Shown piece by piece: positions 1 through 64,000 of a stretch of DNA of 64,000 bases. Each line of letters begins with the position of its first letter. Position 1 is the first letter of the stretch. A program made the position numbers and the translations under genes. The notes under the pieces were generated by a model. That model saw only the letters and a list, made by a program, of their open reading frames with translations. It was not told the origin of the DNA and ran no database searches. The stretch lies in the IMG/VR virus record IMGVR_UViG_3300034280_000809, positions 5,343-69,342 of that record. One strand, 5' to 3'. This DNA comes from a virus.

Positions 1-48
1 CCTGGACTTTATTCGGTCATCGTAGAGTCCAGGCTCTCGGTGTTTGGG
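1..48 (-). other. Programmed -1 ribosomal frameshift signal
   Basis: Minus strand gaC CCA AAC (42-48), 8-nt spacer, stem CCTGGACT/AGTCCAGG (33-26 with 8-1); -1 frame open to the window edge. Confidence 0.7.
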
Positions 49-443
49 TCGGAGTTCGCCTCTGACACTTTAGCCATCATCTCTTCAAGACGTTCTTTTA
101 CAAGCTCGTCAACAACATTCATTGTAATATCTTTATGGTTAACCCTAAGGCACAAGAAAAGAAGTACCCTAAAGTGAACCATGGTTGATATAGCTTTAGA
201 AACCGCTTCCCCACCAAAAGAGTACGCACCGCTTGCAATATCTTTGTGAACAGAAGATACAAGGAAACGATACTCTTCTTCGTTTAGACTAGGCTTCATT
301 AGCTTTACTTTTTGAATTGCGTGTTCTTCAAGGTATCTTTCAAATTCTCCTTGGATTTTAAATGTCCAAGGAGAACAGGTGTAAGTCTTACCTTGATATT
401 CAAACACACTACCTAGACCAAGCGACTTTGAAATTTCAGCCAC
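9..443 (-). CDS. Tail assembly chaperone (lambda gpG-like) with probable -1 frameshifted extension
   Basis: Follows the tail-tube-like genes; small helical protein ending DPN; in-frame slippery heptamer C CCA AAC plus downstream stem. Confidence 0.7.
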   Translation of the reverse strand: MAEISKSLGLGSVFEYQGKTYTCSPWTFKIQGEFERYLEEHAIQKVKLMKPSLNEEEYRFLVSSVHKDIASGAYSFGGEAVSKAISTMVHFRVLLFLCLRVNHKDITMNVVDELVKERLEEMMAKVSEANSDPNTESLDSTMTE

Positions 444-456
444 TAATTTAATCTCC

Positions 457-1320
457 TTATTTTAACGGATCGCTGGGTGGGGGTGTTTTAACTTCAGCTT
501 TGATTTCTGGTTTGATATCAACCTTTGCTTTTGCCTCTGAAGTTTTTTTAACTTCTTGAACAACAGGTTCTTTTTCGTTAGGGTTTTTACCAGAATAAAC
601 TGTAGGTTTATGATCATTAGCTACAGAAGCATCTTCTCCATTCCATTCGTAAGGATCTTCCACTCCGTTTGAAACAGAATGATACATATTCTGAGAAGAG
701 AATGCTGGGCCAGCAGAAGAACCATCAAACGATGGTAACCAAATACCTGTGCTAAAGTATTCGCCGGGGCCGTTTAATCCGCCTCCTTCATTTGCATCAA
801 GAATGTAAGGATCAGCAGAGCCGGAAAAAGTATATTTAACTAATCCTCGAACTTCAGAGTCTGTTGTTAAATCTGCAATAACGGCTGTAAAACGAATACA
901 CTGTTCAATAGGGTTTGGTGTACCTTGTAAACCCGGATTAAGCGGAACATTCGCTATTTGAGTAGTAGTATCATTAGGCCCTTTTTTAATGTACAAATCA
1001 ATCACAGGTCGAGTTCCCGGACGAAGGTCAGGGTAAGCAAAAGGACTTCCTGATTTAGTGTCTGTATCCCACAAAGCATCAATTGTAAATTCAATATCTG
1101 TAACTCCACCAATATATGTCATCATTGGGGTTACAAAAGGAACTCTTGGTGCTTCGAAAGTAGTTGCATCTACAGCTTCAGTTCTGTAAGTAAACTGCCA
1201 CCTTGTTGCAAACATATCTACATAGTCATCGGGGAAAGTCGTTCCCGAATTTCCTTGATTATACGGATTATTTTGTGGCCAAATTCTTACTCTTGAGTTG
1301 TGTCCTGCTATACCTGGCAT
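457..1320 (-). CDS. Major tail (tube) protein-like, paralog 2, with charged C-terminal extension
   Basis: Beta-rich; WQFTYRTE.VDATTFE motif; position between tail terminator and chaperone; paralogous to 1374..2036. Confidence 0.6.
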   Translation of the reverse strand: MPGIAGHNSRVRIWPQNNPYNQGNSGTTFPDDYVDMFATRWQFTYRTEAVDATTFEAPRVPFVTPMMTYIGGVTDIEFTIDALWDTDTKSGSPFAYPDLRPGTRPVIDLYIKKGPNDTTTQIANVPLNPGLQGTPNPIEQCIRFTAVIADLTTDSEVRGLVKYTFSGSADPYILDANEGGGLNGPGEYFSTGIWLPSFDGSSAGPAFSSQNMYHSVSNGVEDPYEWNGEDASVANDHKPTVYSGKNPNEKEPVVQEVKKTSEAKAKVDIKPEIKAEVKTPPPSDPLK

Positions 1321-1373
1321 AGTTTTGATCTCCTAAATTTTTTTGAGGAATGAATGCTAAAATTTTAATCTGC

Positions 1374-2036
1374 TTAATCAGTAACAACATCTTGATAGAA
1401 GTAGTCTTGACTTGAGAAAGGCATACCTCCATTGTTGTAACCAGGAAGAAAGGTTCCTGTGCGAAGTTCGTGAAGCCCTCCAGTGGTATTTGTAACATAA
1501 GGAGTAGCTTTTCCACTTACAGAGTAAGTTACAACACCTTTTACTTCAGTGCTAATTTGACATTCTGTAATTAACGCTACAAAGTAAAAAAATTGTCCAA
1601 TAGGATTAACATCACCAAGTTTACCTTCTGGTTGTAATGCGTCTTCAAGACCAGAAGACGGAGGACTAATGTGAGGAAACCCTGTTGCTTTATTAAGACC
1701 TTTTTTAATCTCAAGAGCAATAGCAGGGCGACTACCCGGACGAAGATCGGGCCAACCCAAAGGGTGAGCATATTTGCTTACTGTATCCCAGTAAGCGTCA
1801 AAACTAAAATCAATATCAGTAAGTCCTGCAACCCTTGAAGATAACGGAGTAACAAGCGGTGCTCTTGGGTTTTCGTAAGAAGTAGTTTCAAGAAGTTCAG
1901 TTTTGTAACTAAACTGCCATCGATTAGCCATCAAAGCTACAGGTACTGTACCTGCATAATCTTCATCACCTTGATTTGCATCTCTATTTTGTGGATAAAC
2001 TAAAACTCTTCCGTTATGTCCTGAAATTGCTGGCAT
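1374..2036 (-). CDS. Major tail (tube) protein-like, paralog 1
   Basis: WQFSYKTELLETTSYE and VKGVVTYSVSG motifs; position in tail module. Confidence 0.6.
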   Translation of the reverse strand: MPAISGHNGRVLVYPQNRDANQGDEDYAGTVPVALMANRWQFSYKTELLETTSYENPRAPLVTPLSSRVAGLTDIDFSFDAYWDTVSKYAHPLGWPDLRPGSRPAIALEIKKGLNKATGFPHISPPSSGLEDALQPEGKLGDVNPIGQFFYFVALITECQISTEVKGVVTYSVSGKATPYVTNTTGGLHELRTGTFLPGYNNGGMPFSSQDYFYQDVVTD

Positions 2037-2056
2037 GTTAATAATCTCCTTGGGGG

Positions 2057-2593
2057 TTAAGAGCCTGCTATGAAATATCTAATAACAGCAGATTTCACGG
2101 CATCTGTGTTTGAAAACCTTAAAACAGAAGTTGATCCGCCAACGGTGTATCCGGTTAAACTAGGATTGGTTAGCTGAAATACGCTACCGGCAGTTACTTT
2201 AATCTTGTCTGTGGAATCGCCCATAAAGGTCGAGAATGCGTTTAGGCCTGTGTTGTTTTGGCCTCCACCAATAATAACGTCTGCGGAGTTTTCAGCTACT
2301 TCTATGTAGATAACTCGAACTGTTGTAAAATAAAACGAATTACCAAATGCGTCATCAGAGGGTGTTAAAAGATTAATTTGAACATTACTTTGGGTAGGGA
2401 TTGTAATTGTATTTGCAATATAAATTGCTGTTTGATTACTTAAATATCCATTACCAAAGTTTCTTCCGTAATTAAAATTACCGGAGGTGTTAACTGAAAA
2501 ATCTGTTGATGTAGTTCCGCTGTATGTCCAAGACAATCCCGCAACAATATTGCTTACATTAAGTGAAACGGATGAAGGGATATTGGCTGGCAT
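2057..2593 (-). CDS. Virion structural protein (beta-rich, S/T/N/G-rich)
   Basis: Composition and position in the head-tail module. Confidence 0.45.
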   Translation of the reverse strand: MPANIPSSVSLNVSNIVAGLSWTYSGTTSTDFSVNTSGNFNYGRNFGNGYLSNQTAIYIANTITIPTQSNVQINLLTPSDDAFGNSFYFTTVRVIYIEVAENSADVIIGGGQNNTGLNAFSTFMGDSTDKIKVTAGSVFQLTNPSLTGYTVGGSTSVLRFSNTDAVKSAVIRYFIAGS

Positions 2594-2594
2594 T

Positions 2595-3089
2595 TTAATC
2601 TCTTCTATTTACTGTAAATCGATTAACACATACCGCATACCTAATATGTCCTCGATACAAAAGTCTTCCATCCTTGTACCGGGTACTTTCCGAATTGACA
2701 TCTTCTGAGTCTGGTCTTATGTAGATCACAGAACTAGAGTTGTCACTGAACCGTAAATCTAACCAATCATATACACCACGAATCGATTTTAAGCAATTCT
2801 CTACAGCTTCAGATCCGGGAGCATAAAGGAAAAAATCTAAGTCGCATGTTTCCATGTATTGTGAAGTCATTGTCCATGTAAAATCAGATTGAGTTTTGTT
2901 TACATATGCGTAAGGTATTACTAGCTCTTCACCGTCAAGTCTTTCGGGAACTTCTGATACAAATAATCCGCCCGGAAAATGTTCAAGTAGAATTGGGCAA
3001 GAATTCCAAAGGTCTTGTACTGCTTCCAAAATAGAAGATGGATGCCTTCGAGATCTAAATCCAAGTGGTTCTGGGGGAGTAGTTTCCAT
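2595..3089 (-). CDS. Tail completion/terminator protein
   Basis: PYAYV motif, size, position after head closure gene. Confidence 0.55.
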   Translation of the reverse strand: METTPPEPLGFRSRRHPSSILEAVQDLWNSCPILLEHFPGGLFVSEVPERLDGEELVIPYAYVNKTQSDFTWTMTSQYMETCDLDFFLYAPGSEAVENCLKSIRGVYDWLDLRFSDNSSSVIYIRPDSEDVNSESTRYKDGRLLYRGHIRYAVCVNRFTVNRRD

Positions 3090-3430
3090 TAATCCATTTG
3101 CTCCCTTACATCAATGGAGAAAACTCTTTGTCTACCACCTTGATCTAAAATCCCTGTTACAACAAACATTCGTGGAGGGCCAAAAGTTCGAACTCTGTCG
3201 CCTCGTTGAATGTTTAAATAACAAGAAGTGTAGATACGATGAGAGTTAATCATCTGTCTTTGACCAAATTGATGCTGAATTGCACTGTTAATAGGTTGTA
3301 TAGCAGCAGAAATGTTGCTGTAAACAACTTCCCACACCTCCCTTTTAGCTCCGCCAGTAATATCTTTTGTAATTTTTGCTCGTTCAACAGTGATTGAAAA
3401 GTTACAAAGGTGTTCTATTACCATGCACAC
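3089..3430 (-). CDS. Head closure / head-tail joining protein (SPP1 gp16-like)
   Basis: D..GG...W and I.RGDRV motifs; ~110 aa; synteny. Confidence 0.65.
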   Translation of the reverse strand: MCMVIEHLCNFSITVERAKITKDITGGAKREVWEVVYSNISAAIQPINSAIQHQFGQRQMINSHRIYTSCYLNIQRGDRVRTFGPPRMFVVTGILDQGGRQRVFSIDVREQMD

Positions 3431-4095
3431 TCCCTATATCGAGAGAGTATTGCCATTGCAGACGCTATTTCGGGAATAGAAGAACGGGAATCTAGTCCGT
3501 TTCCCCCTAAAGTATAAGAGTAATCGCCTAATTTTTCTGATTTAATATCACCACCAATGCCTATATTTCGTTTCATATAAGATGCAACCATGCAAGTAGC
3601 AAAGATTATATCGTCAGGAACAGCAGCATAACCGTGTGTGTAAGTTACTTTAATGTTTCCATAAGGAGATCCCGTCTCAGGAGTTAGCTTGCCTGGAACA
3701 AATTCGCGTCCAAGCTCTAACCAATTGCTGTTAATACGATAAAGTATTCCACTTGAAGATGATGTTCCGTTTGTATCTAAATCTAGCATGTAATCTCTTC
3801 CAGAAGCTAATAGTTGGCTAGAACTAAAAGAGCCGGGAGATGTACCAAAGTGTCCGTTAAAGTCTTCGTAAACAGAAACAATAGATAGCACTGGGCGATG
3901 TCTTAAGATTAAGGATCGTTTTCCAGTACCTGTTAAATATTCGGTTGTAGTATTTTGTTCGAGTTTTCTTCCAAGCCAGTTTTGAACAACAGCTTCAGAA
4001 GAAATTAAGATCATGTTTAAAAAGTCATCTTGCGTAGCATCATCTGAACAGATTTTTGAAAAGGTTTTAAACTTTGAAAGAGGTACATAAGACAT
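3418..4095 (-). CDS. Head-tail connector/adaptor protein
   Basis: NIKVTYTHGY..VPDDI and SEKLGDYSYT motifs; start moved to ATG 4095 behind GGAGGT. Confidence 0.7.
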   Translation of the reverse strand: MSYVPLSKFKTFSKICSDDATQDDFLNMILISSEAVVQNWLGRKLEQNTTTEYLTGTGKRSLILRHRPVLSIVSVYEDFNGHFGTSPGSFSSSQLLASGRDYMLDLDTNGTSSSSGILYRINSNWLELGREFVPGKLTPETGSPYGNIKVTYTHGYAAVPDDIIFATCMVASYMKRNIGIGGDIKSEKLGDYSYTLGGNGLDSRSSIPEIASAMAILSRYRECAW

Positions 4096-4164
4096 AAACA
4101 AGCACCTCCAAAATAAAAGCCTGCCCTCAAATAAAAGAGCAGGCATTCATTTGTAATTAAAAAA

Positions 4165-4596
4165 TTAACTAGCAAGAGCACCATTACCGTCGCCTGCAAT
4201 CTTCTTGGAACCAAGAATCAGTACAGAAAGAGGAAGGGTAGCAGGTGAGCCACCAACGGTAGCAACAGCCCGAAGGTAACGAGCGTTCCTTAAAATCTTA
4301 CCACTGTGGGTCAAGCCAGTGATACCAGTACCAGTAGCTGAAGTTGAGGTAAGAGTAGAAAGAATTTTAAGGTCAGTCCAAGTGCTGTTGTCTGTGCTTT
4401 CTTGGATTTTAACAGCCAAGGTAGCAGAGGAAGCTGTAGTGCCTGCACCAACAATAACAATAGCGTTGACACTTCCGTCAGACAACTGCATGTCGATGGA
4501 AGAGCCTGTTACTGTGCTAGCGGGCGAGGTTACAGGAGCAATGGAGGCATCTCCAAATGCTTGCAATTTCAAATCACCAATGAAAGTAGCTGGCAT
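4165..4596 (-). CDS. Capsid decoration/cement protein
   Basis: Directly after capsid gene; IQESTDNSTWTD and RYLR motifs. Confidence 0.6.
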   Translation of the reverse strand: MPATFIGDLKLQAFGDASIAPVTSPASTVTGSSIDMQLSDGSVNAIVIVGAGTTASSATLAVKIQESTDNSTWTDLKILSTLTSTSATGTGITGLTHSGKILRNARYLRAVATVGGSPATLPLSVLILGSKKIAGDGNGALAS

Positions 4597-4667
4597 GAAT
4601 TGTTCCTTTATTTTAGATTTTAAAGATACCCAGAGAAGTTTTATTTTCTCTGGGTTATCAATACTAA

Positions 4668-6080
4668 TTACGCATTAACAAGGTTGTCACAAAGTACAAA
4701 GGATGCTTCATGGCGAGGTGCACCATCGGTGTACATAATGCCACGATACCACGTTTGGTCGGTCGTGAAAGGTGTGTCACCTTGTGTTGAAATTTGGAAC
4801 TCAATAGCTCCGCTCATCGCAACAAGGTAATCAGTAAAGTCACCACCAAGCACATAAGACAAGTTAGAAGCACTACCCTTGGTGCGAGCACCGCTGATTT
4901 GGGTAGACTTGTAAACAGGGTTTCCGTAAAGGTTGCCTGCGGTTGCTCGGCTGAAATCAATGTTAGCATTCATTTCGCGGAACATGTTAAATACAAATGG
5001 GCCTTTCTTATCACCAGCAGTAACGGCATCAGCCCTTCTGTTGGAAATTGCTGCGTACATAAGAGGACGCATTACAAAGGCTTTGAACTGAGCATTTTGT
5101 TCTTCAACTTTGCCGATCATTTGAGCAATATCTTCTGGTTCTAAAGTGTTACCGTTAGCAGCAACAGTAGAAGCAGTGTGCCTTGTGATACCAGCGTAGT
5201 TGATAAGACCCTTAGGCTCATTGCTTGAACCAGCCGCTTCAAGAAGCGACTTGTCCAATCGCAAGGCCAGAACACGACTAATGTCTTCACGCAAGAACAT
5301 CTCAACAGAGATAGAGCTAAAGCGAAATAGCTCGTTAGGTACTTTGCAAAGAATGCCAAGTTTCTTGGCCTGCAAGAGTACATCTCCGGTTTCTGGTTGA
5401 GATTCCGTGATGGCATTGGATTCGCCTACCCAGTAAGCAGTACCAGCATTGGTCTGTCTTGGGAAGGTGATTCGGCCATTGGGTGGCATGGCTATAGTTC
5501 TGGCCCCGGCTTGCATGAAAACTTCATTGTTCCTAAGGAGGTCAATAAGTTCGCCTTGAATAGGGGGAGCTACAAGCGATCCGCCTTGACCTTCATCGAT
5601 CCACGACAAAGCCTTGGTTTGACCCCAGTGTTTCTGACGAAGTGCAAATACTTCATCACGATCAACACCAGATACGCCTGCTTGAACAACTTGCTTAATC
5701 TCCCTTGCAAAACCTTCTTCACCGGGAATTTCCGCGATGTAGTCAGAGCCGAAGGGAGCCATGATTGTGTTAGTTGAAGCCTTGTTAAATCCAAGACGAT
5801 CAACATAAAGGTTTTGAAGTTTCTTTGCGGTTTCCCATTCAACCCGAGCATTCTCAGGAGAAAGTTCGCCACGAAGAAGACCAAAGAGTTTTACAAAGCT
5901 GTAGCCACGGCTAGACATAGAGTCTTCACCTTTGCGAACCGCAGGGGATGCACCGGGTAGGTTTCCTCTTGCAGATTTGCTAGTGGTTTCAATCTCTTCT
6001 AGCTTGGTTTGAAGCTTTGCCTGATTGTCTTGGATGCCTTGAATAGCGTCCAAAACTGGTTTGTTTTTTTTCTCCGCCAT
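4668..6080 (-). CDS. Major capsid protein (HK97 fold)
   Basis: GGSLVAP, AYWVGE, PKGLIN motifs; N-terminal coiled-coil delta-like domain. Confidence 0.92.
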   Translation of the reverse strand: MAEKKNKPVLDAIQGIQDNQAKLQTKLEEIETTSKSARGNLPGASPAVRKGEDSMSSRGYSFVKLFGLLRGELSPENARVEWETAKKLQNLYVDRLGFNKASTNTIMAPFGSDYIAEIPGEEGFAREIKQVVQAGVSGVDRDEVFALRQKHWGQTKALSWIDEGQGGSLVAPPIQGELIDLLRNNEVFMQAGARTIAMPPNGRITFPRQTNAGTAYWVGESNAITESQPETGDVLLQAKKLGILCKVPNELFRFSSISVEMFLREDISRVLALRLDKSLLEAAGSSNEPKGLINYAGITRHTASTVAANGNTLEPEDIAQMIGKVEEQNAQFKAFVMRPLMYAAISNRRADAVTAGDKKGPFVFNMFREMNANIDFSRATAGNLYGNPVYKSTQISGARTKGSASNLSYVLGGDFTDYLVAMSGAIEFQISTQGDTPFTTDQTWYRGIMYTDGAPRHEASFVLCDNLVNA

Positions 6081-6112
6081 GATTGGTTATTTCCTTTCGT
6101 AGATTAAACCAT

Positions 6113-6418
6113 TCAAGAAGAAACTTGCACATATTCGCCACAACTGTTTGAACTGCTAGTAGCCGGAAAATGCCCTAGTCTTCCTTGCATTTGCAATTGA
6201 AACCCAGGGTGCGAGCCAGCGATTACTGGTGGATACCTTCGGCAATCGCCCATCTCTTCAATTTGCGGAATCCCGCTAACTATTCCGACAGGCCCCGCTA
6301 ACTCTTGGGGATATTTAAACCAATGTAAACAGTTAGAACATTGGTTTTGTTTAGTCCCTACTTCTTTGCTTGCTTGTATAACAGGAAGCAAAGAAGGTGA
6401 GTTTCTTTTATCCTTCAT
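6113..6418 (-). CDS. Small Cys-rich hypothetical protein (CxxC...GDCRRYPP...CGEY)
   Basis: ORF with four Cys in metal-binding spacing. Confidence 0.5.
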   Translation of the reverse strand: MKDKRNSPSLLPVIQASKEVGTKQNQCSNCLHWFKYPQELAGPVGIVSGIPQIEEMGDCRRYPPVIAGSHPGFQLQMQGRLGHFPATSSSNSCGEYVQVSS

Positions 6419-6421
6419 GCT

Positions 6422-8245
6422 TTATTTTCTTCCTGTGAGTTCAAACAACTTCTTGTTTAAAGAATCTTGGTTGGACTTAAGAATAGTTAAAGCGTTAAGG
6501 ATAGATTTTCGTTCTTCTTCTTCTTCGTTTTTAGCTTCTTCTTCTTCTTGAGCTTTTTTGGACTTGTACATTTCGTCCACTTTTTCGTGAAGACTTTTTA
6601 AGATGTCAGTGTGAGCAATAGCACAGTCGTACATATTGTTCATTACTTCAGACATGCCTTTAAGAATTTTTGTAGTGTCTTCTTCTTCGGCATCTTTATC
6701 TTCTTCGTCTATATCTTTTTCTTCTTCATCTTCATCGCCATCTTTTTCTTCATCGTCATCAATGGCTTTGTTTTCTTCATCTTCGTCATCGACTTCTTTT
6801 TCTTCGTCTTCATCTTCTTGGTCGATGTCCTTTACTTCGTCTTCATCAGACGGTTTTTTCTTTTTCTTTTTATCTTCATCTTCATAAGCCATTAGAAGCT
6901 CCTTACTGTCAGGGAATAATTTTTTAACTTTCTTATCCTTACTGCCATTTTCTTTTTGGGAAACTACAGCAGAATCAGAATTTACGGAAGGGATTACAGA
7001 CTTTTTGTCTGAAGGTTGTTTAGGCGGAGGAATGAGAGCATCAAGGTCTTTGTCGTTTGATTTTTTATTTGGATCATAAGCCCAATTTTTAAGTGAGATA
7101 TCTCGCTTAGACCAAGGGCATTCTTTAGAAGCTGGTTTACCTTTTGGCATCTCTCTCATTCGAGAATTAAAGGCAATTGTTTTATTTGCCCATGTAATAT
7201 GTTTTTGTGTCCAAGAACTTTTTTCTGTAGAAAGCAATTCAAGATTTCTTTTTATTGGGCCAGAACTTAGAGAAGCTTTTTTTGAACAAGGATGATTGCT
7301 CCAAGCTTTTAATTCTTTGTAAGACATGTTGGTTTCTTTTTTGTATTTGAAATAAACTTCGTCAAGTTCTTCTTTATCTACAGCGTTAGAAACGATATTT
7401 TCTTTAACAACTTTTTTGGTTTCGATTGCAACAGGTTCTTGTTTTAAAGCGGTTAAGGCGGGAGCAGATACCGGAACAATTATTTTTCCTGACGGTGGAA
7501 CCCATGCAGCCAAAGCTCTGCGAACAGCGGGAGTTATTTTTTCTCCTTCAATGTGTCCGCGTCCAAGGTGAGCTGCAAGAGCTTCTTGGTTTGCAGGTAT
7601 AGGTACTACACTCCACTCGATCATATCCCATTCAAGGAACTGCATGATGGGGTGACCCATGTTTCGGAAATCTAAAACCTCATCACCTTCTGAAGTTTTT
7701 TCGCTTGTGTTATCTGTATGAATTACAGCAGCTTTTACCGGAAGAAAACCTATGGAAGCTGCTTGCAATTCTTTGCGAGCTATAAGCCGGAAGATAAGTT
7801 CTGACTCTGGTGTCTCTCCATGAAACCAAGCTGTGGATCGTATTAGTCCGTTTTCTTTGTCTACTTCCAGACAAAGATTTCCTTCCGCATCCCTTGCAGA
7901 AGCAATGGGAAGATCATCAGTACGATGTGCAAAGAAAATCCGAGGGTTGCGAGTGTAATTTTTAATGTGTGGCAGACAACCTTCGGGTTCTACGATGTCG
8001 CCATGACGATCTTTACATGAAGTTGAGACAATAAACTTTGCTGACATCTTGCTTGTATCAATTTCGGGAGCTGTATCTGACTGAGAATCCATTGCTAAAA
8101 CAGAATCATGGTTCTCTAAAGTATGCACAAGGTTTCTAGAAGCCGTAATTAAGCCACTAAAACCCATATTTTTACCTTGAGTCAGAAGAATTTCTCTTCT
8201 TTTTCGGATGAAAGATAAGATATCTGCGGTTGTATCAAGCCTCAT
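6422..8245 (-). CDS. Prohead protease fused to a DUF3140-like domain and an acidic scaffold region
   Basis: DRHGDIV, NPRIFFAH, ASIGF, EWSVVPIPAN (HK97-type protease); start moved to ATG 8245 behind AAGGAG. Confidence 0.85.
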   Translation of the reverse strand: MRLDTTADILSFIRKRREILLTQGKNMGFSGLITASRNLVHTLENHDSVLAMDSQSDTAPEIDTSKMSAKFIVSTSCKDRHGDIVEPEGCLPHIKNYTRNPRIFFAHRTDDLPIASARDAEGNLCLEVDKENGLIRSTAWFHGETPESELIFRLIARKELQAASIGFLPVKAAVIHTDNTSEKTSEGDEVLDFRNMGHPIMQFLEWDMIEWSVVPIPANQEALAAHLGRGHIEGEKITPAVRRALAAWVPPSGKIIVPVSAPALTALKQEPVAIETKKVVKENIVSNAVDKEELDEVYFKYKKETNMSYKELKAWSNHPCSKKASLSSGPIKRNLELLSTEKSSWTQKHITWANKTIAFNSRMREMPKGKPASKECPWSKRDISLKNWAYDPNKKSNDKDLDALIPPPKQPSDKKSVIPSVNSDSAVVSQKENGSKDKKVKKLFPDSKELLMAYEDEDKKKKKKPSDEDEVKDIDQEDEDEEKEVDDEDEENKAIDDDEEKDGDEDEEEKDIDEEDKDAEEEDTTKILKGMSEVMNNMYDCAIAHTDILKSLHEKVDEMYKSKKAQEEEEAKNEEEEERKSILNALTILKSNQDSLNKKLFELTGRK

Positions 8246-9746
8246 GGGATGCTCCTTGTGTGTTTTTATTGTCTGAAGGGGCTGACATTGGCTCTGGAAC
8301 AGGCAAATGTGTACCACCTACAGAGGTTGAACCTGGGTAATTTGTATCTTTAGGGGTACTATGAAGCTCTGTACTTGCTTCTATCGGAGGCCCCGAAGTC
8401 ATATTTAGCGGAACAATAGGTTGATCACCCCATTTGTCGGGGTAAGGTTCGCGTCCACGCATAAGCCTTACCTCGTTTGGTGTGATTGCTCCACACATTA
8501 AGTCTGTTTGAATCTGTCTTTCTGTAAGTTCGGGATCAAGAGGAGTAACATCTTCCCACCAAACACGAAGAGAAGGGTCATATTGTTTGGCTATTTTTTC
8601 TGTTAAGACTTGACCCATATACCTCATAAGCGGATTTATTGTCATTTGCATAAATGCAATGTAAGATGCGATAAGCGATCCATAACTACTATCTTTTGAA
8701 AGACCTACTACGCTAGACGGTACACCAAAGAGTGCAAGAATATTGTCTCTTGTTTCTGATGCAGTTTCCCCAAAGAGCATAGAGTTAATTCCTAAAGACA
8801 AAGGAGTCACTTTTGCCCCCGGAGGAACGAAGAGAGGTTTATTTGTTTTGGTTTCACCTGTGTACCTGTTGATAAATTTTGCTTCAATTCTTCTTAAAGC
8901 TTCGTCTGAAGGATCTTGATATTTGCCATCAAATTCTACAGCTACAGTAGGAAATGTTCCGTTACGATAAGCATACCATCGTGATCGATTAATCATATCC
9001 ATTGTGTCAACCCATTGATTTCCAGCGGTCAAGGGGCCAAACCCATCAATCTTTGAAATAGGTGACTTATCTTTAAAGACAGTTACTTCATCTGCGGGAA
9101 GGAATATTTTTTTGTAGATACCTTCAACTGGACGGACTTCCCATCCAATCACCGCTTGATCAACACCCGGAACAGGCCACATCCAATGAGAGGGAACAAC
9201 CCATATAGCTGTAGGCAGACCAAGAGCGTTCTTAGGAGTCCACCAATAAGCCGATCCTGTCAGCTTAAAGAACATTACAGTTTCGTACCAAAGATCGTAT
9301 GAAGTGTCAGGTTCGTTAGGATCTTTAATAAGCCGTAGTAGAGGGTGTTTGTCGGGAACAGGTTTTAAAGATTCATGGGCTAAAAGAGGAATTAAAGCTT
9401 TATTTTTAATATGACGAAATTGTTTTTGTTCGTAGGCATCATAGCTAACCCAAGAAATATTCGGAACAGTTGAAGCTATTTGTTGAGCTATAGCTCGAAT
9501 AGCAATGTAAACCCAATGCTTGTAGTTTCGCACTTGTTCAATGCGATAATCAGTCCATGAATTAATAAATGGTGTACCAGTAGGGCTAAAGCTTACAAGA
9601 CTTGATAAGTCTTTAGGATCTTTGATATCGGGGTACGGAGCAATTCCTTGCAAAGAGTTTCTATCAAGCGGTGAAGGCTTCTTGCCCCCAGGCTTTCTTG
9701 GGGATGGTCTTGGAGTTGCTGCTTTTTTTCCCGGCTGTTTTGCCAT
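8235..9746 (-). CDS. Portal protein (HK97 family)
   Basis: HPLLRLI..PN, LTGSAYW, ILALFGVP, ITPNEVR motifs. Confidence 0.92.
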   Translation of the reverse strand: MAKQPGKKAATPRPSPRKPGGKKPSPLDRNSLQGIAPYPDIKDPKDLSSLVSFSPTGTPFINSWTDYRIEQVRNYKHWVYIAIRAIAQQIASTVPNISWVSYDAYEQKQFRHIKNKALIPLLAHESLKPVPDKHPLLRLIKDPNEPDTSYDLWYETVMFFKLTGSAYWWTPKNALGLPTAIWVVPSHWMWPVPGVDQAVIGWEVRPVEGIYKKIFLPADEVTVFKDKSPISKIDGFGPLTAGNQWVDTMDMINRSRWYAYRNGTFPTVAVEFDGKYQDPSDEALRRIEAKFINRYTGETKTNKPLFVPPGAKVTPLSLGINSMLFGETASETRDNILALFGVPSSVVGLSKDSSYGSLIASYIAFMQMTINPLMRYMGQVLTEKIAKQYDPSLRVWWEDVTPLDPELTERQIQTDLMCGAITPNEVRLMRGREPYPDKWGDQPIVPLNMTSGPPIEASTELHSTPKDTNYPGSTSVGGTHLPVPEPMSAPSDNKNTQGASHEA

Positions 9747-9806
9747 AATTTTGAATCCATGTTAAGGTTGAGGCGAAAATACTAGACTAAAAAAGGAGTT
9801 TTCTCA

Positions 9807-12287
9807 ATGGCTGCACACTTTAAAAAAATAATAGATGGGATAAATAAAGAATTAACCGAAAGGTTTAAGTTTGATGACGATGAAGATGAGCCGGAAAAAA
9901 CGCTTGATTTAAATTTTATTCCTAAATTAGTTCATTCTTATCACGAGGAATTGAGAAAAAATTTAAATCGAATAACTAATTCTGTAAAAATAAACAAACC
10001 AAAATTAGATAAACCCTTAGAAGGCCTTTCAGAAAAAGAAAAAGAAAAGGTTAAATCAAAATTCTATACAGATTATCGAACAAAATTATTAGCAGAGCTT
10101 TCTAAAGAATACCCCGAAATTCGGAAAATTATAAAAGTAAATGAGCTTACATCAGCTTCTTTTGGTGTAACTGTAGGCCCATTAGTAATTAGAAAGTTTG
10201 AAAAAGAATTAAAAATTAGAGTAAAAGAAGGTTTAACTGCAAGAGGAATTAATAATGATCAAATAGAAAAAAGCGTTAATAAGAGTTTTGGTTATGAGAG
10301 TGCTTCTATTGTTGCAGCTCATTTTAACTCAGTTGCATTTAATGATGCTTATTTTGAAGGAGGTTTTGATAAAGATAGAATTAGAGAAGTTTATAAACAA
10401 ATAGGAGAAGAAAAAAAAGAAGAAAAATCAAAACCTACAAAGTATCAACAGAGTTTATTGAATATCGCAAATAATGATCCCGGTAATTGGATAATAACTT
10501 CAGGCGGGTTTTCTGGAAAAACTTTGCACGAGGTTTATGCTTACATGCTTGAAGGTGATCCAACAGCAAAAAGAGAAAACAATAAACTTTATCAAGAAAT
10601 AGAAAACAAGAAAAACCAAATTCAAAAAGGTGATCAAGTTTTAAAAACTAGAGAAACTTACATTATTAATCAAGTCAAAGCAATTACAGGTAAAACATAC
10701 ACTTACGATCAAATAAAAAACTTTTACAGTAATTTTCCTGTATCTTTACAAGCTTTAATTATCGCACAAGAAAAAAGAATAACTGCAATTACTGCTGTGC
10801 GAGATAAATATCTTCGTTTATCTGATACACAAGCAAAAACATCATTAAGGTTGAGGTCTTTACAAAACAAAGCAATGAATTGGATTTTAAACACTCACGC
10901 TACTATTTTAGCTAACCCTACTGCGGTAACTTCAAAATTTGGTAAATCTTTATCTCAAGATCAGATAAAAGGAAACAAAGCTTTTACTACTATGTTTAAA
11001 ATGTACGCTAAAAGTTTTGACACATACGCCAGAGAGTCTGGCTTAATAGCTGATGCTTTAAATCAAAGAAAAGTTTTAGCAGAAGAAGATTCTCGCGAAG
11101 ATACTCCTTTTTATACCTTAACACAATTTTATGTAGGAAGAGATGGGGTGCAAAGGAAAAAAGAAGTAATTAGATATAAAGCCCCAAGAATGAATGAAGG
11201 AGGGGGTTTTGCACCTTCAGATACTTTTGGAGGCGAAAGAGTTTATAAGAAAGGCGGTAAAAATCCTGTTGAAGCGGAGGTCAGCAAAAAACGCAGGGAG
11301 GAAGATTTTGGTTTAGGGGGAAGAAATTCTATATTGAAGGGTTTGATTCAAGGTATGAGTCCTCACGATAGAGTTAAGTTTTCTAAATTGCAAGATACCT
11401 TAAGAAATATGCCAAAACGAACAACTAAAGAATGGATAGTCGATCCCTTAACTGGCGAACAACGATTAATGCGAAAAGGATCAAAGTTGGGTTTAATGAT
11501 GGATTACGACAGGAATGGAAAGCTTGTGTGGAAAGAAATCGATATTTACGCAAAAGCTCGAAAGTCTTTAGGTGGTAGCTTGGCAAGGATTAAACAAAAA
11601 GAAATTGAAAAACAAAAACTTAATTTGTTTGTTGCAGAATCAATGTTAGAGGAAGGTTTATCGAGAGACAGAGAAGTTAAAGGTAGAGTAGCTTTTATTA
11701 CAGATGCAAAAGAAGCAGGGAGAACCGTTGCTAAAGGCGACATAAAAGGAAGGAAAGCTTTAGAAGCTAAAGAAGCTGATGAATTGCGAAGACAATTTGA
11801 TGAGGACGATGTAAAAGATTCTTCTAACTATGCTTTCGAGTTTGAAGAAAAAAGAGCAAGCTATTCTGAAAAAATAGCTAAAGCAAAAACTCATGAGGCT
11901 TTAAATAAAGCAGAAAATAAAATTTACGAAAATATGAGTAAAGGATTTCATGTCGTTGATCCTGTGTTACAAAGACAAATGATCGATGTAAGTCAGATAG
12001 AAAAATTTAGACAAGACGGAGATTTGCTTCCGGAGTTTTATACTGGGCCTACTGTTACTTTAGATATAATAAAAACTATGCGAGAGTATGGATCTCCTCA
12101 AAGTATTAAAGCTATTGAAAAGTTTCAACAAGCTCAATTAAAATATTATTCCGAAGGCGGAAAGGGTACAACCGCAACTTCATATCGGAGCGAAACTGAG
12201 TACGAATTATTAGATTATCAACTTCCTATTGCAACTCAAATACAAATCAGAAGGATGGAGTTAAACAACTCCGGCACAAAAAGCTAG
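9807..12287 (+). CDS. Large K/E-rich hypothetical protein (826 aa)
   Basis: Long ORF with AAGGAG RBS; no recognised motif. Confidence 0.7.
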   Translation: MAAHFKKIIDGINKELTERFKFDDDEDEPEKTLDLNFIPKLVHSYHEELRKNLNRITNSVKINKPKLDKPLEGLSEKEKEKVKSKFYTDYRTKLLAELSKEYPEIRKIIKVNELTSASFGVTVGPLVIRKFEKELKIRVKEGLTARGINNDQIEKSVNKSFGYESASIVAAHFNSVAFNDAYFEGGFDKDRIREVYKQIGEEKKEEKSKPTKYQQSLLNIANNDPGNWIITSGGFSGKTLHEVYAYMLEGDPTAKRENNKLYQEIENKKNQIQKGDQVLKTRETYIINQVKAITGKTYTYDQIKNFYSNFPVSLQALIIAQEKRITAITAVRDKYLRLSDTQAKTSLRLRSLQNKAMNWILNTHATILANPTAVTSKFGKSLSQDQIKGNKAFTTMFKMYAKSFDTYARESGLIADALNQRKVLAEEDSREDTPFYTLTQFYVGRDGVQRKKEVIRYKAPRMNEGGGFAPSDTFGGERVYKKGGKNPVEAEVSKKRREEDFGLGGRNSILKGLIQGMSPHDRVKFSKLQDTLRNMPKRTTKEWIVDPLTGEQRLMRKGSKLGLMMDYDRNGKLVWKEIDIYAKARKSLGGSLARIKQKEIEKQKLNLFVAESMLEEGLSRDREVKGRVAFITDAKEAGRTVAKGDIKGRKALEAKEADELRRQFDEDDVKDSSNYAFEFEEKRASYSEKIAKAKTHEALNKAENKIYENMSKGFHVVDPVLQRQMIDVSQIEKFRQDGDLLPEFYTGPTVTLDIIKTMREYGSPQSIKAIEKFQQAQLKYYSEGGKGTTATSYRSETEYELLDYQLPIATQIQIRRMELNNSGTKS

Positions 12288-12311
12288 CGAACTTTAAAAA
12301 TCAAGCTCCGT

Positions 12312-12350
12312 TAAAGAGGGGTACAGTACATATATATGTACCTTTCTTTA
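12312..12350. repeat. Nested inverted repeat including perfect 16-bp palindrome GTACATATATATGTAC (12326-12341)
   Basis: Read directly from sequence. Confidence 0.8.
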
Positions 12351-12401
12351 TATGATTTGACACCCCCCGTGGTGTGTTGACTTATACAGACTGCTAGTTT
12401 T

Positions 12402-12441
12402 CAGCCATCTCACTTTGAGGTGGCTGTTTTCGTTTAAGGAG
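12402..12441 (+). promoter_or_regulatory. Leader hairpin + U-tract + RBS, copy 1
   Basis: CAGCCATCTCA-CTT-TGAGGTGGCTG then TTTT and AAGGAG; near-identical copy at 13072. Confidence 0.7.
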
Positions 12442-12448
12442 CTTCGTT

Positions 12449-12988
12449 ATGGCTAATTTCATTTACATGATTTTCTTGATCAAGATTTCTTTCGTTATCA
12501 CTATGGTTGGTGATTTAAGTTGGAATTTCTTTTTCTTGTGTGCTGCGATGTGTGTTGCTGCTTTGAGCACTGCAATGTTGTTTGCTAGTCGTGGATACAC
12601 GCTTCTAAAAGAATGTAATGTTGCTATGACTATGTATCAACACAGCAAAAAGCAAAACGGTTATCCAATCATAACTGTATTCGCAACGATGGAAAAAGAA
12701 GTCATCATTAGCACTCACGGATGTTCAAACGGTAAGGTGCTTGGGATTTATGAAGGATGTGTTTCAATGGATGAGTTGGTTCAACAATTGATCAGTATTA
12801 AGGTTTTAACTTCTACGCAAGAAGTTAAAGTTCACTGCTGTTATCCTTCGCAAGTAAACGCAACTATCAAGAACAACAATATCAAAATGTTGTTCCCAAC
12901 CATCAATACCGTTACCTACTCTTCACATGAAGGGATATCAGGGTTTGGTCAAATGATCTTTCTTCAGAAGGTTCGTTTGTATGTGTAG
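12449..12988 (+). CDS. Membrane-anchored hypothetical protein; possible caspase-fold Cys protease
   Basis: Hydrophobic N-terminus; IISTHG and VHCC motifs. Confidence 0.45.
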   Translation: MANFIYMIFLIKISFVITMVGDLSWNFFFLCAAMCVAALSTAMLFASRGYTLLKECNVAMTMYQHSKKQNGYPIITVFATMEKEVIISTHGCSNGKVLGIYEGCVSMDELVQQLISIKVLTSTQEVKVHCCYPSQVNATIKNNNIKMLFPTINTVTYSSHEGISGFGQMIFLQKVRLYV

Positions 12989-12993
12989 GATTT

Positions 12994-13037
12994 TGATCTG
13001 ACAGGCAGACACAAAGGTTCGAGTCCTTTGCAGATCA
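12994..13037 (+). ncRNA. tRNA-like minihelix (acceptor-like stem + T-arm only)
   Basis: TGATCTG/CAGATCA stem enclosing CAAAGG-TTCGAGT-CCTTTG; no D or anticodon arm. Confidence 0.5.
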
Positions 13038-13071
13038 TTCTCTTGTTCATGTTGTTCAAGAGTTCTTTGTT

Positions 13072-13113
13072 TAGCCATGCTCGCTTTGAGTGTGGCTGTT
13101 TTTGTTTAAGGAG
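13072..13113 (+). promoter_or_regulatory. Leader hairpin + U-tract + RBS, copy 2
   Basis: TAGCCATGCTCG-CTT-TGAGTGTGGCTG then TTTTT and AAGGAG. Confidence 0.7.
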
Positions 13114-13121
13114 TTTTAGTT

Positions 13122-13307
13122 ATGGTTAATTTTATCTTTGCAATCGTTTCTTTCTTTGTTGGTGCTGATGAAACTTTCATCTCTGCAAGGGATGTTTTAA
13201 TTAGCGTGAACGGCAAAGACTCGTTCACTAGCACAATTGTATCAATCGATAGAACTACAATTCGAGTTTTGCACAACGATGAGCTAGTAATCAACATCGA
13301 AAAATAA
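13122..13307 (+). CDS. Small hypothetical protein with hydrophobic N-terminus
   Basis: AAGGAG RBS; 61-aa ORF. Confidence 0.6.
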   Translation: MVNFIFAIVSFFVGADETFISARDVLISVNGKDSFTSTIVSIDRTTIRVLHNDELVINIEK

Positions 13308-13382
13308 ACAAATGTGTTTGTTAATTCTTAAAGCCTCTGCGTGTAGCAGGGGCTTGTTTCATTTATATAGGAGATTTTTCAC

Positions 13383-15917
13383 ATGTATCTATTTTTGATT
13401 CCAAAGGCTGCAAATAAAGATAAGTCTCGAGGCTTGCGTTGCATCTCCTTGAAGAACTTTCTTCGTTCTAAAGTCAACAAGTACGAAGACTGCTGGAAAA
13501 TTGCAGTTGAATTGTTGTACACCTCTGCAAGTGTACCCAACGAAGGTGGATTTCCTTACTTGGTTAAGTGGAGTCTAGCCGGTAAAAGATGGAAACAGTA
13601 CAGTCTTTGCACAGATGCTAAGGCTACTAGCTTGGTAGAAGCTAGTGCTTTGCTGAAAAAGCAAGATGTTTTTATCTCTAACAGCAATCCTCAGATTGTT
13701 ATTAGTCTCTTTAACTTGCTAGAAAAACAGAAAGTCCTTGCTTCTGCTTGGGCCAAAGGTGTTCTTAACACCTTTACTGTGGTAGACGGATGTAAAGTAG
13801 ACTTCGACTGTACCGCCAAGAATCTCAACATCTTCCACTTCACTGGTGGCAAGGTAGAGAAACGCGGATCACAGACTGAAAGAAACTTCCTAGTAGCAGC
13901 TTGTCTGCCTGCAAGTGAAGTCAAGTTGTTCATTGCAGAATCGTCTGACTTGGATATTCCTTGTGATGGAACTATCACAATCTCAAGAGAGTTCATGCTC
14001 ATCTTGAGAAATCAGTGGGCTTTAGCAAACCCTCAGATCAAGCTAGATGATTCTATCTTGGATATCAAGACTCTAAACTTTAGAGGTTGGATACCTGGTC
14101 TTGGTCAGATCAAAGCTATGGCTATTGTTACAGACAAAGTTTTGCCACAAGGAGCAAACATCTATGTTCATCGCAAGAACATCAAAGATGAAGTTGTGGT
14201 AAAAGGTGATGTAGCTTTCTTCGGTTACGATCCGCAGGGAGCAAAGCCTTCTGCTTATACCAACAAGCAGTGTCTTAGAAACTTTGGCTGGTTCTTTGGT
14301 CTTAAGACTAGGGTCTGGTCATGGTTTAATTCTACGCTCAAGAAAGGTATTGTAGACATCAAGTCTGGCAAGACACCGGAAGAATCTAAGCACGAGCTTC
14401 AGATGCTCAAGGTAGAGAAGCGGATCAAGGATTCCTTTTCGACGGGTGAAAGACTTCGCTCCATTACTTGGAACGAGTGCGGTGGTTCGCAGGCAGAGTT
14501 GCCAGCTTTGTATCAAGGAAGTTGCAAGGACTGGTTGCGTAGGATGGCGACTGAAGATGTTGACGAGCAAGAAATTTGGGTAGAAATACCCGGCTCGTAC
14601 TTCTCTCAGATCGTTTGTCTAGAAGCAGTACGCTATGTAGCTCCTCAGCTATACAGCAAAGGTATTGATGACGGCAAGGTTGTCTATCTCAAGAGCCACG
14701 ATATGTTTGTAGTATCTACCAAGTATTGGCTAGACAATCTTGTCAATTGGGGTGGTTGTGATCAGGATGATAAGTTCGCTCTTATCTTCCGAAAGCACAA
14801 GGTTACTGAAAGGATTGTAGCTTTGATCTATCGTACACCAAATGATAGGAATGAGTATGCAATCGCTGAGGCTTTCGAAGATAACCTTCCACAGTTGAAA
14901 GGCGATTGGAAGTCTGAGCCTTGCAGCTTCCCAGCAGATAGGCCTCTTCAAGCATCTGCTTCTGATGAAGAAGTTGTTGCTCTTCCTAAGGCTGTTAAGG
15001 CCAAAGAAGAATCTAGAGGCTTCAGTCACTTCTTGGCTAAGTTGGAAGTCTCTGCTAATCCTGGTTGGGCAGTAAACATAATTGCCTGCTGGAACACAGG
15101 CTATGCTAACCGCTGCCCTCTACCAACGATGGAGCAATGTATTGATCTTGCAACTCAGACTTGCGATCCAGTGCTTATCAAATGGTTGGAAGACAAGTGT
15201 CTAGAGATTGTCAAGATGATGCACTACGATCTTCTGAACAAGACAATTACGCTAGACAGAAAGCTAGCCTTGAGTGTGTTCGGAGTAGCGGGTAGCTATG
15301 ACGAAGAGTTCAAGGAGTTGATTAAGATAACTCGTAAGACTGTAAAATTCCTTACAGTTGATAGCGACTACAGCAAGCTATGTCGTGCCGCTTCTGAACG
15401 GATTCAGAAAGAGCTAGACTGGTTTGATACTGTTGCTGACGAGTTAAGTTTGGAAGCTTGGAAGCGTAAGCTGCCTAAGCTACAAAGGATTGTTGCAAAG
15501 ATCCGCAAAGACTTCGGAGAAAGCTTTTACTCTACTATGGTTGACAGGATTAATCTTACCTTCTCAAGGTGGGCTTCCTGTTACAGCGATGACGATGTAA
15601 ATCTGTTTCGCTGGACACCTAAAGGAGAGCTGCCAAAACTTTCTTCAATGGGGTTTGATCTTGTACTAAGAAAGCAGAAAGTTCTGCTCTTAGAACAAAG
15701 AAAGTATGTATGGAAAAAGTTCCCTAAGAACTACTCCAAAGAAACTTTTGATCAGATTCTTTGCTTTGTTGCTCTCCATCAACTGTTTAGTCAAGCTAAT
15801 CCTGACTACGCAAAGCCAATCAAGAACCTTGAGATACACAAGGGTCTTGAGAAAGGCAACTTGATCAGTCACAAATGGCTGTTCGAATCCTTCTGTAAGG
15901 TTAGAAACCAGATGTAA
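13383..15917 (+). CDS. Putative single-subunit two-barrel (YonO/RdRP-like) RNA polymerase
   Basis: DGTITIS...LNFR...IKA...IYVHRKNIK; GGCDQDD at aa 457-463; YRTP around aa 484; AGGAG RBS. Confidence 0.55.
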   Translation: MYLFLIPKAANKDKSRGLRCISLKNFLRSKVNKYEDCWKIAVELLYTSASVPNEGGFPYLVKWSLAGKRWKQYSLCTDAKATSLVEASALLKKQDVFISNSNPQIVISLFNLLEKQKVLASAWAKGVLNTFTVVDGCKVDFDCTAKNLNIFHFTGGKVEKRGSQTERNFLVAACLPASEVKLFIAESSDLDIPCDGTITISREFMLILRNQWALANPQIKLDDSILDIKTLNFRGWIPGLGQIKAMAIVTDKVLPQGANIYVHRKNIKDEVVVKGDVAFFGYDPQGAKPSAYTNKQCLRNFGWFFGLKTRVWSWFNSTLKKGIVDIKSGKTPEESKHELQMLKVEKRIKDSFSTGERLRSITWNECGGSQAELPALYQGSCKDWLRRMATEDVDEQEIWVEIPGSYFSQIVCLEAVRYVAPQLYSKGIDDGKVVYLKSHDMFVVSTKYWLDNLVNWGGCDQDDKFALIFRKHKVTERIVALIYRTPNDRNEYAIAEAFEDNLPQLKGDWKSEPCSFPADRPLQASASDEEVVALPKAVKAKEESRGFSHFLAKLEVSANPGWAVNIIACWNTGYANRCPLPTMEQCIDLATQTCDPVLIKWLEDKCLEIVKMMHYDLLNKTITLDRKLALSVFGVAGSYDEEFKELIKITRKTVKFLTVDSDYSKLCRAASERIQKELDWFDTVADELSLEAWKRKLPKLQRIVAKIRKDFGESFYSTMVDRINLTFSRWASCYSDDDVNLFRWTPKGELPKLSSMGFDLVLRKQKVLLLEQRKYVWKKFPKNYSKETFDQILCFVALHQLFSQANPDYAKPIKNLEIHKGLEKGNLISHKWLFESFCKVRNQM

Positions 15918-16248
15918 ACATCCGTATTCCTCCTAGTCTTTGTGCTAGGAGGGATTCGTAATGCCCTTTCGCAAGAGAGGGTGCTACGAATCTCTCCTCT
16001 AGAGATGATTCCTGTGCAGAGATAACCCTCTCTGCCTGTCTTGGCTACCCTTATGGCAGGCACTCTCCCCCTATTAGCGGTAGGACTTCCGCCTCGCAAG
16101 CTCGTCTACAGCCACTTACTTGTTGTGAGCTTCGCTCACGCGTTATTATTTGTGCCCAAAGATCCGTGTTAGGTCTTAGATGTATCGGCCTTATGAGATA
16201 CGGGGAAGCAATTTCGCTCCCTTTAACTTCATATTCAAGGAGATCATC
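15918..16248 (+). ncRNA. Highly structured non-coding spacer (candidate ncRNA or leader)
   Basis: Consecutive stems, including a GCAA tetraloop hairpin at 15953-15992. Confidence 0.4.
16187..16205 (+). promoter_or_regulatory. 19-bp repeated upstream motif, copy A
   Basis: GGCCTTATGAGATACGGGG, upstream of RBS. Confidence 0.55.
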
Positions 16249-16701
16249 ATGTATTCAATCGAAAACGCAATCAAGGGTCTAAACTTCTTGGCTACTTTTA
16301 AGACCAAGGCTGAGTTTCCTAAGGGGTTTACCCCCAAAGCAGAACAGTATGTTGATACCGTGTGCAAGTCTTTTCCTTATTGGTCACAAGATAATAAAGA
16401 AGAGTTTAAAGCATTGGTAAAAGTTATTGACAAGACTCACCCCGCTTTGTTTGAACGACTCCGCAATAACTTGAAAGCTTTAGTAGGAGTAACCACATTG
16501 AAAGATGTGGCAAAGACTACAAAGAATCCTGAGATTCTTGCAGAGCTTATGAAGCTTTCTGAAGGCATGAAAGCCTTGAAAGAAGAGTTGGCAAAGTTGT
16601 TTGCTGAAAAGGCAAAGGAGATTGAAACTCCTAAGCCCAAAGCAAAGAAGAAAGCAAAAGCTGTTGTGGTGGCAGAGGAAGAAGAACTCTTCCCTCTGTA
16701 G
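16249..16701 (+). CDS. Hypothetical protein with K-rich tail
   Basis: AAGGAG RBS before ATG 16249. Confidence 0.7.
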   Translation: MYSIENAIKGLNFLATFKTKAEFPKGFTPKAEQYVDTVCKSFPYWSQDNKEEFKALVKVIDKTHPALFERLRNNLKALVGVTTLKDVAKTTKNPEILAELMKLSEGMKALKEELAKLFAEKAKEIETPKPKAKKKAKAVVVAEEEELFPL

Positions 16702-16895
16702 CCTGCAAAACCTATTACCTCCATCCTCACCAGGGTGGAGGTCTTAGTAATCCTGTTGCACTTCGTGCTTACTTTGAAATATCCGCTCCTTCGTCGCTCC
16801 TAAGTGGGGGCAGACAAAGGGGTCTTTTTTTTTAAGCCCGCGGTGCGAGGTTTCAAACCAAGTAACTAAGAGGATTTAACTTTTTTGGGTGGCTC

Positions 16896-16914
16896 TTCCT
16901 GTCGAGATGCGGGG
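16896..16914 (+). promoter_or_regulatory. 19-bp repeated upstream motif, copy B
   Basis: TTCCTGTCGAGATGCGGGG. Confidence 0.55.
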
Positions 16915-16959
16915 TTCGCATTGTGCGTATCCAATTATCTTTCTTAAGGAGATTGAACC

Positions 16960-17821
16960 ATGCTTGATAGACACGAAGACGAGCTGCCAGAAGGTGTCTG
17001 CATTCCAACAGACCCTATCGTTGAATACAAATTTGTACCAGTGAAACCTCCGACCAAGGGGTTTGTGACCATTGACACAGGCGAACCTGTGACTTTCACT
17101 TTTGAAAGTGAGAATTTTGTTCAGTTTTTAGAAACCCTTTTACGGAGTAACGCAAGATGAAAGAATTTTTAAAGTGGTTTTTTGTTTTTGTTTGCGGGCT
17201 TGTGCTTGTGAACGCTGGGTTTATGTACGCAATGTACACCATAGATAAAGAGATTAGGTCTAAACCTATGGGGCCATTGCCTACACCTGCACCTGAAGTT
17301 GTTATCAAGCCTTATGATAAAGACCCTTTGATGGAGAACATGGAGTTGCTGAGGTTGGAAGACCTTAAGCATTGTCCGAGGCACTACATAGAAATGCAAC
17401 TTAAAGGTGCAGAATTTTGGATGCACCAAGAGACTGGAAAGGTTTACACCAAAGATAAGAAAGGAAAACTGGTAAACGCATTATGAAAACTAAATCTAAA
17501 CGCAGGGTTAAACCTGTTGTAGTTCCTGAGTGGAAGAAAAACTTAGGAAGAGTTTGGAAGGTGCAAGCCTTTCGTACTTTTGTCTACAGTTTTTCTACCA
17601 TCTTTATGTTCATGGTTCCGTGGTACTTGATGAGTGAAGAGAAGCAAATCAACTTCTCTGAACTTAAAGAGTATCAACCACCCACCACAGGGGTTGATCC
17701 CCTCAGGTACAAAGAGGAAAGGGAAGGGGGTCTAAGGGTGTATCAGAAAGGCAAGGAATTATACTGGACTAACGATCCAAGTTCTAAGCGTATGCCGATA
17801 CAACCCAAGGTTCATTACTGA
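16960..17821 (+). CDS. Three translationally coupled small hypothetical genes (16960-17160, 17157-17486, 17483-17821), two with a TM helix
   Basis: ATGA overlaps, AAGGAG RBS. Confidence 0.65.
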
Positions 17822-17851
17822 AAAAAAATAGTACCGTATCCTCCCGCATCT

Positions 17852-17906
17852 AATCCATAACTTCTTTCCTCCCCTACCGGGGATTGGGGTTATGGATTTT
17901 CTTTTT
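17852..17906 (+). terminator. Intrinsic terminator-like hairpin
   Basis: AATCCATAAC...GTTATGGATT followed by T-rich run. Confidence 0.55.
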
Positions 17907-17933
17907 CTCAGGGTGGAATCATCTCTCCCATTC

Positions 17934-17952
17934 GGCCTGTCGAGATATGGGG
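17934..17952 (+). promoter_or_regulatory. 19-bp repeated upstream motif, copy C
   Basis: GGCCTGTCGAGATATGGGG. Confidence 0.55.
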
Positions 17953-17988
17953 ATAGCAGTTCGCTACCTAATCAAAAGGAGTTTTCAC

Positions 17989-18237
17989 ATGGCTAATTTA
18001 GAGACAATTATTTGCACGATAGAAAGTGCATCCGTTAACCAAGCCCTGCGAGCGTTTCGCAAAGGCAAAAAAATCCACTTGCATATGGAACTAGCTGGGC
18101 AAGGAACCGCTGCTGACCGCAGAAGTTTTGAGACTCAGTTAGAAGACGCCCTTGCAAGAAGGAAAAAATTTGGGTGTCACAACACCCGCGAAACCATTAA
18201 GGAGATCGAGGACGATGTATGTCTATCTTATTCTTAG
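17989..18237 (+). CDS. Hypothetical protein
   Basis: AAGGAG RBS before ATG 17989. Confidence 0.6.
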   Translation: MANLETIICTIESASVNQALRAFRKGKKIHLHMELAGQGTAADRRSFETQLEDALARRKKFGCHNTRETIKEIEDDVCLSYS

Positions 18238-18387
18238 CTTGCTACCTGGCTCTTTCGAGAAGACCGAAAACGGCTTCAAAGTAACACCGGCAATTGTGCT
18301 GGTGTTTCAATGGGCAGCAGAACTTGTAAGGACTTTCCTTACCAAGAAGACTGCTAGCTCTAACTCTAAAAAGAAAGTGGTGAAGTA

Positions 18388-18825
18388 ATGAAGAAAGAAA
18401 TCAAACCAACCCCAGTGTTAAAAACCGTTCAATCGTTTTGGACTAAGCTTGACATGCGTAAGCGTGTCATCGCTGGGTTGACTGCTGGCATGATGGCTTT
18501 TGGATTCGGGTACTACTATACCCATGCCAAGACCGTTGCTGATGCAGTGCGTACCGACATGGGTCAACACACTAAGGTTCAATTTGTAGTTGCGGGAGGT
18601 AAAGATTCCCCTTGGTACTCTGCAAGCAAGTACACTTTGCTTCAAGATACTAGCAGCTACAAAGACAAACACTTAACTATCTCTATCGATAGGAAGGCTT
18701 GTCCAAACTTAACTTACCGATCCTTGAAAGGTAAGACCATCACTGTAGATGGAATGCTTGAGAACTATAAAGGGAAGTCTCCAAGCATCCGTGTAACTAA
18801 CCCTAACCAAATTGTTTTGAACTAA
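18388..18825 (+). CDS. Membrane-anchored OB-fold-like protein
   Basis: TM helix; LKGKTITVDG..E.YKGK.PSI.VTNPNQI. Confidence 0.5.
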   Translation: MKKEIKPTPVLKTVQSFWTKLDMRKRVIAGLTAGMMAFGFGYYYTHAKTVADAVRTDMGQHTKVQFVVAGGKDSPWYSASKYTLLQDTSSYKDKHLTISIDRKACPNLTYRSLKGKTITVDGMLENYKGKSPSIRVTNPNQIVLN

Positions 18826-18848
18826 CTTTTACTTTAAGGAGAACGACT

Positions 18849-19343
18849 ATGGATATTAAAGCACGATTTGCACAGATGAAAACTGCAGCTAAACCTAAGA
18901 GCGAAAGGCTTGCAGCTCTATGGCTTCGCGGGGATGTACTATCTTCTGGTAAGACAGAGGATGTTACCGTGATAGCCAAGCCATCGGAAGATGGTTCGAG
19001 CTTTACAATCTTCCAAGGTGATGCCCCTAACCTTGAAGCCAAGCAGTGCAATAAAGTTATCGGTACACTCAGAGCACCAGCTACACAAGACAAGGTGTCT
19101 GTCAAAGTTGACGCTGAGTTGTTTGAGAACTTTATCTTTAGAGGTGTCTTAAAGATCAAGGGTGTACCTCGACAAGCCACCATGTTTGTAAGCTCTGAAG
19201 AAGAGATTGCAGCAAGGTGTGAAAAGTCTGGTGCAGAACCTGGCAAGTTCCCGCCAGCTTATATTCTTTACACCCCCGATGCTACAGCTATCGATGCCGA
19301 TAACCCTACTCCACCTAAGAGTAGTAAGTCTAAGAAGAAATAA
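18849..19343 (+). CDS. Hypothetical protein
   Basis: AAGGAG RBS; followed by terminator. Confidence 0.7.
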   Translation: MDIKARFAQMKTAAKPKSERLAALWLRGDVLSSGKTEDVTVIAKPSEDGSSFTIFQGDAPNLEAKQCNKVIGTLRAPATQDKVSVKVDAELFENFIFRGVLKIKGVPRQATMFVSSEEEIAARCEKSGAEPGKFPPAYILYTPDATAIDADNPTPPKSSKSKKK

Positions 19344-19349
19344 ACTAAG

Positions 19350-19389
19350 AGAACCTTTACCCCTACCAAGGGTAAGGGTTCTTTTTTTT
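19350..19389 (+). terminator. Rho-independent terminator
   Basis: AGAACCTTTACCC/GGGTAAGGGTTCT stem followed by T-run. Confidence 0.8.
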
Positions 19390-19810
19390 CGCTACCGCGA
19401 ACTTGCTTATGCAAGCCAAAGCTTTTACTTAAGAGCTTAAGTTTTAAAAGCCGTTGAGTATTATTCTTTTAACCCCTCTCCGTCACTGCAAAATTCCAGC
19501 ACTTTTTATGTACTCTCTTTAGACCTTAAGTAAAAAGTTATTCCTCTTCAGTTTGGTAATGGCGGTAAGGGTACGGATATCCCGCCCAGTTATCGCCATG
19601 ACTTTTTGTACACCTCTCAGGGCTGGGGGGGAGCTTCACACAAGCTTTCGTATCTCTGGCCCTTAGAGGAATACACTCTGCCATTTATGCACCTAAGGTT
19701 TACAGGAGTTAGGTGTTTTGAAAAGTTCGCTAGTCTACCGATGGAACATTCCACTTTTGAAACCGCTTAGTGGGAGTTTGTAAAGGGTTGTTGCAAGGTT
19801 GGGAGGTTTA

Positions 19811-19829
19811 GGCCTGTTGGGTTATGGGG
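19811..19829 (+). promoter_or_regulatory. 19-bp repeated upstream motif, copy D
   Basis: GGCCTGTTGGGTTATGGGG, 16/19 identical to copy C. Confidence 0.4.
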
Positions 19830-19862
19830 TTGGAGATGAGCCTGTTTGACCAAGGGGGATTT

Positions 19863-20306
19863 ATGCTTTTTGAAATTGAGTTCAATCGAGAAGTTCGTGA
19901 CTTCCATCTTTGGGAGTTTAGTAAAGATCAAGAAGATCGATTGGAGTTAGATCAGGAGGATACAAAACAAACTGTTTTAAATCAGAGGAAGAGTTCCATG
20001 AGTACCTACTACGAGTGTCGCCCACTCATTCCGTTTAAGACCTTAAGGGAAAACCTTCCCGCAGGGTTAGATGTTTATGTGTCTGATGAGCTTAAAGATT
20101 TAGAGGTGTTTGCAATCCGTGATGCAGACGGTGCATACCTTTGGGTGTATCCCTGCAAAGGAAAAGAGGGAAGCTGCTTTGTTCGTTACGGAATGAACAA
20201 TGTTAATTCAATTCTAAGGCAGCTAGCCGATTGTTTTGGAGTCACATTTAAATCAGAGCACGAACTGTGGCCTGAGAATCAAGGAAGAAAATTTAACTAC
20301 AACTAA
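19863..20306 (+). CDS. Hypothetical protein
   Basis: ORF with G-rich RBS. Confidence 0.55.
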   Translation: MLFEIEFNREVRDFHLWEFSKDQEDRLELDQEDTKQTVLNQRKSSMSTYYECRPLIPFKTLRENLPAGLDVYVSDELKDLEVFAIRDADGAYLWVYPCKGKEGSCFVRYGMNNVNSILRQLADCFGVTFKSEHELWPENQGRKFNYN

Positions 20307-20316
20307 GGAGGCTGTA

Positions 20317-21957
20317 ATGGCTATTCAATTTGATGCTAGAGTCTTGGTGTTCCCTACTATTACCCCCGAAGTATTGAAGCTCCACCCCGATCTAGAATCT
20401 ATCTTCAATAGCTTTAGGGTTGCCTTAAGTCCTGACAAAAGCAACAACGCTTTCATTTCTGTAAGGCCTAATAAGAAAGCTTTGTTCTCGGTGAGCTTAG
20501 AGAAGAGCGATCAGTTTCTCGCAAAGGTTAAAGGAGAATACTTTGTTACGAGAGAGAGTAAAGAAAGGGTAAAGCTTTATAAGTTTTTCCCTGCGGTCAA
20601 CTGGGAAGGGATGTCCTGGTTCTCTCGTGAGGAACTGATTGCTATTTATAAGAAAGGCTATGAGTCTTTGCTACTGCAAAACTTTGTTCACCCTAAGGAC
20701 GCAGAGCCTTACATGGGATGGAAAGATAAAGGTCTTGAGTATTGCTTTAGGACTCAAAGGATTGTTAAAGGTAAACGTAAGCCTAAGTGTTTGTATAACG
20801 GCTGGCCTACTATCAATCTAATACAAGCTATTGAAAGACTGCCCGTAGGTGGAAGCGTAAGAGCCACCACTACAGATATGTCTTTTGATATGGTGAAGAG
20901 AAGCTACCTTGAGTACCTAGTCTATGATGGTACTGGTGTTGGTGTGGGTATGAAGTCTGCAATATCTTCCATACCCGGAACGAATGCCCTAAGGGATTCT
21001 ATACTTCTTTATCTAAACAAGACTGCCGATAGTAATAGGTATACTTCCGTAAGACCTGACGGAGAATATGCCGTAAGGGAAGGTCGAGTTTATTGTCCTA
21101 CCACTTACAAGTCTGAGCCAGAATGTACAAGAGCTATAAGAAAGCAATGGGAACGGATTGATATTCAAGAAGCTAAAGACCTTGAATGGAAACCGTTCTG
21201 TACCTTTGGTTATTATGATAGAGATACTTTTGTACCCAGCGGGCTTCCTTATCATATCCCTTTTGAAAGCCACGGGATTCCAACTTGGATTAAGCGTAAG
21301 GGTGAAGAAGGCGAAAAGAGTCCTGAGCATTTTCAATCCCTTGATGAATGGGAAAGAAACATGCCGTGGAAATCAGAAGAGGAAGTAGATTCGTTTGTTC
21401 CCTTTGAAGTTCCAAAAACTTTTAATGCCCAGGTGAGATGGTTCTGGAATCTTAAGAAACTTGTAACAGCTTTTGAAGACAGGTGGGAGCATCACCTAAG
21501 TCTTGAAGCCGTAGAGAGATCGCCAAGAGATTTGGAAAAGTATTTATGGAATAGAGATGAGCTAGTCAATGAACATTACAAGATGACTTGGGAAGCTAAC
21601 CAATGCTTGAAAGATTTTCCAGTGCTTAAGAAAGTCTTGGTTGTTAAGCAAGTGCTTAAAGATCTTAAGGCTTCGATAAAGAAGAAGCCGGAAGTCGTAA
21701 GCAAAGATAAAGAGTTGGCTCAAGCTATCTACGAATGGATTAGATACTACACCTTTGGGTATAAGAAAGCTCAAGCAAAAGATAAAAAGCTTCTTGATTG
21801 GAATCTTAAACAATCAAAGCAAGAAAGAATTAAAGCTAAAGCTTGTATGTCTAACCTTGCAAGAGTGCATAAGACTACAGCTAAAGCGTACAAGATTATT
21901 GCGTCACCTGAGTATGCCAGTTGCTATCAAACAAAAACTATTAAAGGACTAATATGA
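20317..21957 (+). CDS. Large hypothetical protein
   Basis: AAGGAGG RBS before ATG 20317; no recognised motif. Confidence 0.7.
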   Translation: MAIQFDARVLVFPTITPEVLKLHPDLESIFNSFRVALSPDKSNNAFISVRPNKKALFSVSLEKSDQFLAKVKGEYFVTRESKERVKLYKFFPAVNWEGMSWFSREELIAIYKKGYESLLLQNFVHPKDAEPYMGWKDKGLEYCFRTQRIVKGKRKPKCLYNGWPTINLIQAIERLPVGGSVRATTTDMSFDMVKRSYLEYLVYDGTGVGVGMKSAISSIPGTNALRDSILLYLNKTADSNRYTSVRPDGEYAVREGRVYCPTTYKSEPECTRAIRKQWERIDIQEAKDLEWKPFCTFGYYDRDTFVPSGLPYHIPFESHGIPTWIKRKGEEGEKSPEHFQSLDEWERNMPWKSEEEVDSFVPFEVPKTFNAQVRWFWNLKKLVTAFEDRWEHHLSLEAVERSPRDLEKYLWNRDELVNEHYKMTWEANQCLKDFPVLKKVLVVKQVLKDLKASIKKKPEVVSKDKELAQAIYEWIRYYTFGYKKAQAKDKKLLDWNLKQSKQERIKAKACMSNLARVHKTTAKAYKIIASPEYASCYQTKTIKGLI

Positions 21958-23587
21958 TTCTACACTTTAAGGATCACGGAGAGCTTGCGTCTGGTGGGCT
22001 ATTGCCTATCTGTTCGCTTAAGAGTAGTAAAGCTTCTGACAATTTCTATTGGGCTAATGTAAATAAAACCTGTCGTCTGTTTCTGTTTAAGAACTCTTCA
22101 ACTTTGTGCATGTTAAACACAGAGAACGGTAAATGGGTGACCCTTTGCAAGTTGGAAAAGCTTGCTCAAGGTTGGAGAGGAATGTTTGGCTGGCTCTATC
22201 TTCAGATAATAAAGTCTCCTATACCCGAAGGCCCGCCTTACATTCTTTACTATTCAAACCAATGGGAACAATAACTTTAGGACTAAAGAGGTAAGATTAA
22301 CTTAAAACTTTTTGGAGGTACTTATGTTTACTACAGGGCTGTGTTATAGTTCCCGCCCCAAACTTACAAAAGGTTTAAGCATGAATGTTATAAGCTGTGA
22401 GCTGAATCTTACCTCTCGTGATTGGTTAAGAATCCTAATGCTGTTAGGAGAAGATAGCTCTGAAGGCAAAAAGATTATAACTATTTTAAAAAAGATGAAG
22501 GAGTCATCGTGCTTAAAAGATGCCGTCAACGCAGGGCTAAACAGCTAATAGAAAAGATAGCCAAAAGAATGAGTAAGGATCTAGGTAAAAACTTCTTAGA
22601 TCCTTTTGATATGCGAGATGCTTATGTAGAAAAATATGGGATGAAAAGATTAGCACGAAGATTCGATTTCTGTTCCATCATTATGTGAGAATTAAAAATG
22701 GACAACAAGATTAAAGACCTTGTAAAGAAGCTTAAGTACGCAAGGAAAATTGTTTCTTGGAAACTTGTTGAAGAAGTTGTGGAAATTTTAATGGAGTTTA
22801 ATAATGATAAACTTAACGAACATAAGAGTTCGCAAATTCAAAAACCCATCAAAGACTAAGCTAGCAAGAATAACCTTAGACGAAAATACTTGTAAAGAAC
22901 TTGTGTGGTTCTGGAAGCCAGTGCAGGAATTACTGGTTAGCCTTAATGCACACGACAAAGAAACTAATAAACGACACGGCAACTACAAAGAAATTTATAT
23001 TGAAACTTGTTTAAGACCTGCGTTTTATTCAGATGTTCGCAAACGCTTTTATGGAAATAAAGAAACTATGTCTTGTGACAGAAGTTTTAAATTGACCTAT
23101 GAACAATTGACTTTGTTAGAAGGCATTACTAATGCAGTAGTGTTTGGTCATGTCCGTCAAAGGTTTGAGAATTCATATGAGGTTGTAGAGATAACTCCTT
23201 CTAGTATTATCATTTCGTTTTCGGGGATACCACATCATGGGATTTAAGATTACTCAACCGTCTAATCCTCCGTTTATTATGACACCAGATATGAAGAGAG
23301 ATGTATGCGTATTAGTATCAAGTCTTCCTAGCAACTTGCAACCACTTGTAAGCCCTACTGAAATTGTGCTTGGCTTTAACAAGCAAAAGTATATACCTAC
23401 AAGTTATGCAAATGAGCTTGGTTTTTATCCCGTCTCTGGAAGTAACTCAGGTTCTGGCGGGCCAGAGTCTGGTTATTACACTATCAACTCAGGAGAAGAG
23501 TCAGGTTCTGGATCTGGATTTGCTTCTACTATTAAAGAAGTACACGACAGGCATAATCAAAATCTAAATTCAAGACTTCGTAAATAA
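21954..23587 (+). CDS. Cluster of small hypothetical early genes (21954-22274, 22804-23247, 23237-23587 and shorter ORFs)
   Basis: Co-directional, tightly packed ORFs. Confidence 0.5.
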
Positions 23588-23637
23588 AAGTTCTTATTTA
23601 ATCTAATGTGTTTTTAAACTTCTTTAAGGAAAGTTGT

Positions 23638-23922
23638 ATGACCACTTATTGTAAATTGCGTAGCGGTGAATGGGGTATCAAGGGCGAGGGATTAGAAGAA
23701 GGAAAAGTTGTAGAAGTAACTACCAAGGCAGGTGTTACTAAGAAGGTGCAAGTAGGAAAGGTAATCTTTACCAAAGATGCTTTTAGTATTGCAGCTATCT
23801 CCAAGCCTTCCGCACCGAAAGAAGAGGAACTAAAAAACTGTTGGGAGTGCGGATGCAAGTTCAGTAAAGACGATTGCTTTAGAAGAGATGGTGATTGGAA
23901 CGAGGGGTACTGTGGATGCTAA
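23638..23922 (+). CDS. Hypothetical protein with C-terminal Zn-finger-like CxxC
   Basis: KLRSGEWGI motif; CWECG...C...CGC. Confidence 0.55.
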   Translation: MTTYCKLRSGEWGIKGEGLEEGKVVEVTTKAGVTKKVQVGKVIFTKDAFSIAAISKPSAPKEEELKNCWECGCKFSKDDCFRRDGDWNEGYCGC

Positions 23923-24821
23923 AAATAGTAGACATGTTTGCCGGAGCTGGCGGCTTCAGCACAGGTGCAGTTCAAGCAGGGTGTGAAGTTGTGTGGGCAG
24001 CAAACCATTGGAAGGATGCAGTGCATGTACATGAGTGCAACCACCCAAAGACTTTCCATAGTTGTCAAGACTTACAACAAGCAGACTTCACAACGCTTCC
24101 TAAGTACGATGTTTTATTAGCTAGTCCTTCTTGCCAAGGACATAGTAAAGCAAGAGGAGTAGACAAACCGCGACATGACTCAGCCCGAAGTACAGCTTGG
24201 GCAGTAGTGGCTTGCGTTGAAGCTACAGAGCCTAAGGCTTTTGTAGTTGAGAATGTAACTGAGTTTATTACATGGACTCTTTACCCTCAGTGGAAGAGTT
24301 GCATGGAGAGCTTAGGTTATAAAGTTGCTGTTAATGTTTTGAACGCAGCAGACTTTGGTGTTGCTCAGTCTAGGGTTAGAGTGTTCATAACAGGATCTAA
24401 AACAAAACCTCTTAGTGTTAATGTGAATCCTTTTAAAACTCCTATTCCCTTTAAGAACTTAATAGAACCTGGGCAATACAAATGGTCGCCTGTCTCAGAG
24501 AAGGCAGAGAGCACTAAACGAAAATGGACTAATGGTAAGAAAGATTTTGGTAATGATTTCTTGATTGCTTACTACGGGTCAGAGAGAGGTGGAAGAAGTA
24601 TTAGCAAACCTATCGGAACGATTACTACCAAAGAAAAGTTTGCTCTTATCAATGGCGACAAGATGCGAATGCTTTCTTTGAGTGAATACAAAAACGCTAT
24701 GGGATTTCCTAAAGACTATCTGTTGCCTAAGAGCAAGAGCCTTGCGTTACACATGCTAGGTAATGCAGTATGTCCGCCAGTAGCAAAAGAAATACTAACT
24801 CAGTTAAAGGAGTGCATTTAA
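23916..24821 (+). CDS. DNA (cytosine-5) methyltransferase
   Basis: Motifs I (FAGAGG), IV (SPSCQGHS), VI (ENV), VIII (QSRVRVF), X (GNAV). Confidence 0.92.
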   Translation: MLKIVDMFAGAGGFSTGAVQAGCEVVWAANHWKDAVHVHECNHPKTFHSCQDLQQADFTTLPKYDVLLASPSCQGHSKARGVDKPRHDSARSTAWAVVACVEATEPKAFVVENVTEFITWTLYPQWKSCMESLGYKVAVNVLNAADFGVAQSRVRVFITGSKTKPLSVNVNPFKTPIPFKNLIEPGQYKWSPVSEKAESTKRKWTNGKKDFGNDFLIAYYGSERGGRSISKPIGTITTKEKFALINGDKMRMLSLSEYKNAMGFPKDYLLPKSKSLALHMLGNAVCPPVAKEILTQLKECI

Positions 24822-25718
24822 TGGCTAGTGTATTTTCAAGAGTTAGTTGGGCAGTCAATGATGTAGAACAAAGTATTGAAGAATTAAATCAAAAGCAAAA
24901 CCTTAATATTCAAATGAATGAAGTTGACTGCATTGATTTTCTTTCAGAGATCGAAGAAGAGTTAATAGAAGCAATGATAAGTAAAGGGTGGTCAGTAATT
25001 GATTCTAAGTTAGAAGAAAAGTTTGGAATAAGAAAGGCAGAAGCTGTTGATGTCAAAGCCTAAGGTTGAAATACCAATGACTTTGTTAGAGGTAGAGTGG
25101 GCTAAAGACTTGCTAGGCAAAGCCGTTGCTCACTCTATGAAAAACCACACAGAAGTTTCTGCAAAGTTAGTAGCTGAAGCTAAAAAGATTCATGAGTTTT
25201 TTACAAGCACTTACGAAAAACAAAACAAGAAGAAGGATGATCATGTCACAGTACAGAATAAAGAAAGGTGAGAAGACTATTGTTTACGGCTTTGATCATT
25301 GCATACCCGAATACTTTTTGTGGGTGCAAGATGATGAAGACGCAGTAGAAGAATTGGTTGGTTGTTTAGGAAGTCTTTCGGGAACTAACGGACATATGAT
25401 CCAGGCAATATCAAAGCTTGATTTAGTTTCAGAAATACCTAGAGAGCATTTAGAACTTATCGCAAGTGACTTACCTATTTAGGGGATGATGCAATGGCAT
25501 TTGAAGATGCAACATTTAAATTAATATGTCTTAGCATTGAAGATTTCATTGCTGAACTTCACAACATAGCTCAAGACTGTTTAGATCAAAAACCTTTTAC
25601 AGAAGAACAACGCATGAGAATTCTGTTTTTGGTTTCAGCAAAGCTTGAAGATATTAACAATCCAAATGATGACACCGATCCAGATTGGAGGATAAGAGAT
25701 GAGCGAGGAAGCAACTAA
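24821..25718 (+). CDS. Four small hypothetical genes
   Basis: Packed co-directional ORFs of about 75-97 aa. Confidence 0.5.
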
Positions 25719-27120
25719 GTTTCAAGGTTGGTACTGCGTGATATCTGACTACTACAGCGAACCACCTTGGGTAGATATTAGATTACCTAAAGATCTCGAT
25801 CCAGAAAAGTTTGAAGGCAATGACTTAGAGTTAGTGACGCGGAGAGTTTGCAATGTGTTAGGGGTCGATTACTCAGAAGACCATTCGTTATCGTGGGAAG
25901 AACGAGAGACTGAAAACGAAGAAGAGGACATATATATGTATGAATTATTCTTTGTAAAAGAGGGAGGCAAGTTGTGTCTATCACGCCGATAATGAAACAA
26001 TGGACATTAAATCTTGAAGATAAATATATAGAAGAAGCATTAAGAAAAACTAACAGAGATTGGCTAACTGTTAATTTTCCTGCAGACATAGACCCCGAAT
26101 GTCTTACTGGAAAAGATTTAGAGACTGTAGCCAATGAAGCAATGTCTATATTTAGAATTGATTATGAACACACAGGGGAAGATCCTTTTAGTAATTGGTG
26201 GGAGGAAGATCAAGGTGAAGAAACAAATGCACACCTTACTTTTATAAGAGAGGGTAGTGATTTAGTTTTATTAGAAGACGATGACTCTTTGGAATTCTTT
26301 AGAGATCCAGTTCAAATAACCGAGGATGAATTTGAATCTAAGTTTACCATGACCAAGAATCATTTAGAACCTAACGCAAGTTTAGATGGTTGCATGTACG
26401 AAACTTATGGTGAAGAAGTAGAGTACATTGCTTCTCTTGCAAACAGTAAAAGAGTGTGGACTTTTATTGAAGCTGAAGACAATGTTTACTTTGTTACCGG
26501 GATGCACTTTGTAAATCGATTGGGTTACTTTGTTACAACAGAACCTTACACAGAAGAGTACGAAGTTTTATTAGGTAATCATAAAGGAGATGACATGCTT
26601 ACAGATGTAGAACCTATAGATTTATTTTTGGGTAATGAGAAGCAATACATTCTTAATGCTTTAGATACTTATAAAGAAGTAAGAATAAAAGAGATCAAAC
26701 AAATTGAGGCTAGCGGTAGAACACCTTTCTTTACCGTGAATTATATCGATCAGATGACAGAACAACTTAAGGATAAGGTAAAAGAATTATCTCAAACCGA
26801 AAGAAGTTGATATGCCAATCCAAGAACTGATAGATACTATGTATTACAAAACTATAAGCCATACGGATTTTTGTTTAAAGTTTACTTTAGTAGAGAATCA
26901 TTTTAAGAGTACCGTTGGAAATACAGAATACCTTTTTGAACCTGACGGGAAAGAGTTGGAGTACATAAACTCTTTAAAGAACTCGAATAGAGTGTGGACT
27001 ATTTGGGAAGAGGATGGGCTTATAATTTATACTTCAACTGTGTCTGACTATAACCCTTATGGTTTTCTAATAACCAATGAGCCTTATACAGAAAACATCA
27101 GAGTGATGTTAATTAACTAA
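25699..27120 (+). CDS. Three acidic hypothetical proteins sharing duplicated domains (25699-25992, 25974-26810, 26812-27120)
   Basis: Shared P.D.DPE...G.DLE.V and RVWT..E....T.EPYTE segments. Confidence 0.65.
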
Positions 27121-27142
27121 ACCTATTTGAAGGAGAAGACTA

Positions 27143-27523
27143 ATGCCTCATTCACCCGGCCCTTGGAAAGCAGATGTTTTGTATGACGGAGAAGATGGTG
27201 GCTTATATGAAATAGGTATTTATACTTCTGATGACAACGATGAGATAGCAATACTTAGTACAGACGATAGCGACATCGCAAACCTTTATCCCGGATTGTA
27301 TTCTTCCATAACAAATAAACAAACAGAACAAGAAGTTATAGATGCTAACGCAAAGCTTATAGCAGCAGCACCAGAGTTGTTAGAGGCTTGCCAAGAGTTT
27401 GTCAAACATATTAAGTCGTTAGGTACAGATACTGAAAAGTGTCGTTACTTAAGCATGGCACTTAATTGTCGTGCGGGGGACTTAATCGAAACCGCCATCG
27501 CCAAAGCAACAGGAGAAAGATAA
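27143..27523 (+). CDS. Phage protein of the H.PGPW...ANA.LIAAAPELL family, copy 1
   Basis: Signature motif. Confidence 0.7.
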   Translation: MPHSPGPWKADVLYDGEDGGLYEIGIYTSDDNDEIAILSTDDSDIANLYPGLYSSITNKQTEQEVIDANAKLIAAAPELLEACQEFVKHIKSLGTDTEKCRYLSMALNCRAGDLIETAIAKATGER

Positions 27524-27825
27524 TGAATCATTCATCTGCCCCTTGGCGAATACGGAAACCAAGTGATTACGCTCCTGACTCTGTCTATGAAATAGAAACT
27601 GACAGACCAAACGAATATCACGGTCAAATTATTGCTGCCATAACAAAGGGTAGCTCAAACTCTAATGCTAATGCAAAGCTTATTGCAACCGCACCAGAAC
27701 TATTAAAAATGGTTGCAGCTTTAGTAGGGTTATTAGATGACGGAAGTTCAAATCATTTTGCTATTAAAGCTGTAAAAGAAGGTAAAGCTTTGTGGGAAAA
27801 AGCTACGGGAGAATCATGGGAATAA
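27523..27825 (+). CDS. Phage protein of the H.PGPW...ANA.LIAAAPELL family, copy 2
   Basis: HSSAPW...ANAKLIATAPELL. Confidence 0.7.
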   Translation: MNHSSAPWRIRKPSDYAPDSVYEIETDRPNEYHGQIIAAITKGSSNSNANAKLIATAPELLKMVAALVGLLDDGSSNHFAIKAVKEGKALWEKATGESWE

Positions 27826-28048
27826 AGAGGAATGAAAATTTATTTGCTTGATGCTGTGTTAGATCACTCGATAGAGAGAACTTTAATACACAAGATGTAA
27901 TTGCAGAAAGCGAGCTTGACGCTTTTAAAATAGCAGACTCTTTTGGTTTAGCATTAAGCTGCGGTGAATGGAGGGTAAGAAAAGTATTATCTCTTCCTAA
28001 TGATCCTATACTCTTCGATCAATACTTAAGCTAAAGAAAGGGTAATAC

Positions 28049-28950
28049 ATGATGACTTATTTAAAGTTCAGTAAATTTTTAGAAGACTTTACTAAGCATG
28101 GGGATAAAAGCTGGGAGCATCAAGCTATTAAAGCTCAAGCTATTCCTATGCTTGAAGCTATTGTAAAGCTAGTAATGTTAGATCGTCATAAACTAGAAGA
28201 CAATACTGTTGCTAGTCTAGGTAAACTTATTGTGGATGCTACCGGATTAAACCCAGTCTATGTTGCAGATCAAATAGCAATGGCCCATGACGAAGGTCTT
28301 GATGACTTTGCCGATCAGCTTGTAGAACACATGTACGATTAAGGTTTAAGTAATTACTTATTTCGTTTATCTTCCTCTAAGAATTTATCTTAGTTTCCAA
28401 ATACTTTTTAACTAAGAAGGGAGTCGTTATGGCTTCTGCTGAAAAACAAACTAAAACAAAAACAAAAGCATCTGAAAAAATTATAACTCCTGACGCGTCT
28501 ACCCTGTTGTATGAACTATATAAGCAGGTAGATAAACCTAGAGATCTAATTAAGGAAGATGTGATATTAGTTTATCATAACAGGTATCGCATTAACCTTT
28601 GGGTGTCTATTAAGAATGACTTCATACCCAATGCAGGTTTCATATCAAAAAGTTATTTTGTTTCTTATGATTTGGAAGGATTAAAAATATTTCCTTAAGG
28701 AGAAACAATGGGTGTAAAAAAATCTAAATCAACAATAAGGATTTTTGTAAAAGTTAAGTGGGGAGAATCTTTAGATATTAATCAATGCACAGTGGAAGAA
28801 TATGAATTTAAAACTAAAGGAGAAGTTGAAGCATTCTTATTAGGTGTTAACGAAGGTAATGGCTGGTTTGATTATAAGGTAAAAATAAAGACTTGCATCT
28901 TAGATAAAACAAAAGCAGATCTTCATTACGATTCTCCAGAAAAATGGTGA
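28049..28950 (+). CDS. Three small hypothetical genes (28049-28342, 28429-28698, 28708-28950)
   Basis: RBS-preceded ORFs. Confidence 0.55.
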
Positions 28951-29098
28951 GACTAATTATGATTAAATTTTATTGCTTGATTGTATTAGTTTGTTGTGGG
29001 TGTACTAAAACCGTGGAGTCTAATATTAACACTGAAGTGTATCCCCACAATCCTGAGGTAATAAACAAAGTTAATCTTGGTGTTACTTATAAAGGTAC

Positions 29099-29605
29099 AT
29101 GGTGATGAATAAAAAACATCTTGTAGCTATTATAGGATTCAAAGGTTCACAGGCTTCCTTCAAAACAGAAGCTTATAAGTTTTACAAAAGCACTGCATAC
29201 ACTGAAGTTAAAACACTTGTTAATTACTATTACAATTGCGATTGGTATTTCATTAGTCCTAAACACGGAATAGTTCATCCAGAAGAAAAGCTTGAACCTT
29301 ATAGTTTATGTAGTTACCCAGAAGAGGTTTGGTCACCCCTATGTAATAGTGCTGTAACTAATCAAGCATGGATAAACAAAGTAGAATATCAGTTGTACTT
29401 ACTTTCTTTTAAGTACGAAAACTTTATAACCTTTGCAGAAAAAGATTTAGTAAAGCCTTTTGAAATCTTAAGAACTACAAATATAAATAAAGGAAAACAC
29501 TACCGAAGCCTTTATAGATTTTGTAAAATGATGATACCCCTCGCAGAGCGTTGGCGACTTTACAACAATGAATTAATACATAAATCACCCTACATAACAA
29601 AATAG
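29099..29605 (+). CDS. DUF6884-like protein
   Basis: A..FY.S...WYFISPKHGIV.P...LEPY motif. Confidence 0.5.
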   Translation: MVMNKKHLVAIIGFKGSQASFKTEAYKFYKSTAYTEVKTLVNYYYNCDWYFISPKHGIVHPEEKLEPYSLCSYPEEVWSPLCNSAVTNQAWINKVEYQLYLLSFKYENFITFAEKDLVKPFEILRTTNINKGKHYRSLYRFCKMMIPLAERWRLYNNELIHKSPYITK

Positions 29606-29757
29606 TTTTCAAGAAATAAAGCCGATGCTAAGAAGCGGACAGTTCTTTTTCGATGTGGATTGCTCCCTTGAGATCCGGCATCGGCTTTAATATTACATTT
29701 AAAAGTGTAAGAAAAACAAATACATATTTCTGACAAACAAAGAAGGTTTACTTATGA

Positions 29758-30265
29758 ATGAAGAAACAAAAAAAAATGTACGCATATCTTTTAGAACTTA
29801 GAGATAGCGGAGAAATAAATATGTGGGGAGCTTCTAGTTATTTACAAAACAAGTTTGACCTAGAAGAGTACGAAGCAAAAGTTGTGCTACTAGGTTGGAT
29901 GGAATGGTGTAGGAAGACGGTGCAAGATGAAAGCAACAGATAAACAATATGAGAAAGCATTAAAGCTCTACGAGGACGGGGGAGCTTCTGATGTTTATAA
30001 ATACGCTGAAGAGATTGGTATAGACGAGTGGAGTATCTGCGAGCCATGCGAAACAAGTACACCGGATTGTGAAGATAACATATGCCTTGTTTGCGGTAGT
30101 GTTAAAGAAGACTATGCACATCAACGCTTTATAAATAAGTCTGTTGATTGTTACAAATGCAATGCTTTAGTAGACGAAAGGGAAGTTATGCCAAATGAAT
30201 CAAAGTATGGTGGCGACGATAACGGGGGATATTTGTGCAAGGCTTGCGTTTCCTTTTACCCATGA
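29758..30265 (+). CDS. Two small hypothetical genes (LRDSG.INMWGA family; Cys-rich Zn-finger protein)
   Basis: Motif; multiple CxxC. Confidence 0.55.
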
Positions 30266-30462
30266 TCCCGAAATCTGTTTCGTGATCATCAAGCAAAGCC
30301 TATTTCTATAGGGGTTTGCCATGCGATAAACTAATCTATTACTAACATCTTTATAAATTAGTAGTTGGTGGTTTGGGTAATCTGCTGCTATGCTTGCAAT
30401 CAGATTGAACTGTGATAGTCTGGATAAGTCTTGTAGATTCAAACTCTTTTAATGGAGTGTCT

Positions 30463-31725
30463 ATGTCTTCGTCCATCGCCCACGGTTCAGTAGCAGTGCT
30501 TGATGTTGAAACAACAGGGTTGCATCCTAAGGGTGGCAATCGAATAGTTGAAATTGCTATAGTAGTTATTGGCTCAAACGGTGTTGTTGAAAAAGAATTT
30601 GTTTCTTTAGTAAACCCAAACCGTGATGTAGGGCCTACAAAAATTCACAATATATACGCTTCTGATATTATCAATGCTCCTAAGTTTGAAGACATTGCCG
30701 GACATATACTTGAAGCATTGCAGGGGTGTGTTGCTATTGTTGGGCATAATGTTAGGTTTGATAAAGGCTTTTTAAGACATGAGTTTGAAAGGATTGAGGT
30801 TGAGCTTCCAGAATACTTTAGCTTATGCACCATGTACCTCTCAGGAGGGGGTAAGCTTTTTGATTGTTGCGAAAGGTTTGGTGTTGATGTTGGCGATGTA
30901 CAACATGAGGCTTTAGTTGATGCAAGGTTTACAGCTAAACTTTTTACTCTTTCACTGCCAGGTAATGAAGAAGAACTAGATGAGTTGTTATCTTCAAAAC
31001 CTATTGACTGGCCTACCGTTACAAAAACAAATGCTGTTCTTCTTACACGACAAGAAGCTGAGTTTAAAAAGAGCGAACCACCACCGTACTTGGAAAAGCT
31101 TTTAAAGCGTACTCACGAAAATGCTTCTGATTTAAAGTTTACAGAAGCCCAAATTAATTACATTGATATGCTTGATCGTGCTTTGGAGGATCGTATTGTA
31201 GATGAGGCCGAAGCAAAAGCTTTGTTTGAAACAGCTATTGAATGGGGCTTATCGGGAAAACAAATATTAGATATACACGAAAACTATTTAATAAAAATTG
31301 TAACAATTGCAATGGAAGATGGAATCATATCTGACTTTGAAATGCAAGACTTATTAATGGTTGCAACCTTGCTAGGCAAAAAAGAAGTCGATGTTATAAA
31401 TATTATTAATAAAAACAAAGTTTCTCCTATGAAAAAAGATAACCTTCCTTCAAAATCTATTGAAGACTTTAAAGGTAAGAAGGTTTGTTTTACTGGTGAA
31501 TTGTTTTGCTCTATCGATGGAGTTCCTATCAGCAGAAAAAAAGCACAGGAGTTATCTATCGAAGCAGGGCTAGAAGTATTAGAAAGAGTTACTAAAGAGC
31601 TAGAAATCTTGGTGGTTGCTGACCCTAATACGCTTTCCGGCAAAGCGAAGAAAGCTAAAATATACGGTGTAAGAATCCTGCATGAAAATGTTTTCTGGAA
31701 AACTCTTGGCATTAAGGTGGACTAA
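30463..31725 (+). CDS. DEDDh 3'-5' exonuclease (DnaQ-like) with helical TerB-like middle and C-terminal BRCT domain
   Basis: DVETTG, HNVRFD, HEALVDA; GKKVCFTG...KAKKAK.YGV. Confidence 0.85.
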   Translation: MSSSIAHGSVAVLDVETTGLHPKGGNRIVEIAIVVIGSNGVVEKEFVSLVNPNRDVGPTKIHNIYASDIINAPKFEDIAGHILEALQGCVAIVGHNVRFDKGFLRHEFERIEVELPEYFSLCTMYLSGGGKLFDCCERFGVDVGDVQHEALVDARFTAKLFTLSLPGNEEELDELLSSKPIDWPTVTKTNAVLLTRQEAEFKKSEPPPYLEKLLKRTHENASDLKFTEAQINYIDMLDRALEDRIVDEAEAKALFETAIEWGLSGKQILDIHENYLIKIVTIAMEDGIISDFEMQDLLMVATLLGKKEVDVINIINKNKVSPMKKDNLPSKSIEDFKGKKVCFTGELFCSIDGVPISRKKAQELSIEAGLEVLERVTKELEILVVADPNTLSGKAKKAKIYGVRILHENVFWKTLGIKVD

Positions 31726-31726
31726 A

Positions 31727-32140
31727 ATGAGCAATGTTATTTTTCGTTCTATTGATACTCCAATCCGAAAAGATTTAACATGGGAAGAATCATGGACAGG
31801 GGAAGATTCAGGGTTAATCTACTGCTGGGAAAAGGGTATTGAGATGAGTTTTGAAAACCCTGAGTTAGCTGCTAGTGCAGGGCAAGGAGAATTAGTAAAG
31901 TTGCATTGGACAGGAGGTGTTTATAAAAAAATGGCAGATCAAAAAAATGAAAAAGGTGAAGTCGTTAAGGAAAATATTATTGAGGGAACTCATAATTATT
32001 TAGCTACCTTACAAGGTTTACGGGGAGTAGATTTAAATATAGATTTAAATAATAAGATTGTTTTAGTTTGTACTAAACATCTTCAAAAAGTTTTATTCAA
32101 ACCTAAGGCATTTAAACTTATACAAAAAAATATGCTTTAA
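31727..32140 (+). CDS. Hypothetical protein
   Basis: Directly follows the exonuclease. Confidence 0.55.
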   Translation: MSNVIFRSIDTPIRKDLTWEESWTGEDSGLIYCWEKGIEMSFENPELAASAGQGELVKLHWTGGVYKKMADQKNEKGEVVKENIIEGTHNYLATLQGLRGVDLNIDLNNKIVLVCTKHLQKVLFKPKAFKLIQKNML

Positions 32141-32183
32141 TTTAACAAGTAGTATTAAAAGGTTTTAAGGAATCCAAAAAATT

Positions 32184-32369
32184 ATGAAACCAAAACCCAA
32201 ACCAAAACCAAAACCCAAGGGTAATACCCCTAGACAGTCATTCAGACTAACAGAAGGTGACAACGAATTGATCAAACAACTTATGGAAAAGTACAGCTTA
32301 CCTAACAAAACCTTAGCTATTAAGTTTGCATTGTGCATCGCAGTTGCTAATTACAAATTTAAAAAGTAA
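32184..32369 (+). CDS. Ribbon-helix-helix-like small DNA-binding protein with (KP)n N-terminus
   Basis: SFRLT..D..LI..L......K..AI..AL pattern. Confidence 0.5.
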   Translation: MKPKPKPKPKPKGNTPRQSFRLTEGDNELIKQLMEKYSLPNKTLAIKFALCIAVANYKFKK

Positions 32370-32456
32370 TAATATAATTTGGTATTACTGATTGATTCCT
32401 ATTTAAGATGAAGTATAGTCATATTGCTGCTTGAAGATTGAACGTCCTCCGGCAGT

Positions 32457-32490
32457 AATAAACCTCAGGGGGGCAACCTTGAGGTTTATT
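32457..32490. terminator. Long hairpin (terminator-like)
   Basis: AATAAACCTCAGG/CCTTGAGGTTTATT. Confidence 0.55.
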
Positions 32491-32521
32491 TATTTAGATA
32501 CAATATTAAAAGGATATACTA

Positions 32522-33103
32522 GTGGGACATTTTATTTTTGTTGTACTTCATATTTTGGCTTTTTTGTGCGGGTTCTTTGGCTTGTTTATTACTATACCAC
32601 TTCATCTTATATACGCAGTCATGCTTACTCAAGCTAACAACTCGAGAACAAATGTTGTTAAAAACTCAGAATCACAAAATATAGGTAGGTTGATAGGATT
32701 GTGTATCCGTGTATTAATGATTTTCATTGTTGGAATTGTAGTGTTTGTTTTGTTCTTAGGACTTTATTACAGAATAAATGGTCGTGCTCCTTGGCATTAA
32801 GATTTGTATTAAAGTAACCAAAGCTTATTTTTACAAGGGTTTGCTACACGATTACTTTGGTATACGGCTTTGCATTAAAGTAAGAACCAAGAAGGTTGCG
32901 GTAGCTGCACCAGTTGCATAGGCTATGACTTCAAAGATATCATCTTGTTTACTGTAATACTTAAATAAGAATACAGATAACACGGCAATAATAAAGCCGC
33001 ACAGGGAAGCGTATACTATCTTGTTGTTGAATATAAAATGCTTTTCTAGAGTTAAGAACATTGTCCATAAAGCACCACATAAAAAGCAGAGTAAGTATCG
33101 CAT
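32522..33103. CDS. Two convergent small membrane proteins (32522-32800 plus; 32852-33103 minus)
   Basis: Multiple hydrophobic helices. Confidence 0.5.
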
Positions 33104-33492
33104 ATGTTTGTCTGCCTTTAATATGGATAAGTTAAAGAGCTATACCTCTCTCTGGCGGAGATATAGGATTTCCAGTCCGAGGGTCAAAGGGCCAATCTTC
33201 TATGTCGGGGCATGAACACTTTTCAACAGGCTTATCGTGAATAGCACAGTACCAATTTTCAGAAACTTCACATAAAAACCAAACAGGTTCTCCACCGTAA
33301 GAAGATTTTTTGTTGTTCATAAAATCTAGCCTCTCCATAAAAGATACAATCCGTAGGCAAACAAAAACAAACCTATACATTCTGTACCGTAGGTTCTTCC
33401 TGGGTGTGTTAAACCTAAAGGTATACTGCACATCCCTAAAAATCCTCCGACTAATACAAATATAATCCCCACAGTTTCTTCGATAGGTGGTT

Positions 33493-34152
33493 TCATAATC
33501 TCTTTAATACCTCCCGAACTAAAGGGTGGCGAAGAGATTCTTCTTCTTTGAAGACATGAGTACAAGCCGTAGTAAGGGACGACAAGCGTTTCATTACACT
33601 AAGTATGTCACAGGAAAACTTATCGGGGTTGTGAGGTTTTACATCAGTCTGTTCTGGATCACAGGAGATAAGAACTTTGCTGTTGTTACCTACGCGGGTC
33701 AAGAACATTTTAAGTTGTGAGTAAGTTGCGTTCTGAGCTTCATCTAAGAAGAGCACACAGTCTTCAAAGGTATCGCCACGCATATAAGAAAGAGGTTGAA
33801 ACAACACAGCTTCTTCGGGGAGTTTGTAGGTCAAGCGTTTGATCAGTCTTCGGATCGGATCAAAGTAAGGGCTTATCTTTTCATCTACGGAGCCAGGAAG
33901 AAAACCTAAGGTATCCCCTACTTCTACAATAGGTCGGACTACTAAGATTTGTTTTTTGTTGCCTGCTAAAAGTTCTTGAAGAGCACAAGCAAGAGCACAA
34001 TGAGTTTTGCCTGTACCGGCAGGCCCAGTAAGAAAAATAAGATCGTGAGTAGGATAATCCTTTGACACTTTAATTTGTGTTGGGTTTGCTGGCTTGAAGT
34101 GAAAAACGGTTTCTGTAAAAGAAGCTTGAGTGTTGGTCTTTTTCTTAGCCAT
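33493..34152 (-). CDS. phoH: PhoH-family ATPase
   Basis: GPAGTGKT, LGFLPG, YMRGDTF, DEAQN. Confidence 0.9.
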   Translation of the reverse strand: MAKKKTNTQASFTETVFHFKPANPTQIKVSKDYPTHDLIFLTGPAGTGKTHCALACALQELLAGNKKQILVVRPIVEVGDTLGFLPGSVDEKISPYFDPIRRLIKRLTYKLPEEAVLFQPLSYMRGDTFEDCVLFLDEAQNATYSQLKMFLTRVGNNSKVLISCDPEQTDVKPHNPDKFSCDILSVMKRLSSLTTACTHVFKEEESLRHPLVREVLKRL

Positions 34153-34255
34153 GTTTTTAGTTCCTGATTATGTGTAACAATCAAGGCATGTGCATATAAA
34201 AGTTATTTTTATAGCCGTGGTATTGTTTCCATAAAACCTAATTTAAGGAAGTGTT

Positions 34256-35102
34256 ATGACACAAAGATATTGCGTTACTGTTAGTGGAACTATCACAAAA
34301 CAAATTTTAGTTGATGCAGATAACGAGGACTCTGCACAAGAGCTTGCTCACAATACTTTTACTTATTCTAATTCTGTAAAAGATAGCGGAATGGTTTCTT
34401 CTTTGTATCAACAAAAAGTTTTAAATGTTGAACCAATCTAATTTTAAAAAAGGTGTTTGTTATGAGTATGATTTTATTTTTGGTCTTAGGTTTTCAAGAG
34501 CTTGAGGAAGTAATGATTGATGTGCGAGCTTACAGAATGTTAAATCAGCCAAAACCTGTTGCCGGATCTTATAGAGTGTTGGCCTTGATGGAAGATCCAA
34601 CTAAGCCTCGCTGGGATACTACAATTTTAATTAGTGTGGACGATTTAGGTTTGATTGCACCAGTGGGTTATACTATAAAAGTTTCTGGAAATAAAAGATC
34701 GATTGATATGGGTAACGGATTAGATGTCTCTGGTATATGGGTCAATAAGAGAGAACAAATAAAACTTATAGGAATGGCTAAAGAAGTTATTCCTAAGTTG
34801 ACACCAGAAGAAAAGTCTAGATTTTCTAGAGGTTTGGAAAACAATTTCTTTCAAGGAAAGAATATACCTTTGCCACCTAAACAAAAAACAGGTGTTGGAT
34901 TTCCCGGAGGAATAAAATGAAAAAAGCTGGTGGTTATATAGTAGGGTTTATTGCCCTTCTTAGTGTTGTACTTTTTTACGCAGTAATTATTGGTGCTCTT
35001 TTAGCAATGCTTTATGTTTTTATAAAACTTGTTTTGCCTATAATCTGGTTAATTTGTGCTGTGTTCTTAGGTGTGTTCTTTCCGTTTTGGGTTAATCGTT
35101 AG
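34256..35102 (+). CDS. Three small hypothetical genes (34256-34441, 34453-34920, 34917-35102)
   Basis: ORF track; last two hydrophobic. Confidence 0.5.
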
Positions 35103-35129
35103 TTTGTTTTTCCCCAGTACAGTTGTTGT

Positions 35130-36623
35130 TTAAAACCATCCGTCGTTATCGTCAGTTCCAAATTGAAATTCTTTTTTCCCTGAGCTTCGTATTAATTTTA
35201 ATACTCCCATAGAAAGAGCAAAGGCTCTATCGTCATGGTGTTTACCCATGTGATCAAAACGAATTCCATTTGAGGACTGACGAATAACTAAGTTTAATAT
35301 TTCTTTTTCAAGAGTATCTTCTTCTCCGTTTTCTAAAAGAACTAAACCGCAACCTCTGTACCACTTTACAGTTGATTGAACTATTGCGTTTCGAAGAGCC
35401 ACACATAATTCTTGGTTACCTTTTCCTGACCTGAATTCAAATTTCTCCATAGGAAGGTAATCTCGAAACTTTTGATATAAGCCTTCAAGATTCCACGGGT
35501 CAATTACTATTGATGAAAAATCAAAGAGTGTTCTGTAGGTGTCAATCCATTCTTCTATTTGAGAAACTCGAACAGGGTTTTCTCTTGAGCCTTGAAGCAC
35601 ATCCATTCGGTCTACAATCATATGTTCGGTTAAAGGATCTTTGTGCATAATACACAAGACTGTTCTATCTCTTGTTGCACCGTAATCTATTGTTCCAATG
35701 TAAGAGGAGTCAGGGTTTCCTTTTGGTTGTAAAGTCAAATCAAAATCAATACATCGCTCTACTTCTTCTTGAGTTGCAAACTCACCTGCTATAGAAGAAG
35801 ACACCCATTTGTTATCGTAGAGTCTGGCTGCTACTGAAGGAGGAAGAACCTTCCTCATATCATCTTGATCTTCTTTATTAATCCACGAAGCAAGTTTTCC
35901 GGGCGATTGGTATATCCACCAGTTGTTTGATGTCTTAAATTTTTCTAAGGCATGGTGTTGCCAAGAATTTAAAACGCCTGCGTTAGTAGTAATAAGAAAA
36001 GTTGAGTTGGGGATTTTAGTTCGTGATGTAAGGATAGAATGAAAGAGTTCTGCACCTCGTTCTGGCCAGTGTGTTACTTCATCGCAGATTAATATATCAG
36101 GTCGAAGACCGTGGGAAGAAGCCGCGTCAGCCGACAGGATTTCAAAACAAGATGAGTGCTTACCGTAAAGCCTATAGTTTTGAATCTCAACATGCTTCTG
36201 AAGCCAAGGGTTTAGTTCTAATTCTCTTTCAGCACTTGAACGAATAAGGGCTGCTTGATCACGATCTGCTGCAAAAGCGTAGCCAAGAATCTGTCGTTGA
36301 GAAAACGCAAGCGACCAAGTTACAATTGAACCAAGCATACCAGTCTTGTTGTGGCCTTTAGGTAGGACGATAGCAGAAGACATAGGGCCTTTGTAGTCTT
36401 GGTTTACACCTGCTGTTTTTTCAAACATAGGAGCAAGGCGACTATAAAGAGTCCATTGCCAAGGTTCTGCTACAGACCTAAAAGGTTTTGAGTCTGGTTT
36501 AGAATCAATAACTATATGGTTCATGTAGTTTTGAAACGATTGACAAGAGGCTGCTTCGGCAAGAAGGTATACGGATTGCAGCTTTCGCTTCATCTCTGAA
36601 GTGGATAAGTCATTGTCCATCAA
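35130..36623 (-). CDS. terL: Terminase large subunit
   Basis: PKGHNKT Walker A, ILICDE Walker B, TTNAG, IDYG..RD and HDD nuclease motifs. Confidence 0.88.
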   Translation of the reverse strand: MMDNDLSTSEMKRKLQSVYLLAEAASCQSFQNYMNHIVIDSKPDSKPFRSVAEPWQWTLYSRLAPMFEKTAGVNQDYKGPMSSAIVLPKGHNKTGMLGSIVTWSLAFSQRQILGYAFAADRDQAALIRSSAERELELNPWLQKHVEIQNYRLYGKHSSCFEILSADAASSHGLRPDILICDEVTHWPERGAELFHSILTSRTKIPNSTFLITTNAGVLNSWQHHALEKFKTSNNWWIYQSPGKLASWINKEDQDDMRKVLPPSVAARLYDNKWVSSSIAGEFATQEEVERCIDFDLTLQPKGNPDSSYIGTIDYGATRDRTVLCIMHKDPLTEHMIVDRMDVLQGSRENPVRVSQIEEWIDTYRTLFDFSSIVIDPWNLEGLYQKFRDYLPMEKFEFRSGKGNQELCVALRNAIVQSTVKWYRGCGLVLLENGEEDTLEKEILNLVIRQSSNGIRFDHMGKHHDDRAFALSMGVLKLIRSSGKKEFQFGTDDNDGWF

Positions 36624-37101
36624 ATGTTACCGGAGAGTTTTCGCCAGGAAGCATATCAAGCATTTTTGGCGGAGAAGGGTTTAGTCCAAGACGAGAGTAT
36701 TCAGCAAGAAGCTCTGCATGATTAAGCTGGTGAACGGTAGACTCTACTTGGATCTGGGATTTCTCTGGGGCATCTAAGCCGGAAAGCTTGGCTCTTCGTT
36801 CTGTAATTTTGAGGGCTACTTCAATAGCTTTAGGGCTACCGCTAATTACTTTAGGCCACAAGCTCTTAAGGAAAGCGTCTAGTCTTTCTAATTCTAAAGT
36901 TCGCATTTCTTCTGTTTGTTCGCGAGTGAGAGTTGTCCATTCTTGAAGTTGTTGTAAGACAATGCTGTATGTTTCTTTTTCTGGTATTTGAAGTAAGTTT
37001 GAAATCTCAGGCATAGACCAACCGGAAATGCGGAGGTTCATTATCTGCATTCTTTTTTGTGCTTCTTCTACTTGACCCGGTGTTGGTATTTCTAAATCCA
37101 T
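36610..37101 (-). CDS. terS: Terminase small subunit (HTH)
   Basis: LRISGWS..EIS HTH; ERRAKLSGLDAP motif; directly upstream of terL. Confidence 0.7.
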   Translation of the reverse strand: MDLEIPTPGQVEEAQKRMQIMNLRISGWSMPEISNLLQIPEKETYSIVLQQLQEWTTLTREQTEEMRTLELERLDAFLKSLWPKVISGSPKAIEVALKITERRAKLSGLDAPEKSQIQVESTVHQLNHAELLAEYSRLGLNPSPPKMLDMLPGENSPVTFDGQ

Positions 37102-37216
37102 TTTTAATGTACCTCTCCCTTTTCCCTCTCTTCTCTTTGAGAAGGGGAGTTCCCGTTAAAGGGGTTTAGAATAGGGGCAGGGTAGAGTAGGGCAAATTCC
37201 TAATTTACTCAAGGGG

Positions 37217-37747
37217 TTACCGATACGCTTCTGCTAATCGAGCAAAAAAATAACCATCTTCTTCAGGGTTTGCAAAGGCTTCTTTAACTGTCTTTGTACA
37301 CATAAACCCTGTTTGTCTTAAAAATATTTGTGATTCTAAATCAGTCTCTCGCAAAGTAGTCGCTACATCATAACTAGGATATTCTTTAGCCATCCACCGT
37401 ATAACACCCGAACCTAAGCCTTGAAGCCTAAAGGAATCTTGTACTGTAACATTCCATAAACTAATACGGTTTCGCCTAATTGTGTAAGCTAGATAAGCTG
37501 CGGGAAAGGAATGTCGATATACAATTAATAAATTAACTGAAGTAAAATTCATTAGTTTTTTAAGTTCAGCTAATGTCCAAATGTCTTTAGCTCTTGAATT
37601 TTTTTCTAAAGAATAAACATCAAGTATGTTTCCTTCATCTACAAAAAAGGAAAAATACTCATCACCTAAATATCTACCTAGCGAAGTAGGATCTTCCACG
37701 GTATTCCTTAACTTAAAGTTAAGAGGTATTTTAATCTCGAAAGACAT
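37217..37747 (-). CDS. GNAT acetyltransferase (RimI-like)
   Basis: V...FR.QGLG; RETDL.SQ.FL...GF; EDGY. Confidence 0.7.
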   Translation of the reverse strand: MSFEIKIPLNFKLRNTVEDPTSLGRYLGDEYFSFFVDEGNILDVYSLEKNSRAKDIWTLAELKKLMNFTSVNLLIVYRHSFPAAYLAYTIRRNRISLWNVTVQDSFRLQGLGSGVIRWMAKEYPSYDVATTLRETDLESQIFLRQTGFMCTKTVKEAFANPEEDGYFFARLAEAYR

Positions 37748-38070
37748 CCCAGTATCTCATCTCTTTTGTTTAACAGATCCTTATCGGTATCTGAGTTAAT
37801 ATGCTGGGGGATAGTAATTAATAAAAAATCTTGGGTATCATTAAAGAATCTAGAAATGCCGTCAGGGGTATTTTTATTTAATACGTTATCTGATAAAAAC
37901 CCTGTGTTCATAATCCCGTATTCACCCTGCCACATTTCTACAAATTCATCTATTAAATCGTCAAGTAACTCATAGGCTTTTCCAAAAGCTTTATGGGCTG
38001 CAAAAGATTTAGTGTTCCAATGAAATAACTTGAGTTGATTTAAAATATAAAGAAAGTCGGTCTGGTTCAT
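37708..38070 (-). CDS. Ferritin/Dps-like protein (DUF5856-like)
   Basis: KLFHWNT.SFA.HKA...D.FVE; DLLN.RDE; KYLLTL. Confidence 0.7.
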   Translation of the reverse strand: MNQTDFLYILNQLKLFHWNTKSFAAHKAFGKAYELLDDLIDEFVEMWQGEYGIMNTGFLSDNVLNKNTPDGISRFFNDTQDFLLITIPQHINSDTDKDLLNKRDEILGCLSRLKYLLTLS

Positions 38071-38312
38071 AAATCAAATCCCCTTTCTTCTTTTTCATCA
38101 TCCTCATCATCTTCTTCATCAACACTGCATTCGTCTTGTTCAAAAACAAGGCTTACTAAAAGCTTTAAATAAATAGCTACAAGCTGAAAAGATTCCGTAG
38201 GTGTGAATCCAGCTTTTTCCAACCCCGCTTTAAACCTTGCTAAAGCAGGCGGGTAAAGTCTTGAAATCTTATCTGTGGCTTCCGTAAACTCCATGTCAAC
38301 TATTTCGCTCAT
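38067..38312 (-). CDS. Small acidic hypothetical protein
   Basis: Coupled ORF. Confidence 0.5.
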   Translation of the reverse strand: MSEIVDMEFTEATDKISRLYPPALARFKAGLEKAGFTPTESFQLVAIYLKLLVSLVFEQDECSVDEEDDEDDEKEERGFDL

Positions 38313-38324
38313 AGGTAGTTTCCT

Positions 38325-38843
38325 TTAAGGATTAAAAGCAGGGGAGGAATAGTAATCTATCTTTGCATATTCCGCCAGACACCCAGCGTCTGCTATACCA
38401 TCGTGAGGGAGTTTTCGTTTGCCGGGGAATAAAAGCTTTTCCTCCCAGCGAGATTTGAAGAATTCAATAGAGCCTTTTTTGTCTTTAATGCCTTCAGGCA
38501 ACAAAGCTTTTGTCCATACAGAAGGGGGTACAAGTATTGTTGAAAGGCCTAATAACTCTAAGCAAGCCATAATCTTTCCGTATACTCTTCCAAAAGTAAA
38601 TGTACTAACTACACCTTGCATTGGACGCGAGTGAACTTTCTCTAAAGCTAAGGTGTGAATATCTTTTTTAAAAATTTCTAAATACATATTTAAAGCAAAA
38701 CAATCTATATCCTTGCGTCCTTTTTCTGGACTATCAATTAGGGGTAAAGGGTTTGCAAATACAATCTTGTCTGTACTTGCATCAATAATTACTAAAGCTC
38801 CGTTAAGACCTGGGTCAATTCCCGCAAACAAAGTCTTGGTCAT
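38325..38843 (-). CDS. RuvC-like Holliday junction resolvase
   Basis: GIDPGLNGA, LEKVHS.P.QGV.STF.FG, HDGIADA. Confidence 0.85.
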   Translation of the reverse strand: MTKTLFAGIDPGLNGALVIIDASTDKIVFANPLPLIDSPEKGRKDIDCFALNMYLEIFKKDIHTLALEKVHSRPMQGVVSTFTFGRVYGKIMACLELLGLSTILVPPSVWTKALLPEGIKDKKGSIEFFKSRWEEKLLFPGKRKLPHDGIADAGCLAEYAKIDYYSSPAFNP

Positions 38844-40777
38844 GTTAATCCTTTAAGAAGAAATCCATTTCCGTCAAAGGTAGGTAGGTAAGAAGAGTAC
38901 ACTTTTTCTTTACCTGCTGGGGTAATTGTTTTTATCTTTACTGTGTGAACACCGGGGAATTGGTAATCCCAGCTTGGTATTAAATGTTTGAATTGTTTTG
39001 TTTTATTTGGGTGTGTAAATCCTGTTTGAGATAAAAAGTTTGTAAAATTTTCTTCGTCCATAGCAAGAAAGTTCTTTTTTAGAACCGTCATAATTCCTAT
39101 TCTTAAAAACATTCTTTGTATGGCTTTGTAATTTTTAATAGTAAATTTAGGGTATGCTATTTTTATCTCTTTACTGTTTTCTGTTTCAGAAGCAAAATCC
39201 ATTATCCCTTGTAAGAACCCTTTGTAAAAATCGTTAGAAGTAAATTCAATTTCGTCAGAGATGTAAAAAGGGTTAAGGGATAATCCAAATTTTTTAGCTA
39301 CAGAATAAAAAGAACCATCAGTTATTAAGCTAACAATGCGTGAGTTTTCATGGGTGCTTCTGTAAGGCAGACTGTAAGTTGCAATCTTTCTAGCCAAAGG
39401 TAAAAAAAATTCGGGATCATAATCTTTAAAATGTAGCGTTCCTGTTCCGGTAAGGTCTGATCCGTTTATTGGATTAAGGCTTCCTTGAAACATTAAAGCA
39501 GTCAATATCCAACCGTGGGAAAAAGTAGAAGGGCCAGACCATGAATGTGGCAGATGAGTAGACAGTTGGATTTTGTCACCAACTTTTAAATCAGATAATT
39601 TAATCCAATGACTAATAGAAAATAAAGGCATACGAGGATCAAACGCAGTTCTAAATTCTTGATCACTTGTAGCTTTTAAATCAAAACCTTCTTCAGTGGT
39701 AATTTCAAAAAGTTGTTTTTCGCCTAAAGATACAAAGCCTTGTTTTTTAGTAGGATAGCGATCAAGTGCTTGAGAGATGCCTTTGAATTTTTTTTGAAAA
39801 AGATTTTTTACATACTGCGGGCCTTCAGTAGTGTGGATTAAAGTTTCTTTACTAACGCAAAAGCTTATACAATTTTTGTTTAAAATTTTTGCAGGGGTAT
39901 TGCAAGGCATTTGAAAGCCGGGATACACAATAAATTTAGGAAAGTCTTCAATAAGAGGACAAAAGGTTTCAACTATTTTTGTTTCAATTTCTGTTTTGTG
40001 TACAATAAAACTTTTGTCAAATATTACATCAAACAATACTTGGTAACGCTCGTGGTTAAACACAGGGTTGATAAGCCAACCTGCAAATAAAGCATGACCT
40101 AAAATGTAATCACTAAGTTTGTGATCTAGGGAATCGTAAAAATATAATCTAAACCGACTAGAGGGGTAACAAACTTTAGAAGGTAAAGAAAAGAATCCAT
40201 GAATAAAACCTGAGTGATAACCTTCGTGATTAAATTCATTTGGAAAATGTTTTGCATCAAAGCTTGTTCTAAAAAAAACTTCAGTTGAAGAGTGACTATC
40301 AATAACGCATTCTCTTCCTTGTCTAGCATTAAGAAAAGGAAGAAGTGTAAGAATATGTTTTTGCTTTACCTTATAACCAAAACTAAACTTTCGAATGTTT
40401 GCATGTTCGTTATGAGGTTCGTATTGAATCCCATAGCGAAAAGTCATTCCGTGAACAAAACCGTGATCAAAATCTTCTTTGTATAAATTGCAAGAAGTTT
40501 GTATTTCATCTGATTCATTAAAGTCGTGAGAAACAGGAGCAGCACGAATGACGGGTCTAAATGGATTGTATTGTGAATGACAACCAGCTCTTCTTAAAAC
40601 AAGAGTCTTGCATCGTTGTGGCCCTTTAGCTATTACTTTGCCCGGCTTTAAACCCCAAGGTGTTAAGAATTCAAGTTTGTTTTTTCCAGTCAATAGCTCT
40701 AAAGCTATAGCACCGCGAGATGTTATAGCTTTAGTTTCCCCTGCGTAACAGATTCCATTCAAGGGTAGTAGATCCAT
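38840..40777 (-). CDS. Free-standing tandem double intein (2x Hint + degenerate LAGLIDADG)
   Basis: Two block-A starts (CYAGET.AIT.RG; CVSKETLIHTTEG), block B (KATSDQEF), LAGLIDADG-like helices, block F/G ends. Confidence 0.7.
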   Translation of the reverse strand: MDLLPLNGICYAGETKAITSRGAIALELLTGKNKLEFLTPWGLKPGKVIAKGPQRCKTLVLRRAGCHSQYNPFRPVIRAAPVSHDFNESDEIQTSCNLYKEDFDHGFVHGMTFRYGIQYEPHNEHANIRKFSFGYKVKQKHILTLLPFLNARQGRECVIDSHSSTEVFFRTSFDAKHFPNEFNHEGYHSGFIHGFFSLPSKVCYPSSRFRLYFYDSLDHKLSDYILGHALFAGWLINPVFNHERYQVLFDVIFDKSFIVHKTEIETKIVETFCPLIEDFPKFIVYPGFQMPCNTPAKILNKNCISFCVSKETLIHTTEGPQYVKNLFQKKFKGISQALDRYPTKKQGFVSLGEKQLFEITTEEGFDLKATSDQEFRTAFDPRMPLFSISHWIKLSDLKVGDKIQLSTHLPHSWSGPSTFSHGWILTALMFQGSLNPINGSDLTGTGTLHFKDYDPEFFLPLARKIATYSLPYRSTHENSRIVSLITDGSFYSVAKKFGLSLNPFYISDEIEFTSNDFYKGFLQGIMDFASETENSKEIKIAYPKFTIKNYKAIQRMFLRIGIMTVLKKNFLAMDEENFTNFLSQTGFTHPNKTKQFKHLIPSWDYQFPGVHTVKIKTITPAGKEKVYSSYLPTFDGNGFLLKGLT

Positions 40778-40824
40778 CTATGTAGATGGTAAGAATAAGG
40801 TAGGAATAAGTCAATAACAAATTG

Positions 40825-42975
40825 TTATTTTTCCCAGCAAGTAGAAAGCTTTAAAGAGCATTCAACAGGCATAGTGTTATTCATAACAACAGACATTTCT
40901 TCTTCCATAATTTTCTTTATTGCATAAGCTTCTTCTTGAGAATTAACTTCTGCAACTACTTCGTCATGGACAAAAGCACAAACTTTATAACCGTTTTTAA
41001 TTAGTTTGTATAAAGCTAGTTTAGCTCCGTCAGAAGCAAGGCCTTGGAATGGTGTATTTTTAGATTGAGTGTAGGCACAACCTGAACGAATTCTTCCTGT
41101 TGCTGTTATTGCGTTTTTACAAAACAGTAAATCGTATAGCTCAGGGTTAAGTTTATCTTCTTTAATTAATTGTTTTATTTTTGCAGGAGGATTTAACGAA
41201 CAAAACAAAAGCTGTTCTAATACAGCATGAACTTTATTGCGATTGCCTGCACTGGCTGTGCCTGGGTTTTTAAGAACAGAAGCAATAGTGCTAGCTGCAA
41301 GTTTAGGGGTAATAGAAATTTGAGCTATTACTTTAGCACAAGTTTCAAAAGGTACAGCTAAGTTTTGACTTAAGTCTGTAAGCAAATCTTCTTGAAGGTA
41401 TCTACCTATTTCGGGGAAAACATTCTTTAAGAAATTGTTTCTAAACTTAACCGCTTGATCTTTAGTAAAAACTACTCCGTATTTTGTTTCAGCGTAAACA
41501 ATAAAAGTATCAATACCTAAACCACCGGGGAATCCAAAGTTTGCAGCTTTTGCTTCTTGCCTAAGTTTTTTGTATTTCTTGTCTGAGCTGTTGTTTATAA
41601 AGTCTTCGTAAGGAATGCTGTTAATGCTTGCTGCCGTGTAAGAATGTAAATCAACTCCGGCTCTAATTTTTTCTCCCATAACTGAATGACCATACATAGT
41701 CTCACATATGTAAGCTAAGGTTCTTAATTCAATTGCACTGTAATCTATAGTAACTAGGTATTTTGAAGTGGGTTTGAATATTGTTTTGAATTCATATTTG
41801 TTAGGAATGTTTTGTAAATTAACATCCGAAGAAGAAGTTCTTCCAGTTCTAGTAAGAATTCCGTAACGAGAACGAATGCGATTGTCTTTAATGTCTTCGT
41901 TTTTAAACATATCAAAGAATGCAATGATTCTTGATTTTTCTTTAAAGTGTACAAACTTGTCTATTAATAAATCTTGTTCCCTAAACTCTTGCCATGCAGC
42001 ACCTTTGACTGTGATTAGTTCGGGATTTTTGCCGTCAGACTTTGGGGTTACAATGTCTAACTCTTCGCAAATTTTATCTAGCTCTTTACGCAGCATATTA
42101 GTATTCATTGCAGGCAACTGCGATTTTGATGCAACAATAAAGTTTTGTTCTCCTTTTTTTTGTCTTTTAAAAAGACCTGGATAATTTTCATCCATCCAAG
42201 AAATGTCGGAGAGTAAACTTTTTCTTAGATTTTCTTCAATGTTTTGAGCTGTAGTTTTGTCAAAAGGAATTCCATTAAGAGAAATTTGATAAAGAGCTAT
42301 AGCAGCCTTAACTTGTAAGAAGTGCGAAAGAGGCCCATAGGTGTTTACTATTTCTTCTGTTACACCAAACTCTTTGCTAAGAGTTAAAGCTTTTTGATTC
42401 ATTAATTTATAAAGAGCTACGGTGGTTGACGCGTCTGTTGCTGCGTATTCTAAAAATCCACGGGGAGCTAAATTAAGATCATTTATACCAAGAAGTTCTC
42501 CAAACCGAATTCTATACGGTGAGGACTTATCTGGAAGTTCTGTAATAGAAAGCTCTTTACCAAAAGTTGCTGTAACTTTGTCTAAGCTTCTAGGAAACAC
42601 AGCAGAGTCTGTTGTGTCTAGTTCTCCTTTTTTTACTGAAAGTCTTAAAAGCATATCTAAGATCATTGTATCGCCAACAAGATTGGCATCTACAAAATGA
42701 AAAATCTTAGGATAATACGGAGCAATAACCAAAACATCAAACGCTGCATTATGAAAAGCTAAAGTGCAGGTGTAATGATCATCTAAGAATTGAACCATTT
42801 GACTTCTAGAAAAAACAATAGTTCGGTTTCCGTCAGATGCAGAACACAAAACTAACTCAGGAACTTTGCCATTGTTTTCTATTAGAACTGTTTCGGTATC
42901 AAAAGAAATTATTCCTTTTTCTAAAGGTGTTCCATTGTAATTAATTTCAATTGCTTGGGAAAATAGATTGCTCAT
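40825..42975 (-). CDS. polA: Family A DNA polymerase with 3'-5' exonuclease
   Basis: Exo DTET/HNAAFD/YAATD; motif A DYSAIELR; motif B RQEAKAANFG; motif C VHDE. Confidence 0.95.
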   Translation of the reverse strand: MSNLFSQAIEINYNGTPLEKGIISFDTETVLIENNGKVPELVLCSASDGNRTIVFSRSQMVQFLDDHYTCTLAFHNAAFDVLVIAPYYPKIFHFVDANLVGDTMILDMLLRLSVKKGELDTTDSAVFPRSLDKVTATFGKELSITELPDKSSPYRIRFGELLGINDLNLAPRGFLEYAATDASTTVALYKLMNQKALTLSKEFGVTEEIVNTYGPLSHFLQVKAAIALYQISLNGIPFDKTTAQNIEENLRKSLLSDISWMDENYPGLFKRQKKGEQNFIVASKSQLPAMNTNMLRKELDKICEELDIVTPKSDGKNPELITVKGAAWQEFREQDLLIDKFVHFKEKSRIIAFFDMFKNEDIKDNRIRSRYGILTRTGRTSSSDVNLQNIPNKYEFKTIFKPTSKYLVTIDYSAIELRTLAYICETMYGHSVMGEKIRAGVDLHSYTAASINSIPYEDFINNSSDKKYKKLRQEAKAANFGFPGGLGIDTFIVYAETKYGVVFTKDQAVKFRNNFLKNVFPEIGRYLQEDLLTDLSQNLAVPFETCAKVIAQISITPKLAASTIASVLKNPGTASAGNRNKVHAVLEQLLFCSLNPPAKIKQLIKEDKLNPELYDLLFCKNAITATGRIRSGCAYTQSKNTPFQGLASDGAKLALYKLIKNGYKVCAFVHDEVVAEVNSQEEAYAIKKIMEEEMSVVMNNTMPVECSLKLSTCWEK

Positions 42976-42976
42976 T

Positions 42977-45577
42977 TTATGCTCTCACCCTGCTTTGTGG
43001 TAATTGAAACACATGAGGTTCTTTTGAGTTTTTAGAACGGTGGTAAATTAGTTTTCCATAGCCTCGCAATTCTGCAAGCTTGCAAAGTTTGAGTGCGTCC
43101 TCTTTATCTTTTACCCCAAACAATCTTTTTCGATAAAGGTCGTGGAACGGGAACTTACCTTCGTAATCTGTAATAGCACTTTTTATAAACTGTTCAATTT
43201 TTTCTTCAATATGTCCGTGATTAACTACTTGATAAACTTTTAGCAAATGTGCTCGAAAATATTGTATAGCTTTAATTCCGTTGAGAACGGTTTGAAGTTT
43301 AATTGGACTGTCTAAGTCGGCTGTAGGTTCAAAGCTTAAGTGCATGTTGTGAAGTATTAAAATCAGCTTTGCCAAAGTAGCTTCATGTTTTGACCAAGAT
43401 GATTCTAATTTATATGGAATTCTTTTTTGTTCCATTTCTTCGATGTCTGCGTTTATAAAATTACAAAAAGCATCAAGAGCATCTTTTTCAATCGGTACTG
43501 ATACAGGAATGTATTCATCAGTATCTACACCAGCTCCTAACACCGGACGAAGCATAAGGATTTTTTGCAGGCTTTGATACAAAGGTTCAAAATTAAATGG
43601 AGCAGGGGTTTGATTAACTCTTTTTGTTCTTACAAAAGTAGGATAGACAAAAAGCATTCTACTAAAAAATCCGTCATCAAGGTTATCATTGCCTAGTTCC
43701 TCTTTGATGTCTGAAGATAAATGATGAAGCTTTGCTTTTTGAGTTCCGCCTAACACCGTAAGAGAAGGGTAGGGGATAGAGAAATCTTCTTCTGTCGATT
43801 TTCTACCGTAGTCGATTGGTGAGTTAGAGTAAGTAGACATATAAAACTGTCGGTCAGATCCAACACCACCAGTGTACTTATTCATTTTGTCTAACCACGC
43901 AACAAGCTCATCAATAAAAATAAGCATCGAAGCGTTGCCGCGAGATTCGTAATTTTCAAAAAGGTATTTGGTAAGAGTTTCTGTAGTCACATCCGTAGTA
44001 AAAATTCGTAATTTGTTTTTTGGTTTGTTTGGTTTTTTAGGTACAGCTTTTTTTGTTTTTGATTCAGTTAGTTCGGCTTTGTATAGTGTCATTGCATCTT
44101 CGTATTTAACAACATCTTCTCTGTATCGTTTTCTTTCTCGTTGTTGAAAATTAAACAAAGGTTTTAAAGCTACCTGTGTTCCGGGAGTTTTTCCCGTAGT
44201 AGGATCGCCAACAACACACATGTAAAGATTTGCTAAAAGAAGCCAACCAGGACGAAAGCTAACAGCTCTTGAGCTACCAAGGCTTCTTGCGTAAGAACAA
44301 AACAAGCTGGCAATGATAAAGTCTTGTGGGCATCCTATTAGTTGTGATTGGGTTTTTACAAAGTCTTGTAGGTAACTTGGAAAAATCTCTAAAGGAAAAG
44401 AAACTACATCAGGTATTTTTGGAAAGTTCATTTCTTCGATAGAAGGACAAACATAAATAGGTTGAGAGAAGTAGTTCCAGTCTGGAACAATTTCTTGACT
44501 TTCCATTAATGCGTCATCAATACCTTTGCAAGAAGTGTCTTTCCAAGTTTCAATGCCAACTTGAAAACCTCGGCCCATAAGCTCGTTTCCGAATTCCCAA
44601 AGGGTGTGTTTAATTTGAGGTTTTTCCAACACATCTTTAAAGTCAAAAGCAATTAAGATTTGTTTAGGTTTGATTTCATCAAGACAATCTAATACGGCTC
44701 GCCATTGATTTACACCGGAAATAGATATAGTAGGTACTTTAGTTTTTTCTTGAGCTAGGTCAGCTTTGAGTTCGCCTTCTGTTATACGGATCAGATTAGC
44801 TGCTTTAAACCCTAAAGGAAAATGAAGCGTTGTAAATGCTCTGGCAGATGGTGATGACCATAAAAGATACTTAGGGTCGCCATGAGGTCTGCGGGTTTTT
44901 AATCCAACTATTCTGCCTTGAATATCTCTAAGAGGTATTATTAATCCTTTAAGATCACTGCCAACAAAAGTAATGCCTGCTTTGTTTTTTATAAACCCTG
45001 GCACTTCCGCAAGTTTATCTCCGTAGAGTTCTACTAATTTGTTTTGCAAACTTGAAAGTTTTTGTGTGCTTTGAATTGTTCCAAAATTTAAAGTCTTGCA
45101 TGACTCTTTATTAAATCCGCGTTCATAAAGGCTTTGAATTTTTGATTGATCAATGGGTGCTAGTTCTAAAAGCTTTTCGTACACCAAAGTAATCATTGGG
45201 TTGTAAGGAATTTTTTCTGAAGATGTGCTTTGTTGCGGATAGGGATCTTCAAATGATGGTCGAAATAAGTCGGAGAGTTCTAGCCCCGCACCGTAAACAA
45301 TCTCGTCTGTAGTGCAGCCACTAAAACAAAAGACTAATATTTTTCCATTAGGGCCTATTGATATAGACAGGCTGGGGTTGTTATCCCCTTTGCCTCCGTT
45401 GTGTGATGCACTTGTGCAGCAAGCCTTCCATCCGTTTCCAGAGCGTGTGCATTTAGGAAAAGATTGTAAGACTTTGTAAAGATAGGGAAAATCTGCGGGA
45501 TCTAAATCGTCAGAAAAATAGCTTTCATCCATGATAAGCTGCACCTTTGCTTGGGTATTTTTTATTTTTAGAGACAA
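42977..45577 (-). CDS. Primase-helicase (Zn-binding + TOPRIM + DUF3987-like P-loop)
   Basis: C...H...PSLSI...CFSGC; ITEGELKAD; IAFD; KGIDD; GDPTTGKT; IFIDE. Confidence 0.85.
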   Translation of the reverse strand: MSLKIKNTQAKVQLIMDESYFSDDLDPADFPYLYKVLQSFPKCTRSGNGWKACCTSASHNGGKGDNNPSLSISIGPNGKILVFCFSGCTTDEIVYGAGLELSDLFRPSFEDPYPQQSTSSEKIPYNPMITLVYEKLLELAPIDQSKIQSLYERGFNKESCKTLNFGTIQSTQKLSSLQNKLVELYGDKLAEVPGFIKNKAGITFVGSDLKGLIIPLRDIQGRIVGLKTRRPHGDPKYLLWSSPSARAFTTLHFPLGFKAANLIRITEGELKADLAQEKTKVPTISISGVNQWRAVLDCLDEIKPKQILIAFDFKDVLEKPQIKHTLWEFGNELMGRGFQVGIETWKDTSCKGIDDALMESQEIVPDWNYFSQPIYVCPSIEEMNFPKIPDVVSFPLEIFPSYLQDFVKTQSQLIGCPQDFIIASLFCSYARSLGSSRAVSFRPGWLLLANLYMCVVGDPTTGKTPGTQVALKPLFNFQQRERKRYREDVVKYEDAMTLYKAELTESKTKKAVPKKPNKPKNKLRIFTTDVTTETLTKYLFENYESRGNASMLIFIDELVAWLDKMNKYTGGVGSDRQFYMSTYSNSPIDYGRKSTEEDFSIPYPSLTVLGGTQKAKLHHLSSDIKEELGNDNLDDGFFSRMLFVYPTFVRTKRVNQTPAPFNFEPLYQSLQKILMLRPVLGAGVDTDEYIPVSVPIEKDALDAFCNFINADIEEMEQKRIPYKLESSWSKHEATLAKLILILHNMHLSFEPTADLDSPIKLQTVLNGIKAIQYFRAHLLKVYQVVNHGHIEEKIEQFIKSAITDYEGKFPFHDLYRKRLFGVKDKEDALKLCKLAELRGYGKLIYHRSKNSKEPHVFQLPQSRVRA

Positions 45578-45610
45578 AAAAACAGCGGGAGTTTTTCTGT
45601 TCCCGCTGCT
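45576..45610 (-). terminator. Terminator-like hairpin at the primase start
   Basis: Minus strand CAGCGGGA...TCCCGCTG followed by T7. Confidence 0.55.
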
Positions 45611-45629
45611 TAATGTTTAGACAATTATA

Positions 45630-46148
45630 CTAAAAAGGTAGAGCCTCTGCTTTTTTGTCTTTGTTTGAAAACGCTTCGATCAAAGCTTCTGAGTGATCTT
45701 CTTTAAAGCGTTTAAGAACATCGGCTGAAATCTTTTTAGGAACTGGTGCAGGTGTGCAAAGATTCCACCAATCGTTTTCGCCACCAGTTGTTGGATCAGT
45801 AGAATATCTTGGTCGAACCAAAACAGACTTACCAATAAGCTTTAATCCTTTTGCGTTGTCAGGATCAAGCAAACCAATGTCCATAGAGTTCAAACCAATA
45901 ATTGCAAGGTCACGGAAGCAGCGAGCCATGCGTGAAGGTTCTGGATTAAAAGTAAAGAATATAACTTTATTAGCTTTAAGCTCGTCAGCTAATTCTTCTA
46001 CACCTTCTTCCACAGTTTTGCTTTTCAAAATCCCAGCAAGCTCAATTTCCAAACGGAATTGAGGATCACCACTTTTAGAAGTGGTAAGCAATTGCCCAAC
46101 AACAGTTGCTTGGTAGAATTTGTTTTCTTTGTACAATCTTTCGCTCAT
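45630..46148 (-). CDS. Putative ssDNA-binding protein (DUF669-like)
   Basis: SKSG.PQ motif, C-terminal LPF, position between RecT-like and primase. Confidence 0.5.
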   Translation of the reverse strand: MSERLYKENKFYQATVVGQLLTTSKSGDPQFRLEIELAGILKSKTVEEGVEELADELKANKVIFFTFNPEPSRMARCFRDLAIIGLNSMDIGLLDPDNAKGLKLIGKSVLVRPRYSTDPTTGGENDWWNLCTPAPVPKKISADVLKRFKEDHSEALIEAFSNKDKKAEALPF

Positions 46149-46248
46149 TGTTTTTCCTTTGTTTTAGAGCAACTTTGCTGGGTGTTGCGTATAGTTATTC
46201 GGGGAAAGCCCCAGCAAAACTTGAAAGGTACGACACGATTCGCCCCCT

Positions 46249-46743
46249 TCACTTTCCCCGAATGTTTCGAGATGGACTTTTCTTTTTAAGATCGTCCAAT
46301 GTATTTGGTAGTGTTTTGTTTTTAATTGATTCTTGTGTCCAAACAAAAGCCATAAGATTCCACAAAGCAGCTACACTATGTTTTTCGTCTGTTCTTCCTT
46401 CTAAGTGCTGAAAGAGATGTCGCAGGCAAGAGTCTAGATAGCGGGAAAGAGGTTGTCCTTTTTCCCAGTTTCTTTCTCCGTATCTAACCGCACCTTCCTC
46501 AAACCGTTCTGCTAACAACTGCAATACTGACCACGGAAGAAGATCGTATCTTCCTTTTGCCTTGCGACTATCTCTTACTGCTCCGGTAGAAAACTTTTCT
46601 TGTTTTCTTTTGTTTTGTTTCAATGGTGCTACACCAGATCCAAATTGATTTTGCCAAACTTTTACTATTGAGTCTCTTTTTTGGTGTTTAGGAATTTCAT
46701 TATTTGCACCAACATTTCCGGGTCTTTGCATACCGAACTCCAT
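46249..46743 (-). CDS. dATP/dGTP diphosphohydrolase-like (DUF5664); true start probably near 46622
   Basis: TGAVRD...KGRYDLLP, GA.RYG.RNWEKG, RHL. Confidence 0.8.
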   Translation of the reverse strand: MEFGMQRPGNVGANNEIPKHQKRDSIVKVWQNQFGSGVAPLKQNKRKQEKFSTGAVRDSRKAKGRYDLLPWSVLQLLAERFEEGAVRYGERNWEKGQPLSRYLDSCLRHLFQHLEGRTDEKHSVAALWNLMAFVWTQESIKNKTLPNTLDDLKKKSPSRNIRGK

Positions 46744-47381
46744 TCCGTGAAGGTAGTGTCAAAAGTTATATTGATGTCCTCAAGAGTTGTTCCGGTTTCC
46801 ATTGACAGCCTAAGCAATGTTGTTACGTCATTAGAAGGTTTTTTACTTTCGATAATGTCTATAACAGGAGTACCTTCAAAATCTTCTGGAACGTAAAGCC
46901 CTGTAGTAACATCGGGGCAACCAAATTTAGCAGCATTACTAATAGCTCTTGCAAACAACATATTGCGGGGATATGCCTGATAAGTTGCATTGCGAGTTAA
47001 GCCAGCTTTTTTTGCATTCTCGTAAGTAAATTCAACTGGAGGGCCAGAGGGTTTACCGTGTCGAAGGATTTGTAATCGACACACTTGATCTGTGTGCTCT
47101 AGTATTTCGTAATCATAATCTTTTGATTTTCGAATAAGGGCTGCAATAAGGTTTGCATTAGGGCTAGGTCTACCTTGAATCATATTTATCTGGTCAATGG
47201 CTGTAAATGGCCCAATGCCTAACTCTCGGCCCTTAAGAATTTTTACGACTGCTTGTGACACACTTCTTAAGTCTTTAAAATATCCAGACTGCACAAAGTG
47301 ATTTGCAATATTTTCAATTTCTCCGAAAAAGTTTTCTTCACCTTCTCCGTTTGTTGTAATAATGTTACTCATGGCTTTCAT
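46665..47381 (-). CDS. RecT-like ssDNA annealing protein
   Basis: KILKGRELGIGP, I.GRP, YPRNMLFARA. Confidence 0.75.
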   Translation of the reverse strand: MKAMSNIITTNGEGEENFFGEIENIANHFVQSGYFKDLRSVSQAVVKILKGRELGIGPFTAIDQINMIQGRPSPNANLIAALIRKSKDYDYEILEHTDQVCRLQILRHGKPSGPPVEFTYENAKKAGLTRNATYQAYPRNMLFARAISNAAKFGCPDVTTGLYVPEDFEGTPVIDIIESKKPSNDVTTLLRLSMETGTTLEDINITFDTTFTEWSSVCKDPEMLVQIMKFLNTKKETQ

Positions 47382-47858
47382 TCCCTTCCAAGATTAAGGC
47401 TAACGATAAAATGTAATTTGATAGAAGTTCCATGCGAGACGATTCGGGAAGAGAGGCGAAATACCACTCTTGTACTTTTTCCCAAAGTTCGTTTGGAATT
47501 TCTACAACCGTTGCCGTGTTGGAAGAACTTTTTTTGTCTAAATTTTCTAGTACGTTGGATTTGCTTAAGCTGGGCACTGTTCGCTCTCTCTCTCATTTCG
47601 TGTGTGAGGAATGGTTTATTGGGCGATGATATAAATATATACTGCGGTAATAATTTGTCAATAATAAATTATTGATAAAGTAGGAATTTGTAATTTTTTT
47701 TAATTTTTAACGATTTGCTTATTACTTTGTTAATAATTAGGTAACACACTTGTAATAATTCTTTAAACCTATTAAGAATAATAGGTCGGAATTTGTGTGT
47801 TTTTCTTTTAAGAATCTAACACACAAACTCAAAAAAGAAAATATGTTGAGAAAAAAAG

Positions 47859-48185
47859 ATGAGCGAAATAGAAAAACGATCAATAGTTTTAACTAAAGAC
47901 ATTGCAAAAAAGATGGATAAATATGCTTTAAACCAGCACATTTCATTCTCTTCTGCTATTCGATTTGCTTGCGAAAAGCTTTTGTCTAGTGTTAACCCAG
48001 GTGAGGCAGGTCTTGTTTTAGATTTTAGTACAGAAGAACTATCTTTACTAAATAAAGTTTCAGCGGGTTTACAGATTTCTAAAGAAGATATCCTTAAACA
48101 ATGTTTTGAATTGGCAATTCCACAATTAGTTGAAAAAATTGTTTTAAAAAAACAAGCTCTTTCAGATTTGAATAAAAAACTATGA
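47859..48185 (+). CDS. Tandem ribbon-helix-helix-like regulator
   Basis: KRSIVL...AKKMD.YA....SFSSAIR pattern. Confidence 0.5.
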   Translation: MSEIEKRSIVLTKDIAKKMDKYALNQHISFSSAIRFACEKLLSSVNPGEAGLVLDFSTEELSLLNKVSAGLQISKEDILKQCFELAIPQLVEKIVLKKQALSDLNKKL

Positions 48186-48796
48186 GAGAAATAACTCTCG
48201 AACAAGGTTCTACTGAATGGTTAAGCTGGCGAACTTACGGTATAGGTAGCTCTGATGCCCCCGTAATTGTTAAAGGAAAGCACTTTGATCGTAATCGGTA
48301 CGACCTTTGGAAAGAAAAACGCGGGGAAGCAGAGCAAAAAGAAAGATCAGTTTGGATTAATGAACGAATGAGGCGGGGTCAAGTATTAGAAGGTGATGTA
48401 AGACGATGGTATTCTGGGTGGATTAAAAAATCTGTAACACCGCTTTGTGCTTTTCATTCTACAAAAAATTATATCAAAGCAAGTCTTGATGGGTGGGAGC
48501 CGTACTCTCGAACTATTTTAGAGATCAAATGCCCAGGCAAAAAAGACCATGATTCTGCATTAAACAATTCAATTCCAGAAAAGTATCTGCCTCAGTTACA
48601 ACATCAAATCTTAGTAACCGGAGCAAAACAAGCCCACTATCTTAGTTATAATCCTACCTATCCTAAGGTGGATCGATATGCTTTGGTTTCTTATAAACCC
48701 GAAAAAGAAGACATTTTAAAATTAGAACTCTTTGAAGAAATATTTTGGGGCTGTGTAGTGTCTGGTGTCGAGCCTGCCGACCATATGTTTTATTGA
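48182..48796 (+). CDS. YqaJ-like (lambda Exo) recombination nuclease
   Basis: QGS.EWL.WR..GIGSSD, ASLDG, EIKCP, YLPQLQHQ. Confidence 0.9.
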   Translation: MREITLEQGSTEWLSWRTYGIGSSDAPVIVKGKHFDRNRYDLWKEKRGEAEQKERSVWINERMRRGQVLEGDVRRWYSGWIKKSVTPLCAFHSTKNYIKASLDGWEPYSRTILEIKCPGKKDHDSALNNSIPEKYLPQLQHQILVTGAKQAHYLSYNPTYPKVDRYALVSYKPEKEDILKLELFEEIFWGCVVSGVEPADHMFY

Positions 48797-49390
48797 TCGA
48801 AAGGTGGAGGCCGCCCGTCAGGGCGGGCCGACACCTTGAGCGATCAGTAAGACTACTCTTTAAAAATTTACTGCAATTCTATTAGGTCTAATATAAATAG
48901 ATCGCCCTTCCTTATTTTTTTTTTAAATAAAGAATCGTTGGGGTAAGTTATAGACCTCAACATAAAAAGTCATCATAAAATTATTTGTGATTTATACCAA
49001 GGGTCAGTTTTAGGTTTTTTTTAAACACTTGTTATTTTTAAAAAATACACTTAAAAAACAATGTAAAGTATTATCTTGTATATAGTTACATCTAAACCAA
49101 TGTTTGCTTTTTAAAGAAATGCCTCAAATTTAAACTTTTTATTTAACCTAAGTTGTTTGTACATAACAGTTTGTAATTAAATTTTAAATTTAAACTTTGT
49201 TATTTTGTTTGTTTTCAAGATTTAATTAGTTTGTAAGTCCTTGTTAAATATAGCTTTGCGGTTAAACCTTATTTTTAAAAGTTATTTTTTTCTTTAAATG
49301 GAAATTTTTAGAAAGGAGGTAGGAATAATTATTACTAAAGTATTGACTAATTATTATCTCATAGTACCTTTAGGTACATAGGAGTCTAGT
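48791..49390. other. Candidate replication origin / control region
   Basis: GC-rich imperfect hairpin 48791-48849, then about 540 bp of very AT-rich non-coding DNA with phased IHF-like sites. Confidence 0.45.
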
Positions 49391-49391
49391 T

Positions 49392-49889
49392 ATGAATGTA
49401 AGTCTTAGCGAAGATGTTTTTTGGAAAACAATACCGCCAGCATCAGTAACTCAGTTGTCAGAAATAACAAAAACAATTTTGGCAAAAGAGCCAACAGGGT
49501 TAAAGAAAGTTAGTTTGCGTGTACCATACAGCAGCGAACTAACCCCCGAAATTAAAGAATCAGATTCAGCAATTATTTTTGGTGACATATTAGTTTACTG
49601 GTTATCTAAACACGAATTGTTTTTAAATGGTTTGACAAACGCTGATGTACTTTTTGAAAAGTACGCTAACTTAAATCCCGATTTTAAATTTCAAATTACT
49701 GTAAATAATATTGTTGTTCGTTTAGAGATTGAAGAATTCAAATTGTACGAAATTATTGAAGAATACTTTAACAAATTTTTATTCAAAAAACCTACTCATC
49801 TATCAAGTTTTGAATTGTCTTACAGCTACATTGCACTCGAATTTACAAACACCACTGTCTTAAACAAAGACTCAATAAGGAAACGATAA
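49392..49889 (+). CDS. Hypothetical protein
   Basis: AGGAG RBS. Confidence 0.6.
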   Translation: MNVSLSEDVFWKTIPPASVTQLSEITKTILAKEPTGLKKVSLRVPYSSELTPEIKESDSAIIFGDILVYWLSKHELFLNGLTNADVLFEKYANLNPDFKFQITVNNIVVRLEIEEFKLYEIIEEYFNKFLFKKPTHLSSFELSYSYIALEFTNTTVLNKDSIRKR

Positions 49890-49891
49890 TC

Positions 49892-50914
49892 ATGCGTCCA
49901 AAGCTTTTAGAAATTGCAATTGAAGAATCACTAAAGACCAAAGTACCGTTAATGATTTGGGGGCCTCCTGGCATCGGCAAATCAAAAATTATTTCACAAG
50001 TTGTAGAAAAGGTTGGCTACACATTGATTGATGTTCGTTTAGCCACTTTAGATCCTGTTGATCTTCGCGGACTACCCGTAGATGTTGGAGGATTTTTGCG
50101 TTGGTTAAAACCAAGCTTTTTTCCTACGACAGATAAAACTGTAATTTTGTTTGATGAATTTTCACAAGCTCGTCCAGAAATTCAAGGTGCATCTTTGCAA
50201 GCTGTTTATGACTATCAGTTTGGCGATCATAAACTTCCAGAAGATACCCGAATAATTCTTGCCGGTAATCGAACTACAGATCGCACCGGAGCTAACAGAA
50301 TGATTAGTGCTATGAAAAACAGGGTGGTTCATATCACAGCAGAAAGTCATTACGAAGATTGGATTGAATACGCAACCTCTAAAGGAACATGGGATTCCGT
50401 TTTAGGTTATATTAATTTTGCTCCGCAGCATCTTTCAACTTTTGATCCGTCTAAAGAGCAAGAGTGTTTTGCTTCTCCACGAAGTTGGGAAATGCTTAGT
50501 TCGTATAAAAATGCACCTTTGTCTGTTTTGCCTTCTATTGTATCGGGCTTAGTAGGTAAAGAAATTGCTCCAGCGTTCTTAGCGTTTCATCGATTGCTTA
50601 ATGAAATTAACTTTAACGACATCATGGCTAACCCTGACACTTGTGTTTTGCCTAAAAAACAAGATGCTCGTTACGCACTTATGGCTGGATTTTCTAGTCG
50701 AGTTAATAAAGATTGCAAACAATACGCAATACCTGCAACCAAAATCGCTCTTCGTTATGCTCAAGAAGGTTGCAACGAAATGAGTGTAGCATCTATTAGA
50801 AGCTATCAGACTTCTGATAAAGAATATCAAAAAATTGCTCTGCTTAAAGTTCCAGAATTTGTCAATTGGTTACAAGCTAATTCTTCGTTTGTCAAAAGTG
50901 TATGTACTATTTAA
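49892..50914 (+). CDS. MoxR-like AAA+ ATPase
   Basis: WGPPGIGKS, DLRGLP, LFDE, AGN, SPRSWE. Confidence 0.88.
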   Translation: MRPKLLEIAIEESLKTKVPLMIWGPPGIGKSKIISQVVEKVGYTLIDVRLATLDPVDLRGLPVDVGGFLRWLKPSFFPTTDKTVILFDEFSQARPEIQGASLQAVYDYQFGDHKLPEDTRIILAGNRTTDRTGANRMISAMKNRVVHITAESHYEDWIEYATSKGTWDSVLGYINFAPQHLSTFDPSKEQECFASPRSWEMLSSYKNAPLSVLPSIVSGLVGKEIAPAFLAFHRLLNEINFNDIMANPDTCVLPKKQDARYALMAGFSSRVNKDCKQYAIPATKIALRYAQEGCNEMSVASIRSYQTSDKEYQKIALLKVPEFVNWLQANSSFVKSVCTI

Positions 50915-50926
50915 GGAGTAATTAAA

Positions 50927-51784
50927 ATGATAACTACCACCACAGGAAAAGGTTCATTGATTTTTTGGGATTCAGCAAATGTTGATAAGAAAGTTTTAAC
51001 AGATTTGCTAATTGAATGTGGATTAAAAGAGTTCACCCCTAAAGGGAGAACTAATCTTACCGTGTTGTACGATTCTCTTAAGACTGTTTATTCAGAAAAA
51101 GATGGATATTTAATTCGTCAATTAAATGCTCAAGGTTACGAGATCCTTAGAGAACAAAAAGGCCTTGAGAAAAATGAACGACAATACATTTGTTCTTATT
51201 TTATCAGTGCTTCTTTAGATAAAGTCATAATGACAAATGTAAATGAAAAAGAATTAAGTTTTGTAAACAACATGTATGAAGGACTAAATAAATACTTCAC
51301 ACCTAATGATGTTTCTAGAACTCTTAAAAATATCATCATGTCTGTTCCAAATGGATTGTACGGTACAAGTTTGCGTTCTTGTGGTGGTATCTATTGGTTA
51401 GCCGAAAGCTCTATGACTATCTTTAGGATTCTTTCAGAAAAACTTGAAAAGCAAAGTCCTGTTCGAATCTATCATGTAAACCACGAATTGGGTGAAAAAG
51501 AAAAACAAGTGGTACTTGAAGGTATTTTGGACGAGCTTGCTCAGAAGATTAACACAATATCTACTGAAGTCTATTCGGGCGATTTAAAGAATCATGCTTT
51601 GCAAAGTAAATTAAAAGCTTTAGATCATATTGAAAACAAAGCAAGCCATTACGAAAACATTTTAGATATGACTTTAATGGCTACTAAAGACCTTATTAAC
51701 AAAACAAAATGCACAATCACCAGTGCAATTCTTATGTTGGACACGCAGTCTACACATAAAGAACTTCAGACTCAAAACAATTAG
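50927..51784 (+). CDS. DUF3150/DUF6744-like protein of MoxR-vWA loci
   Basis: LR..GGIYW motif; position between ATPase and vWA genes. Confidence 0.5.
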   Translation: MITTTTGKGSLIFWDSANVDKKVLTDLLIECGLKEFTPKGRTNLTVLYDSLKTVYSEKDGYLIRQLNAQGYEILREQKGLEKNERQYICSYFISASLDKVIMTNVNEKELSFVNNMYEGLNKYFTPNDVSRTLKNIIMSVPNGLYGTSLRSCGGIYWLAESSMTIFRILSEKLEKQSPVRIYHVNHELGEKEKQVVLEGILDELAQKINTISTEVYSGDLKNHALQSKLKALDHIENKASHYENILDMTLMATKDLINKTKCTITSAILMLDTQSTHKELQTQNN

Positions 51785-51792
51785 GAGTAATC

Positions 51793-53145
51793 ATGGATGT
51801 AAAACAAAAGATAAGTAGGGCATTAACAAAATTATTGTTAAGTCCAAAACCGGAAGCTCCGTTTTTCAGTAGCTGCGTTATGCAATTAGACATAGAAGAA
51901 AAAGCTTCTGCTAAAACAATGAGTACAGACGGGAAAAATATTTATTATAATTCAGAGTTTGTAGAAAAATTGTCAGATGAAGAATTGATTGGTACTCTTT
52001 GTCACGAAATCTGGCATATACTATTTTTTCATCACACTCGAATGGGAGCAAGGAACCCAGAGCTTTGGAATATTGCTGCGGATTTAGCTATCAATCCTAT
52101 TTGCTTAGAGCAAAATTTTCTATTACCTCAGGGAGTATGTGTTCCGGGTGTAAAACCGTTTGAAACTTTACCAAAAGATCTTACCGCAGAAGCTTATTAT
52201 GAGTTACTAAAAGACCCTAAGAATGGAATTCCTCAAGAAAAGACTAACGACAATCCTATTCCATCTAATGGTAATGGTTCTAATCCTGACAAAGATTTAG
52301 ATGATGACTCTGATTCTTGTTTTGAAGAAAATGATTCTTCTGATTCGTCTTCAGAATCTGACTCAGATTTTGATTCAGACTTTGGTTCTGATTCGACTTC
52401 TGATTACGATTTTGAAGAAGACGCGGAAGAGACTCCTACAAAAACAAATGCACCTAACGAAACAATTAAGTATAAATGTCCTCAAACTTTTGGTGAAGTT
52501 ATGCCTCCAGGCAAAGCTACACCCGAAGAATTACGAGAAGCCGAATCTGATACCGAACTTATGACAGAGATGGCAAAACAAACTGCACAAATGCGGGGAG
52601 ATTTACCGGGATCTTTATCAAGAATATTAGCACAAAAAAAACCTAAAGTTGATTGGAAGCATTTGCTTCAAGAATATCTTCTTAAGTTTTCTAAAAGCGA
52701 AACTGTTTGGACTAAACCAGACAAACGATTTTATCCAAAGTATCATCTTCCATCATTGGGTGGAAAAGAACTAGGAACAATTGTTTTTCTCATTGATACT
52801 TCTGGAAGTATTAATACGAATTTGTTGTCTGCTTTTGCTGCAGAAGTTAACGACTTTAGATCGCAACACAAAAAGAACACAGCAATTTTGTGGCACGATG
52901 TAAAAGTATACAAAGAAGAAATTTTAGAACCCGATGACTTATGGGAACCAAAAGTTAAAGGTGGCGGAGGCACATGCCACATTGAGGTTATTGGAAAAGC
53001 TTTAGATTATCAACCTGATTTAATTGTGTGCTTAACTGATTGCTATAGTCAATACCCCGCTGATCCGGGTGTAGATACATTGTTTCTACGGTATGGTCAA
53101 GGAACTGCCCCAGCTTGGGGAACAACAATAGACATGGAGCTATAA
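51793..53145 (+). CDS. Metallopeptidase + vWA protein (DUF2201-like)
   Basis: TDG...YN, HEIWH, WN.A.D..IN; MIDAS DTSGS, GGGGT, LTD. Confidence 0.88.
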   Translation: MDVKQKISRALTKLLLSPKPEAPFFSSCVMQLDIEEKASAKTMSTDGKNIYYNSEFVEKLSDEELIGTLCHEIWHILFFHHTRMGARNPELWNIAADLAINPICLEQNFLLPQGVCVPGVKPFETLPKDLTAEAYYELLKDPKNGIPQEKTNDNPIPSNGNGSNPDKDLDDDSDSCFEENDSSDSSSESDSDFDSDFGSDSTSDYDFEEDAEETPTKTNAPNETIKYKCPQTFGEVMPPGKATPEELREAESDTELMTEMAKQTAQMRGDLPGSLSRILAQKKPKVDWKHLLQEYLLKFSKSETVWTKPDKRFYPKYHLPSLGGKELGTIVFLIDTSGSINTNLLSAFAAEVNDFRSQHKKNTAILWHDVKVYKEEILEPDDLWEPKVKGGGGTCHIEVIGKALDYQPDLIVCLTDCYSQYPADPGVDTLFLRYGQGTAPAWGTTIDMEL

Positions 53146-53146
53146 A

Positions 53147-54550
53147 ATGAATCTTAAAGAAAAAGCAATGCAAACTTGTAAAGAACTTCCTGACGAAACT
53201 TATACTGGATTTAAAGCTTTACGAGCTTGCTTAAGGATTAATTCAAAGAAAAATTTAGTTTTTAAAACTAAAAATAAAAAAGAGAAAAAACAAAAAATTT
53301 ATTCTGCACCTTATTTATATGCAAAGCACTCGTTAGCAATTGAAAATTCTTTTATTTCTCTTTCTACTAAAAATGTTTCTTATAAATGTTTAGAAACTTA
53401 TTTTAAGTACAAAGAATTTTCTTTTTTTGATGCTAATAAATTAGACAGAATTTGCAAATACGGTAATGCTCTTTCGATAGCAAATCGATTTTTATCTAGT
53501 GTATTTAAACTGTCTTGGAGTGGAAACAAGGTTGAATTAAAAAATGTTGGAAATTTAGTTTCCGAATGGAAAAAAGAAGGTTTGCTTTATTTTTTTGAAC
53601 AGAATAGATCGTTGTCAAAAATAACAGTTAGATTTATTCCCGCTTCTCCGCAAAAAAGTTTTAAACATATTCATGGAGTAAATGTTGTGAACATACCTAT
53701 TGCAGCAAATTGGTTTAAAAATATTTATTTAAAAGGTTTAGCTGTCTGCGGTCTTTTTTCTGGTTTTCAAAAAGAAGACTATCTTGTTACACACATTATA
53801 AATCATGTACACACCGAACCAATGGAAGGAAATCAGATTGATATTTATGAAGGTTGGGTACTTCTTGCAACTAAAGAAAAATTAGATGTAAGCGAAACAG
53901 GTGTTTGTTTACGCAAAAATATTTATCGACCAGACCCAAATGAAGTAGCTAACGGATTACGCAGCGTAAGGGTTTTATTAGTTAAACTTGCGTCTAATAA
54001 TTTTTGTTATGGTTTAAATTATCCTGACACTTCAAAGATTGACCTTTCTTCTTTTGTAAAAACAACTGTTCAAAAGGTTAAAGGTCTTATAGCTTCTGAA
54101 ACTTTAGCTTTAATTACTAAAGAAAAACCTCCGACATTTCGTTCACTTTTTAGAGGTTTAAGTCCTGTTCCGTTTGACACGGATTGTTCAGAAGAAATTG
54201 CAAGCACTGTGCCTGCAAAGGAATTAGTGGCCACTTTATAAAAGGATTTTGATATGGCTATTGAAGATGAGATTAAACGAGTTGTTGGTACTTATGTTAA
54301 AGATGCGTCAGACAAAATGTCTTTAGAAGTTAAAAACAACTTAGAAAAATTAGACGAAGAGTCTGAAAAGATTAGCCTGCAATTGCTTTTAGAATCTACA
54401 AAGCTTACAGAAAAAATAAAAACAGACATTCAAAAATTATGCGAAAAAGAATGTGAAAAGTTAAAACAAGATATTGAAAAGTTTATTGCTCAAGTAAAGG
54501 ATTCATTCACTAAAAGAACGGGAGGCAAAACATGGTTTTGGCTAAAGTAG
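53147..54550 (+). CDS. Two hypothetical genes (53147-54241; coiled-coil 54254-54550)
   Basis: ORF track. Confidence 0.55.
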
Positions 54551-54683
54551 GAGCATCCGTTATGGGCGAAGTTATCTTAACCCTGGCTATTGTAGTTGTA
54601 GATACAATCTCAGATTTATTTGCAAAAGGAGTTCAAGAATTTATTTCGAGTACCTTTTGCAGAAAAAAGAAAGAAGAAAACTA

Positions 54684-54860
54684 ATGGTAGAAAAAGTAAT
54701 GCTAACAAGGCAACAAGCAGCCGATTGGTTAGCAGTAAACCCAAAAACGATAGACCGTATGATTCTTGCAAAACAATTAAAAGTAATAAAACTTTCAAGA
54801 AAGTGCGTAAGAATTCCAGTGGAAAATCTTCAAAAATTAATAAAGGATAAAACTCAATAA
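54684..54860 (+). CDS. Excisionase-like HTH protein
   Basis: LTRQQAADWLAVNPKTIDRMI...L...K....VRI. Confidence 0.8.
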   Translation: MVEKVMLTRQQAADWLAVNPKTIDRMILAKQLKVIKLSRKCVRIPVENLQKLIKDKTQ

Positions 54861-55360
54861 TGGATAGCAACATTGAAGATTACTCTTCGCGTATTTTAGA
54901 ACAGCTTTCATCTAGTGTTTACTGTGCTTACATTGCACATGTAGACAAAGCAATGGATGAATACAAGCTGTCAGGGGTTTTAAAAGGAGAGCTAGAAGGG
55001 TTTCTTATTGTAAGTGGAGATTCTTTACTTGCAGCAAAATACAGAGAGTTATGTGATAAACAATTTGCAAGAGAAGAAGCGGTACTTATCGGAATTGAAA
55101 AAGAAAATATAAAAGAAATGTACTTAAAGCTTACTAATAACAAAGTAAAAAGCCGTAAACAAAATTTAGGTATACCTATTCTTTTTCTTTATAAAGGCGA
55201 TCATCTTCTTAAGCATTTAGATTTTAGCATAACAGATCGAATGTCAGATCAAATAGTAGACGATTTGTATAAGTCTATTGGAGATTTAAAACTTGTAACA
55301 AAAATGGTTTCTTCTTTTCGAGAATACAATCAAATGAAAGGTCGATATGAAAATAACTAA
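54860..55360 (+). CDS. Hypothetical protein
   Basis: Coupled ORF. Confidence 0.55.
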   Translation: MDSNIEDYSSRILEQLSSSVYCAYIAHVDKAMDEYKLSGVLKGELEGFLIVSGDSLLAAKYRELCDKQFAREEAVLIGIEKENIKEMYLKLTNNKVKSRKQNLGIPILFLYKGDHLLKHLDFSITDRMSDQIVDDLYKSIGDLKLVTKMVSSFREYNQMKGRYENN

Positions 55361-56219
55361 TGTTAAAAACCTTCCAGAATCTTTGGTCAATGCAATTACT
55401 TTTGACGACTATTCTAAAGGGTCTTCAGATTTAAGCGTTACAGATTTATGGAAATCGCCAAGACTGTTAAGTTTAGAAAACAAATACCAAGATCAAATAT
55501 CACAAGATGCCTCTGATAGAATTTGGGTTCTTTTAGGTAAATGTATTCACGAAATTCTAAGACGATCTGATACAGAAGCTATTACAGAAACCAGATTGGT
55601 AGATGATATTCTTGGTTATAAAATTAGTGGACAGTTTGACAGGTTTGTAAAGAGCCAAGGCTTGCTTCAGGACTACAAAGTAACTTCTGCGTGGTCTATG
55701 GTTTTTGATTCTAAACATAAAGACTGGACTAATCAGTTAAATACTTATGCTCACTTGCTTAGGAGGCATGGGCACGAAGTAAATAGATTAGAAGTTGTTG
55801 CAATCCTTAGAGATTGGCAAGCTAAAGAAGCTAGAATGAAACCTACTTATCCACAAAGTCCAGTTCAAGTTGTTACTTTAAATTTGTGGAGTAAAGAAGA
55901 AGCTCAAATTGCAATAGAAGATCGCGTCAAAAAACATAGTGATGCTAAACAAGCTTTACCTTTATGTACACCAGAAGAACAATGGGAGAAACCTGCTGTT
56001 TTTGCTGTAATGAAAGACGGTCAAAAACGAGCATTATCTTTGGCTTTAACTGAAGATCAAGCTCTTACAGATAAAGCTTTGTTTGAAAAAGAACAAGGAA
56101 GCAAAAAAGTATTCATTGTTAAAAGGCCAGGAGAAAAAACTCGGTGTGAAGCTTATTGTTCTGTAAAACAATTTTGCGACCAATACAAACAAGAGAAATC
56201 AAATCACGCTGAACCCTAG
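55347..56219 (+). CDS. PD-(D/E)XK nuclease (Cas4-like exonuclease)
   Basis: G...HE, GQFD...DYKVT, QLN.Y, C-terminal C...C....FC. Confidence 0.8.
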   Translation: MKITNVKNLPESLVNAITFDDYSKGSSDLSVTDLWKSPRLLSLENKYQDQISQDASDRIWVLLGKCIHEILRRSDTEAITETRLVDDILGYKISGQFDRFVKSQGLLQDYKVTSAWSMVFDSKHKDWTNQLNTYAHLLRRHGHEVNRLEVVAILRDWQAKEARMKPTYPQSPVQVVTLNLWSKEEAQIAIEDRVKKHSDAKQALPLCTPEEQWEKPAVFAVMKDGQKRALSLALTEDQALTDKALFEKEQGSKKVFIVKRPGEKTRCEAYCSVKQFCDQYKQEKSNHAEP

Positions 56220-56269
56220 TAAAAAATAGATATTTAATTAATAATTTCGTTCATCAAGAAGATGAGATT

Positions 56270-56297
56270 AAAGGAAGCTTTCGGGCTTCCTTTTTTT
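56270..56297 (+). terminator. Rho-independent terminator
   Basis: AAGGAAGCT-TTCG-GGCTTCCTT followed by T-run. Confidence 0.8.
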
Positions 56298-56591
56298 ATA
56301 TATAAGGAGTTACTTATGCGATTTTCAGAAATGACTTATGTAAAACCAAATATTCTTTTAAAAATTGTAGAGTCACCAACAAACCTTTCTGTTGGTGGAC
56401 AAGATAAAAAAGAAGTTTTGTACACAGTAACATTACTTAGAAAATCTAAAGACGGTTATGCTCCCGCTTACTACGAAGAATGCGGAGAAGCGTTTGATAA
56501 TAGCCCTGTTGAAATGTATCTTGATGCCGTAGAGGTAGAAGAAGTTATTAGCTTTGTTAAAAGCATAGAAGAAGAACCAGAGTTTGTTAAG

Positions 56592-56926
56592 TAGGTCACC
56601 CTATAGGTAACCCATTAGGTAACCCAAAACGCAAGTTTTAATAATGAGTACACTTAAGTTATTGTAATATATAGGCTTATGATAATAATTTTTTGCACGA
56701 CAACCTGCCTCTGGAGCAGTTTGTCTAGGTTCGAATCCTAGTTCCCCAGTTCTTTTTTTAGTTAAACCTTAACACCCAATATAAGCCAATACTCCTTTAA
56801 TATAAGCCTTTAAAGCCGTTTGCTTGAGCTTTAAAGGTTGACTTGGCGTTTGCCTGCCTAAGTACCATAATAGCCAATGAAGGACTGTTTTACCGATTGT
56901 AGGTAACCCATTAGGTAACCCAAAAC
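56592..56926 (+). repeat. attP arm-type repeats (TAGGTAACCC units; 27-bp perfect repeat at 56604-56630 and 56900-56926)
   Basis: Direct repeats on both sides of the tRNA fragment, next to the integrase. Confidence 0.85.
56705..56749 (+). other. attP core: 3' half of tRNA-Gln(CTG)
   Basis: CTGC-CTCTGGA-GCAG anticodon arm, CTAGG-TTCGAAT-CCTAG T arm, TTCCCCAG; 5' half absent. Confidence 0.85.
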
Positions 56927-56947
56927 TTAATTCAAGGCAAAGTATTT

Positions 56948-58177
56948 ATGGCTTACATCATACGCAGAACAAGGATTAGATGGGTGTTAAACGGCAAAAG
57001 GGTTGCAGCTAAAACAAAAGGGGCAAAAAAGGTGGTAGAGAAATCCCCTTTTTATTCTTTAGGTACAGGTTTGCCCGATAAAAGAAAGCAGTTTATTACA
57101 CTTAAAGGGGTTACCTCAAAAGAAGCTGCGTACCTTTACTTGCAACGATATAATAAACAACAAGAAAACAAAGCGTTGGGTTTAAATTCCTTAAGACCTG
57201 ATTCAGAAAATTACAATATTGATGCGTTGCTAGCTTTATTTTTAGAGTCATTTAAAAGAGAAAGCCGTAGTGAGAAATATGTAAGAGATGTGACTTACAT
57301 CTTAACTTGTTTTTTAAAGCATCCTTCAATTACATTTCTTTCTGAAATAAACACCAATAAAATTTTTCAATTATTAGATAAAAAACAATCAAAAAAAGGA
57401 AATATTTGGTCGGCTACAACGAAGAATGTATGTAGGAGATATTTGAAAGTCTTTGGAGCTTGGTGTAAAAAAGAAGGGTACTGGTTAAAAAACAAATTTA
57501 AATCTATTGAAAGGTTTAGCGGAGTAAAAATCAAATCTAGAAAAGCTCTTAATGTATATCAAATTAAAAAGCTTATACGAGCAACTACTCTAAGACCTTT
57601 CTTTCAACGCAGCCGAACAGGTAAGTTAATTAAGTTTACTCCTAAGTATACAGCTTACTTAAAAACTAAATCTCGTTGTCGTGCTCTCCTTTATTATTAT
57701 CTTTTTACCAGCGTATCCAGATTAGGAGCTGCTTTAACTTTAACTCCACAAGATTTAGAATTAGATGGGCCTTATCCTTGTGCAAACTTTTCTGCCGATA
57801 GGGTTAAAAAAAGAAAGATACTATCTAAACCTTTACCTTTAAGTATGGCAGTAATGTTAAAAAGCTGGATCAAAGAGAAAAAAATAAAAGCTAAAGAACG
57901 AATATTTAATTTAGGAAAAATTTTAACTAGAGATTTTCATAAAGATTTAGCCTTTGCAGGTATACCTAGAAGATATCCTGACGGAAGTAGCATTGATATT
58001 CACGCTTTAAAAACTTCTGCTATTAGTTTTTTAGGTCAAAACGGAGTAGAAGGAAAGCTATTGCAAGATATTGGAGAACATGAAAACTTAAATATAACTA
58101 ACACTCATTATTTAAAACTAAATCCTGACCAATACAAAAGTGTAGCAACTTTGTTTGAAACTAATTTGTTTTTATGA
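56948..58177 (+). CDS. int: Tyrosine integrase
   Basis: SR box I, DIHALK box II, EH.....T..HY; adjacent to attP. Confidence 0.85.
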   Translation: MAYIIRRTRIRWVLNGKRVAAKTKGAKKVVEKSPFYSLGTGLPDKRKQFITLKGVTSKEAAYLYLQRYNKQQENKALGLNSLRPDSENYNIDALLALFLESFKRESRSEKYVRDVTYILTCFLKHPSITFLSEINTNKIFQLLDKKQSKKGNIWSATTKNVCRRYLKVFGAWCKKEGYWLKNKFKSIERFSGVKIKSRKALNVYQIKKLIRATTLRPFFQRSRTGKLIKFTPKYTAYLKTKSRCRALLYYYLFTSVSRLGAALTLTPQDLELDGPYPCANFSADRVKKRKILSKPLPLSMAVMLKSWIKEKKIKAKERIFNLGKILTRDFHKDLAFAGIPRRYPDGSSIDIHALKTSAISFLGQNGVEGKLLQDIGEHENLNITNTHYLKLNPDQYKSVATLFETNLFL

Positions 58178-58864
58178 TCGATCAATAGTAGAACAAAATT
58201 TTTGTGTTTGTCTGTAATATTCTGTTTCTTCTTTTGGCTCGGGTCTGTTGTAATACCAGCCATGATGTTTGCAGGTGTAACGTCCAGCTAGACGCGGAGC
58301 TATAAAGAATTCGTCATCAAAGTATTTTTTGTTGTAAAAAGCAAAAGTAGTATCTGTTAAAGCTTCGTATATGGGATCACCACCGTCTGTTGTATCTAAT
58401 ATGATTTTCCAATAAGAAGGTTCGTGAATGTTAATAGTAGGGCAAATTTTATCTTTTTCTTTAATGTCTAAAGCTAATCCTATTTTTTTCCATCTTTTTT
58501 TTTCTGATAAATCTATTAAGTCTTTTACTAAAGTATTAGGTACTTTGTCAGGGAATTCTAAATCGGGATCAGACACAAAAAAATAAGTTGGTAAGTTGTT
58601 CCATATTTCACTACGCAAAAAGAAATCCCTTGGCCCAGGATTTTCTGGATAACAAACTATAGGAAGAGTTGTTGTTTTATACCACTCTAAAAGTGGTGGA
58701 TACGTTGAGCCATTGTCTAATATTATTATGTTGTTTAAATTAAACTTATCCATTTGTTTGATGGTGTTTGTTAAATAAAAAAGCTGATTAAACATTGGGA
58801 TTATAAGAGGTGGTTTTGCTTTTATAAGAGATTTAGGTATATCACTAAACTTATTATAAAACAT
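58172..58864 (-). CDS. Glycosyltransferase (GT-A fold, family 2-like)
   Basis: IIP.FN, ILDNGSTYPPL, SDPD, DTTFA. Confidence 0.7.
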   Translation of the reverse strand: MFYNKFSDIPKSLIKAKPPLIIPMFNQLFYLTNTIKQMDKFNLNNIIILDNGSTYPPLLEWYKTTTLPIVCYPENPGPRDFFLRSEIWNNLPTYFFVSDPDLEFPDKVPNTLVKDLIDLSEKKRWKKIGLALDIKEKDKICPTINIHEPSYWKIILDTTDGGDPIYEALTDTTFAFYNKKYFDDEFFIAPRLAGRYTCKHHGWYYNRPEPKEETEYYRQTQKFCSTIDRS

Positions 58865-58877
58865 ATTGCACTCTAGT

Positions 58878-59237
58878 TTAAAGTTGATTTAGTTTTAAAA
58901 ACGCTTTTAGGATTTGATGAGTTCGTTCTTCTGGGGGTGGTTCGGTTTGTGGTTTGTTGGGTATTGGGGTTTTGGGCTGAGGGTATGTAGGTAATTCGTC
59001 TTTTGTTACTGGTATTTTGTTAAGTAGTATTAGGTTTTTGTTTTCAATTTTCCATAAGGTGTTATCTGCTTTAATCCAACCGTACCGCCAAAGCTCAAAG
59101 ACTTCTCGGTAATACACTTTAACTCTTATGTATTCTTTGATTGTATATTTAACCGCAGTAAACATATCTAGCACTTCTGTGCCAGGGCTTAAATCTACAT
59201 CTGATTTATAATACTCGCCAAGAAGTTGAGTATTCAT
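58878..59237 (-). CDS. Hypothetical protein
   Basis: ORF with RBS. Confidence 0.5.
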   Translation of the reverse strand: MNTQLLGEYYKSDVDLSPGTEVLDMFTAVKYTIKEYIRVKVYYREVFELWRYGWIKADNTLWKIENKNLILLNKIPVTKDELPTYPQPKTPIPNKPQTEPPPEERTHQILKAFLKLNQL

Positions 59238-59306
59238 AAGTCCTCATAGAAATAAAGCCTTTAGGTTAAGCGTTAATCCTAACCTAAAGGCAAACTACCT
59301 TATTGA

Positions 59307-59525
59307 TTATCGGCAAGATTTCTTAAAGCGTTTTGCTTTATGAAAACAGCAATTGGTTTTTCCGCACAATTGGCCAGTAGATACTTCTACTTTCTTTTCT
59401 TTTGTAACTTCTTTGGTTACAGAAGCGGGTGCAGAACAAGAACCTGAGGGGCAAGAGCCACCGCGTCTAAATAGATCTGCGGGTTCTGCTGCCATCATCG
59501 CCACCGAAACTAAAACTGAAATCAT
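59307..59525 (-). CDS. Small secreted Cys-rich peptide
   Basis: Signal-like N-terminus, GGSCPSGSC; AAGGAG RBS. Confidence 0.6.
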   Translation of the reverse strand: MISVLVSVAMMAAEPADLFRRGGSCPSGSCSAPASVTKEVTKEKKVEVSTGQLCGKTNCCFHKAKRFKKSCR

Positions 59526-59557
59526 AACCGACTCCTTAAAAACTACTGGGGTAACTA

Positions 59558-59920
59558 CTACTCCTTAGTCATCCTTTCTTGAATGACCTGAACATAAGAA
59601 ATAATCTTTTCTTCACACTGCGTAATTGCTTTAAGACATTTTTCAATATTTTCTTGAGTCTCTGATATATTGTCAATTTGTTTGAATGTGCTTTTTTGAA
59701 GCGTCATTAAATCTTGACTAAATTTGTCCGCAGCTTTTAAACTTTTTTCAATGTTATCTAGAAATTCAATGTGTTTAGTTGTAACTGGAATTAGTATATT
59801 TTCTCCAAGCCAAATGATTACTTTGTAAGAAGCTATTGCAAAACTCATTAAAATAAAAGTTGGAATTCCAATTTTTTCTGCAATCACTATCCAAGATTGA
59901 AAGTCTTCCATAATAATCAC
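59558..59920 (-). CDS. Holin-like single-TM coiled-coil protein, paralog 2
   Basis: AEKIGIP TM helix; P.T.KHI.FL. Confidence 0.5.
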   Translation of the reverse strand: MIIMEDFQSWIVIAEKIGIPTFILMSFAIASYKVIIWLGENILIPVTTKHIEFLDNIEKSLKAADKFSQDLMTLQKSTFKQIDNISETQENIEKCLKAITQCEEKIISYVQVIQERMTKE

Positions 59921-60231
59921 CTTCGCCCAAAAGGTCTTTTTAATACTTTCTCTGAAAAATTTTGTGCATCTTGTCTTACTGTTGGATTATAAGAACGCCA
60001 ATTAAGCAAGTGCCCCCAAACAAAATGACAATTACAAGGCCCTTCACAAAGGGTAATTAAATTATTTGGGCAAAGTTCTAAATCTCTATCTAAATGCACT
60101 GGTATGCAATGATGTATCTCAAGGCGATCTTTAATTCCGCACACCGCACATACGGGATGCAATTTTAAAAAATCGTTCCTTACTTTAGTCCATAAACCCG
60201 ATCTTTTAAACTTCGGTTTACTAAAGTACAT
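59917..60231 (-). CDS. HNH endonuclease
   Basis: CAVCG, EIHH, NLITLC...CH...GH. Confidence 0.88.
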   Translation of the reverse strand: MYFSKPKFKRSGLWTKVRNDFLKLHPVCAVCGIKDRLEIHHCIPVHLDRDLELCPNNLITLCEGPCNCHFVWGHLLNWRSYNPTVRQDAQNFSEKVLKRPFGRR

Positions 60232-60565
60232 TTATAATAAACTTGGTTATTATGTTTATAATTACTAACAAAACAACACCAGACATTTTAGCTGGATCTT
60301 TACCTTCAATTGATCCTTGATTTGCAAGAACATTAGTTTCAAGAAAAGTTGCAGCATCTTCTTCAGTGTTAATAGAAATATTTGTTAGCTGCGTGTACGC
60401 TTCTAAAATACGGTCAGGAGAGTTTGAAGGTATTTGAGATAATGCGTAACCTAATAAATTCCAGCCTGCAAGCATAACATCAGACCAGTTTGATGTTTTT
60501 CCTCGTAGCTTGTCGACAATTATTAGAACTGCATCTGTAGGAAGTGTGTTTGGATAATTAATCAT
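60221..60565 (-). CDS. Hypothetical protein with C-terminal hydrophobic segment
   Basis: Coupled ORF. Confidence 0.55.
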   Translation of the reverse strand: MINYPNTLPTDAVLIIVDKLRGKTSNWSDVMLAGWNLLGYALSQIPSNSPDRILEAYTQLTNISINTEEDAATFLETNVLANQGSIEGKDPAKMSGVVLLVIINIITKFIINVL

Positions 60566-60845
60566 TAGGGTTATTCTCCTTGTTATTAATGCAAACTATT
60601 TTCGTAACCATACGCTGTTGGCAGTCTGCAATTTTTTGTATCGCAGAATCTATTTGGTCAAAATTCTTTTCAAGCTTTTCTAAAAAACAAATATGCCTTT
60701 CTGTAATAGGCATAAAAATATTTGATCCAGCCCACGCAATGCTTTTCCATAATCCAAAAAGTAAAAGGATTATAATAAAGCCGGGTAATCCAAGTTTTTC
60801 TGCTACTAAACCCCAGTCCATAAAGTAGTCCTTTAGAAATTCCAA
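60558..60845 (-). CDS. Holin-like single-TM coiled-coil protein, paralog 1
   Basis: AEKLGLP TM helix; P.T.RHI.FL. Confidence 0.5.
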   Translation of the reverse strand: MEFLKDYFMDWGLVAEKLGLPGFIIILLLFGLWKSIAWAGSNIFMPITERHICFLEKLEKNFDQIDSAIQKIADCQQRMVTKIVCINNKENNPND

Positions 60846-61837
60846 GATATGGTTTGAGCTGGAAACCCTTGAAACTGAGAAAAAGCAAAGACTTCATCTC
60901 TACAGATAAATTCCATTTCTTTCTTTTTAATCCAAAATCCTCCTGGCGGTTCGTTAAATGAACCTGCAGGAACTCCGTGAAGTTCTTTTCCCCAGCTATT
61001 TAAAATGTAAAATATATCACCATGCTCAGGATGCTTTATCCATCCAATACAACACATTTGATGCCCCCATGAATCATTTCTTCGTTGAACAACTCGTACA
61101 GGAGGTGTACCAGAAACTTCTGGAATCATCGGAGTAAAACCAAACATAGAAGCACATGTCAAAGGATAGTAATTTCTTAATGCAGCAATTGCGTCGTCTG
61201 CACTTCTTATCCTTGCTGTTGTTTTAACAAGATGTTTTCTACTAAGATTTAACCATTTTTCATCTATTTTGCTTCCACGAGACCATTCTAACTCAGCTTC
61301 TTTTCCCCAAGTTAAACCATCTCGATTTGTAGGTTGAGGTAAACCTTCTAGATTAAATGGTATGACTCCATCTTTAGATATAGCTAACGCTGCTGAAGAA
61401 CCAAAAGAACCTTCTCCATGATTGTCCATACCAGCATACATACGCGAACGTCCGTAAGGCAGTAACCAAAAAGGCATTAAAACTTGTTCAGGGTCTTTTA
61501 ACCGATGGACTTCTACGGCTGAAAGATACCAGAGAGCTTGCCCTAATCCGTTACCAACGCAAGATCCTGTTTGTTGATGAAATACTGTAAAGTGTTTTCC
61601 GTTGTTTGCTTTTAAAGAAAAATCCCATAAGAATGCTCGGTCTTTAGGTTCTTCTTCTCCTTCAATACTAAACGAAGGCATTTCCCTTTGATACGTTGCG
61701 TCAAGATTTGTTTGCTCTTCTGATCTTTCTTCTGATGAAATCCAACCAAAATTCCAATAAGATTCATTTCCGTTAATAGCTATTTTGCCACCAACACTTT
61801 TTAACATTTCAATTTCTTCTTCAGTATAAAGATTCAA
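60833..61837 (-). CDS. Papain-like (C1) cysteine peptidase
   Basis: Q..GSCVG, GHQMC, ILNSWG catalytic motifs. Confidence 0.85.
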   Translation of the reverse strand: MNLYTEEEIEMLKSVGGKIAINGNESYWNFGWISSEERSEEQTNLDATYQREMPSFSIEGEEEPKDRAFLWDFSLKANNGKHFTVFHQQTGSCVGNGLGQALWYLSAVEVHRLKDPEQVLMPFWLLPYGRSRMYAGMDNHGEGSFGSSAALAISKDGVIPFNLEGLPQPTNRDGLTWGKEAELEWSRGSKIDEKWLNLSRKHLVKTTARIRSADDAIAALRNYYPLTCASMFGFTPMIPEVSGTPPVRVVQRRNDSWGHQMCCIGWIKHPEHGDIFYILNSWGKELHGVPAGSFNEPPGGFWIKKKEMEFICRDEVFAFSQFQGFPAQTISWNF

Positions 61838-61838
61838 G

Positions 61839-62525
61839 TTACTCTCCTAACTTATCTAGAGTTTTCTTTATTTCCCCAAAAACGGAAAAGCATAATTCTT
61901 TTGTTTTTTGATCTAAGGCTTGACTTGAAACTCGTGGCAAAGTTTCATCCATGTAAGCGTTTAACTCTGCTCTTAATTCTGAAAGAATTTTATCTGCTAA
62001 AAGTGTTGTGGATATTTCAGCACCCGCTTTAAACAATTCCCCAATAGTTGTTATGTTTGCATCTAAAGAAAGTTTTTGGAGTTCTCCAAATAAAGTCTTT
62101 AATTGATTAAGTTGTATTTTTTTATCTGGACTGGTGTCTTTAATATAAAAAGGCTTGAGCCTTTTTTCTAGAACTGTAGGTTCTACAGGAACAGGTGTTG
62201 GTGTAGGAATAAAATCGTTTGGTTCAATTGTTACTAAACATAAATATGCAGGGGAGGGCTTACTGTCTTTAGCTGTCCAAGCTAATACTCTGTATTTGCC
62301 TGGGTTTAAAGTAAATAAAATTGCTGTTTTTTTATCTTTAAGTAAATCAAAAGGAAGAAATTGAATACCTGCGTCTACAATGTACCATTCAACATCAGTT
62401 ATTGCTTTAGAGTTAATCTGAATAAAGTCGCCAACTTTACCTTTTACCTCTTTGGGTAAATCTATGTCAGCACTGAATGCAACTAAAGGGGTTAATAACA
62501 AAACAAAAAAAGAAAAAAGTTTCAT
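61839..62525 (-). CDS. Secreted protein (signal peptide, Ig-like domain, PT linker, helical domain)
   Basis: Signal peptide ending AFSA; PGKYRV; PTPTPVP. Confidence 0.6.
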   Translation of the reverse strand: MKLFSFFVLLLTPLVAFSADIDLPKEVKGKVGDFIQINSKAITDVEWYIVDAGIQFLPFDLLKDKKTAILFTLNPGKYRVLAWTAKDSKPSPAYLCLVTIEPNDFIPTPTPVPVEPTVLEKRLKPFYIKDTSPDKKIQLNQLKTLFGELQKLSLDANITTIGELFKAGAEISTTLLADKILSELRAELNAYMDETLPRVSSQALDQKTKELCFSVFGEIKKTLDKLGE

Positions 62526-62797
62526 AGGTCTTCTCCTTAAGAGAAGTGATCCTATACCAAGAGGTTATTTTACTCAACTGTCAGAAGGAGGTTGTGGTTG
62601 TTTTTCCATGTATTCTTGAATTAACTCTGTAAGGTCTTTAAACAAGCTTCCTAATTCAGAATCTTCTTCAACCATAATGTTGTGATGAACCGTAGATCCT
62701 TTATAAAGATACGAAGTATCTATGTTGTAACTAGGTTTTTGTTTACCTTTAAAAGCATAAGGAAAAGATAAAACAGTTAAATGCTTAATACTCATTT

Positions 62798-63298
62798 TTA
62801 AACTATACCTTCCAATTCTTCGATAGTTGTTGCAGCTTCAACATTTTTACGCTTTTGAGCAAAAGAACTAGACATCTCAGAACGGGCTGCCCCGTAGCGT
62901 AACATAAGTGTGGTCATCTCAGCAAAGGTTGCAAATTGAATACTAGAGTTGTCTATTGCAATGATAGCAGGGATAGGTAAGCCTAGGACAGAAGCTTCTT
63001 TAGCGAGAGTGTATACCCCAACTAAAAGAGCTACATCAGAAGGGGTTATACCTAAGTTAAATCCTTGACCAGAGTTCCAGCCTGTTTGTTCTAAAGCAAT
63101 CCATTGGTTGTTAATCTGCTGTAGTTTTTTATCTTTTTCAATAAGCAAAGGGTAGTCGGCAATTGCTTGATTAACTAAACTCAATTGTTCTGTTGTTGGC
63201 TCTGCAAGATAATCTACACGGTAACTTCCATCTCCGTTGTCGGAGATTCCTTGTATGGGAACAATAGAGTTAATTTTTTCGTGTAATACAATTAGCAT
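62798..63298 (-). CDS. Tail fibre-associated protein (DUF4376-like)
   Basis: C-terminal ATTIEELEGI motif; follows fibre gene. Confidence 0.55.
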   Translation of the reverse strand: MLIVLHEKINSIVPIQGISDNGDGSYRVDYLAEPTTEQLSLVNQAIADYPLLIEKDKKLQQINNQWIALEQTGWNSGQGFNLGITPSDVALLVGVYTLAKEASVLGLPIPAIIAIDNSSIQFATFAEMTTLMLRYGAARSEMSSSFAQKRKNVEAATTIEELEGIV

Positions 63299-63319
63299 TT
63301 TGATTCCTTTTAAATTAGC

Positions 63320-64000
63320 TTAACACCAAAAAGTACCTTCAAGAATCCCTTGAATATAATTAGAAGAAGCTTGACCGTATTCCATCATAGTTATGTAATG
63401 GTATCCTAACACCATACCTCTAGTTGAATAAGTTCTGCCAGCCCTGCTCGCTACATCTATTGTGTCATAACCGGGAGTGCCACCATCCCACGCAGCACCT
63501 TGGCTAGTAGCTGCTCCGCTTGAACCACAACCAAACCCAACAGATATTCCACGGTCCAACCCAACTACATAACCAATTCTTTGGTTAGCATCGTTGTTCC
63601 ACGCTCTCCATGCACCTGCGGTGTAAGTGTGCCCACCGTAACCGTAAGTGTTAAAAGTATCTTGATGAACTACAAGCTCTACTTGATTATTTAAATTCCA
63701 TAACAATCTATTGTTTTTACTGCTTGCAGTAGTGTTTGAACCAGTAGCTCTAAAAGTGCCTAAGTACCTTCTTGTTAAAGCACCAGATTTTAAATACACT
63801 CCGTTAGTTAAAACTAGAGCGGTGGCTCTTGCTGTGCTAGAAGACCATGCAGTTAGCTCTAATGTCAATGTTCCAGCATTGTTATATATAAACACATCGT
63901 AAAGCACATTGGTTGTTAATGAGCTTAAAGACAAAGTTCTTTCTGTAAAAGCAAAAGAAGTCCAACTTGATCCGTCATAAAGACTAATCATGTTACCATT
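63320..64000 (-). CDS. Tail fibre / receptor-binding protein, C-terminal part (truncated by window edge)
   Basis: YDVFIY...GTL.L....W, RRYLGT, LWN..N; frame open to 64000. Confidence 0.6.
   Translation of the reverse strand, partial: NGNMISLYDGSSWTSFAFTERTLSLSSLTTNVLYDVFIYNNAGTLTLELTAWSSSTARATALVLTNGVYLKSGALTRRYLGTFRATGSNTTASSKNNRLLWNLNNQVELVVHQDTFNTYGYGGHTYTAGAWRAWNNDANQRIGYVVGLDRGISVGFGCGSSGAATSQGAAWDGGTPGYDTIDVASRAGRTYSTRGMVLGYHYITMMEYGQASSNYIQGILEGTFWC

Follow-up and report, generated by a model that had tools for sequence, protein, structure and literature searches.

A candidate single-subunit, two-barrel-like RNA polymerase family in freshwater phages with altered catalytic motif spacing and order

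Described two-barrel polymerases

Current opinion places the origin of two-barrel polymerases before the last common ancestor, and their DxDxD and R-x-P motifs, in fixed order, are regarded as invariant (PMC2919709). The same paper assigns eight invariant residues to all two-barrel RNA polymerases (RNAPs), with an Asp and two basic residues contributed by one barrel and R-x-P and DxDxD by the other. In QDE-1, the RNA-dependent RNA polymerase of RNAi (PF05183, PDB 2J7N), the catalytic residues are D709, R738, K743, R962, P964, D1007, D1009, and D1011; the counterparts in Rpb2 are D837 and the basic residues K979 and K987 (PMC2919709). According to PMC7708050, RxPxLH contributes an Arg that forms a hydrogen bond with the ribonucleotide, and the DNA polymerase PolD has PHT at that position; the acidic motif of archaeal PolD DP2, NxDGD, is a precedent both for deviation from the canonical loop and for substrate change within the fold.

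The RNAPs of crAss-like phages and P23-45 are reported to resemble cellular RNAP hardly at all in sequence, the metal loop excepted, and to have been recognized structurally (10.1101/2022.12.01.518664; 10.1101/2020.03.07.982082). YonO of Bacillus phage SPbeta is a single-subunit two-barrel DNA-dependent RNAP (PMC5467207). Among YonO and nine YonO-like phage proteins (ten rows, two of them ORFs ending at or just past the Asp loop), the first motif opens with DG in 10/10, followed by R..KG and then S..K, and RSP or RxP precedes the Asp loop in 10/10. A Gly precedes the Asp loop (G-[ACS]-D-x-D...) in six of the ten, as it also does in the family described below.

A conserved phage family and its putative active-site residues

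The window analyzed, a 64,000-nt stretch of DNA from a freshwater phage, contains a gene (P0001; Table 1) that an initial annotation had read as a YonO/QDE-1-type polymerase with a rearranged second barrel. The 844-aa ORF and all motif strings quoted there were confirmed from the ORF list and translation, and the R484 codon begins at nt 14832, the approximate position given there for LIYRTPN. The string GGCDQDDKF is likewise present, though the coordinates attached to it cover GGCDQDD only. The strings are not all typical of the family; IDDGKVVY is conserved in close relatives only.

Table 1. Positions of P0001 and associated features in the window (nt) and in the protein (aa)
Feature	Position (nt)	Residues (aa)	Strand	Basis or remark
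Terminator-like hairpin directly upstream of the P0001 gene	13331..13355		+	Followed by GTTTCATTTA and GGAG
Candidate single-subunit two-barrel-like polymerase gene (P0001)	13383..15917		+	844-aa ORF, ATG start
First beta-rich module, candidate barrel with basic residues and one Asp	13830..14252	150-290	+	DSSP of AlphaFold2 model
CDGTITISREF		194-204	+	Translation
D195-G196, candidate second-metal Asp	13965..13970		+	Conservation in A2
LNFRGWIPGLGQIKAMAIV		231-249	+	Translation
R234...K244, R..K(G) basic motif	14082..14114		+	K244 71/71; R234 in at least 90% of A3
IYVHRKNIK		260-268	+	Translation
K268 in HxxNxKxE, second conserved Lys	14184..14186		+	A2, A3, 17/17 viral-locus members
Second beta-rich module with Asp loop and RxP	14574..14873	398-497	+	DSSP of AlphaFold2 model
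VEIPGS		400-405	+	Translation
IDDGKVVY		428-435	+	Translation
G457-G458-C-D460-Q-D462-D463, candidate metal-binding loop	14751..14771		+	Conservation in A2
GGCDQDDKF		457-465	+	Translation
LIYRTPN		481-487	+	Translation
R484-T-P486, sole invariant Arg-x-Pro	14832..14840		+	71/71; end of strand 478-484
NPGxxxN and MExxID motifs, helical region past second module	15057..15146	559-588	+	Conservation, hhalign

P0001 belongs to a diverse, phage-borne family with 66 representatives (E<=1e-3), present at 23 viral loci in a related-locus search with alignments A1 and A5. Conservation was assessed in alignment A2 (71 family sequences, with identity to P0001 as low as 17%), in alignment A3 (52 family sequences), and in a further, overlapping set of 17 distinct members from viral loci. 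The Asp residues proposed as catalytic are retained among homologs: D460, D462, and D463 each occur in 71/71 sequences of A2, as do R484, P486, and K244. In the same alignment G457 is found in 70/71, G458 in 68/71, and P403 in 66/71; D195, K268, and R161 are each conserved in at least 90%, and G196 is invariant. Within A3, R234 is conserved in at least 90% and K268 is invariant, and D195, R234, K244, K268, D460/D462/D463, and R484/P486 are all kept in 17/17 viral-locus members. Judged from these alignments, motif conservation is far above chance.

The family is unannotated: all named members are called "hypothetical protein." The P0001 core returned no match in Pfam, PHROG, NCBIfam, PADLOC, or PDB sequences; none of the 52 family members scanned matched polymerase Pfam families, and PADLOC found nothing for P0001 and two further members. 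Searches of PDB sequences with P0001, A2, A6 (aa 395-620), and A7 (aa 140-300) gave chance-level rows only, with no match to gp66/gp96-type enzymes. The ESM Atlas held no usable match for the whole of P0001 or for aa 140-620, and a tblastn search with P0001 in 50,697 phage records was also negative. A full-text literature search retrieved no paper describing such a clade, although the supplementary alignments (23 RNAP families) of PMC2919709 and the P23-45 preprint lay outside its coverage and might include the family. These data agree with the earlier suggestion of a possibly undescribed clade.

A confident AlphaFold2 model of P0001 (pLDDT 91.2, pTM 0.90) predicts a beta-rich module, a helical connector of ~90 residues, a second module, and a helical C-terminal part; the two beta-rich modules are, to judge from sequence and model, candidate double-psi barrels. 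DSSP assigns to the first module strands at 150-153, 171-176, 182-185, 197-201, 230-237, 241-250, 260-263, 271-273, and 277-284. This module contains residues of the kinds expected of the basic-motif barrel of two-barrel RNAPs, namely the Asp (D195) and basic residues (R234, K244, and K268), with a family consensus of NxRxxxPxxGxxKG for the basic motif in A2. By comparison with PMC2919709, D195 would be the counterpart of QDE-1 D709 and Rpb2 D837. A ligase/capping reading of this region (KxDG) was dropped, as there is no conserved Lys preceding the DG.

The second module consists in the model of six strands (405-412, 432-436, 441-444, 464-472, 478-484, and 493-497) and two helical segments (DSSP helices 413-416, 421-426, and 446-451). 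Its Asp loop, HGGxDxDD in the family, lies between helix 446-451 and strand 464-472; the DxDGD loop of the beta-prime subunit likewise lies between a helix and a strand. The P0001 loop is the sole motif of its kind in the 69-kb record. A reverse-transcriptase-like YxDD, or palm motif C, was also considered and dropped, because the DxDD sits in a helix-to-strand loop rather than a beta-hairpin. The canonical DxDxD (DxDGD) spacing is absent: all 71 sequences read D460-x-D462-D463, the last two Asp being adjacent, so that the loss of the Gly reported for P0001 extends to the whole alignment. The same is true of the position of RxP after the loop, which lies 18-29 residues C-terminal to it (counted from D460) in 71/71 members. 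N-terminal to the loop no Arg is conserved; only P403 is kept there, and the residue two before it varies: P in 29 of the 71 sequences, E in 15, and K and R in 9 each. The model and alignment suggest that x-I-P403 may be the canonical RxP position with its Arg lost, in which case the Arg would have been relocated and the barrel would not be permuted.

P0001 and YonO are both single, phage-encoded chains of similar size (844 and 839 aa). P0001 also shares with YonO-like proteins DG, R..KG, a Lys farther on, the Asp triad, and R-x-P, as well as later motifs of the N/I-G-x-x-S/x-N and ..ID.A.. types. In the C-terminal part of P0001, G561 and E584 are conserved in at least 90% and D588 is invariant (A2); hhalign pairs NPGxxxN and MExxID with the YonO-like IGxISN and ..IDxAK at low score (Prob 1.2%), the likeness otherwise being judged by eye. 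In contrast, YonO has DNDGD with RSP before it, whereas the P0001 family has DxDD with RxP after it, and the distance from Arg to Lys in the basic motif is nine residues in P0001 but four in YonO. QDE-1 has the eight catalytic residue kinds in common with P0001, but its R962-x-P964 precedes 1007-DYDGD-1011, while in P0001 RxP comes second and the loop lacks the Gly. The RNAPs of crAss-like phages and P23-45 have DxDxD (DFDxD in crAss-like phages) as opposed to DxDD, and, unlike the 844-aa P0001, gp66 and gp96 belong to giant virion proteins. PolD lacks the Arg and is multi-subunit and archaeal, whereas the P0001 family keeps an invariant Arg-x-Pro.

Full-length profile-profile comparison of the family gave Prob 0.7% against YonO alone, 0.2% against 22 YonO relatives, and 0.5% against a set of 29 YonO-like sequences of greater diversity, and second-module pieces reached Prob <=1.2% against YonO-like profiles (hhalign). 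PF05183 had no match in P0001, in the 52 members, or in the six-frame translated genome, and matched the control in B. subtilis. A higher score was obtained for aa 185-300 against a YonO-like piece (hhalign Prob 20.6%, E 1.1e-3), which placed DG on DG and R..KG on R..KG. The motif set, namely Asp-Gly, R..K(G), a second Lys, an Asp triad after GG, and RxP, resembles that of YonO and QDE-1 down to individual residues, and profile similarity to YonO-like proteins stays below significance. With its DxDD loop and RxP after the loop, the family is, on its motifs, apparently a variant rather than a canonical member.

Genome context and helicase fusions

The window comes from a tailed phage, and its genes include those for capsid, portal, terminase, PolA, and a primase-helicase. 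The P0001 gene is close to the portal/capsid block and follows the gene of a large K/E-rich protein; it is divergent from the structural block, and many small ORFs then follow. In L001, a related phage locus, the hairpin upstream of P0001 retains its stem but has a different loop. The stretch 12288-12448 is conserved, and an Rfam search of 12200-13450 gave a chance-level snoRNA row only. Promoter searches were likewise negative: no exact k-mer occurred in more than three intergenic regions, the best upstream 9-mer (one mismatch allowed), sought as a possible phage-specific promoter, was found in 8/47 upstream regions as compared with shuffle maxima of 5-9, and a sigma-70-like scan found 14 sites versus 16.1 +/- 3.8 in shuffles. 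The conserved neighbors (826-aa, 179-aa, and 573-aa proteins; clusters c3-c24) are blank in PHROG and Pfam except for RecA, PcfJ-like, weak NADAR, and helicase matches. The contig of one relative was binned with a Flavobacteriales MAG, and a Bacteroidota host for the P0001 phage is therefore possible.

PF00623 is the RNAP beta-prime domain that holds NADFDGD. It had no match in the genome, its control being matched in 14/14 genomes. PF00940 (T7-like RNAP) matched neither P0001 nor the genome, a weak negative given that the 14 control genomes lack a member. Neither model had a match in 6/6 family-bearing phage records (three of them complete), again weakly for PF00940, whose control matched 0/14 genomes. 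The P0001 family would consequently be the sole RNAP candidate in those six records.

Two family members, among the 71 aligned and 17 viral-locus sequences, are fused to a C-terminal RecD/PIF1-like SF1 helicase. One, a member of A3, we take to be the 1533-aa P0068, judging by its long tail after D588; the other is a 2082-aa protein of locus L011 with an AAA_30 match at aa 1605-1812 (E 2.1e-22) and RecD-type matches in PADLOC. A dedicated search found no longer (fused) relatives. Fusion to a helicase is commoner for primases than for transcriptases. The 113-kb complete record that encodes the 2082-aa fusion has PolA; searches with two Pfam models and one protein detected no DnaG_N, Prim-Pol, or homolog of the window's primase-helicase in it. 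The window phage and G001 both encode a primase-helicase and PolA alongside a P0001-family gene.

Competing readings and significance

We consider it somewhat more likely than not that P0001 represents a novel variant among the single-subunit, two-barrel-like RNA polymerases of phages. It would work like the YonO / QDE-1 / crAss gp66 group, as a single-chain nucleotide polymerase, with the module at aa ~150-290 supplying D195 and the basic R234, K244, and K268, and that at aa ~398-497 supplying the putative metal-binding D460, D462, and D463 together with R484, held by P486. As with that Arg in known enzymes, R484 would contact the ribose of the incoming NTP; its retention fits NTP use (PMC7708050). 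We infer that these residues belong to one active site with an NTP substrate and a DNA template, the most likely activity being DNA-dependent RNA synthesis, and P0001 would then transcribe some of the phage genome with no need for the host RNAP. Several observations were counted against an RNAP: the null full-length YonO profiles, the blanks in PF05183, Pfam, and PDB searches, and the non-canonical spacing and order, as well as the lack of a phage-promoter motif and the two helicase fusions.

It is doubtful that P0001 is a two-barrel-type polymerase with a task other than transcription, as a replicative primase that makes short RNA primers on ssDNA in concert with a helicase or, less likely, an RNA-dependent RNA or DNA polymerase. 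The two RecD/PIF1-like fusions favor a primase, as does the 113-kb record with PolA and no detected primase, but that absence comes from three queries only, fusions are few and longer relatives were not found, and the window phage and G001 retain the gene despite having their own primase-helicase and PolA. Other template use is consistent with the DNA synthesis (PolD) and RNA-templated synthesis (QDE-1) described for the fold (PMC7708050 and PMC9508822, respectively). Against a DNA polymerase, the RxP Arg, which is invariant, suits NTP rather than dNTP use. We give little credence, too, to a bolder version, in which the family forms a new two-barrel class with the RxP strand moved to the hairpin after a DxDD-shortened loop and the helicase-fused forms would be replicative primases, the first of the two-barrel type.

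Convergence is likewise improbable as an explanation: P0001 would then be another Mg-dependent enzyme, such as a nucleotidyltransferase or nuclease, that arrived at RNAP-like residues independently. This would account for the lack of any significant sequence or profile link to a two-barrel family, for Asp spacing and motif order that both break the canonical pattern, and for a second-module order (S-a-S-S-a-S-S-S, DSSP) that we read as neither canonical double-psi nor a simple circular shift; combinations of Mg, Asp, Arg, and Lys also occur in unrelated polymerases, as noted in PMC2919709. However, five motifs have counterparts of the same kind in YonO-like proteins, four of them in the same order and at comparable distances. 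The best-scoring hhalign piece pairs both DG and R..KG with their equivalents, and YonO-size enzymes have the same layout of beta module, helical connector, beta module, and helical tail (~800 aa). Very improbable is a structural or non-catalytic role (e.g., an ejected or virion protein with charged residues for binding only). The proximity to the portal/capsid block and the K/E-rich protein would suit it, but an invariant Asp trio, Arg-x-Pro, and several Lys at ~17-25% identity form an active-site pattern, and the gene is divergent from the structural block, with many small ORFs after it.

If P0001 is indeed a polymerase of the proposed type, the two-barrel active site would tolerate more rearrangement than assumed, its residues being kept while their spacing and order change, and a deep branch would be added to the single-subunit clade of YonO, QDE-1, crAss gp66, and P23-45 gp64/gp96. 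The family would also offer a compact (~95 kDa) enzyme for studying promoter use, template choice, and fidelity. Many uncultured freshwater phages (45-206 kb) would then transcribe or prime with an enzyme missed by annotation pipelines.

Distribution and conserved residues of the family

Searches with P0001, the 844-aa polymerase candidate of the window, returned nothing above noise in Pfam (top match Chitin_synth_1, E 0.13), PHROGs (top E 0.19), or PDB sequences (top E 2.3), and no match in NCBIfam, PADLOC, or, by tblastn, a 50,697-record phage collection. Ten relatives of 831-854 aa are 41-97% identical to P0001, and an exhaustive search of representatives identified 66 at E<=1e-3, 31 at E<=1e-10, and 7 at E<=1e-30. 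These representatives are mostly 700-1200 aa long, with similarity limited to roughly residues 150-610 of P0001; all named cluster members are labeled "hypothetical protein." Two scans of IMG/VR recovered 2 and 21 loci encoding relatives, on contigs of 18-206 kb. Among 185,579 species genomes, the family turned up solely on a pair of contigs from one Flavobacteriales MAG, and one contig of the pair shares its length, 94,700 bp, with an IMG/VR phage contig. Given this distribution across IMG/VR loci and a single MAG, the family looks phage-restricted; there is only a weak hint of a Bacteroidota host. No such family is described in the main texts of the literature searched.

In the 71-sequence family alignment, where identity to P0001 falls as low as 17%, the invariant columns are K160, G196, K244, D460, D462, D463, R484, P486, and D588; R161, D195, K268, P284, P403 (66/71), G457 (70/71), G458 (68/71), G561, and E584 are conserved in at least 90% of sequences, as are R234 and N266 in a 52-sequence subset. 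All 17 distinct viral-locus proteins retain K160, D195, K244, K268, the three Asp residues, R484, P486, E584, and D588. From N- to C-terminus, the consensus motifs of the family are K..KR, (L)DG...IS, N.R...P..G..KG...V, H..N.K.E, PQ..K....TN.Q, V.IP.....Q..S, (N)HGG.D.DD.F, R.PN..GEY, NPG...N, and ME..ID..TQ.

The motif strings quoted in the initial annotation are all present in the P0001 translation where it placed them (GGCDQDD at nt 14751-14771; R484 from 14832). Its two unusual observations, an Asp loop lacking Gly and an RxP motif that follows the loop, are correct and represent a family trait, since the D-x-D-D loop and the position of RxP are constant across members: no Gly separates the second and third Asp, and the loop lies 18-29 residues ahead of the invariant R-x-P in all 71 sequences. 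Each of D460, D462, and D463 is likewise present in 71/71 homologs. At the canonical RxP position before the loop only the Pro is kept (V-x-I-P403), the residue two before it being P, E, K, or R.

Comparison with two-barrel RNA polymerases

Eight invariant residues are common to all two-barrel RNAPs according to Ruprich-Robert and Thuriaux (PMC2919709), namely D709, R738, K743, R962, P964, D1007, D1009, and D1011 in the RNAi-type polymerase QDE-1, with RNAP II counterparts in Rpb2 (D837, K979, K987) and Rpb1 (R446, P448, D479, D481, D483). Each of the eight is matched in kind by a residue of the family, which nevertheless departs from the superfamily in DxDxD spacing and motif order. The latter difference is apparent against YonO (from the SPBc2 record) and nine YonO-like phage proteins 23-50% identical to it, all ten of which follow the order DG.G, R..KG, S..K, R-S/x-P, Asp loop; RxP thus precedes the loop in YonO-like proteins, whereas it follows the DxDD loop in the window family. 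Two of these ORFs stop at the Asp loop, and the full-length sequences continue with I-G-x-I-S/T...N and ..ID.AK.

Comparison at the profile level yielded little. Profile-profile comparison of the family alignment gave Prob 0.7% against YonO alone, 0.2% against 22 YonO relatives, and 0.5% against 29 more diverse YonO-like sequences. A PF05183 search of the genome had no match, though the same search was positive in B. subtilis; polymerase Pfam matches were found in 0 of 52 members scanned; and PDB sequence searches with the whole family profile and two sub-profiles returned no match. The first-module piece (residues 185-300) aligned with YonO-like sequences at Prob 20.6% (E 1.1e-3), placing DG on DG and R..KG on R..KG. 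Second-module pieces did not exceed Prob 1.2%, in a low-scoring alignment that pairs RxPN..GEY with RSPH..REH, NPG...N with IGxISN, and ME..ID with ..IDxAK. Given these weak or null searches, the two-barrel link is drawn from the residue signature and local motifs, without significant alignment; according to the P23-45 preprint (10.1101/2022.12.01.518664), families of this sort generally lack significant similarity outside the metal loop.

An AlphaFold2 model of P0001 built with the 71-sequence alignment (mean pLDDT 91.2, pTM 0.90) was assigned by DSSP an alpha/beta N-terminal part, a beta-rich module at residues ~150-284 carrying D195, R234, K244, and K268, helices at 295-388 between the modules, and a mostly helical C-terminal third. 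The second module comprises strands 405-412, 432-436, 441-444, 464-472, 478-484, and 493-497 and helices 413-416, 421-426, and 446-451; GGCDQDD lies within the loop linking helix 446-451 to strand 464-472, and R484-T-P486 lies at the end of strand 478-484. As modeled, this module matches a double-psi barrel in element count, six strands and two helical segments (10.1101/2022.12.01.518664), but its elements run S-a-S-S-a-S-S-S, which differs from the canonical order and from any simple circular shift of it. Hypothetically, x-I-P403 and strand 405-412 may represent the canonical RxP strand and the next strand, strands 432-444 may form the hairpin preceding the second helix, and the strand following the metal loop may be 464-472; the additional hairpin strand 478-484 would then return a relocated Arg to the active site.

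The most likely reading, of moderate confidence, is that P0001 represents a previously unannotated clade of single-subunit, two-barrel-like phage RNA polymerases in which the metal loop is DxDD and Arg-x-Pro comes after it. Because DxDxD spacing and motif order deviate, the family is not classed as a canonical two-barrel member; it is probably a variant of these polymerases that works like the canonical ones. The observations of the initial annotation are confirmed, and its interpretation, a rearranged second double-psi barrel and thus a possibly undescribed RNA polymerase clade, is partly supported.

Genomic context of the family gene

The window, which spans bases 5343-69342 of a virus record 69,342 bases long, is a stretch of tailed-phage genome. 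No cultured phage among the 50,697 records has a DNA polymerase more than ~26% identical to that of the window. The same stretch occurs in 24 DNA runs from fresh water or lakes, with dates from 2016 to 2025.

Features of the window, with positions in nt
Feature	Position	Strand	Description
Major capsid protein	4668-6080	-	
Prohead protease-like protein	6422-8317	-	631 aa
Acidic low-complexity run	6510-6847	-	within prohead protease-like gene; long, GAA/GAT-rich on coding strand; detected as repeat family D1
Portal	8235-9746	-	
P0012	9807-12287	+	826 aa, K/E-rich, no family match
Non-coding region	12288-12448		between 826-aa and 179-aa genes
Strongest terminator-like hairpins	12402-12426, 13072-13098, 13331-13355	+	
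Hairpin-containing units	12402-12448, 13072-13121, 13331-13382	+	
Small ORF	13122-13307		61 aa
P0001	13383-15917	+	844 aa, ATG start
DNA methyltransferase	23895-24821		
Exonuclease-like protein	30412-31725		
Terminase large subunit	35130-36623	-	
Family A DNA polymerase	40825-42975	-	
Primase-helicase	42977-45577	-	
12-nt direct repeats, two pairs	56591-56639, 56887-56935		TAGGTAACCCAT-like, ~290 nt between; in 353-nt intergenic region; iteron- or operator-like

The window and nine related loci share a layout of portal (-), a divergent large protein of 637-1028 aa, the family gene, and small ORFs, with a ~152-181-aa protein between the large protein and the family gene in 8 of the 10. The large proteins occupy the position of P0012 after the portal in all nine related loci; BLAST does not connect every one of them. 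In distant loci the family gene lies among small ORFs, near a RecA or PcfJ-like gene: RecA is upstream in L012, L013, L016, and L017, and a 604-653-aa PcfJ-like protein (E 2.9e-11; L020 3842-5656, +) is encoded a few genes upstream in L020 and likewise L021-L023. The remaining neighbors had no PHROGs match. In a 1105-aa member (L010 7215-10532, +), the C-terminus weakly matches NADAR (E 3.4e-5), with a score of 24.6 bits that lies under the 35.1-bit cut-off.

Terminator-like hairpins number 17 here, an enrichment over shuffled sequence (5.7 +/- 2.5). The strongest three fall after each upstream gene and immediately before the P0001 gene. They belong to three similar units, one ahead of each of three successive genes, composed of a GC-rich hairpin, TTTyGTTTA/GTTTCATTTA, GGAG, and the start codon; in the related phage locus L001, neither the middle unit nor the 61-aa ORF is present. 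The non-coding region at 12288-12448, in which the palindrome GGTACAGTACATATATATGTACC is accompanied by a C-run and by a terminator-like hairpin, is nearly base-for-base identical in L001, despite the polymerase-like protein of L001 being only 69% identical to P0001. It had no Rfam match and could be a regulatory region or small RNA.

Possible role in transcription or priming

Fusions to RecD/PIF1-like helicases in two members, together with a complete 113-kb phage that encodes the 2082-aa fusion and PolA but no detected primase, keep alive a primase role, at least for the helicase-fused forms. The 2082-aa member (L011 6003-12251, +) has a ~500-aa N-terminal extension, a core at residues ~540-1054, and a RecD/PIF1-like SF1 helicase at ~1605-2078; the second, from the 52-sequence subset, was taken to be the 1533-aa P0068, given its long C-terminal tail. 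PolA, PolB, DnaG_N, and Prim-Pol were not found in two complete records of 202 and 206 kb (G004 and G005, holding L020 and L024), and the window phage encodes its own primase-helicase.

No recurrent upstream motif was found, and a search for sequencing runs containing the stretch gave no RNA runs; both count against a transcriptase role. Neither a T7-like RNAP nor a beta-prime domain was detected in six family-bearing records (three complete), and the GG.D.DD loop is the sole Asp-loop-like motif in the 69-kb record. The retained Arg-x-Pro fits ribonucleotide use, by the account in the PolD paper (PMC7708050). If these phages possess an RNA polymerase of their own, the family protein would be that enzyme.
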